From the IMG/VR virus record IMGVR_UViG_3300044624_001054, positions 42,616-106,615 of that record: 64,000 nucleotides of DNA. The stretch is one strand, 5' to 3'. Shown piece after piece: positions 1-64,000 of this stretch; position 1 is the first letter of the stretch; the number at the start of each line of letters is the position of its first letter. A program made the translations under genes and the position numbers. Origin of the DNA: a virus. A model generated the notes under the pieces. That model worked only from the letters and a program-made list of their open reading frames with translations. It made no database searches and was not told the DNA's origin.

Positions 1-624
1 ATCTACAGCCTTTACGATATCTATGATATGAATGAAATCACGAACTTGTGTTCCATCTCCCCAGATATCAAATGGATCTGCTCTGTCCACACCTCGCTTG
101 ATATAGGATGGAAAGGGGTAGGAAAGATCTTGATCTGTGCCGTATCCAGAGAAAGGTCTAAATACATGAACCTTAATCCCTTCTGCTTGAGCAAACTGAG
201 CAAGATATTCTCCCGTTAATTTTGCCCAACCATAAGTAAGGTCTGGGTTAGATACGTTTGTTAGATCTATATCTGATTCTTTTAGTTTAATATTAGACCC
301 AGAAGTCTGCAATTTAATTGGATAGGCAGCGGAACTAGAGAAGTATACAACTCTTCCTGGGCGAGTAAGAAGCACCCATTGGAAGAAATCACTATCTATT
401 GCTAGATCTGTTGCAACACTAAGAGGATTGCCTTCAATAGTTTTCCTGCCGCCTACTATCGCGGCTAAATGAATTACAAGATCATAATACTCTCTGTTTA
501 CTTTAAAGAAATCTCTACAGTCATTACCACTTTTGATATCAATAATTGTTAGATCATGATCTTTATAGTGCATCTGGAAATATTTTCCAACAAACCCCTC
601 ACCACCAGTAATTAGTATCTTCAC
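1..624 (-). CDS. NAD-dependent epimerase/dehydratase (extended SDR), 3' end runs off window
   Basis: Not in the ORF track; translated by hand from GTG at 624, which overlaps the upstream TGA. Reads MKILITGGEGFVG (GxxGxxG), HLAAIVGG, YFSSSAAY, YGWAK (YxxxK), RPFSGYG, IWGDGTQVRDFIHI. Confidence 0.9.
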   Translation of the reverse strand, partial: MKILITGGEGFVGKYFQMHYKDHDLTIIDIKSGNDCRDFFKVNREYYDLVIHLAAIVGGRKTIEGNPLSVATDLAIDSDFFQWVLLTRPGRVVYFSSSAAYPIKLQTSGSNIKLKESDIDLTNVSNPDLTYGWAKLTGEYLAQFAQAEGIKVHVFRPFSGYGTDQDLSYPFPSYIKRGVDRADPFDIWGDGTQVRDFIHIIDIVKAVD

Positions 625-1280
625 ATATCTACCTTAAACTTATTTAATTCATCTGCAATGTTGTACATAAGATACTGCTCCCAAGCAATTTTGTCATTAT
701 CATTCATGGCAGCGCTGTTAACTTCTTTATAAAGTTCATCTGCATTAGATTTACCTACAGAATAATGCATATGTTCTATGGTTACGTCTGAGTAATACTG
801 TAGTGTATTAAGTCTACGACCTAACTCCATCCAGAAATTATCTAAATAAAGATGTTTCATCTTTGGCGGAGCCATGTAGCCTAGAGTTCTAATAATATTA
901 GAGTCCAGCATAGCGGCTGTAGCAAGACGCTCTCCCTGAATTAAATCATTTCCATAAGAAACAGTATTCTTCTTAGCATGACGCATGAAGATTTTGTCCC
1001 AGCCTGAAGTTCTAATTCTATGATCATCGCCCATGAATGTAATGTAGTCGTACTGATCGGAGTACTTATTGGCAACCAAATTTAGCGTTCCATTCATTCC
1101 TTTTCTATCATTTACTTCCCAGATTACATCGTCATACCGCTCTGAATAATTTTGTGCATCATCAGAATCGATGGCAAAACATAGGGTGGTTTGATCTGAA
1201 GTATTCTGGACAAAGGAATCATAGAATTCCGCTGCATTATGTGGTCGCGATCTTGTTGGAACTATTAACAGGTTTTTCAT
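621..1280 (-). CDS. GT-A fold (GT2-like) glycosyltransferase
   Basis: LLIVPTRSR start, FMGDDH acidic motif, HLYLDN, IEHMH; lies in a sugar gene cluster. Confidence 0.75.
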   Translation of the reverse strand: MKNLLIVPTRSRPHNAAEFYDSFVQNTSDQTTLCFAIDSDDAQNYSERYDDVIWEVNDRKGMNGTLNLVANKYSDQYDYITFMGDDHRIRTSGWDKIFMRHAKKNTVSYGNDLIQGERLATAAMLDSNIIRTLGYMAPPKMKHLYLDNFWMELGRRLNTLQYYSDVTIEHMHYSVGKSNADELYKEVNSAAMNDNDKIAWEQYLMYNIADELNKFKVDM

Positions 1281-2065
1281 TAATATCCTAACTTCTTCTT
1301 TTCATTTTCAGTAGACGACCAAGTATGAGTATTCTTATAGAAATCATACTCTTCTTCCGTCATCGGTTGCTTTTCCCACCAACCCATGTGGCGACAGGTA
1401 AATCTCCCAGCAATTCTAATTGCACTTGTATTACATGTCATTCTACCAGGGACATGATCTATTTCTTCAAGGAATTTATCTCTATTATAGAGAGAAAATG
1501 TCGTATCAATCGGGGCGGCGTACAAATCGTCTACCTCTGGTAACTGATCAACCTTTCTAGACCAGTAACTTCTTTCCCATAGATCCACTTGATTGGGATT
1601 AAAAAATCTTTCTCTTTCTTCTGGTGTGTCAATGTCTATTGCGAGGCCAACCTTTGACACGCCGTACATATCAACGATCCTTCTCATTTTATCAATTGCA
1701 TTATGAGGCATTTGCTCGTTGAATAATAAATCTGGATCTGTCACGATGAAATACTTGGGCATCCGTGAACAGATATCTTTATTTTCTGTGTAGTATCTTG
1801 GGCCATGGTTTTCTGACCAACGAACTACATGATATTTTTGTGATAGTTTTTCTAATAAATCTATCATTGGCGGGTAAGATGAATTATTATCGCATATGAT
1901 AATATTCGTCCACCCACGACTCTCTAGTTGATCAATCATAGACTTAAGATACGTTGGTGCATTGAACGTTGGGATAATAATAGGTACATCATCTGGAATA
2001 AGTGTTGATGAATCATTATCTTTCTGGTATTCCAGCGCAACCCTAATATCTTCATACATCGGCAT
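1280..2065 (-). CDS. GT2-family glycosyltransferase
   Basis: IIIPTFN, IIICDNNS, FIVTDPD (DxD), APIDTTF. Confidence 0.85.
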   Translation of the reverse strand: MPMYEDIRVALEYQKDNDSSTLIPDDVPIIIPTFNAPTYLKSMIDQLESRGWTNIIICDNNSSYPPMIDLLEKLSQKYHVVRWSENHGPRYYTENKDICSRMPKYFIVTDPDLLFNEQMPHNAIDKMRRIVDMYGVSKVGLAIDIDTPEERERFFNPNQVDLWERSYWSRKVDQLPEVDDLYAAPIDTTFSLYNRDKFLEEIDHVPGRMTCNTSAIRIAGRFTCRHMGWWEKQPMTEEEYDFYKNTHTWSSTENEKKKLGY

Positions 2066-2676
2066 TATCTATTTTCTCCTAAAACCTCTGGTATGTGGAC
2101 GTATCCGTACTTTGAAATTATTTCTTCAAATAGAAAGCCGTCAGCAGAATGATCATACCTGTGCCAGCCGCCAATAGACTCCCACGCTTTTTTACTAACA
2201 ACACATTGTAAAAGATCAATCTTACCCATAACGGGAGGTATACCAGAAAAGTAATTTATGCCAAACTTCTCATGCTTACACGCAAAAACTACAACGTCTG
2301 CCTTTGTTTTATCTATTTTGTCGGATATCTTCTGCAACGCTTCTGGATATAATATATTATCTATATTAAAGTGTAGGATATATTCTCCAGCAGCCTGCTT
2401 GATTCCAAGATCTCTGGAGTGATGGCCCCATCCATATCCAGCATAAAACTGGTCTAAGCCATAGATTCCATAATGCTTTTCTGTGTTTATAAATCCAGTA
2501 TTTTCTGGTACATCATCTAACTCATTATCATACGAGCCTTCTCTAGGTCCGTCATGAATAATTAATAGTTCAAAGTCTTTAAAAGTCTGATTGTTTAATG
2601 ACTCTATGCCTTCACGCATTCTATCTCTTGGCACATGATTCTCAGCGTCAGTCGCAACTATTGTAAATCTTGTCAT
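2065..2676 (-). CDS. GT2-family glycosyltransferase
   Basis: SLNNQTFKDFELLIIHDG, RDLGIKQAAGEYILHFNIDN, SIGGW, ADG. Start moved to ATG 2676 after AAGGA. Confidence 0.85.
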   Translation of the reverse strand: MTRFTIVATDAENHVPRDRMREGIESLNNQTFKDFELLIIHDGPREGSYDNELDDVPENTGFINTEKHYGIYGLDQFYAGYGWGHHSRDLGIKQAAGEYILHFNIDNILYPEALQKISDKIDKTKADVVVFACKHEKFGINYFSGIPPVMGKIDLLQCVVSKKAWESIGGWHRYDHSADGFLFEEIISKYGYVHIPEVLGENR

Positions 2677-2677
2677 C

Positions 2678-3322
2678 TTATTCCTTAAAGTACCAGTCGT
2701 CCCATGCAGATAGTTCTTCAAGTATTCTAGTATACCCTTTAGATACCATCAGATCATATATTTTTTCTCTGCTGTCTGTGTAATTATGCTCTATTGTGAA
2801 TAGTTTAATGTCTTTATTGAATGAGAATGCTGAGAGGATATCAAATTCTGACCCCTCTGTATCTATAGATACATATTCTATAGTGCTAGGAGCATTGTGA
2901 AATTCTAATAAATCATCAAGGGACACCGTTTCTACCTCAAACTGTGTGCCCCGTTTTCTATTACTAGCCCACCTATCTGATTCCGTATAATCGGTAATGG
3001 TTGATAGTTCAGACATTTCATCAACAGATGTAAATGAAATAAGTTCTCCAGTTTTGGTATACACACAGCGATGATCTACTATGCATTCTCTACTCTTTAG
3101 TGACTCATGAAAGATAGGATTTGGTTCTACTAAAATGCCCTTCCATCCATGATCTTTTTCTAAAAGATATGTATTAGAAATGTTTTCTGCGTCGGCGGCA
3201 CCAAACTCAACAAAGAATCCGTTGTCTCCAAAAATACTGGCGACAAGAACATCCTGACCTAGTTGAGACTTGCGTTCTTTAGATTTTAGTTGATCTGAGA
3301 TAAACTCTAGATTGATATTCAA
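2678..3322 (-). CDS. FkbM-family SAM-dependent methyltransferase
   Basis: SQLGQD, FFVEFGA, SNT, WKGILVEPNP, SIDTEGSE, IEHN. Confidence 0.9.
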   Translation of the reverse strand: MNINLEFISDQLKSKERKSQLGQDVLVASIFGDNGFFVEFGAADAENISNTYLLEKDHGWKGILVEPNPIFHESLKSRECIVDHRCVYTKTGELISFTSVDEMSELSTITDYTESDRWASNRKRGTQFEVETVSLDDLLEFHNAPSTIEYVSIDTEGSEFDILSAFSFNKDIKLFTIEHNYTDSREKIYDLMVSKGYTRILEELSAWDDWYFKE

Positions 3323-3531
3323 CTTCCTACCTTATCATTAATTATGCAATCCATGCAGTAGAATCCTGCATAATCATTATATGCTATATCTGTAAGAAGA
3401 TGAGATAATTCATTAAATTGGGCTACTTCATTGACACAATTTATATTAGAGCAGTAGTATTCTTGAGGTTGCTTTATATCTTCAATACGCTTTTTCTTAA
3501 AAGATAAAGGAAAAGACTTAATCAGATTCAT
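3319..3531 (-). CDS. small Cys-containing hypothetical protein
   Basis: ORF packed between neighbours; CxxxxC and CxxC. Confidence 0.55.
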   Translation of the reverse strand: MNLIKSFPLSFKKKRIEDIKQPQEYYCSNINCVNEVAQFNELSHLLTDIAYNDYAGFYCMDCIINDKVGS

Positions 3532-3688
3532 AGTCTATCCCCATCTCTCTAACATCGGTGAGATCATCATTCTCAATGATCTCCTCATAGTTTATCCCGT
3601 CCTTATAGTACTTAACAAGACAGAAATTTGCATAGTATTTAATGACCTTGCCCCAACATTTTTCAGACTCTATCCATACCAGACTCAT
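3518..3688 (-). CDS. small hypothetical protein (beta-barrel-like)
   Basis: Likely start ATG 3688 (MSLVWIE), overlapping the upstream stop. Confidence 0.55.
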   Translation of the reverse strand: MSLVWIESEKCWGKVIKYYANFCLVKYYKDGINYEEIIENDDLTDVREMGIDYESD

Positions 3689-3936
3689 CTTACCGTCCTT
3701 GGCGGATCTCCTGGCACTCCTTGAAAATCGCAAGCATATCCAAATTTCTCTACCAATCCCTTTAGTTTATAAAGATATTCCATAACAGTCATTTGTTTTT
3801 CTTTAGATAAAGACATTACCTCATTTTCATAAACCCTGAGCGCAATAAATTTTGGCATCTCAACAAGGTCCACGACTATATTATACGGAGGCTTATGCTC
3901 TTTCAATATCTTATAAACTAATGGATCATAGATCAA
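3685..3936 (-). CDS. hypothetical protein
   Basis: 83-aa ORF overlapping both neighbours. Confidence 0.65.
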   Translation of the reverse strand: MIYDPLVYKILKEHKPPYNIVVDLVEMPKFIALRVYENEVMSLSKEKQMTVMEYLYKLKGLVEKFGYACDFQGVPGDPPRTVR

Positions 3937-4234
3937 TGTCTTCTCCTTCAGAGACTAGTTCTAGAACTCTAGCCCAGATTTCCTGGGTTTTATGAGAATT
4001 TCTTACATTGTCTAGTTTACCATCATTTAGAAAAACGCCACCCCATACACCAAAAGATTCTGTTTTCACGCCATAATCAAAACATTCTTTAATTACTGGG
4101 CACGACAGGCATTGTCTATCTATATCTCTTGCGATATCCTGATCTAATTCATATTTGTCAAAATAGAGTTCTGTGTCAGTTCCAGCGCATAGCGCTTCAC
4201 TTAGCCACATATTTAGAGGGAACTTTCCATCCAT
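3926..4234 (-). CDS. whiB: WhiB-family Fe-S transcription factor
   Basis: W..ALC, CLSCPVIKEC and the GVWGG turn; alternative start at 4210. Confidence 0.9.
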   Translation of the reverse strand: MDGKFPLNMWLSEALCAGTDTELYFDKYELDQDIARDIDRQCLSCPVIKECFDYGVKTESFGVWGGVFLNDGKLDNVRNSHKTQEIWARVLELVSEGEDIDL

Positions 4235-4415
4235 TACTGCCTGGGTAATACTTGTTTGTTACCCCCCACTTTCCATACCGAAACATACCGTTCTTCTTGT
4301 AGAATCCATCCTTAAGAGGCTTCCAATCTACAATAGTCCAACCATCCCAAAATAGATTAGTATTAGAATCTACAATAGCATGGGCAGCGTTGTAATCGAT
4401 AAATACCTGGCTCAT
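4197..4415 (-). CDS. hypothetical phage protein
   Basis: 72 aa, aromatic-rich (LFWDGWTIV, WKVPSKY), coupled to neighbours. Confidence 0.7.
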   Translation of the reverse strand: MSQVFIDYNAAHAIVDSNTNLFWDGWTIVDWKPLKDGFYKKNGMFRYGKWGVTNKYYPGSNGWKVPSKYVAK

Positions 4416-4705
4416 TATTCCTCACTTGTTGTATAGACGATTTTCTTTATTCCATTTTTTCTTATTGCTTCATAACATCTCTTGCAGGGTCGGCTATCTC
4501 TAGCCTCTCCTCGCCTATTTACTCTAGCAACATAAATAGTTGCCCCGCTTACATCCTTAGCCTTCTTTATTGCATCCACTTCTGCATGTACTGAGCAATG
4601 ATCTTTGATATGCTCACTAGATACAATTCGTGGATGACTTCTATCCTTATTCATTCCTGTGGAAATAACTCTTCCACCCTTTACAATTACAGATCCGTGC
4701 TTCAT
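4415..4705 (-). CDS. cytidine/dCMP deaminase-family zinc protein (true start uncertain)
   Basis: HGSVIV, HAE, SRPCKRC (PCxxC); frame stays open upstream to 4795. Confidence 0.85.
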   Translation of the reverse strand: MKHGSVIVKGGRVISTGMNKDRSHPRIVSSEHIKDHCSVHAEVDAIKKAKDVSGATIYVARVNRRGEARDSRPCKRCYEAIRKNGIKKIVYTTSEE

Positions 4706-4807
4706 GCGACAGTCTGACTGGGATGCCAGGTAGGACGCAACTGAAAGATATGCTTGGTCGCGCTTAGATACGGCGACCTGCTCCTTTGATAATTCTCATG
4801 GTATCTC

Positions 4808-5176
4808 CTATACCTTGTATATGCTTACGGGAATATTTTTATTCTCTGCTTCAGAGATGACAACATCAAAAATCTCTGACCTATCATTCTTCGTTGATAG
4901 ATATACTACACTATTAAGGTCGTAGTTGTCAAAGTTTTCTGCAACATCATTTTTAAGTACACGATAGAATCGTGACTTAATTCCCTTCTGCCGGAAAAAT
5001 CCTTCAGTTTTGTTTACAAATTCGGCAGCGAACTGATTAATTTTGTACGGTCCTGCAGTATAAATATCAATTCTATTGTCATCACTAGAGACATTGTTGT
5101 CAATAGCCACGACAACTGCACGGGTAAAAGTATCGTAGTCTGAGAACTTATTGTTCCCATAAACAAGAATTTTCAT
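4808..5176 (-). CDS. hypothetical protein, possibly SLOG/YspA-like
   Basis: N-terminal KILVYGNNKFSDY resembles the SLOG 'vivtGsR.f.dy' start. Confidence 0.5.
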   Translation of the reverse strand: MKILVYGNNKFSDYDTFTRAVVVAIDNNVSSDDNRIDIYTAGPYKINQFAAEFVNKTEGFFRQKGIKSRFYRVLKNDVAENFDNYDLNSVVYLSTKNDRSEIFDVVISEAENKNIPVSIYKV

Positions 5177-5185
5177 TATTATTCC

Positions 5186-5683
5186 TTAGTATAGGTCTCT
5201 AAATTCGCCTTGTATAAGCCAAGTGTTTGTAAAAATTTTATTTAAAATTATTGCGTCCCACCTAGATGTTAAGTATACATCAGAGGGTGTCTCAATTTCA
5301 ATATTTTCAGAGCCTGCCACGATATTAACATCTCCTTCTCCTCCACGAACAATGGTAATCCTAGACCCATTGTGTATATTTGGATCAGAAGAGTTATCTG
5401 GGATGATGACGTTGCAATATGATGCGGAAAAAATATAAAGTATGTTTTCTGAATACCCTTGGTTTAATGTAAAGTTTAACGATGCTGTTGAAGGACTTCC
5501 TATTACAAATGTTTCTGGGGCTATAAGTATTTTTAAGTTATCATAGTTTACTACATCTGTCCAAGATCCATCAACCACCATTCTATAGGTTAGATTTATA
5601 TCATTATAATATAATGCACCATCTTCTGCCTCTACTGGATCTTCAGATAGGGTTACTGGTTTTATTAATGAATAAAAGTCCAT
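5186..5683 (-). CDS. putative virion/tail-associated protein
   Basis: DGALYYND..YR and a C-terminal G.RITIVRGG.G.V...WLIQG beta module seen in phage fibre proteins. Confidence 0.5.
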   Translation of the reverse strand: MDFYSLIKPVTLSEDPVEAEDGALYYNDINLTYRMVVDGSWTDVVNYDNLKILIAPETFVIGSPSTASLNFTLNQGYSENILYIFSASYCNVIIPDNSSDPNIHNGSRITIVRGGEGDVNIVAGSENIEIETPSDVYLTSRWDAIILNKIFTNTWLIQGEFRDLY

Positions 5684-6189
5684 TACAATTTACCTTCATT
5701 AACATTAACAAATCTACCGCCCCAGATACTCTTATTTACATTAACGTATCCAGGGGGAATTGCTGCTAAACGACATTTGCCCATCTCTTGTATTTCATAA
5801 GAAAGAATCTTACACCCCAAGCCACCGTCTTCTTTCTCAAAATGTAAAGAACAGTTGCCACACATTACACCAATAGATGCTTCTTCATTTTGAGCAGCAG
5901 TTTCATAGCCGATCCAAATGCCTGTTTCTTCTGCATTTAGGGGGCCGTAGTTATATGCTATAGATACTAGGGAGTCGTGGAATTGTTTCTCTGCGTCGGA
6001 CAATTGTTCGTACAAATTATGCTCTGCCTTAGAAATATCTTTCTTAGATCTTGCTTCAGCGGCATAGAGGGCACGCTGTTGCTCTATAGCCTCACGACGG
6101 GTTCCATGAGTTCCACGAACGGTTCCATCTGGACTTATTACGGAATACCCAGATTTTCCACGATAGTTTTGTCTAATATCATACGGCAT
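5683..6189 (-). CDS. putative head-associated protein with Cys cluster (HiPIP-like pattern)
   Basis: MPY..GTHGTRREAIEQQRALYAAE, then CGNC..C..C; C-terminal KSIWGGRF as in the scaffold. Confidence 0.6.
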   Translation of the reverse strand: MPYDIRQNYRGKSGYSVISPDGTVRGTHGTRREAIEQQRALYAAEARSKKDISKAEHNLYEQLSDAEKQFHDSLVSIAYNYGPLNAEETGIWIGYETAAQNEEASIGVMCGNCSLHFEKEDGGLGCKILSYEIQEMGKCRLAAIPPGYVNVNKSIWGGRFVNVNEGKL

Positions 6190-6220
6190 AGTTCAGCCTC
6201 CCAAGCATTTTATAAATCTA

Positions 6221-7378
6221 TTATACCTTAAGCAAAGGAATTTTTTCTTTCTTGGATTCCTTAGCCTTTATGTCAATGAGTTCGATAGCCTCTGACCATT
6301 TATATTTAACTGTAAATATATTATATTTCTCTGCTACAGTTTTATAATTTTTCTCCCGCTCAAATTCCCTGACTTCTGGGTCTAGCAATTGTTTAAGATT
6401 CTTTAGCCACTCTTTATTATTTTTAGCGACTCTTCCTGCCCCAGCATCTGCCAGGTCACGATATTCCTGTGTGTTGGAGGCTACAAATGGCACCCCCGAA
6501 AGGGCATACTCAAGCCCCTTGAGATTACTCTTAGCCTCATTAAATGGGCTAGGTTGTAGAGGAACAATTCCAATATCCATAGGCATAAATAGATTGCCAT
6601 AGTACTCTGGCCTAGCACCAGTATAGCCAGTAATTTTATCTGGATCTATATTTAATGCTTCTGCCGCCCACTTTGGTCTATCTAACATGATTCCAGAATG
6701 ATGAAATCTTAAATCATTCTGCTCAATAACAGTTTTTAGTGGAGCAGAGACTTCAACAAGGTCATTTACTCGCCACATCATTATGCCTACCCAGCCAACA
6801 GTAGGTTTATTTCCAGATAAATCAATGCGGTACATAAACGATCTTGGGTCTAATGAATTAGGAACAATATAAACATTATCGTTATACTGAAGCATTCTTT
6901 TTTCTAAGAATTTGGTGCTTGCAATAATTCCATCAGCGGCGGAGTAGGTAGCAATTAGATGCGCCCTATTATTATCTGGAAACTTCTCTGGATCTGTAGT
7001 GATAAAGGCTAGGTTATCTTCTGGAAGTTGCTCAAAATGATCATCAGTATCGACAATTACTGTTTGCCCTAATTTTCTGGCTTCTCTAATATACTTTGGC
7101 GCATCCTTGTGCATAAAAAGTTTGAGAATAACTACGTCTAACTTATCAAAGCACCAGTCATAATTTTTAATTACACCAATTCTTCCAGCCTTTAATCTTT
7201 CATAGGGCTTAACTGCAACAAAACCTTCCCCATCCTTCCACCCAATTTCACCAACCATAGTTTCATGACCGATTTGATTAAGATTATGTGCGGGAAGCAT
7301 CATGCGTATGTTAGTACAGCCACCAGGCTGACCTTCTATATGGTCCCCCCAGTCGGTGGACAAAAAACCTATTCTCAT
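6221..7378 (-). CDS. GT4-family (GT-B) glycosyltransferase
   Basis: DTDD, VPNS, VGWVG, DIGIVPL..FNEAKSNLKGLEYALSGVPFVAS. Confidence 0.9.
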   Translation of the reverse strand: MRIGFLSTDWGDHIEGQPGGCTNIRMMLPAHNLNQIGHETMVGEIGWKDGEGFVAVKPYERLKAGRIGVIKNYDWCFDKLDVVILKLFMHKDAPKYIREARKLGQTVIVDTDDHFEQLPEDNLAFITTDPEKFPDNNRAHLIATYSAADGIIASTKFLEKRMLQYNDNVYIVPNSLDPRSFMYRIDLSGNKPTVGWVGIMMWRVNDLVEVSAPLKTVIEQNDLRFHHSGIMLDRPKWAAEALNIDPDKITGYTGARPEYYGNLFMPMDIGIVPLQPSPFNEAKSNLKGLEYALSGVPFVASNTQEYRDLADAGAGRVAKNNKEWLKNLKQLLDPEVREFEREKNYKTVAEKYNIFTVKYKWSEAIELIDIKAKESKKEKIPLLKV

Positions 7379-7386
7379 TGATTTCC

Positions 7387-7728
7387 TTAAGATCTGTCTT
7401 GAACGACTATAAAAGAAAGAGAGATGGATGATCCATTAGTAATGCTTGAGGTCACATCTCTAAAATATATTGTAGCAGTTTGGCAGTTGGCTGCAACAGA
7501 ATAACTATAAGAAAGTTTTGCTCTGGATGATTCGGCAGAATCCAACTGGCCTATAGTAATATAAGTTTTTGCAGCAGCGCCACTATGCATAGTAGAAGGT
7601 AGGTTGATGGTAGCACTACCTAAATAACTTGTTATATTAGTAGAAGTAACAGAACCAAAATGTAACTCTCTTGGTGATAACGAGGCCACATTATTTGATA
7701 AATTAATTGTTACGCTTGCACTATACAT
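7387..7728 (-). CDS. Ser/Thr-rich hypothetical protein (possible virion protein)
   Basis: 113 aa, beta-strand-like, S/T rich. Confidence 0.55.
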   Translation of the reverse strand: MYSASVTINLSNNVASLSPRELHFGSVTSTNITSYLGSATINLPSTMHSGAAAKTYITIGQLDSAESSRAKLSYSYSVAANCQTATIYFRDVTSSITNGSSISLSFIVVQDRS

Positions 7729-7734
7729 ATTTTT

Positions 7735-8127
7735 TTAATCAGAGAGTTTCGACTCTACCGATATATCTCCTTTTGCAAAAGTGAATCGATCATTCCTACC
7801 ATTATGAACTAATGAAAATTCATACACGGCGCTCGCGGTAGAAAGTAATTCTGTGCTTAGTAAATTACTAATGGTTACTTCTGTAATTCCATTGGCTGTT
7901 TGTGCTGGGCTAACTACTGTTTCGTTAGTTGTCGGTGAAATAGATATTCCTGTAGGAGTAACATCTACAAGAGATGAGTTCTGTTTATTATAAATTTTAA
8001 ATTGCCAACTTCCAGTAGTAGAATACACAGCATTATCTGGATTTAGTATTTTGAATGATATCTTAGATGTGTCCCCAGCATACAGCAATAAATCAATTAC
8101 TTCTGGTCCAAACTCTATGTTTCCCAT
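7735..8127 (-). CDS. putative virion protein (BppU N-terminal-like)
   Basis: IDLLLYAGDT...YEF...GDISV pattern; TATAAT lies 6 nt before the ATG. Confidence 0.5.
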   Translation of the reverse strand: MGNIEFGPEVIDLLLYAGDTSKISFKILNPDNAVYSTTGSWQFKIYNKQNSSLVDVTPTGISISPTTNETVVSPAQTANGITEVTISNLLSTELLSTASAVYEFSLVHNGRNDRFTFAKGDISVESKLSD

Positions 8128-8161
8128 ATAAAAATTATATCATCATTAATCTATTTAATAT

Positions 8162-8212
8162 GGTATGGCGGGGGAGTTGCCGCACATTTTATTGTGTTTC
8201 CCCCGCCATACC
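8162..8212 (-). terminator. GC-rich hairpin, probable terminator
   Basis: 14-bp inverted repeat GGTATGGCGGGGGA...TCCCCCGCCATACC just downstream of the 8222 stop; weak U-tract. Confidence 0.65.
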
Positions 8213-8221
8213 GTGATAAAA

Positions 8222-8845
8222 CTATATTTTTTCAGGTGTGCATTTCTTAGGGAATAGTGACCATCCAGTATTGAACGGTGCAATCACCCATGAATATGTC
8301 AATGAAGATCCCCAGAGGGAATAATACATTCCTGCATCAACATACCATGAGTCCTTCTTATGAGAATATCCATACCCCCAGTTATGCATTAAGCCATGAT
8401 CAAAGAAGTGTTTCTTTACAATTACGGCTTGTTGATATCTATCTAACATTGCAGACCTGGACCACCAAGATTTTCCAGACCAAGCGCTGGTCTGTATCTG
8501 GGCCCACCCTAGGGCACCTGAATACCAAGGTGAACTTTCATCTAGGCTCTGATGCTTAGACTCACGGTAGGTAATAGCCCACATTCCTCTAAGCATTCCA
8601 GGCTTTGTAAATCCTGCCTTAAAAAGAATTTTTGATGGCTTGTCATTACACTTTTCTGGTAACGTCCAAACCTTTTCTTTTTGCGCTGTTCTTTCTAGTG
8701 TATCAGCGGTGGCAGGATTACCTGCACTTTCCGCCAAGGGCGCAGACTTAGCATACGCCATGCTTGGTGCAGCAATAAAAGTAATTGCCAAAACTGCGGC
8801 GGCAATCCAATCTACTGCCAAACCAATTTGGTTTTTTGTCGTCAT
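8222..8845 (-). CDS. secreted lysozyme-fold / lytic transglycosylase-like protein
   Basis: Signal peptide ending AYA, then AITYRES (catalytic Glu) and GWAQI. Start ATG 8845 after AAGGAGG. Confidence 0.7.
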   Translation of the reverse strand: MTTKNQIGLAVDWIAAAVLAITFIAAPSMAYAKSAPLAESAGNPATADTLERTAQKEKVWTLPEKCNDKPSKILFKAGFTKPGMLRGMWAITYRESKHQSLDESSPWYSGALGWAQIQTSAWSGKSWWSRSAMLDRYQQAVIVKKHFFDHGLMHNWGYGYSHKKDSWYVDAGMYYSLWGSSLTYSWVIAPFNTGWSLFPKKCTPEKI

Positions 8846-8875
8846 GTTGACCTCCTTGGGCGGCAACAGTATTCT

Positions 8876-8904
8876 ACTCTACAGTAGAAATTTATATAAG
8901 TCAA
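8876..8904 (-). promoter_or_regulatory. sigma70/HrdB-type promoter TTGACT-N17-TAGAGT
   Basis: Near-consensus -35/-10 upstream of the 8845 gene. Confidence 0.65.
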
Positions 8905-9228
8905 TTAATTATAGTAATCTGCATGACCACTATCAATCATTAATTTGTTTATACTAGATATTTGATCGGCAATAAATATTTCTCCCAGAACCCGACCATA
9001 TTTATCGTCTTTATCTAATTGTGTTTTTATGGTTACAGTAGATCCTGCTGGCAGAGTTTTTGTTAAAAATTCTGCCGATCTTTTACCTGGCTCAGTATAT
9101 TTTTCTGGAGCATCAATAAGGGAAAGTCTCACCCTTTTAGTAATTTTTATATGAAATCCCAGGTCGATTATTAAATCGACTGTATCGCCATCCACAACCC
9201 TGGAAACTTCTGCACTATATGTATACAT
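8905..9228 (-). CDS. staphylococcal nuclease (SNase/thermonuclease) family
   Basis: RVVDGDT, RVRLSLIDAPE, DKYGRVLG, LMIDSGHA. Confidence 0.9.
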   Translation of the reverse strand: MYTYSAEVSRVVDGDTVDLIIDLGFHIKITKRVRLSLIDAPEKYTEPGKRSAEFLTKTLPAGSTVTIKTQLDKDDKYGRVLGEIFIADQISSINKLMIDSGHADYYN

Positions 9229-9336
9229 TTTTATCCCATTTAACAATTTCAATCATATTATTGTAGATATTAATATGAGGTTTCATCGTATATTTATTAT
9301 CTGATTTAATCAAACAATAAAATGTAAAGTATGACA

Positions 9337-9735
9337 TTAAAACGTTGGGCCACACAGATAGTTTTTAGCACCAACAATTAGGGCTGCGCCAAACTTAGCA
9401 CCATTATCGTTACCCATATTGTTATTTACTAATGCCTCTGCAAGAATATATGTAATTTCATCTTCAGACAGCCCTTCTGAAAGTCCAGCGCAGATGGTAT
9501 TTCCAAGAGAAATAATGTCTGACTCATTGGCAATCTGTCCATACGTCCCGCCGTTTTCTTTAACAAATTGCACAAACTTTTGTGTGCTTGTTGTGACACC
9601 ATCATCAACACTTGGTGCTGGAAGGGGCGCTGGCACTTGCTCAGTAATAGTAACGGTTGGTACTGGCTCTGTCTGTGATGTACATCCAACTAGTGCCACC
9701 GCAGAAATAGCGGCTGCAACAAAAATCTTCTTCAT
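9337..9735 (-). CDS. lipoprotein, DUF732-like
   Basis: Lipobox LVGC, P/T-rich linker, FVQFV..LGNTICAGL..GA..YLC. Confidence 0.75.
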   Translation of the reverse strand: MKKIFVAAAISAVALVGCTSQTEPVPTVTITEQVPAPLPAPSVDDGVTTSTQKFVQFVKENGGTYGQIANESDIISLGNTICAGLSEGLSEDEITYILAEALVNNNMGNDNGAKFGAALIVGAKNYLCGPTF

Positions 9736-9760
9736 ATTAATCCTTTTCTATAAATGACTT

Positions 9761-9803
9761 GCCCACGATACTAAGCATATAGTAATCGTGGGCGGTGTGT
9801 CAA
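9761..9803 (-). promoter_or_regulatory. promoter TTGACA-N18-TATGCT overlapping an inverted repeat (may also terminate upstream transcription)
   Basis: -35 at 9798-9803; -10 at 9774-9779 in the loop of GCCCACGAT...ATCGTGGGC. Confidence 0.6.
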
Positions 9804-9806
9804 TAA

Positions 9807-9965
9807 TTATGACTGGCGAGAAAAGATAGCATCAATTTCTGCTACATGGGACGGGCCAAATCGTGCAGCCTCATGCCTTGCTCTTTCCCATTCACTCTGA
9901 AGTTTATAGTTGCTTGTGGCATCTGTCTTAAACATTCCAGAGAAAAGTATTCCAAGTGCTTTCAT
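9807..9965 (-). CDS. 52-aa small protein
   Basis: Hand-translated MKALGILFSGMFKTDATSNYKLQSEWERARHEAARFGPSHVAEIDAIFSRQS; perfect AAGGAGG SD and its own promoter. Confidence 0.8.
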   Translation of the reverse strand: MKALGILFSGMFKTDATSNYKLQSEWERARHEAARFGPSHVAEIDAIFSRQS

Positions 9966-9993
9966 TATATCCTCCTTGTGGGTTGATACTTTA

Positions 9994-10022
9994 ATCTTAT
10001 CAGGGTAACTCTAAGGGGTCAA
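9994..10022 (-). promoter_or_regulatory. promoter TTGACC-N17-TAAGAT with extended TG
   Basis: Directly upstream of the 52-aa gene. Confidence 0.7.
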
Positions 10023-10048
10023 GTTTAGAAGGCTTTTTGTGACCAGCC

Positions 10049-10222
10049 TCACTCATCATGGTCCCACCGAATAATCATCATTGCATATTTCAGCCCCTGT
10101 CTAAACCATTCTGATTGTTGAGAATATTCTTCCATGTATGGGGCTTCAATACATTCTTCTATCTGTTCTGAAAATCTGTCCCGCCAATATTTTTGGCATT
10201 CATTATCACTATGCATTTCCAT
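10049..10222 (-). CDS. small hypothetical protein
   Basis: Start reassigned to ATG 10222 (MEMHSDNEC), because the track start lies inside tRNA-Asn. Confidence 0.55.
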   Translation of the reverse strand: MEMHSDNECQKYWRDRFSEQIEECIEAPYMEEYSQQSEWFRQGLKYAMMIIRWDHDE

Positions 10223-10223
10223 G

Positions 10224-10295
10224 CTGGCCTGGTAGGATTCGAACCTACAACCCATCGGTTAACAGCCGATTGCGCTGCCATTGCGCCACAGACCA
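10224..10295 (-). tRNA. tRNA-Asn (GTT), CCA not encoded
   Basis: Acceptor TGGTCTG/CAGGCCA; anticodon arm ATCGG-CTGTTAA-CCGAT; T arm GTAGG-TTCGAAT-CCTAC. Confidence 0.95.
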
Positions 10296-10307
10296 CTACT
10301 TAAAACG

Positions 10308-10378
10308 CTGGAGAATCAGGGGTCGAACCTAAACTAAATGTTCCAAAGACATTTGTGCTGCCATTACACCATTCTCCA
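10308..10378 (-). tRNA. tRNA-Gln (TTG), CCA not encoded
   Basis: Acceptor TGGAGAA/TTCTCCA; anticodon arm AATGT-CTTTGGA-ACATT; T loop TTCGACC. Confidence 0.93.
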
Positions 10379-10381
10379 TAA

Positions 10382-10483
10382 CCGATGTGCCAGCGGGTAA
10401 CTACACCATCCCAAGGTTTTCTGCACGTTTGACTAACTTCATGCTGGTATCAACCGCGTAACTCGGCATTGCTGGCACATCGG
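10382..10483 (-). ncRNA. candidate structured ncRNA, unclassified
   Basis: Perfect 13-bp terminal stem CCGATGTGCCAGC/GCTGGCACATCGG enclosing further helices; fills the gap between a stop codon and tRNA-Gln. Confidence 0.55.
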
Positions 10484-10486
10484 GGC

Positions 10487-10861
10487 CTATTCTGTTATAT
10501 CGAAAGCGGAGCCTTTCCACATTTTATTGGATGACTCTCTTCTCCTCATAATAGCATTCCTCTTCGATTCTGCCCAGGATCTTCCTGAGTCTCCTCCCCA
10601 AAGAAGCCATGCGATAAGACCATTAGATGGATACCCCTCCTCACCTTGACTCCACCCCTTGCCTTTTTTATCAACGGCGTGGCGGCTAAAGAATGAATGC
10701 ATCCTTAATACTGTAGACTCACTTAGATTCTTTTTATTAGCAATGTCTCTTGCGCGTGCAATTCCTACTGAGGTTCCCCCACGATTAAATTCGTCGCGCA
10801 AGGCTAGGCCACGACGGGCATTAGATGCCATGGAATCTGTTGGAACATATGATTCAGCCAT
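10487..10861 (-). CDS. conserved phage head-associated-type domain protein
   Basis: ARRGL..GGT.VG..RARDI..RMHSFFSRH..IAWLLWGGD, a domain I recall from phage head-morphogenesis proteins. Confidence 0.7.
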   Translation of the reverse strand: MAESYVPTDSMASNARRGLALRDEFNRGGTSVGIARARDIANKKNLSESTVLRMHSFFSRHAVDKKGKGWSQGEEGYPSNGLIAWLLWGGDSGRSWAESKRNAIMRRRESSNKMWKGSAFDITE

Positions 10862-10985
10862 CGTATTTCTCCCATCTCCAAAAACTTATATAGTATGCAT
10901 GAAAATGTGTATCACAAGCATGAGTCTTGGTTTCATTTCTTTCTCCAACCCATGCCGCTGGTTGTTCACAAAATCTGCATTCCAT
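10854..10985 (-). CDS. 43-aa zinc-finger-like protein
   Basis: Hand-translated MECRFCEQPAAWVGERNETKTHACDTHF... (CxxC, CxxH); fills the gap between neighbours. Confidence 0.6.
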   Translation of the reverse strand: MECRFCEQPAAWVGERNETKTHACDTHFHAYYISFWRWEKYDG

Positions 10986-10989
10986 AATA

Positions 10990-11550
10990 TTATAGCATTC
11001 CAAGTTTGGTCGCATAATCATACATCATAATTCCGCTAGCGACACTAACGTTAAGACTCCTGACGCTACCAAGTTGTGGAATCATTACAATATCATCAGC
11101 CATGCCAAGCCCCATTGGACTTACCCCTCGCGCCTCTTCACCAAAAATCATAAATGTATTGGGACTCCATTCATATTGAGTGACAGGAATAGCACCAGGA
11201 ACATTATCTACTGCTACCCACCGCATATCCCTAATATGAGGCTCATTAAGATAAATATGGTCTAGTGACGGTGCATATTTGAGATGAATATAATTTTGTG
11301 TTCCTACCGCGCCACGGCGGTCCCATCTTTTGTTACCAATGATCCAGGATTCTTTTGCTAGAAACGCATTAGAGTTTCTAATTCCAGACGCTTTATTAAA
11401 GTCTCCAGAAATATTCTCAAACCCTACAACGAATGGAAGACGCTTAGTATCAAGGTCCGCCTTTATCTGATCATTCTCCCACTCTTTATAATAGTCAATC
11501 ACGTTCCTTGTATCCTGGGTCAGGGAATCCACCGTTCCACTCTCCTCCAT
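10990..11550 (-). CDS. SpoU/TrmH-family RNA 2'-O-methyltransferase
   Basis: EN...FN....RNSNAF, IFGEEARGVS, IPQLGSVRSLNVSVASGI (SPOUT motifs). Confidence 0.92.
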   Translation of the reverse strand: MEESGTVDSLTQDTRNVIDYYKEWENDQIKADLDTKRLPFVVGFENISGDFNKASGIRNSNAFLAKESWIIGNKRWDRRGAVGTQNYIHLKYAPSLDHIYLNEPHIRDMRWVAVDNVPGAIPVTQYEWSPNTFMIFGEEARGVSPMGLGMADDIVMIPQLGSVRSLNVSVASGIMMYDYATKLGML

Positions 11551-11875
11551 TGTACGCTCCTGTGCTATAGATTAAATACATCATTGATTTTTCATCTTCA
11601 TTAAGTTCATCTGCCTGCACCCAGTCTTCAGATTTATTAGTAAGATAGATGAAGGCATTGCCGTCCTCGTCCATTTTTAAATCTATGAATCCTTTGAACC
11701 ATAGGGAGTTCAATATGTCTGAATCCATCTGTCGCATCCACTCTACAAGTTCTTGTTGTTCTTTGTAAAATAGTTCAGTAACTTTATATACTGGATCTCC
11801 AACAGGATTATATCCTACCACCTCAATGTACCCTCGTTCAAGCATTATCTCTATTAACTCTTCATTCATATCCAT
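11495..11875 (-). CDS. hypothetical protein (possible winged-helix repeat)
   Basis: Acidic 126 aa; two L..RG/KG.I segments. Confidence 0.65.
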   Translation of the reverse strand: MDMNEELIEIMLERGYIEVVGYNPVGDPVYKVTELFYKEQQELVEWMRQMDSDILNSLWFKGFIDLKMDEDGNAFIYLTNKSEDWVQADELNEDEKSMMYLIYSTGAYNGGEWNGGFPDPGYKERD

Positions 11876-11876
11876 G

Positions 11877-13655
11877 TTAAACCATCCCTATAGATTGGAT
11901 ATAGTCATCTATATTGTTTTGTCCGCCTGATGGAGGCTGAATGATATTTCTTTTTGCCTCTTGCTCTCTCTGATCTCTGATAAATTGTTTATATGTGTGG
12001 ACTTCTATCTCAACCTCGCCAGATTCTTTTCTGGTGTTAGATATAGAATTATAAATAGATCCACATACAGCATCAGATAGGTCTTTACTTCCCTTTCTAG
12101 GATGGTCAACTTTATCACGAATGATTCTTAACTGCAATAGTTCGTCAGTAAGAAGTTTAATGCTTGGGCCAATGATTCTTTCTTCTCCCACCAACATAGC
12201 CATATCATCATAGTGTTTTTTTGCTACAGATAATGTCTCTGTCTCTATACCAATCATTCTAAGTTCTGTCATAATATCGTGAGAGTTCCATCTATCAAAG
12301 GTTACCTTTTTAATATTAAAGCCGCGAGACCTAAGATCAATGATGAATTGCTTTACTTCAGAGAAGTCTACAGATTTATCTGATGTGGGTGTCCACCATC
12401 TAACACAATCTACAACAACTATTGGGCTTACAACATTATGATTCATAAAACTTTTAAGATGAACCCATCTATCAACGTGGGCCATAGCGACGGCGCAATG
12501 ATCGTGTTTCTGGGCTAGGTCAACATGTATGTAGTATTCTTTTTCATCCTGTGGAATGAACCAATCCTTAAACCTACCGTCATCGTCTACGCCATTCATT
12601 GGCTGATTAAAGCAGGCGAGAATCTTCTCTTTTGATTTAAAGAATGCATCGACTGCATCGGGAGGCATACACGCAAATCTTCCAAGTGCATCTGTTGGGT
12701 TATTGTAAAAAGCAATCTTAAAGTCATTGATTGATCTAGTTGGATTTACTTCCCAGGTTGGTCGCTTTAAGGCAAATACTTTAGGGTATTTATAAGCATT
12801 TATTTGATCTTCTTCCCACTCAATCGTGAACTCATTTTCTTTTACACCATCTAGTTCATCATCTAATTTGAAAGTATGAGATCTAATAACTACATCTTTA
12901 TCGGCAATAACAGCGTTGTATCTTTGCTGAATAAAATCATCACGATACCTAGGGAATGAAAGAAGAACAACCTTCCCAACATCTGGGAATCGTGAATCTA
13001 CGGAGGCTCTATACATATCATAGATCGCCTGACCAGTCTTTGCCTGCTCGTTACCACTTGTTGAGACTGTGCTAAAACCAGAGATCTCGTCCAGGATCAC
13101 GCAGATAACATTGTAGCCCTCCCAGGACTCTCGCTCCGAATGTCCTGAGTGACATGTAATAGATTTATCAAATGATACACTCTGAGCGGTAATGTTGTAC
13201 TTTCCAACAAACCAAGGAGAGTCTTCAATCCTTTTACGGAAACCTTTGAAGAATACGTTCTTTGCCTGTTCAGAGTTAATAGCGATATTAATAATATCAA
13301 TCGAGTCACCAGGGGGCTTACCAAAATATTTAGCAGGGTCTTTTAAGCACAGCAATAAATATACAAGGTAGGTCACAGAGATAGTGGAAATATAATCTTT
13401 TCCACTTCCCTTTCCAAGTTGAAGAATAACTTCATTACAGGTTTGACGGCTTCTTTTTACGCCCTCCTCTTCCCCATATAGTTTTACCAATGTATCTTTT
13501 TTATACACTTGAGTCATGGCTTTGATTGCTTGATATTGAAATGCTGAAAGCGGGGGGAGGTGGAGGTAGTCTTCATTTGTAACAAACTCTTCAATGTTTA
13601 CTGGATGCTCATCAAATTCATCCTCTTCTAGAGCAGAGATAAAATCATCAAACAC
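11877..13655 (-). CDS. terL: terminase large subunit
   Basis: Walker A LGKGSGKD, Walker B VILDE, LLSFPR, nuclease HVDLA, TFDRWNS, DHPRKGSKDLSDA. Confidence 0.95.
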   Translation of the reverse strand: MFDDFISALEEDEFDEHPVNIEEFVTNEDYLHLPPLSAFQYQAIKAMTQVYKKDTLVKLYGEEEGVKRSRQTCNEVILQLGKGSGKDYISTISVTYLVYLLLCLKDPAKYFGKPPGDSIDIINIAINSEQAKNVFFKGFRKRIEDSPWFVGKYNITAQSVSFDKSITCHSGHSERESWEGYNVICVILDEISGFSTVSTSGNEQAKTGQAIYDMYRASVDSRFPDVGKVVLLSFPRYRDDFIQQRYNAVIADKDVVIRSHTFKLDDELDGVKENEFTIEWEEDQINAYKYPKVFALKRPTWEVNPTRSINDFKIAFYNNPTDALGRFACMPPDAVDAFFKSKEKILACFNQPMNGVDDDGRFKDWFIPQDEKEYYIHVDLAQKHDHCAVAMAHVDRWVHLKSFMNHNVVSPIVVVDCVRWWTPTSDKSVDFSEVKQFIIDLRSRGFNIKKVTFDRWNSHDIMTELRMIGIETETLSVAKKHYDDMAMLVGEERIIGPSIKLLTDELLQLRIIRDKVDHPRKGSKDLSDAVCGSIYNSISNTRKESGEVEIEVHTYKQFIRDQREQEAKRNIIQPPSGGQNNIDDYIQSIGMV

Positions 13656-14173
13656 TAGAAGCCCTCTGCCTTACCTGTAACTTCTTCTAGTCTTTTAAAG
13701 ACTTCTCTCTTACAATGCTCACAGTCTGCAACGACTTCCTTTAAAATCCTAACTAAGATCTCTTGCTTCCGCTCGGTCTCAATGATCTGTTGAGCAATTT
13801 CGCTGTCCTCAATAAGGCCAGCCTTCTGAAGCATATCTATTTGTTTTTGCTGGATATCTGCAACAATTTTAATGCCAGCAGTTTTTTTACCAAGATCCCC
13901 GATTGTCCCCGCCTGACTAATAACATCCCAGCCCTCTTCAATAAGCATGGAGTAATGTCTATCTGCGCCAGATAATGCCTCTCTTGCACGCATCTGAATC
14001 TGTCTATCGCTTTGAATAACAGAACGCCACTCGTCAAGATACTCTTGAACCTCTGCTCTTTTAAAGCCAGTAAGTTTAGCGATAGATGCTGGATTAGTAG
14101 TTCCTTTTAAGAATACATCTACAACCTTATTTATTTTTTCCCACCGTTCGGCAAGAACTATATCAGTTGACAT
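13655..14173 (-). CDS. putative terminase small subunit
   Basis: N-terminal HTH (PASIAKLTGFKRAEV) plus helical region, directly upstream of terL. Confidence 0.6.
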   Translation of the reverse strand: MSTDIVLAERWEKINKVVDVFLKGTTNPASIAKLTGFKRAEVQEYLDEWRSVIQSDRQIQMRAREALSGADRHYSMLIEEGWDVISQAGTIGDLGKKTAGIKIVADIQQKQIDMLQKAGLIEDSEIAQQIIETERKQEILVRILKEVVADCEHCKREVFKRLEEVTGKAEGF

Positions 14174-14465
14174 TCATCTTCTTCCTAATACTCTTCTTTG
14201 CGTGGACCACTCCTTTAAGTTTTTCCACATAGAATGATCTATATTCCCCAGTAGTAGGAGAATAGCAATCTATCCAAGTAACATCTTTTTTAACATTGTG
14301 AGCGAGTCTAATAAATCTAAAAGATCCACGAACATCCTTAAATTTTAAGGAATCACCAGGCTTAATAACTGTTTTACCAAATTTAAGTTCATAGAACACA
14401 GATATGTCTGGATTTACTTTATATGTTGGCAACTCTTCTGAATCACCGACTCTTTTTTTAGACAT
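14163..14465 (-). CDS. hypothetical phage protein
   Basis: IKPGD..F.F..WIDCY..RSFY pattern; start at ATG 14465. Confidence 0.7.
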   Translation of the reverse strand: MSKKRVGDSEELPTYKVNPDISVFYELKFGKTVIKPGDSLKFKDVRGSFRFIRLAHNVKKDVTWIDCYSPTTGEYRSFYVEKLKGVVHAKKSIRKKMNVN

Positions 14466-14476
14466 GACTCTCCTTG

Positions 14477-14653
14477 TTAGGTGGCGAATCCACTTCCGCC
14501 ACGGGTGGGAGCCCAAACCATTCCTGGGGAATCAATGTTTCTGACTAGCCTCAGTCCGCAGTCGGGGCATATAGCATTGTCTCTTTCTTCCATCTTCATT
14601 AACATCTCATGTGACTTATCACAATCAATGCATGTAAATGTGTAAAGCGGCAT
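14477..14653 (-). CDS. FmdB-family zinc ribbon protein
   Basis: MPLYTFTCIDC...CPDCG...R...GSGF. Confidence 0.85.
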   Translation of the reverse strand: MPLYTFTCIDCDKSHEMLMKMEERDNAICPDCGLRLVRNIDSPGMVWAPTRGGSGFAT

Positions 14654-14997
14654 TACTTCCATGTCTCCTTAAGTGCAATACTCAATAATACCAGATAACC
14701 CATCAGGTCGTCAAGGTCGTTCTCCTTAAAGGTATCATCCCCATTCATAAATCTAGATAGTTTATCATCTATACGAACCTTTATCTGTTCAGTTGTGTCT
14801 GATCGTGAAAATATTCTTACTGGGTTAAGCGCTGAGTTACCGTACGATCTATTCTTTTCTATAAGTAAAGAGGTTACTCTAGTACATTCATCTTGAATTG
14901 CCATCTCAACGGTGTTACGAGGAATTAATTGCACACCTTCTTTTATATCATCCATAATTTTCTCAGCATACATGCGCTGTAGGTCTTGTTCAATCAT
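14653..14997 (-). CDS. DUF1599 / nucleotide-modification-associated domain protein
   Basis: KNRSYGNS..VRIDDKLSR..DLMGYLVL. Confidence 0.75.
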   Translation of the reverse strand: MIEQDLQRMYAEKIMDDIKEGVQLIPRNTVEMAIQDECTRVTSLLIEKNRSYGNSALNPVRIFSRSDTTEQIKVRIDDKLSRFMNGDDTFKENDLDDLMGYLVLLSIALKETWK

Positions 14998-15161
14998 TTT
15001 TTACCAAACTTTCTTAGGTCACGGATGAGATTATATTTTACTAAGTATCGATAGATAGTCTGATGACTTACCCCGCATTCTTTAGCAATCTCTTCTAAAG
15101 ATTTTTTATCTACAAGATATCTTTTTGTAAGGAATGCTTTGTTTTCATATAATTTAGCCAT
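14994..15161 (-). CDS. small HTH DNA-binding protein
   Basis: Hand-translated MAKLYENKAFLTKRYLVDKKSLEEIAKECGVSHQTIYRYLVKYNL... Confidence 0.8.
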   Translation of the reverse strand: MAKLYENKAFLTKRYLVDKKSLEEIAKECGVSHQTIYRYLVKYNLIRDLRKFGKK

Positions 15162-15720
15162 AATTTACCAGATTCTTGTGAGCATAATAGGCTAGTCCAA
15201 AGGCATCTCCAACATCATTATCTTCTAGATTTATGTTAAACATATTATTGAAATGATCTAAAGTTTTTTGTTTTCTTGTAGTCCTTGCATAATTTCTATA
15301 CCAATTGTCTGATTTGCCTGGATTGTCTAGTCTTATCTGAGCCTTCTGAGCCTTTGTTAAATTATTATTGTTAATGTATGACTGCCATTGTATTGGAGGG
15401 ACAGTAATAATTCTTTTAGAATCTAGTGCCAGTTCTGAAATCAGAACTCCCACTATCATAGCCATGTGTATCGCTACTGCTTGAGACTTTACCATAATGG
15501 CTGATTCTATACAAATATAATCGGGCTTTATCTCTTCTTTGATAAACGGCATCTTATCCCTACAGTCAATTACCTTATCGTAGATATTGTTGCCATGAAA
15601 ATCTATCTTACCCCATTTAATTGGCTTTCCATCAAACAGGCAGAAGGCAAAGGAGTTTGTTGATGAATCTACTCCAAGTACTGTGCTAGCGTTTTGTTTT
15701 ATAAGTTTTTTTAGCGACAT
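15154..15720 (-). CDS. RuvC-like Holliday junction resolvase
   Basis: VLGVDSS, ICIES, P..W, DNDVGDAFGLA. Confidence 0.8.
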   Translation of the reverse strand: MSLKKLIKQNASTVLGVDSSTNSFAFCLFDGKPIKWGKIDFHGNNIYDKVIDCRDKMPFIKEEIKPDYICIESAIMVKSQAVAIHMAMIVGVLISELALDSKRIITVPPIQWQSYINNNNLTKAQKAQIRLDNPGKSDNWYRNYARTTRKQKTLDHFNNMFNINLEDNDVGDAFGLAYYAHKNLVNYG

Positions 15721-15982
15721 TGTTTATTACCTCTAATATATTTCCACGGCTGTTTTTATTATCCTGATCTACGCAAATAAAGCATTTATTATTTTCATTG
15801 TATCTGCTTAGTAATTGACCGCAGCCACAGTATCTTTTTTCTCCATTGAGTCTTTTTTTATTTTCATAATACTTACTCATTATCTTTTTATTTGTTGCTA
15901 GTCTACAACAAGCAGGATTACAATACTTTTGGTTCTTTTTATTTGACTCAAAGGGTGTACCGCAGTTAGCACAATTTTTCAC
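15686..15982 (-). CDS. Cys-rich zinc-binding hypothetical protein
   Basis: CANC, YCNPAC, CGCG, CFIC. Confidence 0.75.
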   Translation of the reverse strand: MKNCANCGTPFESNKKNQKYCNPACCRLATNKKIMSKYYENKKRLNGEKRYCGCGQLLSRYNENNKCFICVDQDNKNSRGNILEVINNVAKKTYKTKR

Positions 15983-16755
15983 TCTACCCCAACCTTAAGG
16001 TTAGTTATTTTTAATGTACCTGCATCTTTTTCTAAACAAGTTTCCGATACTGGGCAGCCTTTACATGTCCAGGTAGATTTAGTGTAACCCCTTTTAGGAA
16101 TTACATCATCTTTATATGATCGGTATACTTCCTGCATCCAGCCAAAAACATAGTCTATATAGTCTTTATTCTTTTCATTCATTTTGATGGGAATCGCAAG
16201 TAACTCATTGTCATTTTTATTTTCATAAAGAATGAAACCTTCTTCCGCCCCCTCAATCTTCATATAAATTAGTAATTGAAGAAAATGACTTGAAGAAGGT
16301 ACTCCCTCGCCCTTTCTTTGAATGAAATATTGGTCTTTAATTGTTTTGATTTCTCCAATGATTTCTTCATCATTTATCTCCAATACTACGTCAGCAAATC
16401 CTCTGACGGGAGGGTCTTCACTTTTAATCTCCCGCTCTTTTTGTTTTAATAAACCCGTGCTTTCTATAAGTTTTTCAATTCTTTCATGAGCATCTGTACC
16501 AGATCTCATAGATGCAATGTTGGCGGCGGGGATATTCTCAGTAAATTCTGCACCGTTAAAGGCTATATACCAATATCTTGCACAAGTTCCATGACCATAT
16601 CCAATAGTGCTAGGAGCAAAAGTTTTCTTTTGTTTAAACTCTTTTACCGTATTGGTCTTTTGATATGCAGAGTTTAGCATTTTAACAAATTTTTTAGCAT
16701 CCAGCCTAGTTTCTTTTGGCTGGCTAAGTAATGAAGATATTAGATTTTTAGCCAT
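15979..16755 (-). CDS. Cas4-like PD-(D/E)XK exonuclease
   Basis: PS..GTCARY, GT..HE, G.AD, EIKT, QLLIY, CKGCPVSETC. Confidence 0.85.
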   Translation of the reverse strand: MAKNLISSLLSQPKETRLDAKKFVKMLNSAYQKTNTVKEFKQKKTFAPSTIGYGHGTCARYWYIAFNGAEFTENIPAANIASMRSGTDAHERIEKLIESTGLLKQKEREIKSEDPPVRGFADVVLEINDEEIIGEIKTIKDQYFIQRKGEGVPSSSHFLQLLIYMKIEGAEEGFILYENKNDNELLAIPIKMNEKNKDYIDYVFGWMQEVYRSYKDDVIPKRGYTKSTWTCKGCPVSETCLEKDAGTLKITNLKVGVE

Positions 16756-16757
16756 AA

Positions 16758-17090
16758 TTAACCTAGATTATACCTTACTGTATATTTGAGCGAGTCTACT
16801 AATTTATCTAGAGCCTCTTTAGTTGAATAATATATATTCTTTTTAATATTGTTTGGAGAACCTGTAGGACCCTTTGCTGCCGTTGAATACCATGCTGCTA
16901 GAATTCCAAACTTAGCAGACAAAGCCTGCAGTTTTGCGATTAAAGTAAGTGCCTGAACAGGAGGAATATCTGGCTTTGAAATAATTTTTACAATGGCAGC
17001 CATCGCCTCATCTAGTCCGTCATCGCCTACAAAATCATGAATGTCAGCGAACTCTGATACCTGATTGATTAAATCAATTGTGTTTTCCAT
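16758..17090 (-). CDS. hypothetical helical protein
   Basis: 110 aa within the recombination block. Confidence 0.7.
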   Translation of the reverse strand: MENTIDLINQVSEFADIHDFVGDDGLDEAMAAIVKIISKPDIPPVQALTLIAKLQALSAKFGILAAWYSTAAKGPTGSPNNIKKNIYYSTKEALDKLVDSLKYTVRYNLG

Positions 17091-17382
17091 CTAATTCCTC
17101 CAATAACTCTTCAAGTACTTCCCACTCAATAACGGCAAGTCTAGTTTTTCTACCGCCACTTCCTATTACAGCCATAAGTAAAGGATTTTTTTTATTATCT
17201 GTTCTCAGGCAATCTGTAACTATCTTTGCCCACATATCTTCACTTAAAGATAGAGACTTCCCATATTCTTTTACATCTACTACAAATCTAGGCAGATTTC
17301 CATCGGCCTTTTGATATTGCCCCCGACCGCTATTTTTATGAGACTTAGCACCCATTCTTCTAAGTTCTGATCGCTCACTCAT
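17074..17382 (-). CDS. PD-(D/E)XK nuclease, Hjc-like resolvase
   Basis: E...NSGRG..KAD..VDVKE. Confidence 0.65.
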   Translation of the reverse strand: MSERSELRRMGAKSHKNSGRGQYQKADGNLPRFVVDVKEYGKSLSLSEDMWAKIVTDCLRTDNKKNPLLMAVIGSGGRKTRLAVIEWEVLEELLEELDGKHN

Positions 17383-17572
17383 AAACTAATCTAGCGCTTC
17401 CATCATGACCATTGGGGCAGGTCCAATAAACTTTCTTATTTGATGAATCATACATACCTGTGGTCGCCACTTCAAAGCAGCCTTGCTCTGGGCAAGAGAA
17501 TGACCCACCTATTTCTTTAAACTTTGCATTAGATTTACTTGGAGCAGTAATAAAAGCCTTAGGGTCAATCAT
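17375..17572 (-). CDS. small zinc-binding protein
   Basis: CPEQGC and WTCPNGH. Confidence 0.7.
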   Translation of the reverse strand: MIDPKAFITAPSKSNAKFKEIGGSFSCPEQGCFEVATTGMYDSSNKKVYWTCPNGHDGSARLVYE

Positions 17573-18576
17573 ATTTTTTCATAAACCAATCTAGTTAATT
17601 CTTCCTGCATGTCAAGATCCTCTCTGGCTCTTGCAATAACATTAGCACGGCCTTGGATTCTTTCACCTAAAACAGTATACCAGGCACCACCGCGCTCAAT
17701 AATTCCAAGCATTTCAGCGGTGTCTACTAGGTCAGCGACACTGTCTACACCTACATGATTCCCTTGGAAGTAAAAATCATACGATCCTGTAATAAACTGT
17801 GGGCCAGTCTTGTTATAGTCAATGGTCCAATTAACTGGTCTTCCAACCTTCTGCTCAATTAACTTATCACCGACAGAAATTTTATCCTTGATTGATGAGG
17901 CTTCTGCTTCACTAGACCACAATTTAATGATAGTACTAGAGAAAAACTTTACAGCCATTCCTCCAGTAGGAATATGGCTAGCGTGCATTGATCCAAATTG
18001 ATTTCTTTGCTGAGAGATAAGTATCAGCAGGGTCTTATCGTTTACATAATTTAACATCTTTACAGCATGGGTCATATCTTTTGCTTCCGCACCAATTTGT
18101 TTAGTATCTTGCAGTTGTTTAAGTTCTGACCCATCTTTTTCAAAGTAGATCGCTGGTAGTAGTGCAGAAATAGAATCTACAACTAGAAGATCTACTCCTG
18201 ACTGAATAAGTTGAGTGCCAATATCAACCATTTCATTAATTGTTTTAGCGGGGGAGTAGATCAAGGATCGTGAGTCTACACCTAACTTTTCTGCCCATTC
18301 TGGAGAGTAGGACTGCTCTGAGTCTATCCAAGCACATAGTTTACCCTCTTTCTGTGCTTGTGCAATAATTTGTAGGCAAAATGATGACTTACCAGCCGAC
18401 TTATTGCCCCAGATAAGTACCTGTCTGCCATAAGCAAGGCCTCCTTTTAACGCTGTGTTCAAGGATAGGCTTGGTGTTTTCTGCTTATGTATTTCTACGT
18501 CAGCGGCGCTTCCTACCATCTTTCTTATTTTTGGGTCTAGCCTGGATAGAACTTCCTCCATCATCATGTCGCTCAT
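17569..18576 (-). CDS. recA: RecA/UvsX-like recombinase
   Basis: GNKSAGKS, WIDSE, VVDSISAL, ISQQR, TGGMAVKFFSS, GAWY. Confidence 0.93.
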   Translation of the reverse strand: MSDMMMEEVLSRLDPKIRKMVGSAADVEIHKQKTPSLSLNTALKGGLAYGRQVLIWGNKSAGKSSFCLQIIAQAQKEGKLCAWIDSEQSYSPEWAEKLGVDSRSLIYSPAKTINEMVDIGTQLIQSGVDLLVVDSISALLPAIYFEKDGSELKQLQDTKQIGAEAKDMTHAVKMLNYVNDKTLLILISQQRNQFGSMHASHIPTGGMAVKFFSSTIIKLWSSEAEASSIKDKISVGDKLIEQKVGRPVNWTIDYNKTGPQFITGSYDFYFQGNHVGVDSVADLVDTAEMLGIIERGGAWYTVLGERIQGRANVIARAREDLDMQEELTRLVYEKI

Positions 18577-18730
18577 TAAAATGATTCTCCAATACTTCCG
18601 CTAATTCTTTTACGCTCTCATGTCTGGAACGTTTTAATGTGTCTATAATTTGTATTATTGCATCTTCATCATGCCCACGAATTACCATAAGTTTTTCTCC
18701 GTCTGAGCCATGAAGAAAGTAAGCCTTCAT
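18500..18730 (-). CDS. hypothetical protein
   Basis: Start probably ATG 18730; 3' end overlaps recA. Confidence 0.55.
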   Translation of the reverse strand: MKAYFLHGSDGEKLMVIRGHDEDAIIQIIDTLKRSRHESVKELAEVLENHFNERHDDGGSSIQARPKNKKDGRKRR

Positions 18731-18734
18731 TATA

Positions 18735-19073
18735 TCATCCACGAACGCCATGCAGCCTTGGGCGATCTTGATTAACAATGGATTTTTTCATAAGAACTTC
18801 ATCTAGAGATGGCAGTTCCCCCGAATAAAGTTTAATACCTTTATATAAATCTAAGGTTCTAATAATAAGATCTGCAATTTCTTCCACCACCGCTTGATCA
18901 CCCTTGTCTTTCCTCAGGGCTTCTAGGATTTCTGTAGCCTCTGAATGGATCATAGCGATCTGCTTTGAGTAAAAGATAAAAAAGTCTTGCTCTTGCATTC
19001 TAGATAGTGGTTCCCAGAATCCTTTTTGCTCTGCGGTATGGTGAAGTCTATCTGCCAATGTATCTAAATTCAT
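18735..19073 (-). CDS. MazG-like NTP pyrophosphohydrolase
   Basis: IHSEATEILEALRK, EEIADLIIRTLD, K...N..RP..HG. Confidence 0.85.
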   Translation of the reverse strand: MNLDTLADRLHHTAEQKGFWEPLSRMQEQDFFIFYSKQIAMIHSEATEILEALRKDKGDQAVVEEIADLIIRTLDLYKGIKLYSGELPSLDEVLMKKSIVNQDRPRLHGVRG

Positions 19074-22000
19074 CTTATAAAACCTTTTAATGTAGTAGCG
19101 CCAGCGGCAGTTTCTCCAAATATTGGGCGGCAATTAGTTCCTGGCTTCATCTTTGCAATTGCCTCTGCATACATAGTGGGAAAAATTACTATGGATATGA
19201 GATCTTTATCTTCGTTGGCGAGAACAGCATTAGCCATCTTGTCGCCCTTCTTAGTCTTTCTAGGTTCCATATCTACAACAAAATATTCTTCTGGACCTAG
19301 AACCATAGTCTTTGCCTTTAGAAATTGTACAAAAGAATTGTTAGAAGAGTCAAGAGAATCTGGGGTAAGGTAAGAAAGAATCCTGTTATCAGATATTAGA
19401 AAGATGTACATCTTACCAGGCTCAATTACTGTGTCCTGATTATGGAAAACTCCAACGCTTCCCGTCTTATCTACAATTTCTACCCTGCTCCAGCCATCGC
19501 CTCGCTTAATAGATTTCACCATACCCATAACAATAAAGGCTCCGCTTTCATCATATTCTTCTAAAGGTCTAAAGTATGACTCTACCCAGCGAGGAATATT
19601 AGTAACAAACTCTGGAATATTAAGGTACTCGTACAGATATTCTCGCTCGTTACCCGACCTGGGATTGTCATCAAATGCCGCAGCACCGATTCTATTAAGC
19701 CCTTCAATCGCCCTGCTATTTACGCCAGATCCCTTTTTACTTGTGAATTCTGTGAATTCTTTATAGGAACTGAATGGCCTTTTAGCAATAATCTTCTTAG
19801 AGATTCCCTCAGACAGGTACTTAATGTTGCCTAGGCCAAATCGAATGGCGTCACCCTCTAGAGTGAAGTCTTCTCCAGACTCATTGATGTGAGGTAGACG
19901 AATCTTAATATTCATTCTCTTAGCCTCAATTAGATAGTCTGTCCTTTTGTCTTTATCTAATTCATTCTTTAGTAGCGAGAACATGAACTCAGTTGGATAG
20001 TACCTCTTTAGCCAAGCCGTCCAATAAGATAGCGTAGAATAGGCAACAGCGTGACTCTTATTAAAGGAGTATCCAGCATGGGCCTCAAACATATGCCAGA
20101 GTTTTTCCGCTGACTCCTTAGAGATGTGCTTAGAAGCGCCAGAAATAAACTTATCCTTGAACTGGTCGAATTCTTTTGCATCCTTCTTCTTTCCAATGAT
20201 CTTACGAACTTTATCTGCTTCTGTCATTGTCATTCCACCAAGATAGACGCAGGCCTGCATAACTTGCTCTTGGTACAGAATACATCCATAGGTATCCTCA
20301 GTAAACTCTTTAAGAATAGGATGTAGATAGGACACCGCCTGACGCCCCTTCTTTCTCTTAATATAATCAGCACCAATAGTATTCATAGCACCAGGACGAA
20401 CCAGCGCATTAGAAGCGGCTAGTTCATTTAGATTACTAACACCCATTTTAATTATAAGGTTTGTGTATGGAGTTGCTTCTGCTTGGAACACACCCTTAGT
20501 AAACCCTGCGCTTAAGTCAGCGTATACCTCTGGATCATCCATAGGAATCTTATTAAGATCAATTTCTATCCCCTTGCGATCCTTGATACTATTAATGGTA
20601 TCTTTTACTACCGTCAAGGTTTTAAGTCCTAGAGCATCGATCTTGATTAGACCAATTTCAGCAGCCTGATCCATATCCACGGCGACCACAGGAATTCTAT
20701 TATCGCTATGGGCATCTTTTCTAGTTTCAATAGGGGCATACGATGAGATATCTGTCTTAGATGTAACGATTCCAGCAGCGTGCAAACCAGTACCACGAAT
20801 TCTGCCACGGAGTTTGTCGGCATACTTTACTACCTCTGGGTACCTCTCTCTGAAATCTTTGGCCCCTGGCGTACGGATAAATTCTTCCCATGTCTCAATA
20901 CCCTTCAATGCTTTATTTACCTCTGAGAGTGGGATGTTAAAGGCTCTAGCAACGTCCCTAACAACACCCTTATCTCTAAAAGTATTAAACGTTGCGATAG
21001 AAGCAACATGCTTATACTCTTCAATTAGATACTCTTTTACTTCTCCACGACGGCGATCTTCATAGTCTGTATCGATATCGGGGAAATCATTTCTGTCTGG
21101 GTTAATGAATCGGAAGAACAATAGATTATGTTCAATAGGGTCCACCTCTGTAATACCTAAAGCATAACAAATTAAACTTCCTGCTGCCGACCCACGCCCA
21201 GGACCAACCAAAATACCTTGTGTCTTAGCCCAATTAATCATGTTTGCAACGACTATAAAGTAAGAGGCAAAGTTCTTCTGCTTAATAATCTCTAACTCTT
21301 CTTTGGCACGATCTAAGTATTCTAATTCAATAAGTTCACGACTTCTAAGACCATCCATAACACGCTGCCTTAATTCTGCGTCGGGGTCTTGATGACTTAC
21401 TGGAAGAAGATCTACGCCAAATTTAATATCATAGGGCTGGATCTTATCACTTATTTCAACACTATTCTCATAGATATCTTCTCGGTCGATTCCTTGGGCA
21501 AGCATTCTATCTTTAACGTCCTGATATCCCATAAGCCAAATATCTAAATCCTTAAATGACATTTGCCTTTCGCCGTAAATGTATTCTAGTCTCTCTAGAA
21601 GATCCTTAATCTTACGGCTTTTATTAAAGTCTGCATCCTTAAGAACCTTAGGGTGAGTGCCCAGGATAAGCATGATTTCTTCTGCAATCCTGTCTTCTGG
21701 GGAAGCGAAATGACAGTCTAGTGTAACTACAGGCTTAATACTCAACCTGTCAGCCAGATTCAAAAGGGAATGATTCAAGGATGCAGGATTGTGCGGCTGA
21801 ATTTCCATATAGAAATCATCACCGTATACGTCTTTAAACCACTTTGCATATTGTACCGCTGCCGCCTCATTGTCATTCTCAATGGCCTTTGAAATCATTC
21901 CATTCATGCAGCCAGAAAGTATAACTAGGTCTGATCCAAACTTTTCTAGCATATCAAAGTCGGTACGCGGCTTAATGAAAAAGCCTTCTTCCCAGGCGTT

Positions 22001-22327
22001 TTCTGATAAACGATTAAGATTGTTTAGGCCGTTATCATTCTTAGCCAAAATGATCAAATGGTTGTAGATCTGATCATCGGGAGTTCTTTCCTTGCGAGAT
22101 CTCTTGTCTAGTCTGTCGGTAGTAAAGTAAGCCTCTAGTCCAAGGATAGGCTTAATGCCATGATCCTTACCAGCCTTTACCATCTCTCTATGTCCGCTTA
22201 GAGTGCCATGATCTGTAACACTAAGGGCAGTCATACCAACCTCTGCTGCCCTTTTGATCAATTCCTCTGGCGACGAGTACCCGTCTAGAAGAGAATAAAA
22301 TGAATGTGAATGATGGTTATGAAACAT
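19070..22327 (-). CDS. dnaE: DNA polymerase III alpha subunit (PHP + Pol C)
   Basis: HSHSFYSLLDG, TDHG, GPGRGSAAGS, PDIDTD, HAAG, KIDALGL, YQEQ, YSFNKSHA. Confidence 0.97.
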   Translation of the reverse strand: MFHNHHSHSFYSLLDGYSSPEELIKRAAEVGMTALSVTDHGTLSGHREMVKAGKDHGIKPILGLEAYFTTDRLDKRSRKERTPDDQIYNHLIILAKNDNGLNNLNRLSENAWEEGFFIKPRTDFDMLEKFGSDLVILSGCMNGMISKAIENDNEAAAVQYAKWFKDVYGDDFYMEIQPHNPASLNHSLLNLADRLSIKPVVTLDCHFASPEDRIAEEIMLILGTHPKVLKDADFNKSRKIKDLLERLEYIYGERQMSFKDLDIWLMGYQDVKDRMLAQGIDREDIYENSVEISDKIQPYDIKFGVDLLPVSHQDPDAELRQRVMDGLRSRELIELEYLDRAKEELEIIKQKNFASYFIVVANMINWAKTQGILVGPGRGSAAGSLICYALGITEVDPIEHNLLFFRFINPDRNDFPDIDTDYEDRRRGEVKEYLIEEYKHVASIATFNTFRDKGVVRDVARAFNIPLSEVNKALKGIETWEEFIRTPGAKDFRERYPEVVKYADKLRGRIRGTGLHAAGIVTSKTDISSYAPIETRKDAHSDNRIPVVAVDMDQAAEIGLIKIDALGLKTLTVVKDTINSIKDRKGIEIDLNKIPMDDPEVYADLSAGFTKGVFQAEATPYTNLIIKMGVSNLNELAASNALVRPGAMNTIGADYIKRKKGRQAVSYLHPILKEFTEDTYGCILYQEQVMQACVYLGGMTMTEADKVRKIIGKKKDAKEFDQFKDKFISGASKHISKESAEKLWHMFEAHAGYSFNKSHAVAYSTLSYWTAWLKRYYPTEFMFSLLKNELDKDKRTDYLIEAKRMNIKIRLPHINESGEDFTLEGDAIRFGLGNIKYLSEGISKKIIAKRPFSSYKEFTEFTSKKGSGVNSRAIEGLNRIGAAAFDDNPRSGNEREYLYEYLNIPEFVTNIPRWVESYFRPLEEYDESGAFIVMGMVKSIKRGDGWSRVEIVDKTGSVGVFHNQDTVIEPGKMYIFLISDNRILSYLTPDSLDSSNNSFVQFLKAKTMVLGPEEYFVVDMEPRKTKKGDKMANAVLANEDKDLISIVIFPTMYAEAIAKMKPGTNCRPIFGETAAGATTLKGFIR

Positions 22328-22342
22328 TTGTCTCCAATAATA

Positions 22343-22385
22343 AGTAGGCAGTAGGAGTATATCCTACTGCCTACTCAACGATCAA
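22343..22385 (-). promoter_or_regulatory. 14-bp inverted repeat (terminator-like) containing promoter TTGATC-N18-TATACT
   Basis: AGTAGGCAGTAGGA-TATAC-TCCTACTGCCTACT between the SSB gene and dnaE. Confidence 0.6.
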
Positions 22386-22391
22386 TATTAT

Positions 22392-23045
22392 TTACCAATC
22401 AACTGATGTGGTTGAACTAGTGTCTACGTCTAGCCCCATGTAGAAGGCTTCCTGATCTGGATATGATACCTGGCGAACTGCTACCTTCTCAAGTTCAAAA
22501 GGCTCAACGCCTGACCAATCAAACTTCTCTGTGTCTGGTGCGAGGGGAATAAGGGTATAACTTGTCTGAGTACCCGTTCCTGAGCGCTTGAGACGCCATT
22601 GAAGGTTGGTAATTGACTGAGTATCACCAGCATACTCAATGAGAATATTCGTGGCTGGAGACTTCTGACCGACGCCCTGAGACCATACAGCAACATACTG
22701 ATCTGTACCGTCATCTACAAGAACATTCGTGTAAAAGCGTAGGCGAGACTTCCATCCAACCTTAGGATCTTTACGGTGCATTTCACAGCCAAAGCATCGA
22801 CCCTCATCGTCTAGGCTACAAAGCCCCTTGCGACGGTAATCCTTTGGGTTAGTATGCTCTGCCACAACAATGGCAAGCCCACGACCCTTATCATAATGCG
22901 GTGAGTCTGGATCTAGTTCATTAACAAAACGAATTTTAACGCTCTGACCATCTTCTAACTTGAGCCAGCGTGCGCGGGAGCCTTCTTCCACTTGGGGGCG
23001 CTCCATCTTACTCTTGATATTCTTCAAACCTGTAATAACTGACAT
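22392..23045 (-). CDS. single-stranded DNA-binding protein (gp32-like)
   Basis: WLKLEDGQSVKIRF, H..C..CxxC, R.G.G..TSY, acidic tail ending DW. Confidence 0.8.
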   Translation of the reverse strand: MSVITGLKNIKSKMERPQVEEGSRARWLKLEDGQSVKIRFVNELDPDSPHYDKGRGLAIVVAEHTNPKDYRRKGLCSLDDEGRCFGCEMHRKDPKVGWKSRLRFYTNVLVDDGTDQYVAVWSQGVGQKSPATNILIEYAGDTQSITNLQWRLKRSGTGTQTSYTLIPLAPDTEKFDWSGVEPFELEKVAVRQVSYPDQEAFYMGLDVDTSSTTSVDW

Positions 23046-23094
23046 GATGTTTCTCCTAAAAGTATTTGACCCTATAAGTGGATCGATGAATATA

Positions 23095-24045
23095 TTATAC
23101 CGCTAATATTAAAGTATTTCCAGAGTATTTATTAAATAAATCCTTCATTTCTTGGTCAGACAAATCCCCTACGTCTTTAGCCTTAGTAAGAGATACTACT
23201 TCTACTATTTTGTTTTTAACTCCACCAACTATTCTTTCCACCATTTTTTTACCAGCGTCGTCTGAGTCTGGACAAACAATTATACTCTTTGCATACTGTT
23301 GTAGCAAATGAATTTGAGTTCTACTTACTGTAGCCCCAAGGGTTGCAACAGCATTAAAACCTGATTGATTTAGACGAATCGCATCAAAAGAGGACTCAAC
23401 TACGATTATCGATGATCTCTTAACTTTATTTAAGTTAAATAGCACCTTGCTCTTAGGTAGTCCAACGCTATTCTTAAATGACTTTCCTTCTACTGATCTC
23501 GCCACAAATCCTAGGCATCTATTAAATTCATCAAATACTGGAACAACGACCATATCTTGCTTGTCTGAGTATCCTAGTTTAAAGTCAATAAACGACTGAT
23601 GGTTAATATTTCTTGAGTAGAAGTATTCTTTAGCCCGTTGGCTTTCTAGTAAATTATTATGAAGTCTGTTGATTGTATCGATATCAAACTCTGGGTGATC
23701 TAAAGAGGTGTCTATTGTTTCAGATACTACGCGCTCAATATCTACTGAATCTCTTTTTGAATGTATTATCCTACTGGCCTCAAAGTAATTTCTATTTGTA
23801 GTCCTCATTACCATGTCGATGATAGAGCCAGATTCGCCACATGAAAAGCAGATAAACATTCCATTGTTCTTATCTACTTCACAAGCGGGAGTATGTATAT
23901 TGTAATGGAATGGACAGAATATAAGGAAGTGTGTGTCAATTTCCCCGCCGACTTTAATATCACAGGATTGTAGAATCGATGCTATTTGTCCCGATGTGTA
24001 GTATTCATCGGAATTAGATTGTTTCCGCTTACCGCTAGATAGCAT
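23095..24045 (-). CDS. dnaG: DNA primase (CHC2 zinc finger + TOPRIM)
   Basis: CPFH..CFSC, VVESSFD, DSDDAG, KDVGD. Confidence 0.92.
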   Translation of the reverse strand: MLSSGKRKQSNSDEYYTSGQIASILQSCDIKVGGEIDTHFLIFCPFHYNIHTPACEVDKNNGMFICFSCGESGSIIDMVMRTTNRNYFEASRIIHSKRDSVDIERVVSETIDTSLDHPEFDIDTINRLHNNLLESQRAKEYFYSRNINHQSFIDFKLGYSDKQDMVVVPVFDEFNRCLGFVARSVEGKSFKNSVGLPKSKVLFNLNKVKRSSIIVVESSFDAIRLNQSGFNAVATLGATVSRTQIHLLQQYAKSIIVCPDSDDAGKKMVERIVGGVKNKIVEVVSLTKAKDVGDLSDQEMKDLFNKYSGNTLILAV

Positions 24046-24284
24046 TGTGCTTTAGACCTTCCAACATATACTCCATATATTGTTAACAAGAATGTGTACT
24101 TATCTTCCTTGTATTCTAGACTAAACGCTGGGTCTATGTCAAGGTGGGGGACATATCCATTTGATCTCATCATATCTACAAGGATAGTTTCATATCTTTC
24201 TCTGACACTAGGAATGGCTGAGTCATCCTCTATGAGGCCATCAATATGAAATTCTTTTATTCTTTTGTGTCCCACAAACGACAT
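23982..24284 (-). CDS. hypothetical protein
   Basis: 100 aa; TATAAT lies 6 nt upstream of the ATG. Confidence 0.7.
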   Translation of the reverse strand: MSFVGHKRIKEFHIDGLIEDDSAIPSVRERYETILVDMMRSNGYVPHLDIDPAFSLEYKEDKYTFLLTIYGVYVGRSKAQCYLAVSGNNLIPMNTTHRDK

Positions 24285-24307
24285 AATTATATTATACCGT
24301 TTGTTAA

Positions 24308-25531
24308 CTATTCAATTGGATCTAATATTTCTTTAAACGTTCCTTTATCAAAGTCTATTTCTAGATAGAAGTCACCCATGTATCCATGACGATTCTTTCT
24401 AAATGCTGCCTCTAGAATATCTGAGTTAGCCTTACGCCCCATACTTAAAACCCAATCAGCATCATATGCAATTTGTCGTGACCATGCAACCTGACCAAGT
24501 TGTGGCACAGATTCTAGATCAGTAGAATCATCTGGAGTTGCTGACGCAATTGCAAGAATTGGTGTCTGCTGAGAGATAGCAAGAAGTTTTAATTCTCTAG
24601 ATAGATTCTTAATCTTTACTGTTTCATTCTGAGAAGTTCCAGCATTATCTGTCATCAACTGCAGGTAGTCCACAATAACAATGTCTGGCTGGTATTGATC
24701 TATCTTAGAGGCAATAAGGTTAGGTGTCATCTCTGCACCAGTATCATTAGAAATAATTTTAAAAGGCTGCTTATTATTCAGAGTTTTATCCGCCCATAGT
24801 TTAAACTCATTGTCATCTACTCTGCCTGCACTAAGTGCGCGATGACTAAAAAATCCATCTCCAATAATTGTAAAGATTCTATTACGAACCTCATACTCAG
24901 TCATTTCAAGGCTGATAACCATAGGCTTGTACCCATGCTTCCAGGCCTGTACTGCAAAGTACAATGCCAGCCAAGACTTTCCGATGGCTGGATAGGCGAG
25001 CAAGATCCCTAACTGACCTTTAGCAATACCCATAGGAAGGCATACGTCAAACGATGTGATATCTGTTTTGATACCCACCTCACCATTCTCCGCAGACTTT
25101 CTTGTCTTCTCAAAATAGGCCAAAGCATTATCTACATCTGTTACATCGATATCTCTAACCTTGGCTCCAATGCGAGCCATCTTTGCAACATCCTTAGAGA
25201 GTTCTTGAAGCGCTTTAGTTGTCTCGTTTTCATTTACCATCTGAGCAGTTCTACGCAAAGAAAGTCTAATAGATTCGTCTAGGTATGCTTGACGCAACTT
25301 ATCCATATGATAAACGGTTGGCCCAGACTCTACTGCATCAAAATCACGGAACCGCGTAGTAATGAGGCTGGCGTCTGGGACCTCTCTAGTTTGATCATAG
25401 TAATCTTTAATGAAGAGCCAAATGTCAGAGCAGTCTTTTATAAGTTCATCAGCATTGCTATCAAACATCACATGAATATCTTTGTTTTTACATACTGATG
25501 AAATAACCTCTATCTCTTCAAGATAGGCCAT
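24308..25531 (-). CDS. dnaB: DnaB-like replicative helicase
   Basis: AYPAIGKS, SLEM, IVDYLQLM, SRELKLLA, YDAD, KNRHG. Confidence 0.95.
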   Translation of the reverse strand: MAYLEEIEVISSVCKNKDIHVMFDSNADELIKDCSDIWLFIKDYYDQTREVPDASLITTRFRDFDAVESGPTVYHMDKLRQAYLDESIRLSLRRTAQMVNENETTKALQELSKDVAKMARIGAKVRDIDVTDVDNALAYFEKTRKSAENGEVGIKTDITSFDVCLPMGIAKGQLGILLAYPAIGKSWLALYFAVQAWKHGYKPMVISLEMTEYEVRNRIFTIIGDGFFSHRALSAGRVDDNEFKLWADKTLNNKQPFKIISNDTGAEMTPNLIASKIDQYQPDIVIVDYLQLMTDNAGTSQNETVKIKNLSRELKLLAISQQTPILAIASATPDDSTDLESVPQLGQVAWSRQIAYDADWVLSMGRKANSDILEAAFRKNRHGYMGDFYLEIDFDKGTFKEILDPIE

Positions 25532-25856
25532 TTAAATACTCCGCTCTTAGTTGACGAGTTTTCTCTCTTGACTCCGCCCTGATTCTATCATCTTTTTCTG
25601 AGGACAGTCTAGATAAATGTATAGTAGAAAAATTATTATAGAACCATGACAAAGAGTGACCCTCACGGCTTGTTTTGAAATAAAAAGTAAGTGTTTTACA
25701 CACTTCATCTCTGCCAAAGTCTTCGACAAGTGAGGACATACCCCACTTTTCCTTATACTTATTTAGGACGGGGCTCTGCCCATACTTTATCCTATATAGA
25801 CCAGAGTAATCTGACAATAATGAATATGCTTCTTTATCGCTTTTACTTGCTGCCAC
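25518..25856 (-). CDS. hypothetical protein (helicase-adjacent)
   Basis: 112 aa coupled to dnaB. Confidence 0.7.
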   Translation of the reverse strand: MAASKSDKEAYSLLSDYSGLYRIKYGQSPVLNKYKEKWGMSSLVEDFGRDEVCKTLTFYFKTSREGHSLSWFYNNFSTIHLSRLSSEKDDRIRAESREKTRQLRAEYLNGLS

Positions 25857-26061
25857 TTAAATCTGCCTCAATCTCTTGAACACGGCGGATAAGTTGCTCT
25901 TCTACAAAATCATAAACTCTGTCCATGGCCTGGGATACCGTTTCGTGATTACGAACATAATCTTCTACCCCAAGATCTACATGAATGTTTTCATAATTTC
26001 CGAGATTTCGTACGAACTTCAATCCCACCTTCACCCTCGTCAGGTTCATCTCCTGGCTCAT
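25843..26061 (-). CDS. hypothetical protein
   Basis: RNLGNYEN motif common in phage small proteins. Confidence 0.7.
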   Translation of the reverse strand: MSQEMNLTRVKVGLKFVRNLGNYENIHVDLGVEDYVRNHETVSQAMDRVYDFVEEQLIRRVQEIEADLSGSK

Positions 26062-26311
26062 CTAATGTCTCCAATCCCGTAGTAAATCCAATTGGATTAC
26101 TTTTCTCTTCTTCTTCATCTCCACCTAAATATCTGGCTAAATCATACCATGCTCTTGCCACCTTGAGCAATCCATCTGAGTCATGCGATTCTTTTGCAAT
26201 GTTTCCTGCACGCATCAATGTCAGCGAGCAGGCTAGCAAGGCGCTTTCTGTAGATATTGTTTCACCGATAAAGTCTATTAACTCATCTTCTTCAGTTTTC
26301 TTTTTAACCAT
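25991..26311 (-). CDS. acidic hypothetical protein
   Basis: Start probably ATG 26311. Confidence 0.55.
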   Translation of the reverse strand: MVKKKTEEDELIDFIGETISTESALLACSLTLMRAGNIAKESHDSDGLLKVARAWYDLARYLGGDEEEEKSNPIGFTTGLETLDEPGDEPDEGEGGIEVRTKSRKL

Positions 26312-26844
26312 TAAAAATCTACCGTCCTCCACACAGGAATATAGTCTCCATTTTCTGTTTGGACGTAGAGAACGTCCCTGCGTCCAAGTCTAGCATCTAC
26401 CTCGTCTTTTGTCACGGTTCTATGGAGTGGAGTTATTGCCCCATCTTTTCTTGGTCGCCCATAATGGACATTTGCAAAATAGTCCTGAATGTCTAAAATG
26501 TCATCTTCATTAAAATAAAATTTACCGTTAGGTCCAGACTGTTGTGGACGTTTAATATTACCCTCTGTAATTGCTATTCTAATTCTTTCTGGGTGGCGGC
26601 TGACCATCTTAGCCACTTCATTAATAAGATATGCTTTCTTAGAGTGTTTTTTCATAGTCTTATATGGATATCTAATCATCTTATCTTGAATAAAGTTCCA
26701 TGTTGTAGCAACGTCTGCGGGTATATTAATATGAAGGATATGATGCAACTCGCCGTTGATAAATATTTTACGGCGGCGTTTAGGGGTTTTTAATACCCCA
26801 TATCTCTTCCCATCAGGTACAGAGTCTCTTTCTTCATTATCCAT
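26311..26844 (-). CDS. HTH (MerR/Xis-like) DNA-binding protein
   Basis: YLINEVAKMVSRHPERIR..GNI..F.EDDI, AT-hook-like GRPRK. Confidence 0.7.
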   Translation of the reverse strand: MDNEERDSVPDGKRYGVLKTPKRRRKIFINGELHHILHINIPADVATTWNFIQDKMIRYPYKTMKKHSKKAYLINEVAKMVSRHPERIRIAITEGNIKRPQQSGPNGKFYFNEDDILDIQDYFANVHYGRPRKDGAITPLHRTVTKDEVDARLGRRDVLYVQTENGDYIPVWRTVDF

Positions 26845-26981
26845 CTTCCAAAGCCTCCATATTTTTCTGGGTATCTAAGCGACCATCTTTTACCACAACG
26901 TAAACAGTATAACTCAACATGTATCTCTGAACCCAAAGTCCTATCCACCATGACTTTGCCGTCACATTTCTTACATAACAT
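26790..26981 (-). CDS. small zinc-ribbon protein
   Basis: CKKCDG..DR..CLRCG. Confidence 0.75.
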   Translation of the reverse strand: MLCKKCDGKVMVDRTLGSEIHVELYCLRCGKRWSLRYPEKYGGFGRWIMKKETLYLMGRDMGY

Positions 26982-27736
26982 TATGCAGTAAATACCTTTC
27001 CATCTACCACACAGGTATAGTCATGAATCTGAATCAACTGGATATGGGGGTAATCATTTACAACATGCGCTACAGCGAATCCTGGCTGCCAATTCTTTCC
27101 AATGGAATAGTCCATTGCATCTTCATCACAAAGATGACCAATTTCATACCCTCTCAATTTTTGTCCGGTGATATGATAGGTTTGGAAGTAGGCTCCCATG
27201 CGGTGCGAATGGCCGCGTACAAGAGAAACGCCCCAATTATTAACATCGTTACGAACAGATTCTCCAGCGTGCTTAGAGATAGACTCGCCGTGATGAGCAT
27301 AGATATCGCCAAATCTTTTAACAGGAGGATCTTGGTATAGGTGCCACTCAAAACCCACCTTAGAGTACTCATAAAGTGAGTCTGGTGTGACTACATCTAA
27401 AAAGGCTGGCGCTTTCTTTGCCAGATAGTCCCCGTGACGAGTCCAGCCATGATTCCCATCATGAAAATGGCAATCAGCCTTGGGGACGATAGCCCTGATA
27501 TCTTGAAGGAATTTTCTAGTTCCATCTACACCTCCATCATTAATTGATACCGACATTTCTGCTGGTTTATCAGCCGCCCAGCGGCTAGTTGAATCAGCAT
27601 CGTCAATGTCGCCAAGTAGATCTACGGCATCTGGCTTAAACCACTTCATTACCTTAAGAAATAATTCTACCTTGCGCGGGTCATGTCGTGGAAAGTGTAC
27701 ATCAGATACCATCATCCACTTAAGATCGTTTGTCAT
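26981..27736 (-). CDS. calcineurin-like metallophosphoesterase
   Basis: SDVH, GDIDD, GNH, HHG, GHSH. Confidence 0.92.
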   Translation of the reverse strand: MTNDLKWMMVSDVHFPRHDPRKVELFLKVMKWFKPDAVDLLGDIDDADSTSRWAADKPAEMSVSINDGGVDGTRKFLQDIRAIVPKADCHFHDGNHGWTRHGDYLAKKAPAFLDVVTPDSLYEYSKVGFEWHLYQDPPVKRFGDIYAHHGESISKHAGESVRNDVNNWGVSLVRGHSHRMGAYFQTYHITGQKLRGYEIGHLCDEDAMDYSIGKNWQPGFAVAHVVNDYPHIQLIQIHDYTCVVDGKVFTA

Positions 27737-28181
27737 TATTCGCCTTTCGTCGGCATATTCGTGAGCAAAAGTCCCATAAATGTTCTTTAATTACAGGAAC
27801 GGTGTAAATCTTACCACACCAGCCACAGGTCTTGTCAACCTTTATGGCTTTGCAATTCGCCCTACATTTTATTCTGTTCTTCATTAGGGACGGAGATCCA
27901 TAAAATTCTATCCCACAATACTTACATATCTTCTTAGTCCATGACGGATTAAGTTTATACATAGATACAGTTTTCATGCCATGCGCTTTATCATGCTCGC
28001 GGCGGTGGCACACAAAAAGATTTTCTAATCTATTATCTGTTTTTATTTCATTTATATGATGTACTGACTCATAATCTTTTAACTTCCTGCCTAGAAATTT
28101 TTCCATAACGAGAATATGCTCATAGTACAAACCGTTGATAGATTTAGGATGATCGGAAGGTATTAATTTATAGCCAGACAT
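27720..28181 (-). CDS. HNH endonuclease with zinc fingers (possible homing endonuclease)
   Basis: EHILVME..LGR..VHHINEIKTDNRLENL..H, followed by CxxC repeats. Confidence 0.88.
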   Translation of the reverse strand: MSGYKLIPSDHPKSINGLYYEHILVMEKFLGRKLKDYESVHHINEIKTDNRLENLFVCHRREHDKAHGMKTVSMYKLNPSWTKKICKYCGIEFYGSPSLMKNRIKCRANCKAIKVDKTCGWCGKIYTVPVIKEHLWDFCSRICRRKANNDKRS

Positions 28182-28184
28182 TAA

Positions 28185-28622
28185 TTATTTAGATGTATAC
28201 CCAAAAGCAACATAGTTTACTTTTACGTTCGTTGTATTAGTTCTTTTTCTAATTAACTTAACTCTGCAATCAAAGTTGCTGTTGGTGGTCTTTGTTACTA
28301 TAAGGTAACCGATTGGTACGCTCCCACCCGCTTCTGGATCTACTAATGTTGCTAATACTATGGGGTTTTCGTTACTGAAATTAGTATTACCCTGAAAGCC
28401 TATAGTTTCGGTTTTTCCCGTCTGATTTTCAGGAATAGTAATTTCTCGACTCCCAAATATAATCAGAGGTTTATTCTTAGGATTTCCACCTAGGCCAACT
28501 ATTTCAATAATGCTATCGTCGCCCTCTTCAGGGACCTTAATTGAATTTATAGATTCAATTATTTTATTTAAAAGTTCATAGGTAAAGGGCTGCCCATCTG
28601 AAATACTATTAAGACGACTCAT
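28185..28622 (-). CDS. putative tail/virion protein
   Basis: C-terminal F...PIVLAT...VNYVAFG beta module typical of fibre ends. Confidence 0.6.
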   Translation of the reverse strand: MSRLNSISDGQPFTYELLNKIIESINSIKVPEEGDDSIIEIVGLGGNPKNKPLIIFGSREITIPENQTGKTETIGFQGNTNFSNENPIVLATLVDPEAGGSVPIGYLIVTKTTNSNFDCRVKLIRKRTNTTNVKVNYVAFGYTSK

Positions 28623-28779
28623 CTAATTTAGCCTCAAGTTCAATGATCTTCTTGTCGCGTGCCTGAATTTGCTCAGTAGCCTGAGCCTTCATTACTGCTA
28701 GTTTTGTTTCATAGTCGCTAGTCATTTGACCAATGCGCTGTTGTAGTTCCTGGACAATAAGTTCTAGTGTTTGTGACAT
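28609..28779 (-). CDS. small coiled-coil protein
   Basis: Hand-translated MSQTLELIVQELQQRIGQMTSDYETKLAVMKAQATEQ..., 56 aa. Confidence 0.75.
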   Translation of the reverse strand: MSQTLELIVQELQQRIGQMTSDYETKLAVMKAQATEQIQARDKKIIELEAKLDESS

Positions 28780-29004
28780 TTATGCTCCCTCAATAGTGGC
28801 TAGTTCTTCCTCTAAGGCTAAAATCTTTTCATCAGCCTCTTGTAATTGTATTGTAAAAGAATCAATGTTGGCCTGGTTAGGCATAGTAACTGCACTTTCA
28901 GCAATTAAAGATACTTCAACATTGTATCTGCTATATGCCAGATTTTTAATATTCTGACGTAATATGTGAACTTTTTCTTCTATACTTAAAATTTCTTCAT
29001 TCAT
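28780..29004 (-). CDS. small coiled-coil protein (paralog of 29032..29253)
   Basis: LSIEEKVHIL..IKNL..Y..E; GGAGG SD. Confidence 0.75.
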   Translation of the reverse strand: MNEEILSIEEKVHILRQNIKNLAYSRYNVEVSLIAESAVTMPNQANIDSFTIQLQEADEKILALEEELATIEGA

Positions 29005-29031
29005 GGTTCCTCCATTATACTATTTTTTATT

Positions 29032-29253
29032 TTAGAGTCCAGTTAAAACGCTATTAAGGTACTGAATTTTTGAATTAATACTATTAATTTGATTATTAGT
29101 AGATTCTATCCATCCATCGCTTCCTGATCCTACAAAATTTTCTGCTGCTAGTTCTTGTTCTAAGTAATACTTAGTTGACTCTAAATTTTTAATTAAATTA
29201 TTAATTATTTGAGCCTTTTCTTCCTTAGTTAACATGTTTATTCTACCTTTCAT
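29032..29253 (-). CDS. small coiled-coil protein (paralog of 28780..29004)
   Basis: LTKEEKAQII..IKNL..Y..E. Confidence 0.75.
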   Translation of the reverse strand: MKGRINMLTKEEKAQIINNLIKNLESTKYYLEQELAAENFVGSGSDGWIESTNNQINSINSKIQYLNSVLTGL

Positions 29254-29259
29254 TATTTA

Positions 29260-31437
29260 TTATGCTGGGATTGCTATAGTATTAGACTGAGCCTGGAAGC
29301 CCTGGATTCCACCAGTCCTTGTCGCTATAACAATACAATACATGTTTCTTCCCCTCATTGCAGACGTAATGGAAAGGGTCTGACCACTTCCCGCAACAGC
29401 GCCGTTGCCAAAGTACCAAGTATATGAAAAAGATAAGGTTCCTGTTGGAGAATTAGTTACCTCTCCAATTCCTGCAAAATAACCTTGCCTTGTACTGGTA
29501 ACTCGCGTAGTTGCTGATGGCTGTGCAGTCCATGTTCCTGAAGTACATGTAACGCTTACGAGTGCATTTCTTGATGCTACTGGCGCTGCTGTATTAAGTG
29601 GTGGGATAACAATTGTATAAAATCCATCGCCCCATACACCGTCAAAATTAAACCCTCCATTAGTTACAATTCCGGTGTACCCCCATGAAGAATTATAATT
29701 AGAATGTGTAACATCATAGCCAAAGTTGGTTCTTGTTGATGATAGTGATGGGTCAAGCGCGGGGGATAAACCAACTGTAACACTACTTTGAGCAGAAGGA
29801 TTTCCAGTTACTGCTGCCTGAGCCGTTATAGTTACAGATCCATTAAATGCTCCAGTATTTAATGTGTTAGTAGCCTCCCCAGATGAATTTGTGGTGGTCG
29901 ATGATTGAGCAAGACTAGTTCCCGTCAATGCTGTTAATGACCAATTAACAGTAACTCCCGATTGAGAAACGTTATTTCCTGATATGTTTTTTAATTGCGC
30001 TGATACTCCCAATGAACTGAATGTAGTAATTGTAGCGGTTGCAGGAGTTAGGGTTATGCTAAATACAGTATTATTAGTAGTTAAATTAGCATAGGTATAG
30101 TCTGGACTATTGCCAGCATCACTTCTAGCAAATATTCTAAAGTTATAGGCGGTATTTGCAGTTAGCACTATTCCCTGCGAGGATATATTAAGTGATGTAG
30201 CATTTGCCACTATTTCATTACTTATTAATGACCATGTTGAAGAACTTGCTAATTTATACTGTATAGTATATCCAGTTCTTGTTGTACAGTTTGCAGTAGC
30301 ATGGGTCCAGTTAAGTGTAGCACTCTCTCCGTAAGTTGATGATGTTGCACTAAAACTTGGAACATTGCTAATAGATGCCGGAAGAGTATTTATGTCGATA
30401 GTTTGAACTGGAGTTTCAGTATTATCTAGGCTTCTTCCAAATATTTCTATCCTATAAATACCAGCAGTTGGACTATTTAAATACCCATAAGGAGTAAGAC
30501 TTATAAATGATTTAGAGTTTTGAGGAGATACAAAATTAAAGTTTTGTGTGTTCCCAAAAATAGGCATCCCTTGTTGAAACTGTATTGCCTCTGAAATACT
30601 TATAACTCCATTATCAATATCAGCATTATTTGTCCATGTTGCTGTAATTGAATTACAAGTAGATGTTGCAGAAAAGTTTGTAATTTGTGGATTATATCCT
30701 GCAGGAGTAGTTCTTATAACTTCTGACGTAGTGTATAAGAATTGTCCCGATCTTCGAATTCCAACAGTTACTCTATACTGGGTAGATCCTGCTAATGGTG
30801 GGGAAATACCTCCGCTTGCTGACCTTTTTGTTGAAGAAACTCCTTGCTCAAAGGTGCTACCTGACGGACCTGGGTTAACAGGGTTGGCATATATTGTATA
30901 CTCTTCCTGGCCTACAGCATCCCATGTTACTGAATATGATGTTGTCGTAATGGTTGCAGAAGTAATATTAACCGATAAAGCAATTGGGCTAATTGGATTG
31001 CTTACTACTGAAACAGAATTTTGAGTAATAGATGTTGCAGTAGCCTTTATTGTGTATGTTCCTGGAGATGGAACATAAAATCTAATATAATACTCATACC
31101 CCTCTAATATAAATGAATAATCAAAGTTTTGAGTTTGGATAGGAGTTCCGGTAGCAGTACTTCCAGAATATAATTCACCAACCATGCTTTCTAGTTCTGA
31201 AGTATTTAGAATCATCTGAACATAAAATCTATCTACAGTATTTACTTCCTCCCAACTTCCATTATCTATAACATTTACTAATGGAATAATTGGATCTGGA
31301 AATACTACCTTCCACCCCATATCATATACATAGCCAACCTTAGTAGTTTTCCAACCATTGTCGTATATTGATATTGCCGCTGGATTCTTCCAGTTTGGAT
31401 TATTTGGGTCTGATGATGTTTGTAATCTAAATGGCAT
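29260..31437 (-). CDS. FN3/Ig-like domain tail fibre or receptor-binding protein
   Basis: Repeated W..Y.I..L..T.Y.. FN3 patterns, a Big-like segment, S/T rich. Confidence 0.75.
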   Translation of the reverse strand: MPFRLQTSSDPNNPNWKNPAAISIYDNGWKTTKVGYVYDMGWKVVFPDPIIPLVNVIDNGSWEEVNTVDRFYVQMILNTSELESMVGELYSGSTATGTPIQTQNFDYSFILEGYEYYIRFYVPSPGTYTIKATATSITQNSVSVVSNPISPIALSVNITSATITTTSYSVTWDAVGQEEYTIYANPVNPGPSGSTFEQGVSSTKRSASGGISPPLAGSTQYRVTVGIRRSGQFLYTTSEVIRTTPAGYNPQITNFSATSTCNSITATWTNNADIDNGVISISEAIQFQQGMPIFGNTQNFNFVSPQNSKSFISLTPYGYLNSPTAGIYRIEIFGRSLDNTETPVQTIDINTLPASISNVPSFSATSSTYGESATLNWTHATANCTTRTGYTIQYKLASSSTWSLISNEIVANATSLNISSQGIVLTANTAYNFRIFARSDAGNSPDYTYANLTTNNTVFSITLTPATATITTFSSLGVSAQLKNISGNNVSQSGVTVNWSLTALTGTSLAQSSTTTNSSGEATNTLNTGAFNGSVTITAQAAVTGNPSAQSSVTVGLSPALDPSLSSTRTNFGYDVTHSNYNSSWGYTGIVTNGGFNFDGVWGDGFYTIVIPPLNTAAPVASRNALVSVTCTSGTWTAQPSATTRVTSTRQGYFAGIGEVTNSPTGTLSFSYTWYFGNGAVAGSGQTLSITSAMRGRNMYCIVIATRTGGIQGFQAQSNTIAIPA

Positions 31438-31476
31438 ATTATTATCCTATCAAATTATTTCGAAAATATCAATATA

Positions 31477-32880
31477 TTATACATACCTTAAGTATATATC
31501 TCCTTGGGCTGCGCCCGTAGGGAGAGTAGTGCTAGTTCCATATTTAATAGTATTGCCATTATTTGGGGTATCCGTTCCATTTTTATATCTATTGGCTATA
31601 GTTCCTGGTGTTTCAATCGGCTCACCATTAATTGTAACCGCTCCGTTAGTTCCAGTTTTTAAATTAATATTACTTCCCGCCCCTTGAGCATGTATTAATA
31701 TTTGACCTGGAGTATCGGTAGGGCTAGCATCTACTGCATTTGCCCTAATAACTAAAGTATTTGGGTAGGCTGTTCCTTCTCCACCCTCATCGTCAGAAAC
31801 TTCCCACCCAAGGTTAGCCCTTTGTCTAGAAGATGAATCTAGCCATCTTATTTTAGCAGGGTCTCCAGCAGCAGCCTTTAAAAATATATCCTTTCCATCT
31901 GATGATAAAATAGAATAAGTATCAGTCACGCTTGCCTGCGTCCCTGATGAATATCTTGTGTACCCAATAGATGCAGAAACACCCTCAATTATCAAGCCCG
32001 TACTTGTTACTTGTCCTTTAAAAAATGCAAAACCATCTCTATCTATTCTAAAGTTTGGAGCGGCTAAAGATCCATGGTCTAAATTAATTAACATTCCAGC
32101 AGAAGAAAATGCACTACCTGTTCCTGGGCCAGAATAACCTCCTGATTTAATATTTCCTGTTGAAATATTTCCACCAGTAATTGTAGTATTATTGGTAACT
32201 ATATCTCCAGCCGCCCCGCCATCATCAATTTTTCCATTTAACTCTGATTGCGTGGCATATCCACCTATCGTTACCGTTCCAGTATCTGCATCTATATTAA
32301 AGGTTTGCACCCCAGAAGTATTATATGAAGTAAATCCAGAATTATTTAAAACTATTCCGCCTGTTGTGGCAGCAGTTTCAGAAGTAAGAAGCCCACCATT
32401 TACTATGAGATTTCCAGATATTTCACCCTCTGTTGCCTCAATCCTACCTCTAACCGCCACGTTTGTAAAAATGGCATTTCCTTCAGCCGTGATCCCCCAC
32501 CCTTGGGAACCAAGAATTTTTTCCGACCAGTCTTCATAAACTACAGCAACCTGATCTGTTTCGCTATACTCTTCAGAAACAGTATTACCTGATTCATCAA
32601 TGTAATTAATTGTTACTAGGTCAGTATTCTCAATAGCAGGATCATCAAACTCTACTGAAACTACTGGATAGTACTGACCGCCTGCTTCTATTTGTATGAG
32701 ATACCCAGGCTTAATATCAATTGCATCTATGTTTCCGTCAAACTTTGGAATAGAGCCATCAAAATTAAATGAGGATAGCATTGGAGTGTTAAGTTTAAAA
32801 GTTCCATCTGGATCTATAAATGCTGGTAGTGGCTGGAACTGAAGGTTAATTTCCTGAGGATCAAAGGTGTTCTCAGACAT
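31477..32880 (-). CDS. minor tail protein
   Basis: GWGITAEGNAIFTNVAVRGRI beta-helix-like motif; C-terminal PTGAAQGDIYLRY. Confidence 0.75.
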   Translation of the reverse strand: MSENTFDPQEINLQFQPLPAFIDPDGTFKLNTPMLSSFNFDGSIPKFDGNIDAIDIKPGYLIQIEAGGQYYPVVSVEFDDPAIENTDLVTINYIDESGNTVSEEYSETDQVAVVYEDWSEKILGSQGWGITAEGNAIFTNVAVRGRIEATEGEISGNLIVNGGLLTSETAATTGGIVLNNSGFTSYNTSGVQTFNIDADTGTVTIGGYATQSELNGKIDDGGAAGDIVTNNTTITGGNISTGNIKSGGYSGPGTGSAFSSAGMLINLDHGSLAAPNFRIDRDGFAFFKGQVTSTGLIIEGVSASIGYTRYSSGTQASVTDTYSILSSDGKDIFLKAAAGDPAKIRWLDSSSRQRANLGWEVSDDEGGEGTAYPNTLVIRANAVDASPTDTPGQILIHAQGAGSNINLKTGTNGAVTINGEPIETPGTIANRYKNGTDTPNNGNTIKYGTSTTLPTGAAQGDIYLRYV

Positions 32881-33779
32881 TACTCTGCCTTCCCAAATAT
32901 AGCGTCACCTGAGTCATTTGTTTGCAGCCAATCGCCCTTCCAATTACTACCGTCGTAGGTATATCTAGCGATAGCAATATAGCATAGAATTTTTTCTCCC
33001 TTTTCATCATTAAGTGTAAATGATTTAGTGTGAGAAGCCTTTCCTCTAAATTTTGCAACGTCTGATCTAGACGGTGGATTCTTCAAATTAATCTCTGCTT
33101 CACTATCATCCATTAACTTATATTTAATTGATGCTTTATTAGGTCCATTAAACTGTTTGTATGCAAATACAACAATGTCCTCTACGTTACCTTTTTTAGG
33201 TGGCGTGCTAACTTCTGATATTAGTGAAGGAACTTTTCCTTCCTTACTATCTCCTATGATTGCTTCAGGAAGTTTTACTGTAATATTTCTGACCTTTATC
33301 TTTTTCTTATACTCTTGGATAGTTCCAGAGGTAGTCAAGTCTGTGGTTGGGGAAGGTTGGGTAGTTTTATTTATACTTACATAGACATAATTTTTTTTCT
33401 TACTGTCTCCTGGCATCACCACCGCCTGAACATTAGTAAACCCAGCATCTGAACAATTAATAATAACATCGTCATCTGGGGCCAGATCTCCTACCCCCTT
33501 GGAGTTTGTTAATATCATAAGAAACTTATATCTTCCGTCAGAGACATTTTCTTTCTTTGTATATTTATTAAAGTTAAAAGTTTTGTTATTGCCAACTTTG
33601 TATTGATCTTTATTCTCCACCACCAACTTTATTCCCTTTAATTTACTTACTAAAGGAGGCGCTTGAGGAACTGTAAAGTTTAATACATCATCTACTTCCT
33701 CGCCAAAAATATTCATCTCTATCATAAACTCTATATAATCCCCAGGGTTTAGATTCGAATCTAGACTAATATTAGACAT
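32880..33779 (-). CDS. putative minor tail/virion protein
   Basis: Position within the tail operon; coupled start/stop. Confidence 0.55.
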   Translation of the reverse strand: MSNISLDSNLNPGDYIEFMIEMNIFGEEVDDVLNFTVPQAPPLVSKLKGIKLVVENKDQYKVGNNKTFNFNKYTKKENVSDGRYKFLMILTNSKGVGDLAPDDDVIINCSDAGFTNVQAVVMPGDSKKKNYVYVSINKTTQPSPTTDLTTSGTIQEYKKKIKVRNITVKLPEAIIGDSKEGKVPSLISEVSTPPKKGNVEDIVVFAYKQFNGPNKASIKYKLMDDSEAEINLKNPPSRSDVAKFRGKASHTKSFTLNDEKGEKILCYIAIARYTYDGSNWKGDWLQTNDSGDAIFGKAE

Positions 33780-33781
33780 AT

Positions 33782-34735
33782 TTAACCAATCTGATTAAAC
33801 CCAAGAGATAAAGAATATTCTATTGTAAGAGGAATTCCTGGGGGCTTTCTAACTGGAGTTGTTAGCACAGCCCTGGAAATCATTCCAGTAATAGTGTCTT
33901 GAAGGTAGGAGCCAAAGTCTATTTTTAATCCATCTAAATATAATGCAGAGCCACTAGTTTGCCAAATTCTTGCTGAAGTAATATCCGTCCATCTTGGAGA
34001 TCCAGTAATTACTGCCGCCCCCTTTTCTGCTGACACAATAAAGTATCCAGATGAGGTTGGGGTAGTGAATGTATAGTCAAAGTAGTTGGTGTCATCTGTA
34101 TAGAATCTAAAGTACACGCTTGAAGAATAACTATTGAGGTCAAATCCCGCTAACCTAAAGGTATCAAATGCCGTATATCGATCTATAGATTCTAGAACAT
34201 TATTACTTGTTTGGTAACTTATGTATGAATTTGTTCCATCAGTTGTCGGGAGGGAAAACAACTGGGTTCCAATTCTTGCTTCTACCGCCTCAACTAGTGC
34301 CCCCGCACTAGCCGTTCCAACCTTAGTGAATAAGTCAACCCTATCAAAATCGAATATGGTAGATCCTGTAACGTCTGCATTAGTGTCTGAGATTCCGCCA
34401 GGGAATAGCCCCACTTCATGAATTAAATATTGAGCGGTGGAGTCGATCACTCCTCTGTATACTAGAACATCTGTGCTTGAAGATATGTCTAGTGAAGAGC
34501 CTATGACAGGAGTTCGTCCTATCTCAAACTGCAGGCCATTATTTGTAATTAAGTTAGTAGATGCGCTTATGATATTAGCCTGATTGCCAATACCATAGGA
34601 TATTACACCAGCAAAATTAGGTACAATCCCAAGAAGAGATTTTATTGCAATGGCACGACCCATTGAAGTAAGAGCATTCTTTTGCTCTGCAACAACTTCC
34701 CCATCTATTATAAATTTATATATGCCTTCTATCAT
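33782..34735 (-). CDS. putative baseplate/minor tail protein
   Basis: N.LT..GR..GIG..L.FEI.R..I.EVGLF pattern of phage tail-collar/baseplate proteins. Confidence 0.65.
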   Translation of the reverse strand: MIEGIYKFIIDGEVVAEQKNALTSMGRAIAIKSLLGIVPNFAGVISYGIGNQANIISASTNLITNNGLQFEIGRTPVIGSSLDISSSTDVLVYRGVIDSTAQYLIHEVGLFPGGISDTNADVTGSTIFDFDRVDLFTKVGTASAGALVEAVEARIGTQLFSLPTTDGTNSYISYQTSNNVLESIDRYTAFDTFRLAGFDLNSYSSSVYFRFYTDDTNYFDYTFTTPTSSGYFIVSAEKGAAVITGSPRWTDITSARIWQTSGSALYLDGLKIDFGSYLQDTITGMISRAVLTTPVRKPPGIPLTIEYSLSLGFNQIG

Positions 34736-36018
34736 GGATTTTCTAGTTCTCCTCCTGGCGTAGCGTTTTCCACTAGACTAATCTTAAAGTCATCAACGTT
34801 CTCTCCTACCAATTCGACATTAAATCTATAGTAAGCCTCTCCAGAATTATTATACCGTAGTTCAAATAAATCTATAAATTCTGCATAGTTGTATTTGCTA
34901 ACTCTGTCCCTATTTCCTTTATCTAAAATATCCTGTATTGCCCCCGATATTTCAGACATTCTTTCGTCTGCCATTCCAGAATTTACAGTTCCAGGAGCGT
35001 TATAATCTATTATCTCAAAAAAAGACTGACCATCTTCTGTTAGAATTTCGTCATCTGGAATTGAATCAATACCGTCATAATTTATTCCGCCTTCAATAAA
35101 TTCTTTTGTAGAATTAATTAACTGTTTTGTTATTCTCTGGATCTCTTTGGTGATTTTTTTATCCAGATTAGGCATATAAATTCGTTCATCAGAACCTTTT
35201 GGAAGAGTGTAATCTGCTTTATTAAAGGCTGACTTTGGAACGTCTATTTTTTTTCCGCCGCCCTTTACTGTTGGATTTGGGCCTCCATGAGCAGGCTCGT
35301 CCACATCCGGCAGGCCGTCACCATCATCGTCCGTATCGTCTTCATTTAAAATTCCATCTCCGTCGATATCTGGATCTACATTGTCTGGTATTCCATCACC
35401 GTCAGAGTCTACTACAGGAGTCTGATGGCCACCTCCACTCCCCTCACCGCCGCCTGTACCACTACCGCCGCCACCACCTGGGCCTTTTACTCCTTTGAAT
35501 AACTGCTTTAAATTCTTTTTTTCTGCATCATTTATTTTTCCATCTTTTACTGCATTAATTAACGCATCTTTTCTTTTATCACTAAGAGTTTGAAAGAATG
35601 CTAATTTTGAATCATCGGGTGGCCCGTTAAAAATATCTTTGACAACATCCCTGTCTTGTTTATTAGATAATTTTTCATATCCTGCTTGGAATGTTTCCCA
35701 TTTAGTTTTTGGCTTGTTTCCTCCGCCACCTGGCTTTTGACCAGATCCTGGTTTTTGCCCAGAGCCTTGCTTTGTGCCGTCTGTCTTACCACCAGTCGGT
35801 GGCTTAAGCCCAGTTTCTTTTTTAACCTCTTGTCCTTTTTTATTCAAGGCGCTGTTAAGGATGGCATTAATTTTAGTTCTTTCATCTTCTTTAAGATTGC
35901 CTTTATTATCTGCCATTTTTTTAGCACGGGAGCGTAAGTTTTCAGCCTCTTCTTGAGAAATAAACTTTTGACTTCTAGCATAATTAACTTTATCTAATAT
36001 TTTTTGCAAGTCAGTCAT
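34732..36018 (-). CDS. putative tail protein with Gly-rich linkers and DxDxDG repeats
   Basis: DSDGDGIPDNVDPDIDGDGILNEDDTDDDGDGLPD (TSP3-like). Confidence 0.65.
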   Translation of the reverse strand: MTDLQKILDKVNYARSQKFISQEEAENLRSRAKKMADNKGNLKEDERTKINAILNSALNKKGQEVKKETGLKPPTGGKTDGTKQGSGQKPGSGQKPGGGGNKPKTKWETFQAGYEKLSNKQDRDVVKDIFNGPPDDSKLAFFQTLSDKRKDALINAVKDGKINDAEKKNLKQLFKGVKGPGGGGGSGTGGGEGSGGGHQTPVVDSDGDGIPDNVDPDIDGDGILNEDDTDDDGDGLPDVDEPAHGGPNPTVKGGGKKIDVPKSAFNKADYTLPKGSDERIYMPNLDKKITKEIQRITKQLINSTKEFIEGGINYDGIDSIPDDEILTEDGQSFFEIIDYNAPGTVNSGMADERMSEISGAIQDILDKGNRDRVSKYNYAEFIDLFELRYNNSGEAYYRFNVELVGENVDDFKISLVENATPGGELENP

Positions 36019-39000
36019 TATGCTTCACCAACCTCTACTATTGATACAGTCATCGATGGACCGCTTGGGCTTACTGAATGAGCGATAGAAGATACAACAA
36101 ATGTTTTATCGCCAAAGTTACTATTGCCCTCATAATACCCACGGGATTTATCGTATATCTTTACTTTATCTCCAAGTTCTATTAAGGGATTCTCAAAAAT
36201 CTCCATAGTTAGTTTTATTCTTTGTCTACTGCAATACTTCAAGACCCATTGCATCATAGATCGGGCCTGAGATAATGATTGGATGTATTGGCTGTCCAGA
36301 GAAAATGTTTGATCTCCATAGATAGAAATATTTTTCTCTCTTTCCGTCTGCTTTAATTTATCCTCTTCACTACTTTCATATAAATCTTTTGCTGTAACAG
36401 TCCCAGAACTTAATTCCTCTAAAGCAATTCCAACAATATATAGGGGAAGCGTCGCGTCAGCGCCTAGCCTCATGGCTCCGCCAGAAATATTGGCTACAAC
36501 CAATTTAGCGCCGAAGGCATTAGGCTCATATTTTTTAATTAGATACTTAGGATTAATTTCTGAAATATCTAGAAGAGATGTTGTTAAAGCAGGGCCAGCA
36601 AATCTAATCTCATATTCTCTTACTTGTCTCGCAAGTCTAGCAAAATCATTGTAATAAAAGAGTGCTTCATTCCTGTTATCTTTAAACAAGAAAGATTTAT
36701 TTACAGAAATAGCCCCTTGATTTAACACTTTTTCAAATTGCTTCTTACCCTTAAAGTATGATCCTGGATCATCTTCAAATGGTTTTGCCGCAGCAGCAAT
36801 GTATTCATATATGGCCTGAGAATCATTTCTTACAAACATACAAATATTTTTTGAATTAATACCTACTGACTCACCAATTTTTTCTACATAACTACCGATC
36901 TTATTGTCTCCGTAGTAAATTGTATACTTCATAGCGTCTTTAAACTGTTCGATTTCAATGTCAAGTTCGAATACAGGGTCTAATGATTGATTATCAGATT
37001 TTATAACTTGAACCGCAGTATCAGATACAGTTACCCCGCCAACGCTTGCTTTCATTAGAAGAGTCGGAGTGTATACAACACTATCCTTTTGTTTTTCTAA
37101 TTTAATTCTATAGAATCTAAGGTTCTTAGTAACATCATCTTCTTTATAAAAACCCTTCCCCGCCGCCGCGTTTTCCACCTCTAGATAGTATCCTTCACCT
37201 AGACTGTTTATGCCAAAACCTATGCCAGCAATTGAAGAGTTAGTGGATGATACTGTATAATTTTTATCTACTATCTTTCTAGGAGAGTACAGCCTCATTC
37301 TTGTAGATATAAAGTTTGGAGCAAATGGCAGAGTAATCTTCTGACCATATAATGCTTTTTCTCCCATAAGAGATACAAATGGGTCAAAGTCTTTTCCAGG
37401 AACATCATCGTTTACCTGATCATTTATTTTATTTAATTCTTTTACTACAGAATTAGATGGCGAGGCGCTTGTGACAGACTCAAGAACATCTCTATCCGAC
37501 TTGGGAGCAGTAGGCCCAGATATTTTAAGAAATCCAAGATAGGTATCTAGCGTATCGCTTGGAATAGTCCCCAAGAATTTTTTAGCAGACTTGTATTTAA
37601 CCTTATCTGCAAAATTAAATTTCGTTGTAGCGTCTAGTTGACCTGGAACATTATAGTTTGCTTTTTCCCCAAGAACTAGTTTAAATCTATTTGAAGGTTC
37701 TATTCCATCAGATTCTTCTACTACTGCATAATGTCTTGACACATCACTATTGAATTTACCTCTACCGTCGCCTATCACTTGATACTCATATTTATCATTA
37801 ACCTTGTTAATATTCTTAAATTTAACGTCTACTATTAAACCTCTAAATGATATTGAGTCACCTTTCCCTAAAGAAGACTTTAACTCAAAAAACTCTTCCT
37901 CAGTAAAAATTATCCTACTGCCATAAACTCCATTGGTGCCAGCGACATAAAATAATTTTCCACGATACTTGATATATTCATTATCTATAAGAACATATCC
38001 TTCATAATCTGGTATCGTAAAACCCTCATTTGTATCTAAATAAATTACTAAAGATCTTCTGTAGTTATCAGCAGTTTCGGTAGTAAACATTGCTCTAATT
38101 GCGTCTTCTTCATTAAATTTTGTATAAGTTTTTTCATCATACAAATCTTTTAACCTATATTCATATAGATCTTTAATGACATTAGCCGCCCCTAGAACAG
38201 ATGAGTTATCGTCTGATGGTTGCCACATTATGGTTGTTCCATATTCAAAGTTAGAGAAGGCCAGGGAGTTCATAGGGAATTGATCTAACAATAACTGCTG
38301 ATAAAGTTTTTTCTGCGTATCCTCAATGATATTAGACATTGGGGCTCTTTTAGGACCATAAAAATGATATGCAATATCTCCATCTGTTATGGGGTTAATT
38401 TTTTCTTCCGCTAAAGATACAACATTAGAAGTATAACTTGCAGTATATGGATATTCAGTCGCTGACGCAGAAACATTTTCATCCATAATAAACCAGAAGT
38501 CTGTCCCAGGAGACTGTGCTGGAACTGGATGATCCTCAGAAACCCAGAACCCATAGTAATCACTATAGGTCCATTCTGTCTCTGCTGGAAGAGCGTCAGT
38601 ATTACTACCGTAAAAGAACCAATTGTTGTTGTACCAGACATATTTATATGGATCTGGGTTTAAATTATTAATTTCTTGAACAGAGTCTTCTATTGCAGCA
38701 TTCTCTGTTAATCTTTCTTTTGTGAGTACGTTTAATTTACCTGTAGCATCATAGTACATAGAACATTGTGTTGCCACCGATATCTGTTCAAATACTTCTG
38801 CCACCGTTTGCTCTCTTTTACAAAAGAAATTCTTAATTAAGGTATCTTCTTTATCGTTTTTACTGTAATCGGAGGACTTCCTAAAGTCTAGGCCAGTCAC
38901 TCCAACATTATCTAATATCATTAAAATAATGGCTGATGTAGCAGCAAATGAAGATATCATAAAATCAGGGGCGGACAGTTGCCTGAGGTACTTCATACCA

Positions 39001-40250
39001 TCTTCTAAAGAAACTGATACAGAATAATCTTCACCTATATTCCATTGATTTGAGTATAGAACTCCCATTGGAATATTGAATGTCTGATTTACGTCTGGTA
39101 CATATACCTTTTGGTAGAAGTTAAATTTTACGTCTTCATTAAGCATTTTAGATGTACTTAAAATGCTAGCAAAAAGAAATTGTCCGTCCTCATTTGATAA
39201 AGATATATTACCAGTTCCAGATACGACCGTTCCGACTGGTAAACCAAAACTTGTAGAATCACCAATGGAAGAGGCTAAATTAAAAGACTCAACATAGTCA
39301 CTAACGTCTGCCTCTAGTCGTGGAGATATTTCTATAAGTTCTAGGGGTGCATTTTTAAGAGTGCTGACCCATTTTTCTCCAGTTGGCTTTTGAGGAGGTA
39401 AAACTACTGGAACCATTGAGTCTACTCTAAATCTTATCCCACGAATCTTTTTAAAATGAGTTGGAGATGCTGCTACGAGTTCATCAAAATCGTCTAGTCT
39501 TGTAACTGTTTTAGACCAAGTTCCATTTCTTTGATAGTATAAATTAAGTTCTCCTGATATAAAGTCATCGTTGCTATTGGCAATAGCACTTGGATTTGAT
39601 GATCTTGCTTCTGTTCTTGGTACATTATAAACTTGAGTCCATGTACTTCCGACTAAAATATCTATTGAAAAAGATGAAGGAATCACAAGATGATTTTGCA
39701 CCTTAATGACTATCTTATTGCACATAACATCTTGCTCGTAAACAACAAATGGGTTAACATCTAATATGATTCCAGCAATATTCGCTACCCCGACCATTTT
39801 TCTAGTTCCATCAAATCCTAAAAACTTTCCAGAATTATAGTAATCATATGTTCTGCCTTCTGATACTGGATAAAATCTAGCAGAAGCAGTAGAAAGTCTT
39901 GACACTCTAATATCAAATACGCTGTCTGAGAACACGGCCCCAGGATGTTTTTGAGCAAAAACAATTCCAGCGTTTGGTCTATTGGGTTTAAAAACAGATG
40001 ATAGTTGTGAATAAAATTCTGATTTAGGATCTATTTTTGTTTCATCTTCATTAAATAAGATTCTGTTTTTTCCGTCGATAATGTTTGAACTTGTTGATGA
40101 ATAATTAAATTCTTGACCATCAAGTTTATACAATCCATATTTTTCTATAGAAAAATATTTATTCATATTCCATTCAGCAATAACTTGATGCTCACTATTT
40201 ATTCTATCGGCATTTTTATATAGGTCACGAATATCGCTATAGTTTAGCAT
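36018..40250 (-). CDS. large minor tail / baseplate hub protein
   Basis: ~1410 aa, second gene after the TMP; C-terminal NPLIELGDKV motif; start ATG 40250 after GGAGG. Confidence 0.75.
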   Translation of the reverse strand: MLNYSDIRDLYKNADRINSEHQVIAEWNMNKYFSIEKYGLYKLDGQEFNYSSTSSNIIDGKNRILFNEDETKIDPKSEFYSQLSSVFKPNRPNAGIVFAQKHPGAVFSDSVFDIRVSRLSTASARFYPVSEGRTYDYYNSGKFLGFDGTRKMVGVANIAGIILDVNPFVVYEQDVMCNKIVIKVQNHLVIPSSFSIDILVGSTWTQVYNVPRTEARSSNPSAIANSNDDFISGELNLYYQRNGTWSKTVTRLDDFDELVAASPTHFKKIRGIRFRVDSMVPVVLPPQKPTGEKWVSTLKNAPLELIEISPRLEADVSDYVESFNLASSIGDSTSFGLPVGTVVSGTGNISLSNEDGQFLFASILSTSKMLNEDVKFNFYQKVYVPDVNQTFNIPMGVLYSNQWNIGEDYSVSVSLEDGMKYLRQLSAPDFMISSFAATSAIILMILDNVGVTGLDFRKSSDYSKNDKEDTLIKNFFCKREQTVAEVFEQISVATQCSMYYDATGKLNVLTKERLTENAAIEDSVQEINNLNPDPYKYVWYNNNWFFYGSNTDALPAETEWTYSDYYGFWVSEDHPVPAQSPGTDFWFIMDENVSASATEYPYTASYTSNVVSLAEEKINPITDGDIAYHFYGPKRAPMSNIIEDTQKKLYQQLLLDQFPMNSLAFSNFEYGTTIMWQPSDDNSSVLGAANVIKDLYEYRLKDLYDEKTYTKFNEEDAIRAMFTTETADNYRRSLVIYLDTNEGFTIPDYEGYVLIDNEYIKYRGKLFYVAGTNGVYGSRIIFTEEEFFELKSSLGKGDSISFRGLIVDVKFKNINKVNDKYEYQVIGDGRGKFNSDVSRHYAVVEESDGIEPSNRFKLVLGEKANYNVPGQLDATTKFNFADKVKYKSAKKFLGTIPSDTLDTYLGFLKISGPTAPKSDRDVLESVTSASPSNSVVKELNKINDQVNDDVPGKDFDPFVSLMGEKALYGQKITLPFAPNFISTRMRLYSPRKIVDKNYTVSSTNSSIAGIGFGINSLGEGYYLEVENAAAGKGFYKEDDVTKNLRFYRIKLEKQKDSVVYTPTLLMKASVGGVTVSDTAVQVIKSDNQSLDPVFELDIEIEQFKDAMKYTIYYGDNKIGSYVEKIGESVGINSKNICMFVRNDSQAIYEYIAAAAKPFEDDPGSYFKGKKQFEKVLNQGAISVNKSFLFKDNRNEALFYYNDFARLARQVREYEIRFAGPALTTSLLDISEINPKYLIKKYEPNAFGAKLVVANISGGAMRLGADATLPLYIVGIALEELSSGTVTAKDLYESSEEDKLKQTEREKNISIYGDQTFSLDSQYIQSLSQARSMMQWVLKYCSRQRIKLTMEIFENPLIELGDKVKIYDKSRGYYEGNSNFGDKTFVVSSIAHSVSPSGPSMTVSIVEVGEA

Positions 40251-40789
40251 TACACCTCCACCAAAGTCATGGAGATATCCCAAAGATCGTGTGTCGCCCC
40301 TCGCTTTGTAATGACATAACTAAAATCCTCAAAGAACACATTATAGTATTCTAATGAGTACTTCAGCGGTACGGCTGAAGATGATGTAGGGGTGTCATAA
40401 ACCAAAGTGAGATAGAAACTGTCTGTATGATCTTTATGCCAGTCAAGCATCTGTTGAGAAGACGCCCAGCCTGTTGTAGTTCCGCCAAATCTAGTCTCAG
40501 ATAATTCATCTCGTACGGAAGGAAGATCCTGCCATGACACAGAGAATGTTTTCTTATCTGCCACATGATAAGATCTCATTCTTCCATTAATCATTCTTTT
40601 CTTATATTCAATTCTTTCTATTGCTATCTGTAACTCTGATCTACTGTCGTCAGTAAGGTATAGGAAGTCTGTATCTGCTGCGCCAAGATTCCATTGGCCT
40701 GAGGCAGCATTAACCACCACGGGAGCATTTTCTGAAAATATCATTAATGCTGGACGAGTCCATATTCTTTGTAATGTCGTAGTAGACAT
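40250..40789 (-). CDS. distal-tail-like minor tail protein
   Basis: Immediately downstream of the TMP; RMINGRMRSYHVADK, ends LVEV. Confidence 0.7.
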   Translation of the reverse strand: MSTTTLQRIWTRPALMIFSENAPVVVNAASGQWNLGAADTDFLYLTDDSRSELQIAIERIEYKKRMINGRMRSYHVADKKTFSVSWQDLPSVRDELSETRFGGTTTGWASSQQMLDWHKDHTDSFYLTLVYDTPTSSSAVPLKYSLEYYNVFFEDFSYVITKRGATHDLWDISMTLVEV

Positions 40790-40792
40790 GTG

Positions 40793-43700
40793 TTAGATAC
40801 TCCTACTATGGTTTCTTCTATTGTTTGCAGAGTTAATCATACTAATAACTTTATTAGCAATTGCGTTAGCACCCTTGCCACCAGCACCATTTATAACAAC
40901 CTTAACCTTGGTGTTATTTCTTGTTGAAGAGGAATTTCCAGCATAGTTAGTGTTATTAACTCCAACAGATGTATCTGCCATTGCTGGCATACTAAATGCT
41001 GGCATAGGTGCAGATCCAACCATTCCACCGTCTGCAAACATTCTAGGTTGCATGGATGAACCCTGGAATGGATTGAGTGACCCAGAGTTAATCTGATCCA
41101 TAAATCCTTTACCATATTTTGCAACAGATGATGCTTTAACTACATATTCTCCATTAGAAAGCATTGCTGGAATCATATCAGATCTAGGTCCGCCAGGTCC
41201 AGAAATAAATCCTCCAGCCGCATAAGTATTGGGCCTATTGAATGTTCCATCTGGATTAATACCTAGACTAGCAATAGTTTGAGCAACCTGTGATGGAGAA
41301 ACTGATCTACTTTGACTAATTTGAGTATGCATCCAGTCTGCATTTCCATAATGATCTGTAATAAAACCGCCTAAACTTGTTGGACCAAACCATTGAAGAA
41401 CTTTATATTTATTCATCAAAGCGTTCATAGTTTTATACGGTTCTGGTGAATATGATTTCCATGGTGCAAGGGGCGATCTCTTACCTTTCCACCAATCTGT
41501 TACTGCTCGTTTTTCATCGTCGCTAACCCACGACCATCCAAAATATACACCCTCATCTGGTGCATTGATATCTACTGCCGTTCCAGATGGATGATTAGAT
41601 TTACCTGGCTCGTCTCTTCCTTCTAGCCCACCTATATAACTAATAGGTCTAATCAATCTATTATAATCACTAGCAAAGGCAAGGAATAATGGAAGAACAT
41701 CTTTATTCATTGTTAAAGACATATTGGTTCCAGGAATTTTACCAGTTGCGGACTGGAACCCAGAATGCGGCCAATTATTAGGGCCACCTTGAGCGCCAAT
41801 AGTTGTAGTTGTTGGTCGTGCAGCGGTAGCAACACCTGTAGTTCCAACCCCAGGAAGGAATCCACCATTAGCAGGAGCATTAGGATCATTTCTATTGATT
41901 AGCGATAGTTTCCCTCTAAGCCCCCTGTTTGGTAAAGTAAGTGCTTCTCCGCCGTCAGCAAACTTTTGAACTAGTCCACCATTAGCATAGCCTCTTACTC
42001 CTTCGACCATTGCCTTTAGACGTTCTGATAAAACAAATTTTAAGAATTTTGGATTAACTAATCTATGCTGTGGAGCCTGAAGTGCAAATTTTGCAACAAT
42101 AGGATCTATAAGACCACCTATCCCGCCTGCATCTCCAAGCATTTCTTCTAACCTAAGAACTTGTTGCTTATATACAGAACCAGTTACTTTTCCAAAACCA
42201 AATGAACTTCCGTGCCTCGGGTCAAGAATTTTTAATGGGTCGGTAGGATCATTGGGTATTGGCCTGCCGTCATGAGTTTGAAAAACATTGCTTCCAAAAT
42301 CTATTCTATATGGAATAAGTCTTCCTGGTACGCCAAGAGGAATGGATTCATCTTCTTTAATAACATAATTATGTATATGTGAATCTCTTAATCCAAATAG
42401 TGTATCTACAGCCTTTCCTATTCCACCTTCTCTTGCAAGCCTTGATTGCATACTGCTATCTAATTGTGATTCTACAAATGTTAATCCGTCCGCCCAATCG
42501 CGGTTTGGATTCTTTCCAAAAAATTCTGAAACATGTTTAACATTATCTAACATTGTGCTTGAAGTTACAAGTTCTCCAGGGGGAAAATAGTTTAGTCCCA
42601 TCGCAGCAAGTTCTGGTGTGAGGTTCTTCCCAGGGAAGTATCTTTCTTTTGCCCCAATATTAAGAAGGTTTACATCAGGTACATTCATATTAAGGGCCTT
42701 ATATGCATTTGCAATTAAAGACTCTAAATAAACAGATTTTGCTCCAGATTCAGAATCATACGGACCTTTAACATATCTACGAACACCGTCCTTACCAATA
42801 ACTAAGCCTCCAGGACTAATTCCCCCCTGACTATTAGGGACTGATGTTCCAAAAACATTATCTAGTTGATTTTCGTCAACAGCCATACCTTTTACCCACT
42901 CAAGGAGGAGCATATCCCTGGAGGGTACGGCTGCGGTTGGTTTTGATGATGGTGGTAGAATTCTGGGGGCACCCATTCCTAGAGAAAATCTTAGATCGCT
43001 AGTAATTTGTGATATCGCAATAGGCTTAGGTGGAATTAAACCAGATTGCAAAGGTTGCATTACGCTAGAAGTCGCTGCCCTTCTAGAGGCTGACCTTCCT
43101 AATAATGATGCACCCTTAAACCCTATACCTACCCCAGGAATAACTCCAAGAATTTCCATAAGTGCAGCGGCAGATGCAATATCCTTTCCTTGCTGGTTTG
43201 ATTGATCAATGCTAGACAATCCATAGAATGGAAGTAGTGAGGCTGGGTCTGCAGCAATAGAAGAAGCCATAGATCCCAAGGTTGAGAAAATGCCTTGCTG
43301 ATCAATGCTGTTCTTTATTCCCTGGAACATTAAGTTAAAGCCAGAGCCTGCTCTTCCGCCACCGCCTGCACCAGGCTGCATATATCCGCCACGAGTATAT
43401 GGGCTATTTTGCTCTCTCCTCAATCTCTTCTTTCCATATACATTTCCATATGCCTGCTGGCTAGCACCACTATAACCTGTTGCAGACATTGGTGTTCCGC
43501 CAGTATATTGCGGCTTAACCTTAACTCCACCAAGATATTTGTTTCCAGCAGCCGCTGTTTCAGCGCGGTCAGCAGATACATAGCCTCCCGCGTAAAATCC
43601 TCGCACAAAACCACCATTAGCAAAACTAGGAATATTGTAACCATATTTCTCCGCCATTTCTGACGCTTTACGATATGCTAATTCTGCTTCTGGCTTAGGT

Positions 43701-46700
43701 GTACTGGGGTGGAAAGCCTTTTGTAGTAGCGCTGAAATTCTAGCAGCCTTTGTTGGATTGGCCGCAGCACCAGTTTTAAGAGTTGGCCCAGTAAACTGAT
43801 CTCTTGACGGTCTGGGAGGAGGCTCTCTTCTGGGAGGAGGTTCATTACGAGGAGGTGGCTCTCTGCGTGGTGGCGGTTGCCTGCGTGGTGGCGGTTCATA
43901 CCGTGGGCCACTATTGCGTGGAGGAACAAATCCAGGTGGAGGGGGGTTATCAAATGGATTGGGGGCGGTTCTTTCTCCTGGCTTAAAGAACGGATTTTGG
44001 TTACGACTAGCCCAAGCCACTTCATCTGCGGTAGCCATTGGTGGCGCTCCATATTGCAACATCCAACTCTGACGCTCAGAAGTGCTCCAAGAACTCCATT
44101 CTTTTGCAAATCCTTCTGGATATTTTGTTGGGAAATCTTTTATATCCACAAAGTTCGGGTCGTCGCGTAATGTAAACCTATTTGTATTTTCTTTAGTTCC
44201 TGGACCTGATCTAAATAGTTTATCCTTTGCTTCAGAGAGTCTGGCTCTATCGGCCCTAGGAATTCCTCCTCGGGCACCAAATGGAAACACACCCATGGCT
44301 ATTAGACCTCTTGTTAGAGCATCGCTCTCAACATAGGACTGACCACCGATAAATCTTCCCAACGCTGTTGTATCTTGCGTATCTATTCCAAAGGCTCTTG
44401 CGGGAACCCTGAATGGAGCAAAGAATGAATCAAATATGGTGGCCCCAGCGGTTCGCAATACATTTACCAAGCCCTTAACACCAGTAGGATCTTCTGGGTT
44501 ATACCCAATAGATTCAAGATTTATAAGGTCGCGGCGACGGGCTTTAGGTTTATTGTATCCTGTGGATGAGGTTGGAGTGCCACCAAAATATGTTGGGGGT
44601 GGCTTATTATAACCAGTAATAGAAGTTGGGGTGCCGCCATAATATGTCGGTCTTTGTGATGCCTGATATTCTTCGCGGTCGGCAGAGATATAGCCACCGT
44701 AGGCAAACTTTCCGGCATTGATATTATCCATCATATCCTTGCCGTATTTACTTACACTAGAGGCTTGAATTACATATTCACCGTTTGATAGATAGGCTGG
44801 AATTACATCAGACTTCGGTCCACCAGGACCAGTTACTTTTCCGCCGCCCTCTAGCATTACACGACCGTTTTGGATATATCCACCAGTTGCTGCTCTATTT
44901 GGATCTAATGCAGCGGCATCGTAATCATCTGTAACACCATCTCCGTCAGTATCTTTAGTTGTTCCACCTACATCTCCATTAATTGTTACACTATCAGCAG
45001 TAACCGTCATATCTCTAACTTGTTGTGCAGTATCACCAACCCCAGTATCGCCAACATTTTCTGAATTATACATCCATGTTGGATCTCCTCTTAATCCAAG
45101 GTCTTGAAGAACAGCCTCTACTCCCATGGGAACGCCCTTTGGACCGCGAGGCGCTGCAAGGGCCCCAGCCTGCCTGACAGCCTCTCCAAGAGTTACACCA
45201 CCACGATAATAAATTTCTTCAATTCTTAGTCTTAGCATTTCTTTTCTTGCTTCTACATAGGGCTTACTCTTTAATTCGGCATAGTCCTTAGAATATCTTT
45301 CTTCGGCTGCTTTAGCATTATCTCGATAGTCTTGCTCCATAGTTTTGATGCCTTCTATTTCTTGGTCTTTATCTTCTAAGGCATTTTCTCTAGCAGTATT
45401 TGCTCTTTCAATTTGTTTGTCATAGAATTCCATTCGATCATCGTGGGCATCTTGTTCTATTTCCATGAGATCTTGAACACCCTTAATACGATCTTCCATC
45501 ATTTGTTCATACTCATCTTGCTCTTTCTGCTTTTGCTCACGAATTTCATCTATGGCTTCTAGTTCAAGATCTCTTCTTTCTTCAATCCCAGAGATCATTT
45601 CATCATATGAAAACTCTTGGGCGTCCGCAGACATTTGTTCGCGTTCCTGGAGGAATCCAAAAACATCTCCAGATGCAAGTTTTTCAAGTGCGCCGAAAGC
45701 AGTTTTTCTTTGTTGTGCGTAGAATGACTCTGCTTTTTGATTCTTTTCAAGAGATTCAATGTAGGCATCAGAAGATTTTTCAATGGCCTCACGGCGGTCA
45801 TCTAGTTGCTGCATCTGCTCATCAAAGTCTCTTCTTCTTACATCCATCTCCTCCTGCATGCCCTCAATGGAGTTCTGACGGCCTTCCTGTTCCACCTCAA
45901 ATGCGTCTTGTGCAGATTCTTTTAGACCTTCATATAACTCAATTCTTTCATCCATCGCATCTGAATAATTTTCGAATCTAAGGTTTGCAGCATCTCTTTG
46001 TTCCTGGGCAAACTGATCAATCATCCCAAAGTAACTTTCTTCTGCTTCTATTCTAAGAAGTTTAGTCGCATCTGCTAGTGATTTAGCACTTACTGCCGCT
46101 CGGCCAAGAGCAATGTCAAATTCGCCAGCATCATTGATGGCCTTATCTAAAGAAATTCCGGCAATAGCCATTTGAGTTGCAACTACAGTTTCTTCTGCGG
46201 TGTCTATTGTTTGTAGAACTGTTTCCCATTCTGCTCCATAGGTATCCCTCAGGTAATCTGATAGCCTTCCTATTGCAGCAGTCCTATCATCTGGATCTTC
46301 TAGATTATTAATTATTTCTGTTAATTTTTCAAATCCTTCTATGGCAGCGGTAGGGTCTTGCTGGTATGCCATAACTAATGAGTCTATTACTCCAGATAGC
46401 ATTTCTGGATTTACTGTTAATAGATCTTCTATTCTATTTCCTATGGCATCTAATTCATCGCCTATTGCCTTTAATCTATTTTCTTCTTCTCTACTTGTTG
46501 GAGCAATAGGTACATACCCTGGCCCATCTGGAGTTTCTGTTGGTCCTGCTGGACCAATCCTATTTTGTTCTGCACGAGTTTCTCCAGAAAGAATTTTTCT
46601 TCTTTCTTCTTCTAGGGCGGCACGTTCTTTTTCTAAAGTTTGTAAAATTGTTAAACCAGAATTTCCTATTTGTGTTTCTGCTGGAGAGAATTGACCAACA

Positions 46701-49700
46701 ACGTTATTAACTGCATCCTTAATCGTTAAGGATTCGTCAAGTAAACCCTGGCCTACGGCCTCAGTAAAAGCCTTTCCTCCCGCTAGCCCTGCCTCTGCAG
46801 CAATTGCCTCTATTGCTGCTTTAGCATTTTCTGCACTCATTCCAGAAATAATCATATTGCTGTATGCAATAGATAATTCTTGAGCGCCTGCTCCTGCAGA
46901 CAAAGATTTAATTTGCTCTATTAATGGGGCATAATCTTGGCTTACTGCTTCTCTAAGTGCTTTATCTATTTCCTGTAAATCTTCAGAGACATTGGACAAC
47001 CTATTCTTTTCAAGAATGTCGGATACACTCATAATTGTCTCGCCAAAATATTCTGCACTCTTTACTGGATCATTAAATGCTGCTATAGCCCTTTGCCTAG
47101 CCTCTTCTGCTGCATTTCTATACATCATAAACCCAGTAATAGCAGCAGTTATACTAATTCCTGCAGCAATGCCAACAGGACCGCCAGCCACACTAAGGAG
47201 TCTCCCTGCACCTAATAATGCTGCACCGCCCATCTGTCCGCCGCGTGCAGCAGCCATAGCCCCACCCATTTGAGCAGCCCTTCCAGCCGCAGCAGAGCCA
47301 GCCATTTTACCACCAAGAGATTTCATTCCTAAGAAATTAGTAAACGTTCCTTTTCCTAGCCCCATATTCATCATCATGGTAGCGGTCATCAAGGCGGTGG
47401 TAAATAGGCCAAGTTTTGCAGCGGCGTCAGAGGACGCCCCGCCCATCATTGAGATGCTAGAGGTAACCATAGATAAGGCAAACATTGCGTTCATTGCGTT
47501 CATGCCCCGCATACCGCTCTGTGCGGCATCTTTTGCATTACCTATTGCAACTGATGGACCAGTAGTTGGAGCAGTACCTCTTTGTAATAAATAGGACTCT
47601 CTTCTAGCAGCAGCAAGTTGTTTTCTTTCATCCAAAGTCATATTTCCAAATCTAGATGATTTTTCTGATACTGCCGAATACGGGGAAACTCCACCCATAA
47701 AGTATCCCATTGATCCGCTTGGACCTACTCCAAATGAAGAAGCGGCGCGTGCTACGTTTGCTCTTGATAATGCTTCGTCTGAACTTGCCTTAATACGGGC
47801 TGTTTCTGCTGCACGCTCTTCAGCACGTTGTCTTATAGTTACAATTCCAGAAAGTTTTTTCTCTAGGGCTAATCTATGTGCTTCTTCTTTAGCAAGTGCT
47901 TCTAGTGTTTCTGTTCTTTTCTTACCAGCAACTGCTCCATCTTTATGAACCCATAGCCCTGTTTCAAGGCTCTTTATCCAATTAGCAAGAGTTATATTCC
48001 CTTGTTTTTGAATTGCATCTGTTCTTAATTGGCTGTCTGTAATCATACCTTGTACAATTACTTCTTTTTGAAGGGCTTTTGTTACTACAGATCTTGCTGC
48101 AGCCTCATGGTGCATTGCCTCTCTTATTCTAGTAGCAGGGCCTAAAGATTCTGCTCCTGGACCTATGGCCCTTAATGACCCTAGTGGCCCCATTGCACCA
48201 CTTACTGATCTTGTTCCAGAGACTATTTCATTGCCAAGTTCTTTTCCAGCGGGTCTTCCGTCTACCTTGCTGGCTCCTTGAATAAATCCATCAGATAGAT
48301 TCTTACCAACTCTATCAGCCTCTAGTGACGGGGATGCTTGCTTAGAATATTTTTTAACACTATTAAGAACTTTAGTTGGAATTTCACTAGCGCTAACGCC
48401 AAGTTTTACAAAGTATTCTTCTAATGCAATTATTTGTGTCGCGAGTTTTTGGCGAGCCTTAAGCAATATTTCATTGCCTGGATCTGCTTGCAATCTTCTT
48501 TCAATGGCACCGTACTGCTGCAATTGAACTCTTTGTGCGGCCCTCAAGTCCGGTGTAGTGGCTCCAGTTAACCCTGTTGTTCTTGCATCTAATAAAGTTC
48601 TGTCTAATATTGCTCTAGTTTCTGCAGAAAAACCTTTCTTTGTTGCTAAAACTTCCAACGCCTTTTCATATGCATTCATATCTTTAGTATGAATCATGAT
48701 TCCGCCAGTCAATGAGGTCATAATTCTATCTATAGTTTTAGCATTAGCCCCTGTTTCTTTCAGGGCTGCCTCAAGTTTTCCCCGTAAAGAACTTGACAAT
48801 CCAAAAAGATTTGCCATTTGATTTTCAGAGTCAAGGATGGTCTTCCATAGTTGTGGGTGCCAAGCGATAGCCTGACTATCCAGCCTTAAATTCTTCATGA
48901 ATCCGCCAGAACCTATAAGGTGACCTCTTGCTTCGCCTGGGGAAAGGTTACCAAATGCTTTAGAAACTGATGCTGGACGACTTCTAACATATTCCCCGTC
49001 TTTTCTTCTTGCTCTAACTGAAGCCCTTCCTTTTCCTGTACCCTCTACTGCGGCAGAATATCTTTGCAGCCATTTTTCATCTTCTGGGGTGCCCTTTTGG
49101 AATCCTGGTAAAGTTCCGCGATTCATTTCCATTAAGACGGGGGCATATTTTTGTGTGGCAGCACGATTTACTACAAATTCACCAGGCTCAAGCATGGCGG
49201 GTATTTTATCTCCACGACCAGATCCTGGAACAGAGCCGCCTTTATTAAAGGTTAAAGGCAGACCATACTGCCAGGGAGCCATATCTCCAGTTTGCCTATT
49301 TTTTTCAACCTCTGCCGCTTCTTTTTTAGCAATTGCTGCAGCAGTTGGAGGCTTCTTTACCTCCGGCGCTATATCTTTGTGGAACCTATATACTGCCGCC
49401 CAATCTATCTTTTCGGCGTCTTTAAGATCCTGAACAAGACGCATATACATTTGTCTTTCTGTTTTATCTAAGTATGGAAGTTTATCAATGGCTCCGCGAA
49501 CCTTTACAGATGCTTGAGCAATAGCATTTTTAAATCCTTCAACATACTCTTTTTCTGTCATGGATTTTGCAAGGACTGCTGATTCTTCGGCAAACCACTT
49601 TCTAGCGCCGCCCTTTTTCATGAGGAAGTTTATTTCTGCCTGTTCTTGAACTGATGGCAAAGGGCCGCCAATTACTCTTGGCTGAGAGGCTTTGTTTGCA

Positions 49701-52363
49701 ACAAATGCTGCCCCAACGTCAGTAACAACATTTCCATAAAGATTATCTGGCTGAAGGTCTTTATCCCTTCTCATAATAGATGCAATAGATTGATTGAAGA
49801 AATTATCTTTATCTATGACTCCTGTGCTAGAAGCAAATTTTGCATCATACGGTGATCGTACTGCAAATACAATATCTCCTGTAACAGGATGCTTAATTTT
49901 TACAAGTTCTTGTATTGGGGTCTTAAGCCCAAAGATATCTCTTGTCAATTGTGAGCCACGAATTTCAGCAAGCGCTGAATCTGCTGAGTCATGAGTCTTA
50001 ATTACATATTGTTTTCCACCTTGCTCATACACTCCATTAATACCAGGAATGGCAGAACTTTTACCACCAATAGAGGATACTCTTTTACCCATATCAGAAA
50101 CGGGCAGGCTAGCAAATCTTCCTGTTGTTGCTTCTTGATTTACTCTGCTTAGGGTTCCTCTTAATTCTTTTGCTCTCTGTACGTCTTGATATTTTCTTGC
50201 CATTCCAAGGAAGACTGCACCTACTGAAAATCCTGGCAATTGACCTTTATTCATGGCAGAAATTACTGGCCAATATTTAGCGGTAGCCTCCTTAGTAACA
50301 ACTGATTCTCCTGGTTCTAGTAAGGCGGGAATTATATCTCCACCACCATATCCACCAGGAACACGCTCTGGAGATGTAGATCCCTTCTGTCTTCTTATTG
50401 GAACTTGTCCCCGTGGGCCAGGAATGGCCCCAGGAACAAATAATGCTGGGTTAGCAGTAGTTAATCTTCTAAGAGATGCTTCATAGGAAGAAAGAACTCC
50501 TGTAAGTCTAAGGAGAGCCTTTTCCTGAGTATCAAATGATGTTGTAAGTCTGTCTACACCAAGTTTTGCAGCCATAATATCTGCAGTAAGTAATTCGAAC
50601 TTTTCTGTTTTAATTCCTGCGATTCTTACGCCGATCCTAGTCAGCATCAAGCCAAATTTAAGGCCATTAGCAAAAAGGTTTCCAAACAGGCCCACCAACA
50701 TAATTATTGGACCAGCCAACGCTGCAATGGCTACACTATACTTAGCAAAATCCTTTACTGGCCCAGGGAGTGCTTGGAAGAATGATGTAAACATTTTTAC
50801 ACCCTTACCAATAAATTCAAATATTGGAATAAGTGTTTCAGTAAGTACCTCGCCTATTGGCATTATTGAATTTTTTAATTCCTCTAATGTTCTTTGGAAT
50901 TTGACAGCAGTTGATTCAGTTAGTGTTCTAATTTCTCCATTAGCAATGGCTGCTAACTCAGCAGAACTCTTAGATGCAAGTTCTACAACTTGTTGTGTCT
51001 GAGATCCAGCCCTACCAATATTATCAAACAGGGCTGTAATTCTTGCAAACTGATATTTACCAAATATTTGCTCAATGATACGGGATCTTGAAAAACTGTC
51101 TAGACCCGCTAAAGCATCTTTCATTGCATAAATAGTGGGCATTAGTTGTCCGCGATTTGCTTCTACTATCCCAACAAGATCTACCCCAAAACCTTTAGCA
51201 ACTGCAGAGGCTTGTTTTGTTGGATTAATGAGTGATGCAAGACCAGATTTTAATGCATTGGCTGCTTCTGCCGCTGGAATGCCACCTTCACGCATAGCAA
51301 CAAGAAGTTCTGCAAGGTCTCTAATGTCTCCACCTAGACTTCTAACAACTGGACCAACCTTAGGGATAGCAGTAGATAAATCTTGTAGAGTGGCAGATGT
51401 TGAATTTTCTACAGCATTCAAGAAGTTGATTGATTCTGCTAATTCGTTAGTATTAAGTCTAAACGCTGACTGTAGGGCTAAAGTTGCCTTCATAGCCTCT
51501 TGTCTATCTACTTCACCGAGTACAGCCAATCTTGTAGTTTGTTGAACAGCCCCCATTAACTGCTCGCCTTCTTGACCTGTAGCAGCAATGTCTGCGGCTA
51601 GAGCAGCAGTTTCTTTAGCAGCAATACCATATGTTCTTGAAATTTCATATGCTAATTCTTTAACATCATCCCTCATTCTTGCGGTAGCAGCACTCATTGA
51701 TCCGCCTAACTCTGATCCGTATACTTTTTGGAACCTAGTTAATTCTTTATCAAGATCTCTAAACTGTTTAGACGCGACGGCGGTAAAAAGCATCAAGGGT
51801 ACTGTGAAGCCAACCATCAATTGACGACCAGCCCATTGGGTATTCTTACCCCAGTTAAGCATTGCAGTTGCGCCGCCATTCACCAGTTGATTAAATACTG
51901 AGAATCTTTGTGATGCTAGTGCAGCAGCATTACTTGCTGCATTAATATTCTGAGGCGTCATCATCATTGCCTGTCCGCCGCCAACGGGTACAGCGATGGA
52001 CTGTTGATATCTTACTTGCTGTTCAGCAAGCCTACGCATCAAACTATTTTCACGAGTATACCCAGTAATCGCCTCGCGGAAATACTGACGCATAGTAAGG
52101 CGATTTGCAGCAAGTTGCCTGCCAAAAGTTTCTACAGCGCTTGTTGCTTTAATAGTTGAAGTTGTAAATCCGCCAGTCTGCCCTACTCCTGCCGCAAATG
52201 TTGCAGCAAGACTTCTTTGGGCAGTAAGGGCGGATTTATCAAGAGTGTTAAAGGCAGCAGTTAAAGCGCCAATCTGAGTGGTGAGGGCTTTGATCTGTGC
52301 CTGGGCAGCAGAAAGATTTGCGTTATAAGTAATAGTAGAGTGAATGTTAGCCAAATTCAACAC
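40793..52363 (-). CDS. tape measure protein (3856 aa) with multiple inserted domains
   Basis: TP901-type core (LNAVEN..AIPKVGP..LKSGLASL), coiled coils, position after the frameshifted chaperones. Confidence 0.93.
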   Translation of the reverse strand: MLNLANIHSTITYNANLSAAQAQIKALTTQIGALTAAFNTLDKSALTAQRSLAATFAAGVGQTGGFTTSTIKATSAVETFGRQLAANRLTMRQYFREAITGYTRENSLMRRLAEQQVRYQQSIAVPVGGGQAMMMTPQNINAASNAAALASQRFSVFNQLVNGGATAMLNWGKNTQWAGRQLMVGFTVPLMLFTAVASKQFRDLDKELTRFQKVYGSELGGSMSAATARMRDDVKELAYEISRTYGIAAKETAALAADIAATGQEGEQLMGAVQQTTRLAVLGEVDRQEAMKATLALQSAFRLNTNELAESINFLNAVENSTSATLQDLSTAIPKVGPVVRSLGGDIRDLAELLVAMREGGIPAAEAANALKSGLASLINPTKQASAVAKGFGVDLVGIVEANRGQLMPTIYAMKDALAGLDSFSRSRIIEQIFGKYQFARITALFDNIGRAGSQTQQVVELASKSSAELAAIANGEIRTLTESTAVKFQRTLEELKNSIMPIGEVLTETLIPIFEFIGKGVKMFTSFFQALPGPVKDFAKYSVAIAALAGPIIMLVGLFGNLFANGLKFGLMLTRIGVRIAGIKTEKFELLTADIMAAKLGVDRLTTSFDTQEKALLRLTGVLSSYEASLRRLTTANPALFVPGAIPGPRGQVPIRRQKGSTSPERVPGGYGGGDIIPALLEPGESVVTKEATAKYWPVISAMNKGQLPGFSVGAVFLGMARKYQDVQRAKELRGTLSRVNQEATTGRFASLPVSDMGKRVSSIGGKSSAIPGINGVYEQGGKQYVIKTHDSADSALAEIRGSQLTRDIFGLKTPIQELVKIKHPVTGDIVFAVRSPYDAKFASSTGVIDKDNFFNQSIASIMRRDKDLQPDNLYGNVVTDVGAAFVANKASQPRVIGGPLPSVQEQAEINFLMKKGGARKWFAEESAVLAKSMTEKEYVEGFKNAIAQASVKVRGAIDKLPYLDKTERQMYMRLVQDLKDAEKIDWAAVYRFHKDIAPEVKKPPTAAAIAKKEAAEVEKNRQTGDMAPWQYGLPLTFNKGGSVPGSGRGDKIPAMLEPGEFVVNRAATQKYAPVLMEMNRGTLPGFQKGTPEDEKWLQRYSAAVEGTGKGRASVRARRKDGEYVRSRPASVSKAFGNLSPGEARGHLIGSGGFMKNLRLDSQAIAWHPQLWKTILDSENQMANLFGLSSSLRGKLEAALKETGANAKTIDRIMTSLTGGIMIHTKDMNAYEKALEVLATKKGFSAETRAILDRTLLDARTTGLTGATTPDLRAAQRVQLQQYGAIERRLQADPGNEILLKARQKLATQIIALEEYFVKLGVSASEIPTKVLNSVKKYSKQASPSLEADRVGKNLSDGFIQGASKVDGRPAGKELGNEIVSGTRSVSGAMGPLGSLRAIGPGAESLGPATRIREAMHHEAAARSVVTKALQKEVIVQGMITDSQLRTDAIQKQGNITLANWIKSLETGLWVHKDGAVAGKKRTETLEALAKEEAHRLALEKKLSGIVTIRQRAEERAAETARIKASSDEALSRANVARAASSFGVGPSGSMGYFMGGVSPYSAVSEKSSRFGNMTLDERKQLAAARRESYLLQRGTAPTTGPSVAIGNAKDAAQSGMRGMNAMNAMFALSMVTSSISMMGGASSDAAAKLGLFTTALMTATMMMNMGLGKGTFTNFLGMKSLGGKMAGSAAAGRAAQMGGAMAAARGGQMGGAALLGAGRLLSVAGGPVGIAAGISITAAITGFMMYRNAAEEARQRAIAAFNDPVKSAEYFGETIMSVSDILEKNRLSNVSEDLQEIDKALREAVSQDYAPLIEQIKSLSAGAGAQELSIAYSNMIISGMSAENAKAAIEAIAAEAGLAGGKAFTEAVGQGLLDESLTIKDAVNNVVGQFSPAETQIGNSGLTILQTLEKERAALEEERRKILSGETRAEQNRIGPAGPTETPDGPGYVPIAPTSREEENRLKAIGDELDAIGNRIEDLLTVNPEMLSGVIDSLVMAYQQDPTAAIEGFEKLTEIINNLEDPDDRTAAIGRLSDYLRDTYGAEWETVLQTIDTAEETVVATQMAIAGISLDKAINDAGEFDIALGRAAVSAKSLADATKLLRIEAEESYFGMIDQFAQEQRDAANLRFENYSDAMDERIELYEGLKESAQDAFEVEQEGRQNSIEGMQEEMDVRRRDFDEQMQQLDDRREAIEKSSDAYIESLEKNQKAESFYAQQRKTAFGALEKLASGDVFGFLQEREQMSADAQEFSYDEMISGIEERRDLELEAIDEIREQKQKEQDEYEQMMEDRIKGVQDLMEIEQDAHDDRMEFYDKQIERANTARENALEDKDQEIEGIKTMEQDYRDNAKAAEERYSKDYAELKSKPYVEARKEMLRLRIEEIYYRGGVTLGEAVRQAGALAAPRGPKGVPMGVEAVLQDLGLRGDPTWMYNSENVGDTGVGDTAQQVRDMTVTADSVTINGDVGGTTKDTDGDGVTDDYDAAALDPNRAATGGYIQNGRVMLEGGGKVTGPGGPKSDVIPAYLSNGEYVIQASSVSKYGKDMMDNINAGKFAYGGYISADREEYQASQRPTYYGGTPTSITGYNKPPPTYFGGTPTSSTGYNKPKARRRDLINLESIGYNPEDPTGVKGLVNVLRTAGATIFDSFFAPFRVPARAFGIDTQDTTALGRFIGGQSYVESDALTRGLIAMGVFPFGARGGIPRADRARLSEAKDKLFRSGPGTKENTNRFTLRDDPNFVDIKDFPTKYPEGFAKEWSSWSTSERQSWMLQYGAPPMATADEVAWASRNQNPFFKPGERTAPNPFDNPPPPGFVPPRNSGPRYEPPPRRQPPPRREPPPRNEPPPRREPPPRPSRDQFTGPTLKTGAAANPTKAARISALLQKAFHPSTPKPEAELAYRKASEMAEKYGYNIPSFANGGFVRGFYAGGYVSADRAETAAAGNKYLGGVKVKPQYTGGTPMSATGYSGASQQAYGNVYGKKRLRREQNSPYTRGGYMQPGAGGGGRAGSGFNLMFQGIKNSIDQQGIFSTLGSMASSIAADPASLLPFYGLSSIDQSNQQGKDIASAAALMEILGVIPGVGIGFKGASLLGRSASRRAATSSVMQPLQSGLIPPKPIAISQITSDLRFSLGMGAPRILPPSSKPTAAVPSRDMLLLEWVKGMAVDENQLDNVFGTSVPNSQGGISPGGLVIGKDGVRRYVKGPYDSESGAKSVYLESLIANAYKALNMNVPDVNLLNIGAKERYFPGKNLTPELAAMGLNYFPPGELVTSSTMLDNVKHVSEFFGKNPNRDWADGLTFVESQLDSSMQSRLAREGGIGKAVDTLFGLRDSHIHNYVIKEDESIPLGVPGRLIPYRIDFGSNVFQTHDGRPIPNDPTDPLKILDPRHGSSFGFGKVTGSVYKQQVLRLEEMLGDAGGIGGLIDPIVAKFALQAPQHRLVNPKFLKFVLSERLKAMVEGVRGYANGGLVQKFADGGEALTLPNRGLRGKLSLINRNDPNAPANGGFLPGVGTTGVATAARPTTTTIGAQGGPNNWPHSGFQSATGKIPGTNMSLTMNKDVLPLFLAFASDYNRLIRPISYIGGLEGRDEPGKSNHPSGTAVDINAPDEGVYFGWSWVSDDEKRAVTDWWKGKRSPLAPWKSYSPEPYKTMNALMNKYKVLQWFGPTSLGGFITDHYGNADWMHTQISQSRSVSPSQVAQTIASLGINPDGTFNRPNTYAAGGFISGPGGPRSDMIPAMLSNGEYVVKASSVAKYGKGFMDQINSGSLNPFQGSSMQPRMFADGGMVGSAPMPAFSMPAMADTSVGVNNTNYAGNSSSTRNNTKVKVVINGAGGKGANAIANKVISMINSANNRRNHSRSI
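43815..43905 (-). repeat. five 18-nt degenerate tandem repeats encoding Rx(E/Q)PPP
   Basis: RYEPPP RRQPPP RREPPP RNEPPP RREPPP within the TMP. Confidence 0.8.
44545..44650 (-). repeat. 54-nt tandem duplication in the TMP
   Basis: PTYYGGTPTSITGYNKP / PTYFGGTPTSSTGYNKP; a third, diverged copy near 43470-43512. Confidence 0.8.
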
Positions 52364-52736
52364 CCTCTGCTAACTCATATATAACGCCCATATCTGGGGT
52401 AAACCCTTGTTCAATTGCTCCAGCCATGTTTGTATCACCAGTCAGCCTAGCGACTGCTCTAGCCTGAATTTCTTCTACACTAGGAATTCGGGCTTCCTCC
52501 TTCGGTTCTTCAGAATTTTCGTCAATGTCTATGCCCTGAAGAGCGGCCATAAACTTCTGCTTTCTTCTTTCCGCTTCATAAATTGCTTTTAATGTAGCGG
52601 CAAGTTCTGGCATAGATAGCGACGATTCAAGTTCTTCGTAGTCTTTCCAATGTCCTAGTAGAAAGACTTCTCCGAGCATGGAGGCTAGGTCTAGATCCTC
52701 CCAGCGAGTTCCTGAGCCGTCGCTACTAGGTTTGGG
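52347..52736 (-). CDS. tail assembly chaperone, -1 frameshift extension (gpT-like)
   Basis: Frame is open from the slip site: KPSSDGSGTRWEDLDLASMLGEVFLLG... Confidence 0.8.
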   Translation of the reverse strand, partial: PKPSSDGSGTRWEDLDLASMLGEVFLLGHWKDYEELESSLSMPELAATLKAIYEAERRKQKFMAALQGIDIDENSEEPKEEARIPSVEEIQARAVARLTGDTNMAGAIEQGFTPDMGVIYELAEGVEFG

Positions 52737-53026
52737 TCATTCAACTTGATATCGGCGGCAACCTCAAGAATCTTATACATTGTCTGAAGGTCTACTGCTT
52801 CTTCAAGTTCTTCCGTAGTCTCTGCCAAGTCTGGAGCAAATTGGCGGAAAGCAATGGATGTGCATTTAATAAGAACATCAAGGAACTCGTCCTCGTTCTG
52901 AACTTCTGAGGCCTTCTGCCATTCCTTCATAACCTCACGGAGGTTTTTAAGATTAAGGGGCTTGACAGTAATTGTTCTGCCGTCTAGAAGTTCTAGTTCT
53001 ACTGTTTCGTATACTTTGGTTGCCAT
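52691..53026 (-). CDS. tail assembly chaperone (gpG-like)
   Basis: Between the tail tube and TMP genes; contains the slippery site. Confidence 0.85.
   Translation of the reverse strand: MATKVYETVELELLDGRTITVKPLNLKNLREVMKEWQKASEVQNEDEFLDVLIKCTSIAFRQFAPDLAETTEELEEAVDLQTMYKILEVAADIKLNDPNLVATAQELAGRI
52730..52736 (-). other. programmed -1 frameshift slippery site C CCA AAC
   Basis: X XXY YYZ heptamer correctly phased in the gpG frame; -1 frame has TGA just before it and joins the 52347..52679 ORF. Confidence 0.8.
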
Positions 53027-53074
53027 TAGATATCCTTTCGTTGTTTAGCAATATTATACCGTATAAATGATAAA

Positions 53075-53095
53075 GACGCAGCGTTTTGCTGCGTC
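53075..53095 (-). terminator. hairpin terminator after the major tail gene
   Basis: GACGCAGC-AAAAC-GCTGCGTC followed by TTTAT. Confidence 0.65.
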
Positions 53096-53119
53096 CCTAT
53101 CATAAACTGTGTTGAATTA

Positions 53120-53878
53120 TTAGAAGATACGGTCAACAATCTTGCCGTATGCAGCGTTGCCGTCAGGAGCCTCGTTAGAGGTAGATGGAAGAACGCGGAA
53201 GTTAACAGGGAATACTGTGGCATCGTCACGACGAACGCCAACACCAACTGCTTCAACAGAAACAGCGCGGTAAACCGTGTAGATTCTTTCTGCTCTCTTG
53301 TTTGCACCACCTGATTCAGCAACTGAGGTGGGTGCAGAACCAACGAAACACATGGAACGCTCCACGGGAGCAATACCAAGTGAACCACCATTAAGATGAA
53401 GTAGATTCTGAACCTGTGCATTAGCGGAACCACTAACGAAAACTGCACTAGCACCTGCTGCACCTAGGGCGCTTGCAGAGCCGTCTGCTGCGGTAATCTG
53501 GTTATATGATGCGCCTGCGGAAGCAGTTTGGTAGTCAGTTGCAGCACCACCAATAGCAATATAAAGATTTTCTAGCGTAGCCTCTGTAAGTGATGTAGCG
53601 ACAGTAACTCTTTGTTGAGTCTTGAACAGTCTTGCTGTGTCAAGCAACTGATCAACCATAACGTCGTTGAAGGTTGGTTCAATGTTGAGCGTAACGCCTT
53701 CCATTGTATAACCTAGGTGGTACCATTCACCGTCAGTAACTGTAGTAACGTTACCTGGATCTTGTGCGGTTGCAGTAGCAGATGAAACATTGATTCTGTT
53801 ATTCTCTACACCGTTCTTGCCGACATATACGGTTGCTGCGCCTGTAATAATATTCTTTGCATTAAAGTCTCTGGCCAT
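53120..53878 (-). CDS. major tail tube protein
   Basis: NIITGAA, LGYTMEGV, VDQLLD, T.LTEATLENL, FPVNFRVLP; AAGGAGGTG SD. Confidence 0.85.
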   Translation of the reverse strand: MARDFNAKNIITGAATVYVGKNGVENNRINVSSATATAQDPGNVTTVTDGEWYHLGYTMEGVTLNIEPTFNDVMVDQLLDTARLFKTQQRVTVATSLTEATLENLYIAIGGAATDYQTASAGASYNQITAADGSASALGAAGASAVFVSGSANAQVQNLLHLNGGSLGIAPVERSMCFVGSAPTSVAESGGANKRAERIYTVYRAVSVEAVGVGVRRDDATVFPVNFRVLPSTSNEAPDGNAAYGKIVDRIF

Positions 53879-53946
53879 TTATTTTTTCACCTCCTTGAAG
53901 CGATATTGTATTACGCTTCCTCATATATATATTATCATATCTATGT

Positions 53947-54441
53947 TTATTTAGTATATTCATAAGTTAGTTTAAGACATGTGATGAACTTGGGGGCAAA
54001 ACTGCCAATTCTTTTTTCTTCCGCAATATAGTTTTCTTGGTCTACCGTTATGTATTTAAAATTAGTAGATACTGAAGCGGTAAGAAGATGGTTATTTACT
54101 TCCCGCGCACTCTCATCAAATTTTTGTAGAGCCTCAGTTATGTAGTTTTTTATGTAATATATTTGAGGTAAATCCCCAACAATAATATAATCTGCCTCTT
54201 CTTTTTCCATAGGCCAAAAAGTTCCTGGTTTTGGTAAAAATATGTAATCATAGAGGATGTACGGGATAGGCCCAGAATCAGGAGCGAGATTTTCACTTAC
54301 TGGATAGAATGGAGTGAAGGTATATGATGCTGTATTCCATACAGCACTTGCTATAGTAGGTTGACCCGCAACATTTCCACGGGCAAGATCCCACAAATAA
54401 TTATTAATAAGAACTATTGGAAGTTCTGTGTAACTAGGCAT
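53947..54441 (-). CDS. putative tail terminator protein
   Basis: Position just before the tail tube gene; PYILYD motif. Confidence 0.6.
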   Translation of the reverse strand: MPSYTELPIVLINNYLWDLARGNVAGQPTIASAVWNTASYTFTPFYPVSENLAPDSGPIPYILYDYIFLPKPGTFWPMEKEEADYIIVGDLPQIYYIKNYITEALQKFDESAREVNNHLLTASVSTNFKYITVDQENYIAEEKRIGSFAPKFITCLKLTYEYTK

Positions 54442-55138
54442 AGAATGCTCCCAAGCCTCCAGTTATTTGATCTGCATCTATTTTAGCACGACGCGCTGCC
54501 TCTGCAACAAGTCCAGAGTTTATCCTAGGAATCATAAGTTTCCTTTTGGCAATCATAGCCCCTTCAATTCTTTGAAAATATCTTGACTTAGTTAATACTG
54601 CATATGCTTGAGATACCATAAATCTATTCAATGTCGTTGTAAAACTATTAGCCACCCCAGGTCCACCAGGATTATTGACAACCACTTGTTTGCTTTTAAC
54701 AAATTTTCCATCCTCAAGCATGAACTGTAGATACTCCGATTTTTTAGGAGTGATGGTAATCGGGTTTCCAGCCTCCATGACCTCTGCTTTATTGGGGAAG
54801 GGATATCCTTCTCTATTAGGTCTTTTAGCGCTGGTAAATGAATAAGTTATTGTAGCACTTCCATCTGGCGTGCTATTAATATCTGCTTTAAATAACCTAG
54901 AAGATCTATCTCCAACACTATCAAACTCGTAAACGTGATGATACGACTGAGAATTCTGCTTGGATCTTGCATCCATATATTCGTCAAAATAGTTCTTTAT
55001 AAGAATGGCCGCGCCGCGATTAATTTTCTGAGCATTCAAAGGATTCAGGTATAGGTCTGTTAAAACTGTGTTGTCATAGACAGATAGGGCCATAACTTTT
55101 TCAGCAAATTTATCTGTGTTAAAAACTTTTAACGCCAT
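54434..55138 (-). CDS. putative neck / tail completion protein
   Basis: Synteny; HHVYEF..RLF..KAEVME.G..V.NPGG. Confidence 0.6.
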   Translation of the reverse strand: MALKVFNTDKFAEKVMALSVYDNTVLTDLYLNPLNAQKINRGAAILIKNYFDEYMDARSKQNSQSYHHVYEFDSVGDRSSRLFKADINSTPDGSATITYSFTSAKRPNREGYPFPNKAEVMEAGNPITITPKKSEYLQFMLEDGKFVKSKQVVVNNPGGPGVANSFTTTLNRFMVSQAYAVLTKSRYFQRIEGAMIAKRKLMIPRINSGLVAEAARRAKIDADQITGGLGAFYA

Positions 55139-55581
55139 TAAGAAACATCCAGGCGTTGAATTTCTTGCCTCATTAGAACGGTTTCATACTCTATTACTGA
55201 GCCGTCAAAATTGATTATTGGGGTGCTACCTCTTGGCTCAAAGATGGTTGCTCCACCTACGCCGCCAGCAGAAGATGGGTCTTGTCCTTCTTTATAAACA
55301 GTTTCATAATCGTTTCTGATGTTTACGATTCTTTTATCTGCTGGAATAATTTTATTAGTTCTTACCTTGACCATAGAATTAAGAATATTTACATAATTAT
55401 TAATTTCAAATGCTGTTGAGTTTTCACCTACACCCTTACGCAGAATACCTCTGGCATAACAGTCTATAGTTTCTTCCTTGACCCAAGTTCTTATTACTTC
55501 ACCCGCCGCGCCCTGAGTAACAGAAGCAGAATAAATATCGGCTTTCATTGTATAGGCTGTTGAACTAATACACCCAGACAT
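55138..55581 (-). CDS. head closure / stopper protein
   Basis: MKADIY..Q...G...W..I.C.AR pattern; synteny. Confidence 0.65.
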   Translation of the reverse strand: MSGCISSTAYTMKADIYSASVTQGAAGEVIRTWVKEETIDCYARGILRKGVGENSTAFEINNYVNILNSMVKVRTNKIIPADKRIVNIRNDYETVYKEGQDPSSAGGVGGATIFEPRGSTPIINFDGSVIEYETVLMRQEIQRLDVS

Positions 55582-56486
55582 TAAATCACCAAATATCTAG
55601 GCTCTTTATAATGAGCAATAAGGTTGTCTACAGCAAGGTTTCCTGTGCCTGTGGCGAAATCTGAGCCATATTTAATATCATATGAGTCGTTGGATAGTTC
55701 TGCAATATTTTTGTTTCTAATATTGAAATCATTGCATAAATAATCTTCTACTAGTAATGCCGTCGCTTGCTCAATATCGGCTGGAATATAGTCCCAGCCC
55801 CATATCCCATCTATTCTGTAGGCATGATCTTTTTTGAATACACCTTGATAATAGAATACTGAAAATATAGGTGATTCTGCCGTGTCTTTACTCTTAGATG
55901 AAGTATTAACAATCTTAATTCTATTTTTTGAGTCGGCAATTTCTATTGGATATTCTAATTGAACGTCTGAATTATCTCTTTCATACACTAGTAAATCGTC
56001 TTCATAAATTTTATCTATTCTATATAGATTTTCTGGAAGAGTAAGAACGTCTGTGTTATTGCCGTATACAGTTAGATCTTTCTTAAGTTTATAAAAACTA
56101 TGTCCAATAAATGCGTTAAGGCTGAGTCGTGCCCTACGTTCTAATTTAAGTAATGTAGATGATGCTGTATTAGGAGGAATAGTAGCCAGAGACTCAATTC
56201 TACTTACTGACGCATAAGGTCTTATCAAGGAAATATTTTGTATTTCATTGTAGGCATTGGCAGAACTTGTTGTGATTATTTCTAATTTGATATTTCTATC
56301 GTATGATGTTGAGTCTGCTGTAAAAGTAATTGAATATATAGAGGACCCGCTAGTTGTTGCCGCCCCGCTTTGGATAAACTCTTCTGTATCCAGGTCATAG
56401 GCCTCAAAATACACATTAGTAGCGTATGAACTCGCCGTATAGGATATTGTTAACGGAGAGTTATCTTTTCTTAAATATTCAAGCAT
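55581..56486 (-). CDS. head-to-tail adaptor
   Basis: RPY..AR..G.WGW..IP.DI.QA..TGN..VD; follows the capsid gene. Confidence 0.7.
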   Translation of the reverse strand: MLEYLRKDNSPLTISYTASSYATNVYFEAYDLDTEEFIQSGAATTSGSSIYSITFTADSTSYDRNIKLEIITTSSANAYNEIQNISLIRPYASVSRIESLATIPPNTASSTLLKLERRARLSLNAFIGHSFYKLKKDLTVYGNNTDVLTLPENLYRIDKIYEDDLLVYERDNSDVQLEYPIEIADSKNRIKIVNTSSKSKDTAESPIFSVFYYQGVFKKDHAYRIDGIWGWDYIPADIEQATALLVEDYLCNDFNIRNKNIAELSNDSYDIKYGSDFATGTGNLAVDNLIAHYKEPRYLVI

Positions 56487-56539
56487 TCAGCACCGCCATG
56501 ATTTAATTATTTATATTTTACTATATTTTGGAATATGGA

Positions 56540-56564
56540 AAGGGGGCCGCGTATGCGACCCCCT
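56540..56564 (-). terminator. terminator after the major capsid gene
   Basis: Minus strand AGGGGTCGC-ATAC-GCGGCCCCCT followed by TTCC. Confidence 0.65.
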
Positions 56565-56584
56565 AACCAAGAACTATTAAGTTA

Positions 56585-57703
56585 TCATCCAGTTACGGCG
56601 TTAGCCTTAGCCATTGCGGAAAGTTCCTCAATGTTGAGGCCCATACGGACGTAAACTGTGTATTCTACTGTGTCTTTCTTTGGCTTGAACTCACGATGTA
56701 CAGTAACATCTCTCTGGAAGCCCCAGATTCTGTTCTGTGGGAACGTAAGGTCAACGTAGTGGTCTGGGTATAGTGGAACTTCCATCACGGGAATACCGAA
56801 GATGGAGGTTGTCATACCAGCAGGACCGCCAACGCGAGGCTGTGCGCCACGAAGGATACCAGAAGCGATATCCTCAGGAACGCCGCCTGAACCAATTGCG
56901 CGGAGATCTGTAAGTAGGGTTTGTACGTTCTTTGTTGAAGCATAGAACTTCAACTCTTGACGACGAGCCTTGAACTTACGGGGCAATGCGTTGTACAGTT
57001 GCTCAAAGAAGGCAATTGCTGAACCACTCTTTAGTTGACCTGCGGTGGTAGCAGCGGTGAAGAATGTTGATGCTGTGGTAAGGGTTGCAGCGGTACCAAA
57101 GTGAGTACCACCAGCAGCGCCATCAGCAAGTTTGACAAACCCATCGATTGTGTATGGGTAAGTCGTACCAGCGTATGATGCAGTACCCTGAGCAGCGAGA
57201 CCATTGATGGCGATATCTTCAAGATCGTTACCGAATTGGCCAGCCATTAGGCGGACAATGTGATCTTCAAGGGCGGAGCCTTCAATGTTATCCTCAAGTG
57301 CCTCAGTTGAGAGTTCGTAGTCCAAGCGGAACTTAGTAGTGACAATTTCAACCTTGGTGAATTGTGCGCCACGGTTTGCGAAACCTGTTTCGCCTGCACC
57401 AGCATCAAAGATGTTTTCACTTGCTTGTGATGCTTTGCGGATCAAGCGCGTACCAACCTGAATCTTATCGAATTCAGCGGTATTTGAACGCATGACTTGT
57501 CTACGCCCATCGTTACCCAAGACCATCTGATCAAACACATAGTCAAGGAATCGACGGGATTGTTCTGGAAGTAGCACACCGCCGTTTTGTGTTAGTGGAT
57601 TGGTGGTCAAGTTCTCCATATCACCGCTTGAAGCGAGATCTGAGATGATTGCACCTGTACCAACATTTACTGCGGCAGCGGCTTTATTAATTGCGTCACT
57701 CAT
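56585..57703 (-). CDS. major capsid protein (HK97 fold)
   Basis: GGVLLPEQSRRF, ELSTEALEDNIEG, DLEDIAING, FGIPVMEVP; follows the protease. Confidence 0.92.
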   Translation of the reverse strand: MSDAINKAAAAVNVGTGAIISDLASSGDMENLTTNPLTQNGGVLLPEQSRRFLDYVFDQMVLGNDGRRQVMRSNTAEFDKIQVGTRLIRKASQASENIFDAGAGETGFANRGAQFTKVEIVTTKFRLDYELSTEALEDNIEGSALEDHIVRLMAGQFGNDLEDIAINGLAAQGTASYAGTTYPYTIDGFVKLADGAAGGTHFGTAATLTTASTFFTAATTAGQLKSGSAIAFFEQLYNALPRKFKARRQELKFYASTKNVQTLLTDLRAIGSGGVPEDIASGILRGAQPRVGGPAGMTTSIFGIPVMEVPLYPDHYVDLTFPQNRIWGFQRDVTVHREFKPKKDTVEYTVYVRMGLNIEELSAMAKANAVTG

Positions 57704-57735
57704 GCTTTTCTTTGCACCTCTCTTTCTTTAATTAA

Positions 57736-59967
57736 TTAGTTAAATACTTCTGCGGAACTGAGGAAGCGTCCGCCCCATACTGATTTCTTCATTATGGGTT
57801 GCTCTGGGATACTGGATTCCAGTTCGCCAGACTTCTTAATTGCCGTTTCTTCTTCTACTGATTCCACGCGATTAGCGATTTCTACAGCAGCAGAATTAAG
57901 ATCGGCTAAACTTTTGGTAACCTCTTCATATTTTGATTGAAGTTGACCAATCTTTTCGTCAACTGCCTTAGCAAGTTCGACTACTGCATTGGAGAACTTT
58001 TCAAGTGATTCGGTATTAGTTTCAATGGACTTAGTAATTGTCTCTTCTACGAAAGACTTAACTTCGCCAAGGGCCTTTTCCATGTCAAAAACTTCAGAGG
58101 TGGTATCATCGGCAACTTCAGCCTCAACACCATCGGACTTAGCCATAGCAAGGGCTTCCGTAACTACGTCCTCTACAGTTTCTTCTACTTCAAACGTTAC
58201 TTCCTCAGAAGTCTCGTCTGTTGCCTCGGCGGTGTCAAGTTCTTCATGGCTTGTATTATTGTCAGCCATTTCAACACCTCCTTCTCGTTTTTGTAAAGCC
58301 AGTTCATTTTCCTCTGAATTATCTGACTTTTTCGTTGACAATGGGTGACCCTTTGGCAACAAATCTGTGTCATATGGTCTGTTGTTGAACTTTCCTGATC
58401 TTACCGCCTGCAAGAATCCATTAACTCTTGCATACGCCCATTGCTCAGGAGAATACTCATCTGATTTTTGCATCTCTGGGTTAGCCTTAAATGCTGCTAT
58501 GCCGCGCTCAAAAACCTTACGCAGCATATCGAATGAGACATTCTTAGAATCAACATTACCATATTTTTCATTATGCTGAGAAATTAAGGTATTTAGATGA
58601 TCAATATCTTCATTTGATAATGACTTCTCTAATGCTTTTTTACTTGCAACCTTAATTTTTGTTAAGTCTGTAATATTTTTAGTTACGATGTTATTGGTTG
58701 GCTGGAACTTGTTATCCGCCACCTCTTTGTAAATTCTAACCGCTGCTTTCTCTGTATCAATAACATCCACACGGCCCTTAGAAAGTTTTGCATTGTCTGA
58801 AAATACTACATAGTCTCCAGACTTAACCATACCTTCATCTTTGCGGTACATACGCTTTTTCTTTCGTGGAGCCTTTGGAATTCCTCCAGGCAAACCTTGC
58901 TGTGCATTACGAGCAGGAGTATTTTCACTAGTTACTGTTTCTTTTTCTAGATCCTCGTCCTCCATGTCTTCATCGTGCATCTTAGCACTTAGAGCAGAGA
59001 TTCTTCTAAGAGTACTCATCTTGTGACCAACCCTTGTATCTGAAGGAGCCCATCCATCGGCACCCTTACGATAAACTCTAATTAAAACAGCAGGATTTCC
59101 TTCTTCTGCGTTAATGGTAAAGTCTGAGCCAGGAACATCAATAGAGCCTGATCGTACAACTCTTTCTACCTTTCCTCTAGCCGTTCCACCGCTTGAACCC
59201 CATGATACAAAATCTCCTACTCTTACTGAGTCTGCCTTTGAAATGAAGCCATCTACAAGTCTTCCAACCTCTTCATTCTTCTTTACATCCGTTGATTCTA
59301 CCCAACCGATTTCATTCATAGAGTTTTGGCAAACTGGGCAGTCCGCAGAGTCAGATTTTTCTGTCAAGGCAATCTTGTCTGAGGCGCACCAAAAAACATT
59401 TTCTGTAGAAAATTCTGTTGCAATTCCAGATGTAACGATTTCATCACCTAATTTTTGAATAGAGAAAATGTTAGCAAATTGATTGGCGGGGCTGTCAACT
59501 AGAGAGAGTTCCATAAGTTCATATTCTTTTACAACCCTTACTGCGCCACTATCAGCATCTTGATCGTCCATCTTATTTTCAAAATCTACAATTCTGCCAC
59601 CGATTGAAAAACCTGTAAGGGTACCATCTAGAACCATTTGCCAAATATTTTCTGCACCTTTAGAGATGTATGCGTCAACGAATATACCGCTGTACGTTTT
59701 TCCAGTTTCTTGATCATAGAAAGAATTTTCTCGGAAGGAAATAACTTTTCCAGCAGGAATTGGTTGATGCATCAAACGGACATTTCCTCTAAAATTCTCA
59801 AAGGCTTTTCTTGATGCTTCTGATAAAAGAATGTCACCTTGACGATCTATGTTGTCCAGGGTGGCGAATCCGCTAACTACTCTACGTTCTTCATCTACTT
59901 TAGCAATAGGCATAGTAAGACGGAGACTGTCTCCATCTACATCGAAATGTGCTTTATTAATAATCAT
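57736..59967 (-). CDS. prohead protease / scaffold with inserted domains
   Basis: KVDEERRVVSGFA..D.QGD, MH, GFSIGG, ELSLVDSPAN; acidic coiled-coil C-terminus. Confidence 0.9.
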   Translation of the reverse strand: MIINKAHFDVDGDSLRLTMPIAKVDEERRVVSGFATLDNIDRQGDILLSEASRKAFENFRGNVRLMHQPIPAGKVISFRENSFYDQETGKTYSGIFVDAYISKGAENIWQMVLDGTLTGFSIGGRIVDFENKMDDQDADSGAVRVVKEYELMELSLVDSPANQFANIFSIQKLGDEIVTSGIATEFSTENVFWCASDKIALTEKSDSADCPVCQNSMNEIGWVESTDVKKNEEVGRLVDGFISKADSVRVGDFVSWGSSGGTARGKVERVVRSGSIDVPGSDFTINAEEGNPAVLIRVYRKGADGWAPSDTRVGHKMSTLRRISALSAKMHDEDMEDEDLEKETVTSENTPARNAQQGLPGGIPKAPRKKKRMYRKDEGMVKSGDYVVFSDNAKLSKGRVDVIDTEKAAVRIYKEVADNKFQPTNNIVTKNITDLTKIKVASKKALEKSLSNEDIDHLNTLISQHNEKYGNVDSKNVSFDMLRKVFERGIAAFKANPEMQKSDEYSPEQWAYARVNGFLQAVRSGKFNNRPYDTDLLPKGHPLSTKKSDNSEENELALQKREGGVEMADNNTSHEELDTAEATDETSEEVTFEVEETVEDVVTEALAMAKSDGVEAEVADDTTSEVFDMEKALGEVKSFVEETITKSIETNTESLEKFSNAVVELAKAVDEKIGQLQSKYEEVTKSLADLNSAAVEIANRVESVEEETAIKKSGELESSIPEQPIMKKSVWGGRFLSSAEVFN

Positions 59968-59997
59968 AACAATTAAATTATATTATATCTAACTTTA

Positions 59998-61623
59998 TTA
60001 ATTTTGCTGCCTACCTTCTCCTTGGGTTGCTCTTCCTAACTCATCGTTATCTGGAGCATTTGAAGCACGCTGTTGATCTCTTACTCTATTTCTTGTTGAC
60101 TGTGCAGTTTGCTCTGCTTGTGCTTGAGCATTAAGAACAACGGGGGTGTCTCCACTAGGAAGGGTAGACATTCCAAGTCGTTCTCTTACTTCATTAGGAA
60201 CAATAACTTGCATCCTCAGGTACCGCTCATCAATCTTAGATCTTGTCTCCTCATCAGTAAGGGTGAGTTCATTAAACTCAAACTTGAATGCATCAGTTTT
60301 CTCAGCAATTATCTTGTTGATTTTCTTTTCTAATGCATCTTGGGCTGGTCTGCATACTTGTTCCTTAAAGGTTCTATCTGCTTCTCTAGCCGCCGCCAAA
60401 CCAATTCCTTCTGTAGATCCTACTTTTGAAGCAGGGACGCGGTGAGCCATAAGGATTTCATCCTTATTCATCTTTTTATAGTTATTAAATGATGAATCCT
60501 GGATATTGGTCTCAATAGGTTCCATTTTCATTTCTACCTTATGATCTGGGGTGTCGCCAGGAATAGGAATAATGGCTGTTCTATGAGACTGTCCGCGCAA
60601 GTTTCCTTGGAAGAATTCAAACAATCTTTCCTCTGCCGCCCGTGACATTTTTGCGCCCTTAAGCCAGAAAATATAACGTGGCACAGCCTTATTCTCAAAG
60701 TACTCCAGGTTAAATCGGGAGGCAAATTCATTTCCTGCCATAGCATTTTTAGCAGCAACAATTGCAGGGAGGCCATAATAAGTATTTGTTGGAGTGTAAT
60801 TCTTGATATGAATTATTTCGTTTGGCCTAGGGTCGTTAGTAATAGGATTCTTTTCTTCACCTTGGAAGTTACGGAAGAATACAGCCTTACCGTTAACAAT
60901 TTGAACAAATCCATCTCTTAAACGACGTACTCTCATTGTAGGAGCAGGGATATGACCGATGTAACCAATTTCTCCAGTTGTCTTTCTTCCAACTTCAATG
61001 TACCCGTTCCCCGTTGACTCTGCATCAATGTAGGCCTTCATCAGCGTCATGGTAAAGGTATCATCGTCATTTCTTGTTTCTAGCCAATCAATTACGCGAT
61101 GCTTCTGACGAGCGAGATTTCTTCTTACTCTCCCAAGTTCTTCTGTACTTGAGATAGACTCAAGTTTCTCCATAACATTAAGGGTGGGTAATAGGTCGTA
61201 CCCCAGACCAACAATATTTGCCACCTTAGCATTGATTGCTGAGTAGTTGGGGGCAGATAGTTCATAAATCTTAGCCAATGCATAAGGATTATAAAGAGGC
61301 TCTACAACATCAAAGATGCCGTATCCATACTTATCTGGAATAATTTGCTTAGATGTAGCATCATCTCCAGCATACATGTTATCTTCTGCTGTTACAATTT
61401 CTCCGCCTGCAGTTATAAGGCTTTTATTTAATTTACGCCTAACAGATCTTTTGAAATTTTGTGATAGACCATTAAGATTAAGAATTGTATCGGCATCCTG
61501 ATTAAAATCATCTTTATCTACAGGGATAAATGATTCTGGATTCATGGCCTTACTCAGGCCAACGTTATCTATCCAGGTCTCTTCTGGTTCTTGCTGCATC
61601 TCTCCACGCTCCTGTGTCGCCAT
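59998..61623 (-). CDS. portal protein
   Basis: GNGYIE, EIIHIK, YYGLP, YFENKAVP, HRVP, PNEVRERLG. Confidence 0.92.
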   Translation of the reverse strand: MATQERGEMQQEPEETWIDNVGLSKAMNPESFIPVDKDDFNQDADTILNLNGLSQNFKRSVRRKLNKSLITAGGEIVTAEDNMYAGDDATSKQIIPDKYGYGIFDVVEPLYNPYALAKIYELSAPNYSAINAKVANIVGLGYDLLPTLNVMEKLESISSTEELGRVRRNLARQKHRVIDWLETRNDDDTFTMTLMKAYIDAESTGNGYIEVGRKTTGEIGYIGHIPAPTMRVRRLRDGFVQIVNGKAVFFRNFQGEEKNPITNDPRPNEIIHIKNYTPTNTYYGLPAIVAAKNAMAGNEFASRFNLEYFENKAVPRYIFWLKGAKMSRAAEERLFEFFQGNLRGQSHRTAIIPIPGDTPDHKVEMKMEPIETNIQDSSFNNYKKMNKDEILMAHRVPASKVGSTEGIGLAAAREADRTFKEQVCRPAQDALEKKINKIIAEKTDAFKFEFNELTLTDEETRSKIDERYLRMQVIVPNEVRERLGMSTLPSGDTPVVLNAQAQAEQTAQSTRNRVRDQQRASNAPDNDELGRATQGEGRQQN

Positions 61624-61891
61624 AACTTAATAAACCGTTTTCCATGCGGTACTTATCTTCTTGGTATTCTTCTTCTGTTACCCGCCCAATACCAGGAATG
61701 AATACTGCTTGACCGTCTGGTTGACCATAATGTGCTGCTGCTTTACGAAGTTCAGCCATCTTTGTAATGTCACCACGCTCAGATGGAATATTAAGAACAT
61801 TATCGTCATCATCTTTGAAGACTCCACCTTCTGGTAGGAGCCATACATAGATGCCAAAATTACTTTTATCTCTTACTACTTCAAGTCCCAT
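61565..61891 (-). CDS. conserved hypothetical protein upstream of portal
   Basis: 108 aa; leaderless-type promoter (TGG-TATTAT, 7 nt, ATG). Confidence 0.7.
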   Translation of the reverse strand: MGLEVVRDKSNFGIYVWLLPEGGVFKDDDDNVLNIPSERGDITKMAELRKAAAHYGQPDGQAVFIPGIGRVTEEEYQEDKYRMENGLLSYGDTGAWRDAARTRRDLDR

Positions 61892-61909
61892 GTACCAAAT
61901 AATACCACA

Positions 61910-62758
61910 TTAGGCATTATTTGACTGTATAGTGTTCAGGTATGAGTTAATTTTTACCACTATTGGCTCAACGCTGAACCCACTAGCAGTCTTTATGAAA
62001 GAAATTCGGTTGAAATATTGACCGTATAGAACTTTAACAACATCTCCTACAGAACTTGATACCGTAATAAGTTGTGAGGATGAGGTTAACTGATATATTT
62101 GATTATCTGCTAGAGATAAAATATTATCTCCAATACTTACATTTACTGAGTCTATGTACAAATTATCGTTTGTCATTACTGACGCAGAAACAAATTTACT
62201 AAGGCTATCTTCCGCCACGGCACTTATATCCATCAGATATTTGTTTTGTCCAAATGATGGCTGATAAATTACATTTGTAGAGGCAGAGGTGAAATTAGTT
62301 TCTGGGTAATCAATAATGTTGATAGAGTATGAAGCCGATGGTGGAACGGTCAATTTATTTGTTGTACCGCCTGTAAATTCTTGATGAAGATAGCCAACCT
62401 CTGAGTCAGTAAACGAGTTCTCTAGTATGTAAAGATTTTGTATGTTGAAGTTGCTTGATGCAGCATGTCCAAATCTAATTAGAAAATTATTAGTATCATA
62501 GGTAGCCAACTTATCGTTAAAAGAGAATGTAACATGGGTCCATTGTTGATTAGGTATAACTGACCCAGATACTCCGTTTACATATAAAGATGTTGAGGCA
62601 GAGTTAAATGTTACAGCACCAGATAAATTATTGACGCTTGCAGAAAATAATGATAATTGTGCGGCTGAAGAGGAATATATATTTAAAAGGGTATAGGTTT
62701 TATTTTCGCTATCATTAAGTCTAATAAATGCTCCGACTGAGCCTAAATATTTAATCAT
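61910..62758 (-). CDS. putative virion protein, LamG/ConA-like
   Basis: LYVNG..QWTHVTF motif; S/T/N rich. Confidence 0.55.
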   Translation of the reverse strand: MIKYLGSVGAFIRLNDSENKTYTLLNIYSSSAAQLSLFSASVNNLSGAVTFNSASTSLYVNGVSGSVIPNQQWTHVTFSFNDKLATYDTNNFLIRFGHAASSNFNIQNLYILENSFTDSEVGYLHQEFTGGTTNKLTVPPSASYSINIIDYPETNFTSASTNVIYQPSFGQNKYLMDISAVAEDSLSKFVSASVMTNDNLYIDSVNVSIGDNILSLADNQIYQLTSSSQLITVSSSVGDVVKVLYGQYFNRISFIKTASGFSVEPIVVKINSYLNTIQSNNA

Positions 62759-62882
62759 GTATTATATTGTAGCCTATAAATATTGTTTTATTTCACTTGG
62801 CATTGGCTTACCTATCCTAGGGTACATTACAAGCATGATATAATTATTTTATGATGATTCACGATCAAGAAACCATTTCTTA

Positions 62883-63803
62883 ATGTCTAGCATATATATA
62901 TCTATCTGTAGTTTATATGATCGTGAACTTATTCCAACTATTAAACATGCGTTATTATCCAGCAGTGGTAAAAATAAAATTTATTTTGGAATAGCGCTGT
63001 CATCCACTTTGGCAGATGATTATGCGGTTGAAACAATTAAAAAAAATATAGAAAATTTATCTACTAACTTTAAATTTATTCATTTTGATATACATAAATA
63101 TAAAGGAACTGGTGTGGGAAGAAGAATCGCCTACAGCATGTATGATGGACAAGACTATTTATTACAAATAGATTCTCATAGTAAATTTTATGACGGGTGG
63201 GATGAAATTTTAATAGATCAACTTGATCGCGCTGAAAATCAGTATGGAGAATCTGTACTAACTGGATACCCCGACTCATACTTTTATAAAGATAAAAAGC
63301 CCTATGTTAAGAATGGTTGGATGCCATCGGCCCCCTATTTTGTTAACAGTAGTCTTTCTGAGCAATACTCAGACGTTCCTGATGTATATAGCCTTTTACC
63401 AAATTTTAAAGAACGATATGTAGAATGCGTTCCTGGAACCTTTCAACTTGCAAAAAAAATATCGGGAGGCTTTTTATTTGGGGGCAAGCGGTTTGCAGAA
63501 AATTATAATGAATTAATTAATTATGACTATACTCTTCCAGAAGAAGAACTTTTCATGTCTATTGAATTAATTAATTTAAATTTTAACTTAATCATTCCCA
63601 ATGAAATGGTGCCGATATCACACTTATACTATGAAGATATTTGTGGGGAAGAAGGCGGTAGAGAAATTTTATCAACTGAATATCTATATCGGGACGGGGC
63701 TAGAGATCTAATACTAGATTACATAGAAGAAAATATACATAAAATAAAAATATTTGAAAAATATGCAGCAATGAGCATGTTTAATCATTCCATGAATATA
63801 TAA
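62883..63803 (+). CDS. GT60-like (Skp1 hydroxyproline GlcNAc-transferase-like) glycosyltransferase
   Basis: IYISICSLYDRELIPTI, GVGRR..Y.GQDYLLQIDSHSKF..WD, LTGYP, GGFLFG, EE, HLY. Confidence 0.8.
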   Translation: MSSIYISICSLYDRELIPTIKHALLSSSGKNKIYFGIALSSTLADDYAVETIKKNIENLSTNFKFIHFDIHKYKGTGVGRRIAYSMYDGQDYLLQIDSHSKFYDGWDEILIDQLDRAENQYGESVLTGYPDSYFYKDKKPYVKNGWMPSAPYFVNSSLSEQYSDVPDVYSLLPNFKERYVECVPGTFQLAKKISGGFLFGGKRFAENYNELINYDYTLPEEELFMSIELINLNFNLIIPNEMVPISHLYYEDICGEEGGREILSTEYLYRDGARDLILDYIEENIHKIKIFEKYAAMSMFNHSMNI

Positions 63804-64000
63804 TATTATTTAAATTAAAAATTAATTCAATTTTATTTATTTCTTCATCCATTTTATGATTTCTATTATTTATATCTATCAAATGGATATCTTTTTTATT
63901 ATTTAAAAAATATTTATGAATGTTATAGAGTTCTGCACATTTTTTTATTTGATCTGAATCCTCTTGTTTTACATGATGAAACGTGTATGCATCATTTGAT
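63785..64000 (-). CDS. 3' fragment of a gene entering from the right edge (stop position approximate)
   Basis: Open frame SNDAYTFHHVKQEDSDQIKKCAELYNIHKYF... in very AT-rich DNA, convergent with the GT60-like gene. Confidence 0.35.

Follow-up and report, generated by a model that had tools for sequence, protein, structure and literature searches.

A predicted HipA-related kinase module within the tape measure protein of an uncultured phage

The window, the whole analyzed stretch of 64,000 nucleotides from the IMG/VR virus record IMGVR_UViG_3300044624_001054, includes a long minus-strand gene whose features are listed in Table 1. The product of this gene (P0001, 3856 aa) matches the Pfam family PhageMin_Tail at residues 237-435 with the E-value 4.6e-29, and it is thus a tape measure protein (TMP). 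Its length and the place of the gene in a block of tail genes agree with this assignment. The upstream ORFs are small and of tail-assembly type or unknown, and a minor tail protein (phrog_10359) is encoded downstream. Related TMPs were found with 596 matches in IMG/VR. The phage that carries the TMP described here is uncultured, as is its host. An actinobacterial host had been guessed from the sequence, and this guess was strengthened by two WhiB genes in the phage.

Table 1. Positions of the tape measure protein gene and of the features within it.
Feature	TMP residues	Window positions	Strand	Remarks
TMP gene, 3856 aa (P0001)		40793-52363	minus	Single open frame
'Copy 1' insertion	716-1045	49229-50218	minus	Possible second, unrelated-looking kinase-like module
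Hydrophobic segment	~3062-3090	43094-43180	minus	Kyte-Doolittle 19-residue window, peak 1.89
HipA-like kinase module, putative ('copy 2')	~3158-3465	41969-42892	minus	Conserved block, 10 homologues (alignment A2)
Gly-rich loop SQGGISPGG	3178-3186	42806-42832	minus	G3181, G3185, G3186 invariant in A2
RYVK	3196-3199	42767-42778	minus	
Lys3199 (RRYVK), predicted ATP-binding Lys	3199	42767-42769	minus	Invariant in A2 and A4
Glu3214 (YLESLIANAYKALNMNVP), helix-C-type Glu	3214	42722-42724	minus	E 9/10, D 1/10 in A2
ANAYKALNMNVP	3218-3229	42677-42712	minus	
DTLFGLRDSHIHN	3320-3332	42368-42406	minus	
Predicted catalytic loop D3327-S-H3329-I-H-N3332	3327-3332	42368-42385	minus	Aligned to HipA D309-G-H311-A-K-N314 by hhalign
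RIDFG	3353-3357	42293-42307	minus	
Asp3355 (RIDFG), predicted Mg-binding Asp	3355	42299-42301	minus	Invariant in A2
Linker YANGGLVQKFADGG, closing the module	3459-3472	41948-41989	minus	Read from sequence
M15-type peptidase-like stretch, putative	3586-3620	41504-41608	minus	Includes SNHPSGTAVDI

The kinase-like module is located close to the C terminus of the TMP. It follows a hydrophobic, putatively membrane-spanning segment by about 70 residues and lies just before a putative cell-wall-hydrolase-type module. The putative identity of the M15-type peptidase-like stretch, 3' of the kinase module, comes from a weak match to Pfam Peptidase_M15_4 (E 0.24). The five motifs reported by the sequence-only reading were all found where it had placed them, in one minus-strand open frame (TMP residues 3178-3357), and the block that holds them is conserved in 10 homologues. 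These 10 TMP modules, with pairwise identities of 27-95%, constitute the family alignment A2. G3181, G3185, G3186, K3199, D3327, N3332, D3355 and G3357 are invariant among them, and the position of H3329 is occupied by His in seven, Asn in two and Lys in one. Given this invariance across homologues as little as 27% and as much as 95% identical, the predicted motifs exceed chance. The same motif as the linker YANGGLVQKFADGG marks the module end in the homologues.

Among 56 complete related TMPs, one carries the kinase module. Rather than a part of the ruler, the module is an optional cassette of cargo. Stand-alone (169-685 aa) and medium-sized (686-2000 aa) forms of the module were sought by word-seeded protein searches, which yielded none, or only P0005. 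No relative was found in genome contigs with the profile of the TMP-type module, and none of 50,697 cultured-phage records was matched by the module in tblastn.

Direct searches against family and structure collections returned little. The isolated module has no Pfam match even at E 10, and the whole TMP has no kinase match. The models PF20613 (HipA_2) and PF00454 (PI3/PI4 kinase) found no match in the phage genome, and neither the TMP module nor the sister-family members described below matched PHROGs or NCBIfam. In hmmscan, three of the 10 TMP modules matched HipA_2 with 10.3-14.1 bits, below the gathering score of 27 bits, and each of these matches covered the same part of the N-lobe. PDB sequences gave no meaningful match to the module in the single-sequence search or in three profile searches: the best sequence match was an S-layer protein (E 7e-4) over a Gly-rich stretch, and the profile search reached LepB (4jw1) at E 0.17, over the N-lobe. 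ESM Atlas neighbours with a Pfam family belong to HipA_2, PI3_PI4_kinase (0.87) and LepB_N; these values (0.86-0.87) are sub-threshold and serve as leads only. AlphaFold2 models were of low confidence both from the single sequence (pLDDT 33.8) and from the 10-sequence alignment (41.6). Foldseek with the low-confidence 41.6-pLDDT model found no PDB match below E 1.4; the kinase folds FN3K, PYK2 and LicA appeared as weak entries at E 5.7-9.6 and are not counted as evidence.

A large, unannotated phage family was recognized as a sister of the TMP module. It is designated here as the NWD family after its motifs (ANWDAVG...DN / RIDxGG), and 67 members were aligned (A4). The comparison of A2 with A4 by hhalign gave 99.4% with the E-value 1.1e-21 over 212 columns. 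When the NWD HMM was run against the 237 open frames of at least 60 aa in the window, the TMP alone was significant (E 1.4e-6, residues 3170-3238). The family is far more abundant than the TMP type, with 98 viral and 34 genomic matches versus about 10. It is found in cultured phages of Gordonia, Pseudomonas, Aeromonas and Yersinia, where its members are labelled 'hypothetical' or only 'ADP-ribosyltransferase'. The carriers are Phage_Mu_F (MuF head) and/or ADPrib_exo_Tox proteins, and the module often stands beside ADP-ribosyltransferase domains. In Gordonia phage Forza, it lies in gp78, adjoining the portal, MuF and ADP-ribosyltransferase genes. Members such as Forza gp78 and Pseudomonas phage Dolphis gp117 resemble the TMP module in being inside proteins that are packaged and ejected. 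The two types differ in the carrier, a MuF head protein versus a tail TMP, and in the catalytic loop, which is N-W-D-x-x-G-x3-D-N in the NWD family and D-x-H-x-x-N in the TMP module.

The 'copy 1' insertion was also compared. The sequence-only reading had called the module copy 2, and this label could not be kept in the sense of a recent duplication: BLASTP between the two copies gave no match below E 2.7, so that copy 2 as a recent duplicate of copy 1 is ruled out. Copy 1 is an insertion absent from nine of the 10 TMP relatives compared, including P0002 (the TMP of locus L247), whose module is the closest relative of copy 2 with 95% identity. P0005 shows a marginal partial match to copy 1 (E 4e-4), and one relative, L176, is 79% identical. 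With the NWD family, copy 1 aligned over the N-lobe only (hhalign 65%, E 5.9e-5).

Profile-profile comparison connected the module with HipA. The HipA_2 alignment was built from 14 sequences fetched with PF20613, and the HipA_C alignment from 29 sequences and E. coli HipA. A2 matched HipA_2 with 90.4% (E 1.4e-6, 147 columns) and HipA_C with 68% (E 4.7e-5, 137 columns). As a yardstick, HipA_C against HipA_2 gave 96.9% with E 1.7e-10, which was equalled by A4 against HipA_2 (97.0%, E 1.1e-10). Templates that were reversed or column-shuffled scored at most 1.7%, with E of at least 0.03. The control families scored low: eukaryotic-type protein kinases (ePK, PF00069) gave 0.3% with A2 and 4.9% with A4, and APH (PF01636) gave 0.9% and 13.5%, whereas ePK versus APH gave 98%. 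With profile scores of at most 13.5%, ePK and APH are ruled out as the nearest family. CotH (PF08757) has the motifs in the same order as the module; it aligned with A2 in register over 141 columns (13.1%, E 0.0022), with A4 at 5.6%, and with HipA_C at 95.3%. As the nearest family by sequence, CotH is ruled out by these two module scores, which are far weaker than that of HipA_2.

The alignments place the motifs residue by residue. FGLRDSHIHNY of the module falls on IGATDGHAKNF of E. coli HipA, so that D3327, H3329 and N3332 correspond to D309, H311 and N314. The Gly-rich loop SQGGISPGG aligns to GSNxGG, its counterpart in the NWD family, and to the start of the HipA_2 profile. The Lys of YVK in the NWD family, the counterpart of K3199, aligns to K181 (IIK) of E. 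coli HipA. Glu3214, whose counterpart is invariant in A4, aligns to HipA E203 in NEYYCLLLAKELGLNVPD. Asp3355 aligns to RIDxGG of the NWD family and to 'IDH' of HipA_2; the alignment of A2 with HipA_C ends before this position, which would correspond to the Mg-binding D332 of HipA. The activation loop, the fourth canonical Hip motif (PMC8262856), has no confident alignment column; the stretch from the N-lobe to the catalytic loop is rich in inserts.

Searches with individual sequences point to the same families. Among 77 sequences (10 TMP and 67 NWD), HipA_C and HipA_2 were the only families matched recurrently; among the 67 NWD members, hmmscan found HipA_C in 19, HipA_2 in four, and any other family in three or fewer. 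PF00454 is absent from the Pfam matches of these 10 TMP and 67 NWD members. The proposal of a HipA/PI3-4K-like kinase thus stands in part: the HipA side is supported at the level of sequence profiles by the scores for HipA_2 and HipA_C and the clean controls, while for the PI3/PI4 side no member matched PF00454, and the sub-threshold ESM Atlas leads are the only support.

The low confidence of both AlphaFold2 models and the lack of Pfam or PDB matches at standard thresholds would suit an unrelated domain without a kinase fold, whose motifs and profile matches arose by convergence or chance. This explanation is very improbable against hhalign E-values of 1e-6 to 1e-10 over 131-147 columns, with all motifs in register, clean controls, and HipA_C and HipA_2 as the sole recurrent families. 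A pseudokinase is also quite improbable, that is, a catalytically dead or structural/binding domain such as a spacer, plug or tail-tip element that binds a receptor or ATP. The module is embedded within a structural protein and the His of its catalytic loop varies, as might be expected of such a domain. K3199, D3327, N3332, D3355 and the glycines are, however, invariant down to 27% identity, and the K, E, D and N are invariant across the 67 NWD sequences; such catalytic residues are usually lost in pseudokinases. The 55 of 56 related TMPs that do without the module likewise speak against a structural part. Judged by its profile matches, the TMP module is very probably a distant relative of HipA-type toxin kinases and a homologue in the kinase fold. 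It has the full set of predicted catalytic elements (Gly-rich loop, K3199, E3214, D3327-x-H-x-x-N3332 and D3355) and is best explained as a divergent, atypical (protein-kinase-like) kinase of the HipA branch. It is probably catalytically active.

HipA_2 ('HipA-like kinase') is the nearest family by profile comparison, and its core is similar in size to the module. Both have the Gly-rich loop, Lys, Glu, 'LG-x-x-VP' strand, D...N loop and ID-x-G in the same order. HipA_2 members are stand-alone bacterial proteins of ~250-320 aa, whereas the module is embedded in a virion protein of 3856 aa, and it has an additional C-terminal helical region (~3395-3458), with inserts in the part that separates the N-lobe from the catalytic loop. 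In comparison with E. coli HipA (HipA_C, PF07804), the D, H and N of the catalytic loop match residue for residue, and the HipA helix and strand NEYYCLLLAKELGLNVPD is similar to LESLIANAYKALNMNVPD, but the module lacks the N-terminal subdomain of HipA. HipA systems have a toxin-antitoxin gene organization, a criterion used for them (PMC8262856), and the TMP module does not. No HipB/HipS-type antitoxin gene was found beside the module, which is internal to the TMP gene and has tail genes as neighbours.

Precedents exist for kinases that are encoded together with virion or early-delivered proteins or are fused to them. The kinases of polyvalent proteins from phages and plasmids belong to the Ser/Thr/Tyr-kinase superfamily, have lost the C-lobe and contain a His...Asp insert (PMC5512222); by description, these features are not seen in the module. 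The HipA-like kinase of 'Gratiaviridae' is encoded between the portal and capsid genes (PMC8008677). Neither of these two, again compared by description, is in a TMP. Among the papers searched, none relevant to a kinase inside a tape measure protein was found, and no such kinase is mentioned in a Jumbo-phage paper or a MuF-toxin paper.

TMPs leave the virion before the genome, and the C-terminal part of the TMP sits at the tail tip (PMC12617516). Since the catalytic residues of the module are all intact, the host may receive a ready-made kinase from the virion. On balance, the favoured explanation is a HipA-branch kinase cargo that is delivered with the TMP and would phosphorylate host proteins early in infection. 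It is conceivable, with more reserve, that the module acts in the newly infected cell after this delivery. We infer its three-dimensional fold, its enzymatic activity, its delivery to a compartment that contains ATP, and its substrate. The TMP would be ejected from the tail tube before the DNA, and the module would refold at the host membrane or inside it. Using host ATP, it would phosphorylate Ser/Thr residues of a single host protein or of a small number of them. HipA-family toxins suggest, by analogy, that these targets may be defence proteins or translation factors, for example aminoacyl-tRNA synthetases, and the effect would fall at the very start of infection, when no phage gene has yet been expressed.

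Several observations count against a delivered kinase. The His of D-x-H-x-x-N is not invariant, no curated model reached its threshold, no PDB sequence was matched, and the AlphaFold2 models are of low confidence. A folded domain of 300 residues, in three to six copies, would be too big for the lumen of the tail tube, so that the module would need to pass through it unfolded and regain its fold afterwards. For C-terminal TMP parts of other phages (T5 pb2C), the proposed site of action is the periplasm or cell wall (PMC12617516), and this site has no ATP.

ATP would be at hand in the producer cell, where an active kinase might work late while the TMP is still soluble and cytoplasmic, its presence in the virion being incidental; host proteins, superinfecting phages or phage assembly proteins might then be the targets. 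TMP genes are late genes whose product is made in the cytoplasm, and a folded kinase would be too wide for the tail-tube lumen. For the 'Gratiaviridae' kinase, a role late in infection or in immunity has been proposed (PMC8008677). Such an action in the producer cell is nevertheless rather unlikely, because a late cytoplasmic enzyme would not need fusion to ejected carriers, and it is inside packaged and ejected carriers that the module and its sister family recur (TMPs; MuF proteins, often with Alt-like ADP-ribosyltransferases).

The substrate might also be other than a protein. Kinase folds that perform other chemistry exist, and the module could act on a membrane lipid, a cell-wall precursor, a nucleotide or a small molecule, or catalyze another ATP-dependent transfer such as AMPylation. 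Its placement between the hydrophobic segment and the cell-wall-hydrolase-type module would fit, as would the ESM Atlas leads to the lipid-kinase families PI3_PI4_kinase and LepB_N and the LepB match of E 0.17. A non-protein substrate is distinctly unlikely, since HipA_2 and HipA_C are the sole relatives with statistical support and no member matched PF00454; the characterized HipA kinases are Ser/Thr protein kinases (PMC8262856).

If the module is indeed a HipA-branch kinase delivered with the TMP, it would be the first known case of a kinase delivery by a phage tail. Few phage kinases have been characterized; two were counted, those of T7 and 933W (PMC8008677), neither of which is known to be carried in the virion. 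A kinase of HipA type in a TMP would represent a new class of pre-made effector that acts before phage gene expression. More broadly, it can be proposed tentatively that a large family of HipA-related kinases, as yet unnamed, serves tailed phages as ready-made virion cargo, in MuF proteins and TMPs, and that the TMP version is fired ahead of the DNA and phosphorylates host translation or defence proteins within seconds. The sister family suggests that a strategy of virion-borne kinases is common but unannotated, and the cultured phages with the sister module make the idea of a delivered kinase testable at the bench. HipA toxins, which are familiar from toxin-antitoxin systems and from persistence, would now be tied to the phage side of the conflict as well.

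The TMP (tape measure protein) gene has a minor tail protein gene, tail-tube-like genes and head genes as neighbors, and residues 237-435 of its product correspond to PhageMin_Tail (Pfam, E 4.6e-29). The parent IMG/VR record is 106.6 kb long, with an estimated completeness of 88%. The HipA-like kinase module ("copy 2") occupies TMP residues about 3158-3465. A hydrophobic segment (residues 3062-3090) lies ~70 residues ahead of it, a YANGG...FADGG linker closes it, and the stretch after the linker carries a weak M15-peptidase signature. All five kinase motifs named in the sequence-only reading were found. In an alignment of ten TMP modules (A2; pairwise identity 27-95%), the Gly-rich loop contributes three invariant Gly, and K3199, D3327, N3332, D3355, and G3357 are also among the invariant residues. 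Position 3214 is Glu in nine members and Asp in one, while the His of the D-x-H-x-x-N motif is replaced by Asn in two and Lys in one, and kept in seven. AlphaFold2 models of the module were of low confidence, both from the single sequence (pLDDT 33.8) and from the ten-sequence alignment (pLDDT 41.6), and Foldseek with the latter low-confidence model found no match below E 1.4.

The TMP module is rare and unannotated. Searched in isolation, it gave no match in Pfam (E up to 10), PHROGs, NCBIfam, or PDB sequences, and none in cultured-phage genomes. Exhaustive HMMER screening of 1.84 billion cluster representatives revealed five strong relatives plus a sixth that is weak but true; every one is embedded in a very long protein. 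A further search added three, annotated as TMP wherever named. Of the 80 TMPs closest to this one over the N-terminal part, 56 have a complete 3' end, and just one of these, a relative at 94% identity, bears the module. It is absent from TMPs with 87%, 76%, and 70% N-terminal identity. This distribution indicates that the module is an optional cassette, dispensable for the ruler function.

Pattern scanning of IMG/VR with A2 recovered distant relatives in large non-TMP proteins, in which the catalytic region reads ANWDAVG-x3-DN ... RIDQGG. Scans seeded with these sequences, designated here as the NWD family, yielded 98 relatives from viruses and another 34 from bacterial genomes that span many phyla. 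The family motifs are GSNxGG, YVK, ANWDAVGxxxDN, and RIDxGG; in a 67-sequence alignment (A4), K, E, N-W-D, G, and N are invariant and the second Asp nearly so. A2 and A4 align with hhalign at 99.4% (E 1.1e-21, 212 columns); in this alignment, the conserved A4 residues K, E, D, N, and D are matched to K3199, E3214, D3327, N3332, and D3355, respectively. N-terminal Phage_Mu_F was found in four of nine full-length NWD proteins scanned (three above the Pfam cut-off) and a C-terminal ADP-ribosyltransferase (ART) in three; one protein carries MuF, kinase-like, and ART domains in series. MuF proteins belong to the phage head, and a role in delivering fused toxins along with the DNA has been proposed for them (PMC5576092; PMC5512222). 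Cultured phages of Gordonia, Pseudomonas, Aeromonas, Yersinia, Escherichia, and Morganella also encode the NWD module, in proteins labeled "hypothetical" or "ADP-ribosyltransferase", the module itself being unannotated. Carriers include gp78 of Gordonia phage Forza, which adjoins portal, MuF, and ART genes, and gp117 of Pseudomonas phage Dolphis. The NWD modules form a large family that is related to HipA, kinase-like, and so far without annotation; they reside in phage MuF head proteins, frequently accompanied by an ADP-ribosyltransferase domain.

In single-sequence Pfam scans, HipA_C (PF07804) was detected in 19 of the 67 A4 sequences (best E 1.1e-4) and HipA_2 (PF20613) in four, every other family appearing in at most three; HipA_2 was also detected in three of the ten TMP modules, each time across one identical N-lobe stretch. 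Templates for hhalign were built from 29 HipA_C and 14 HipA_2 proteins of sampled Pseudomonadota genomes, plus E. coli HipA. HipA_2 aligned with A4 at 97.0% (E 1.1e-10, 131 columns) and with A2 at 90.4% (E 1.4e-6, 147 columns). HipA_C aligned with A2 at 68% (E 4.7e-5, 137 columns), placing FGLRDSHIHNY over IGATDGHAKNF of HipA (D309, H311, N314), and with A4 at 58% (E 9.9e-5) over 51 columns of the N-lobe only. As a yardstick, HipA_C against HipA_2, both HipA-like according to Pfam, scored 96.9% (E 1.7e-10), level with A4 against HipA_2. Reversed and column-shuffled templates reached at most 1.7%; 18 actinobacterial Ser/Thr kinases and 18 APH (PF01636) proteins scored 0.3-13.5% against A2 and A4, and 98% against each other. 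CotH (PF08757) was rejected as the nearest family by sequence, since its scores (13.1% with A2, 5.6% with A4, motifs in register) are weaker than those of HipA_2. In Pseudomonadota, sub-threshold matches to the HipA_C model, with per-genome E-values of 3e-5 to 7e-4, coincide exactly with CotH-family domains within proteins of 1500-2270 aa, and hhalign scores CotH against HipA_C at 95.3%; the two families are thus closer than their separate Pfam entries imply. ESM Atlas neighbors with a Pfam family (HipA_2, PI3_PI4_kinase (PF00454), and LepB_N, at 0.86-0.87) agree, below the level that counts. These profile comparisons place the module in a HipA/CotH assemblage of atypical kinases, with HipA_2 nearest. 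Of the earlier label "HipA/PI3-4-kinase-like", the HipA part is supported by the profile comparisons, and the PI3/PI4-kinase part was supported by no search.

The separate "copy 1" insertion shows GINGVY, YVIK, AE, RRDKDLQPDN, and TDVG in kinase order. Its similarity to the NWD family is weak (hhalign 65%, E 5.9e-5, N-lobe only; HMM domain E 0.39). Nine of ten TMP relatives compared lack it and the tenth gives a marginal partial match; an 87%-related TMP (L249/L176) has "copy 1" and lacks "copy 2".

Elsewhere in the TMP, a DUF2786 match above the cut-off (E 2.7e-6) is preceded by a Pro-rich R-x-E-P-P-P repeat block. Four copies of G-(G)D-x-IPA-x-L-x-x-GE-x-VV flank the modules beside short (F/Y)A-x-GG units; their possible roles are as sites of processing or as small folded joints. 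Lambda gpH is cleaved within a Gly-rich C-terminal region (PMC12617516).

Positions of the described features (L, locus; G:C, genome:contig)
Feature	Position	Strand	Remark
TMP gene	window 40793-52363	minus	3856 codons, single open frame; PhageMin_Tail match
Five kinase motifs, "copy 2"	window 42293-42832		TMP residues 3178-3357
"Copy 1" insertion	window 49229-50218	minus	TMP residues 716-1045
DUF2786	window 43640-43744	minus	TMP residues 2874-2908
G-(G)D-x-IPA copies	window 50297-50344, 49169-49213, 44768-44815, 41138-41200	minus	
Prohead protease gene	window 57736-59967	minus	743 aa
DnaE-type polymerase gene	window 19070-22327	minus	
DnaB-like helicase gene	window 24308-25531	minus	
RecA gene	window 17569-18576	minus	
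WhiB gene	window 4034-4207	minus	Pfam
WhiB gene	G000:C1:29109-29300		Pfam; outside window
NWD modules, IMG/VR	L008-L087		
NWD modules, bacterial genomes	L091-L124		
NWD module	L177 9001-9585		
NWD module	L178 5001-5504		
CotH domain matched by HipA_C	L226, G104:C41:7857-8807		
CotH domain matched by HipA_C	L227, G032:C11:356056-357018		
CotH domain matched by HipA_C	L229, G020:C28		
CotH domain matched by HipA_C	L230, G028:C11		
CotH domain matched by HipA_C	L235, G044:C24		

Two WhiB-family genes (E 2.2e-13 and 4.8e-19) score above the cut-off of Pfam, and among 14 control genomes WhiB was found only in Corynebacterium. The capsid protein is closest to Streptomyces phage capsids (43% identity), and the phage G+C is 36-44%. 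Together, these features make a low-GC actinobacterium the likely host. The phage also encodes a DnaE-type DNA polymerase III alpha subunit, a DnaB-like helicase, and RecA. Its prohead protease is unusually long, and the protease match (phrog_9427) is confined to the first ~240 residues, so this head protein may include extra domains.

The lumen of a tail tube cannot hold a folded kinase, which argues against delivery of the module with the TMP, and late activity in the producer cell is equally conceivable. Also against delivery, the C-terminal portions of the TMP in other phages are believed to act in the periplasm, which is free of ATP (PMC12617516). TMPs exit the tail ahead of the genome, with their C-terminal parts located at the tail tip; in lambda, the trans-envelope channel is formed by gpH (PMC12617516). 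HipA-family kinases phosphorylate aminoacyl-tRNA synthetases (PMC8262856). Delivery is the best reading: the module would exit the tail together with the TMP, refold at or past the membrane, and then phosphorylate host proteins with host ATP.
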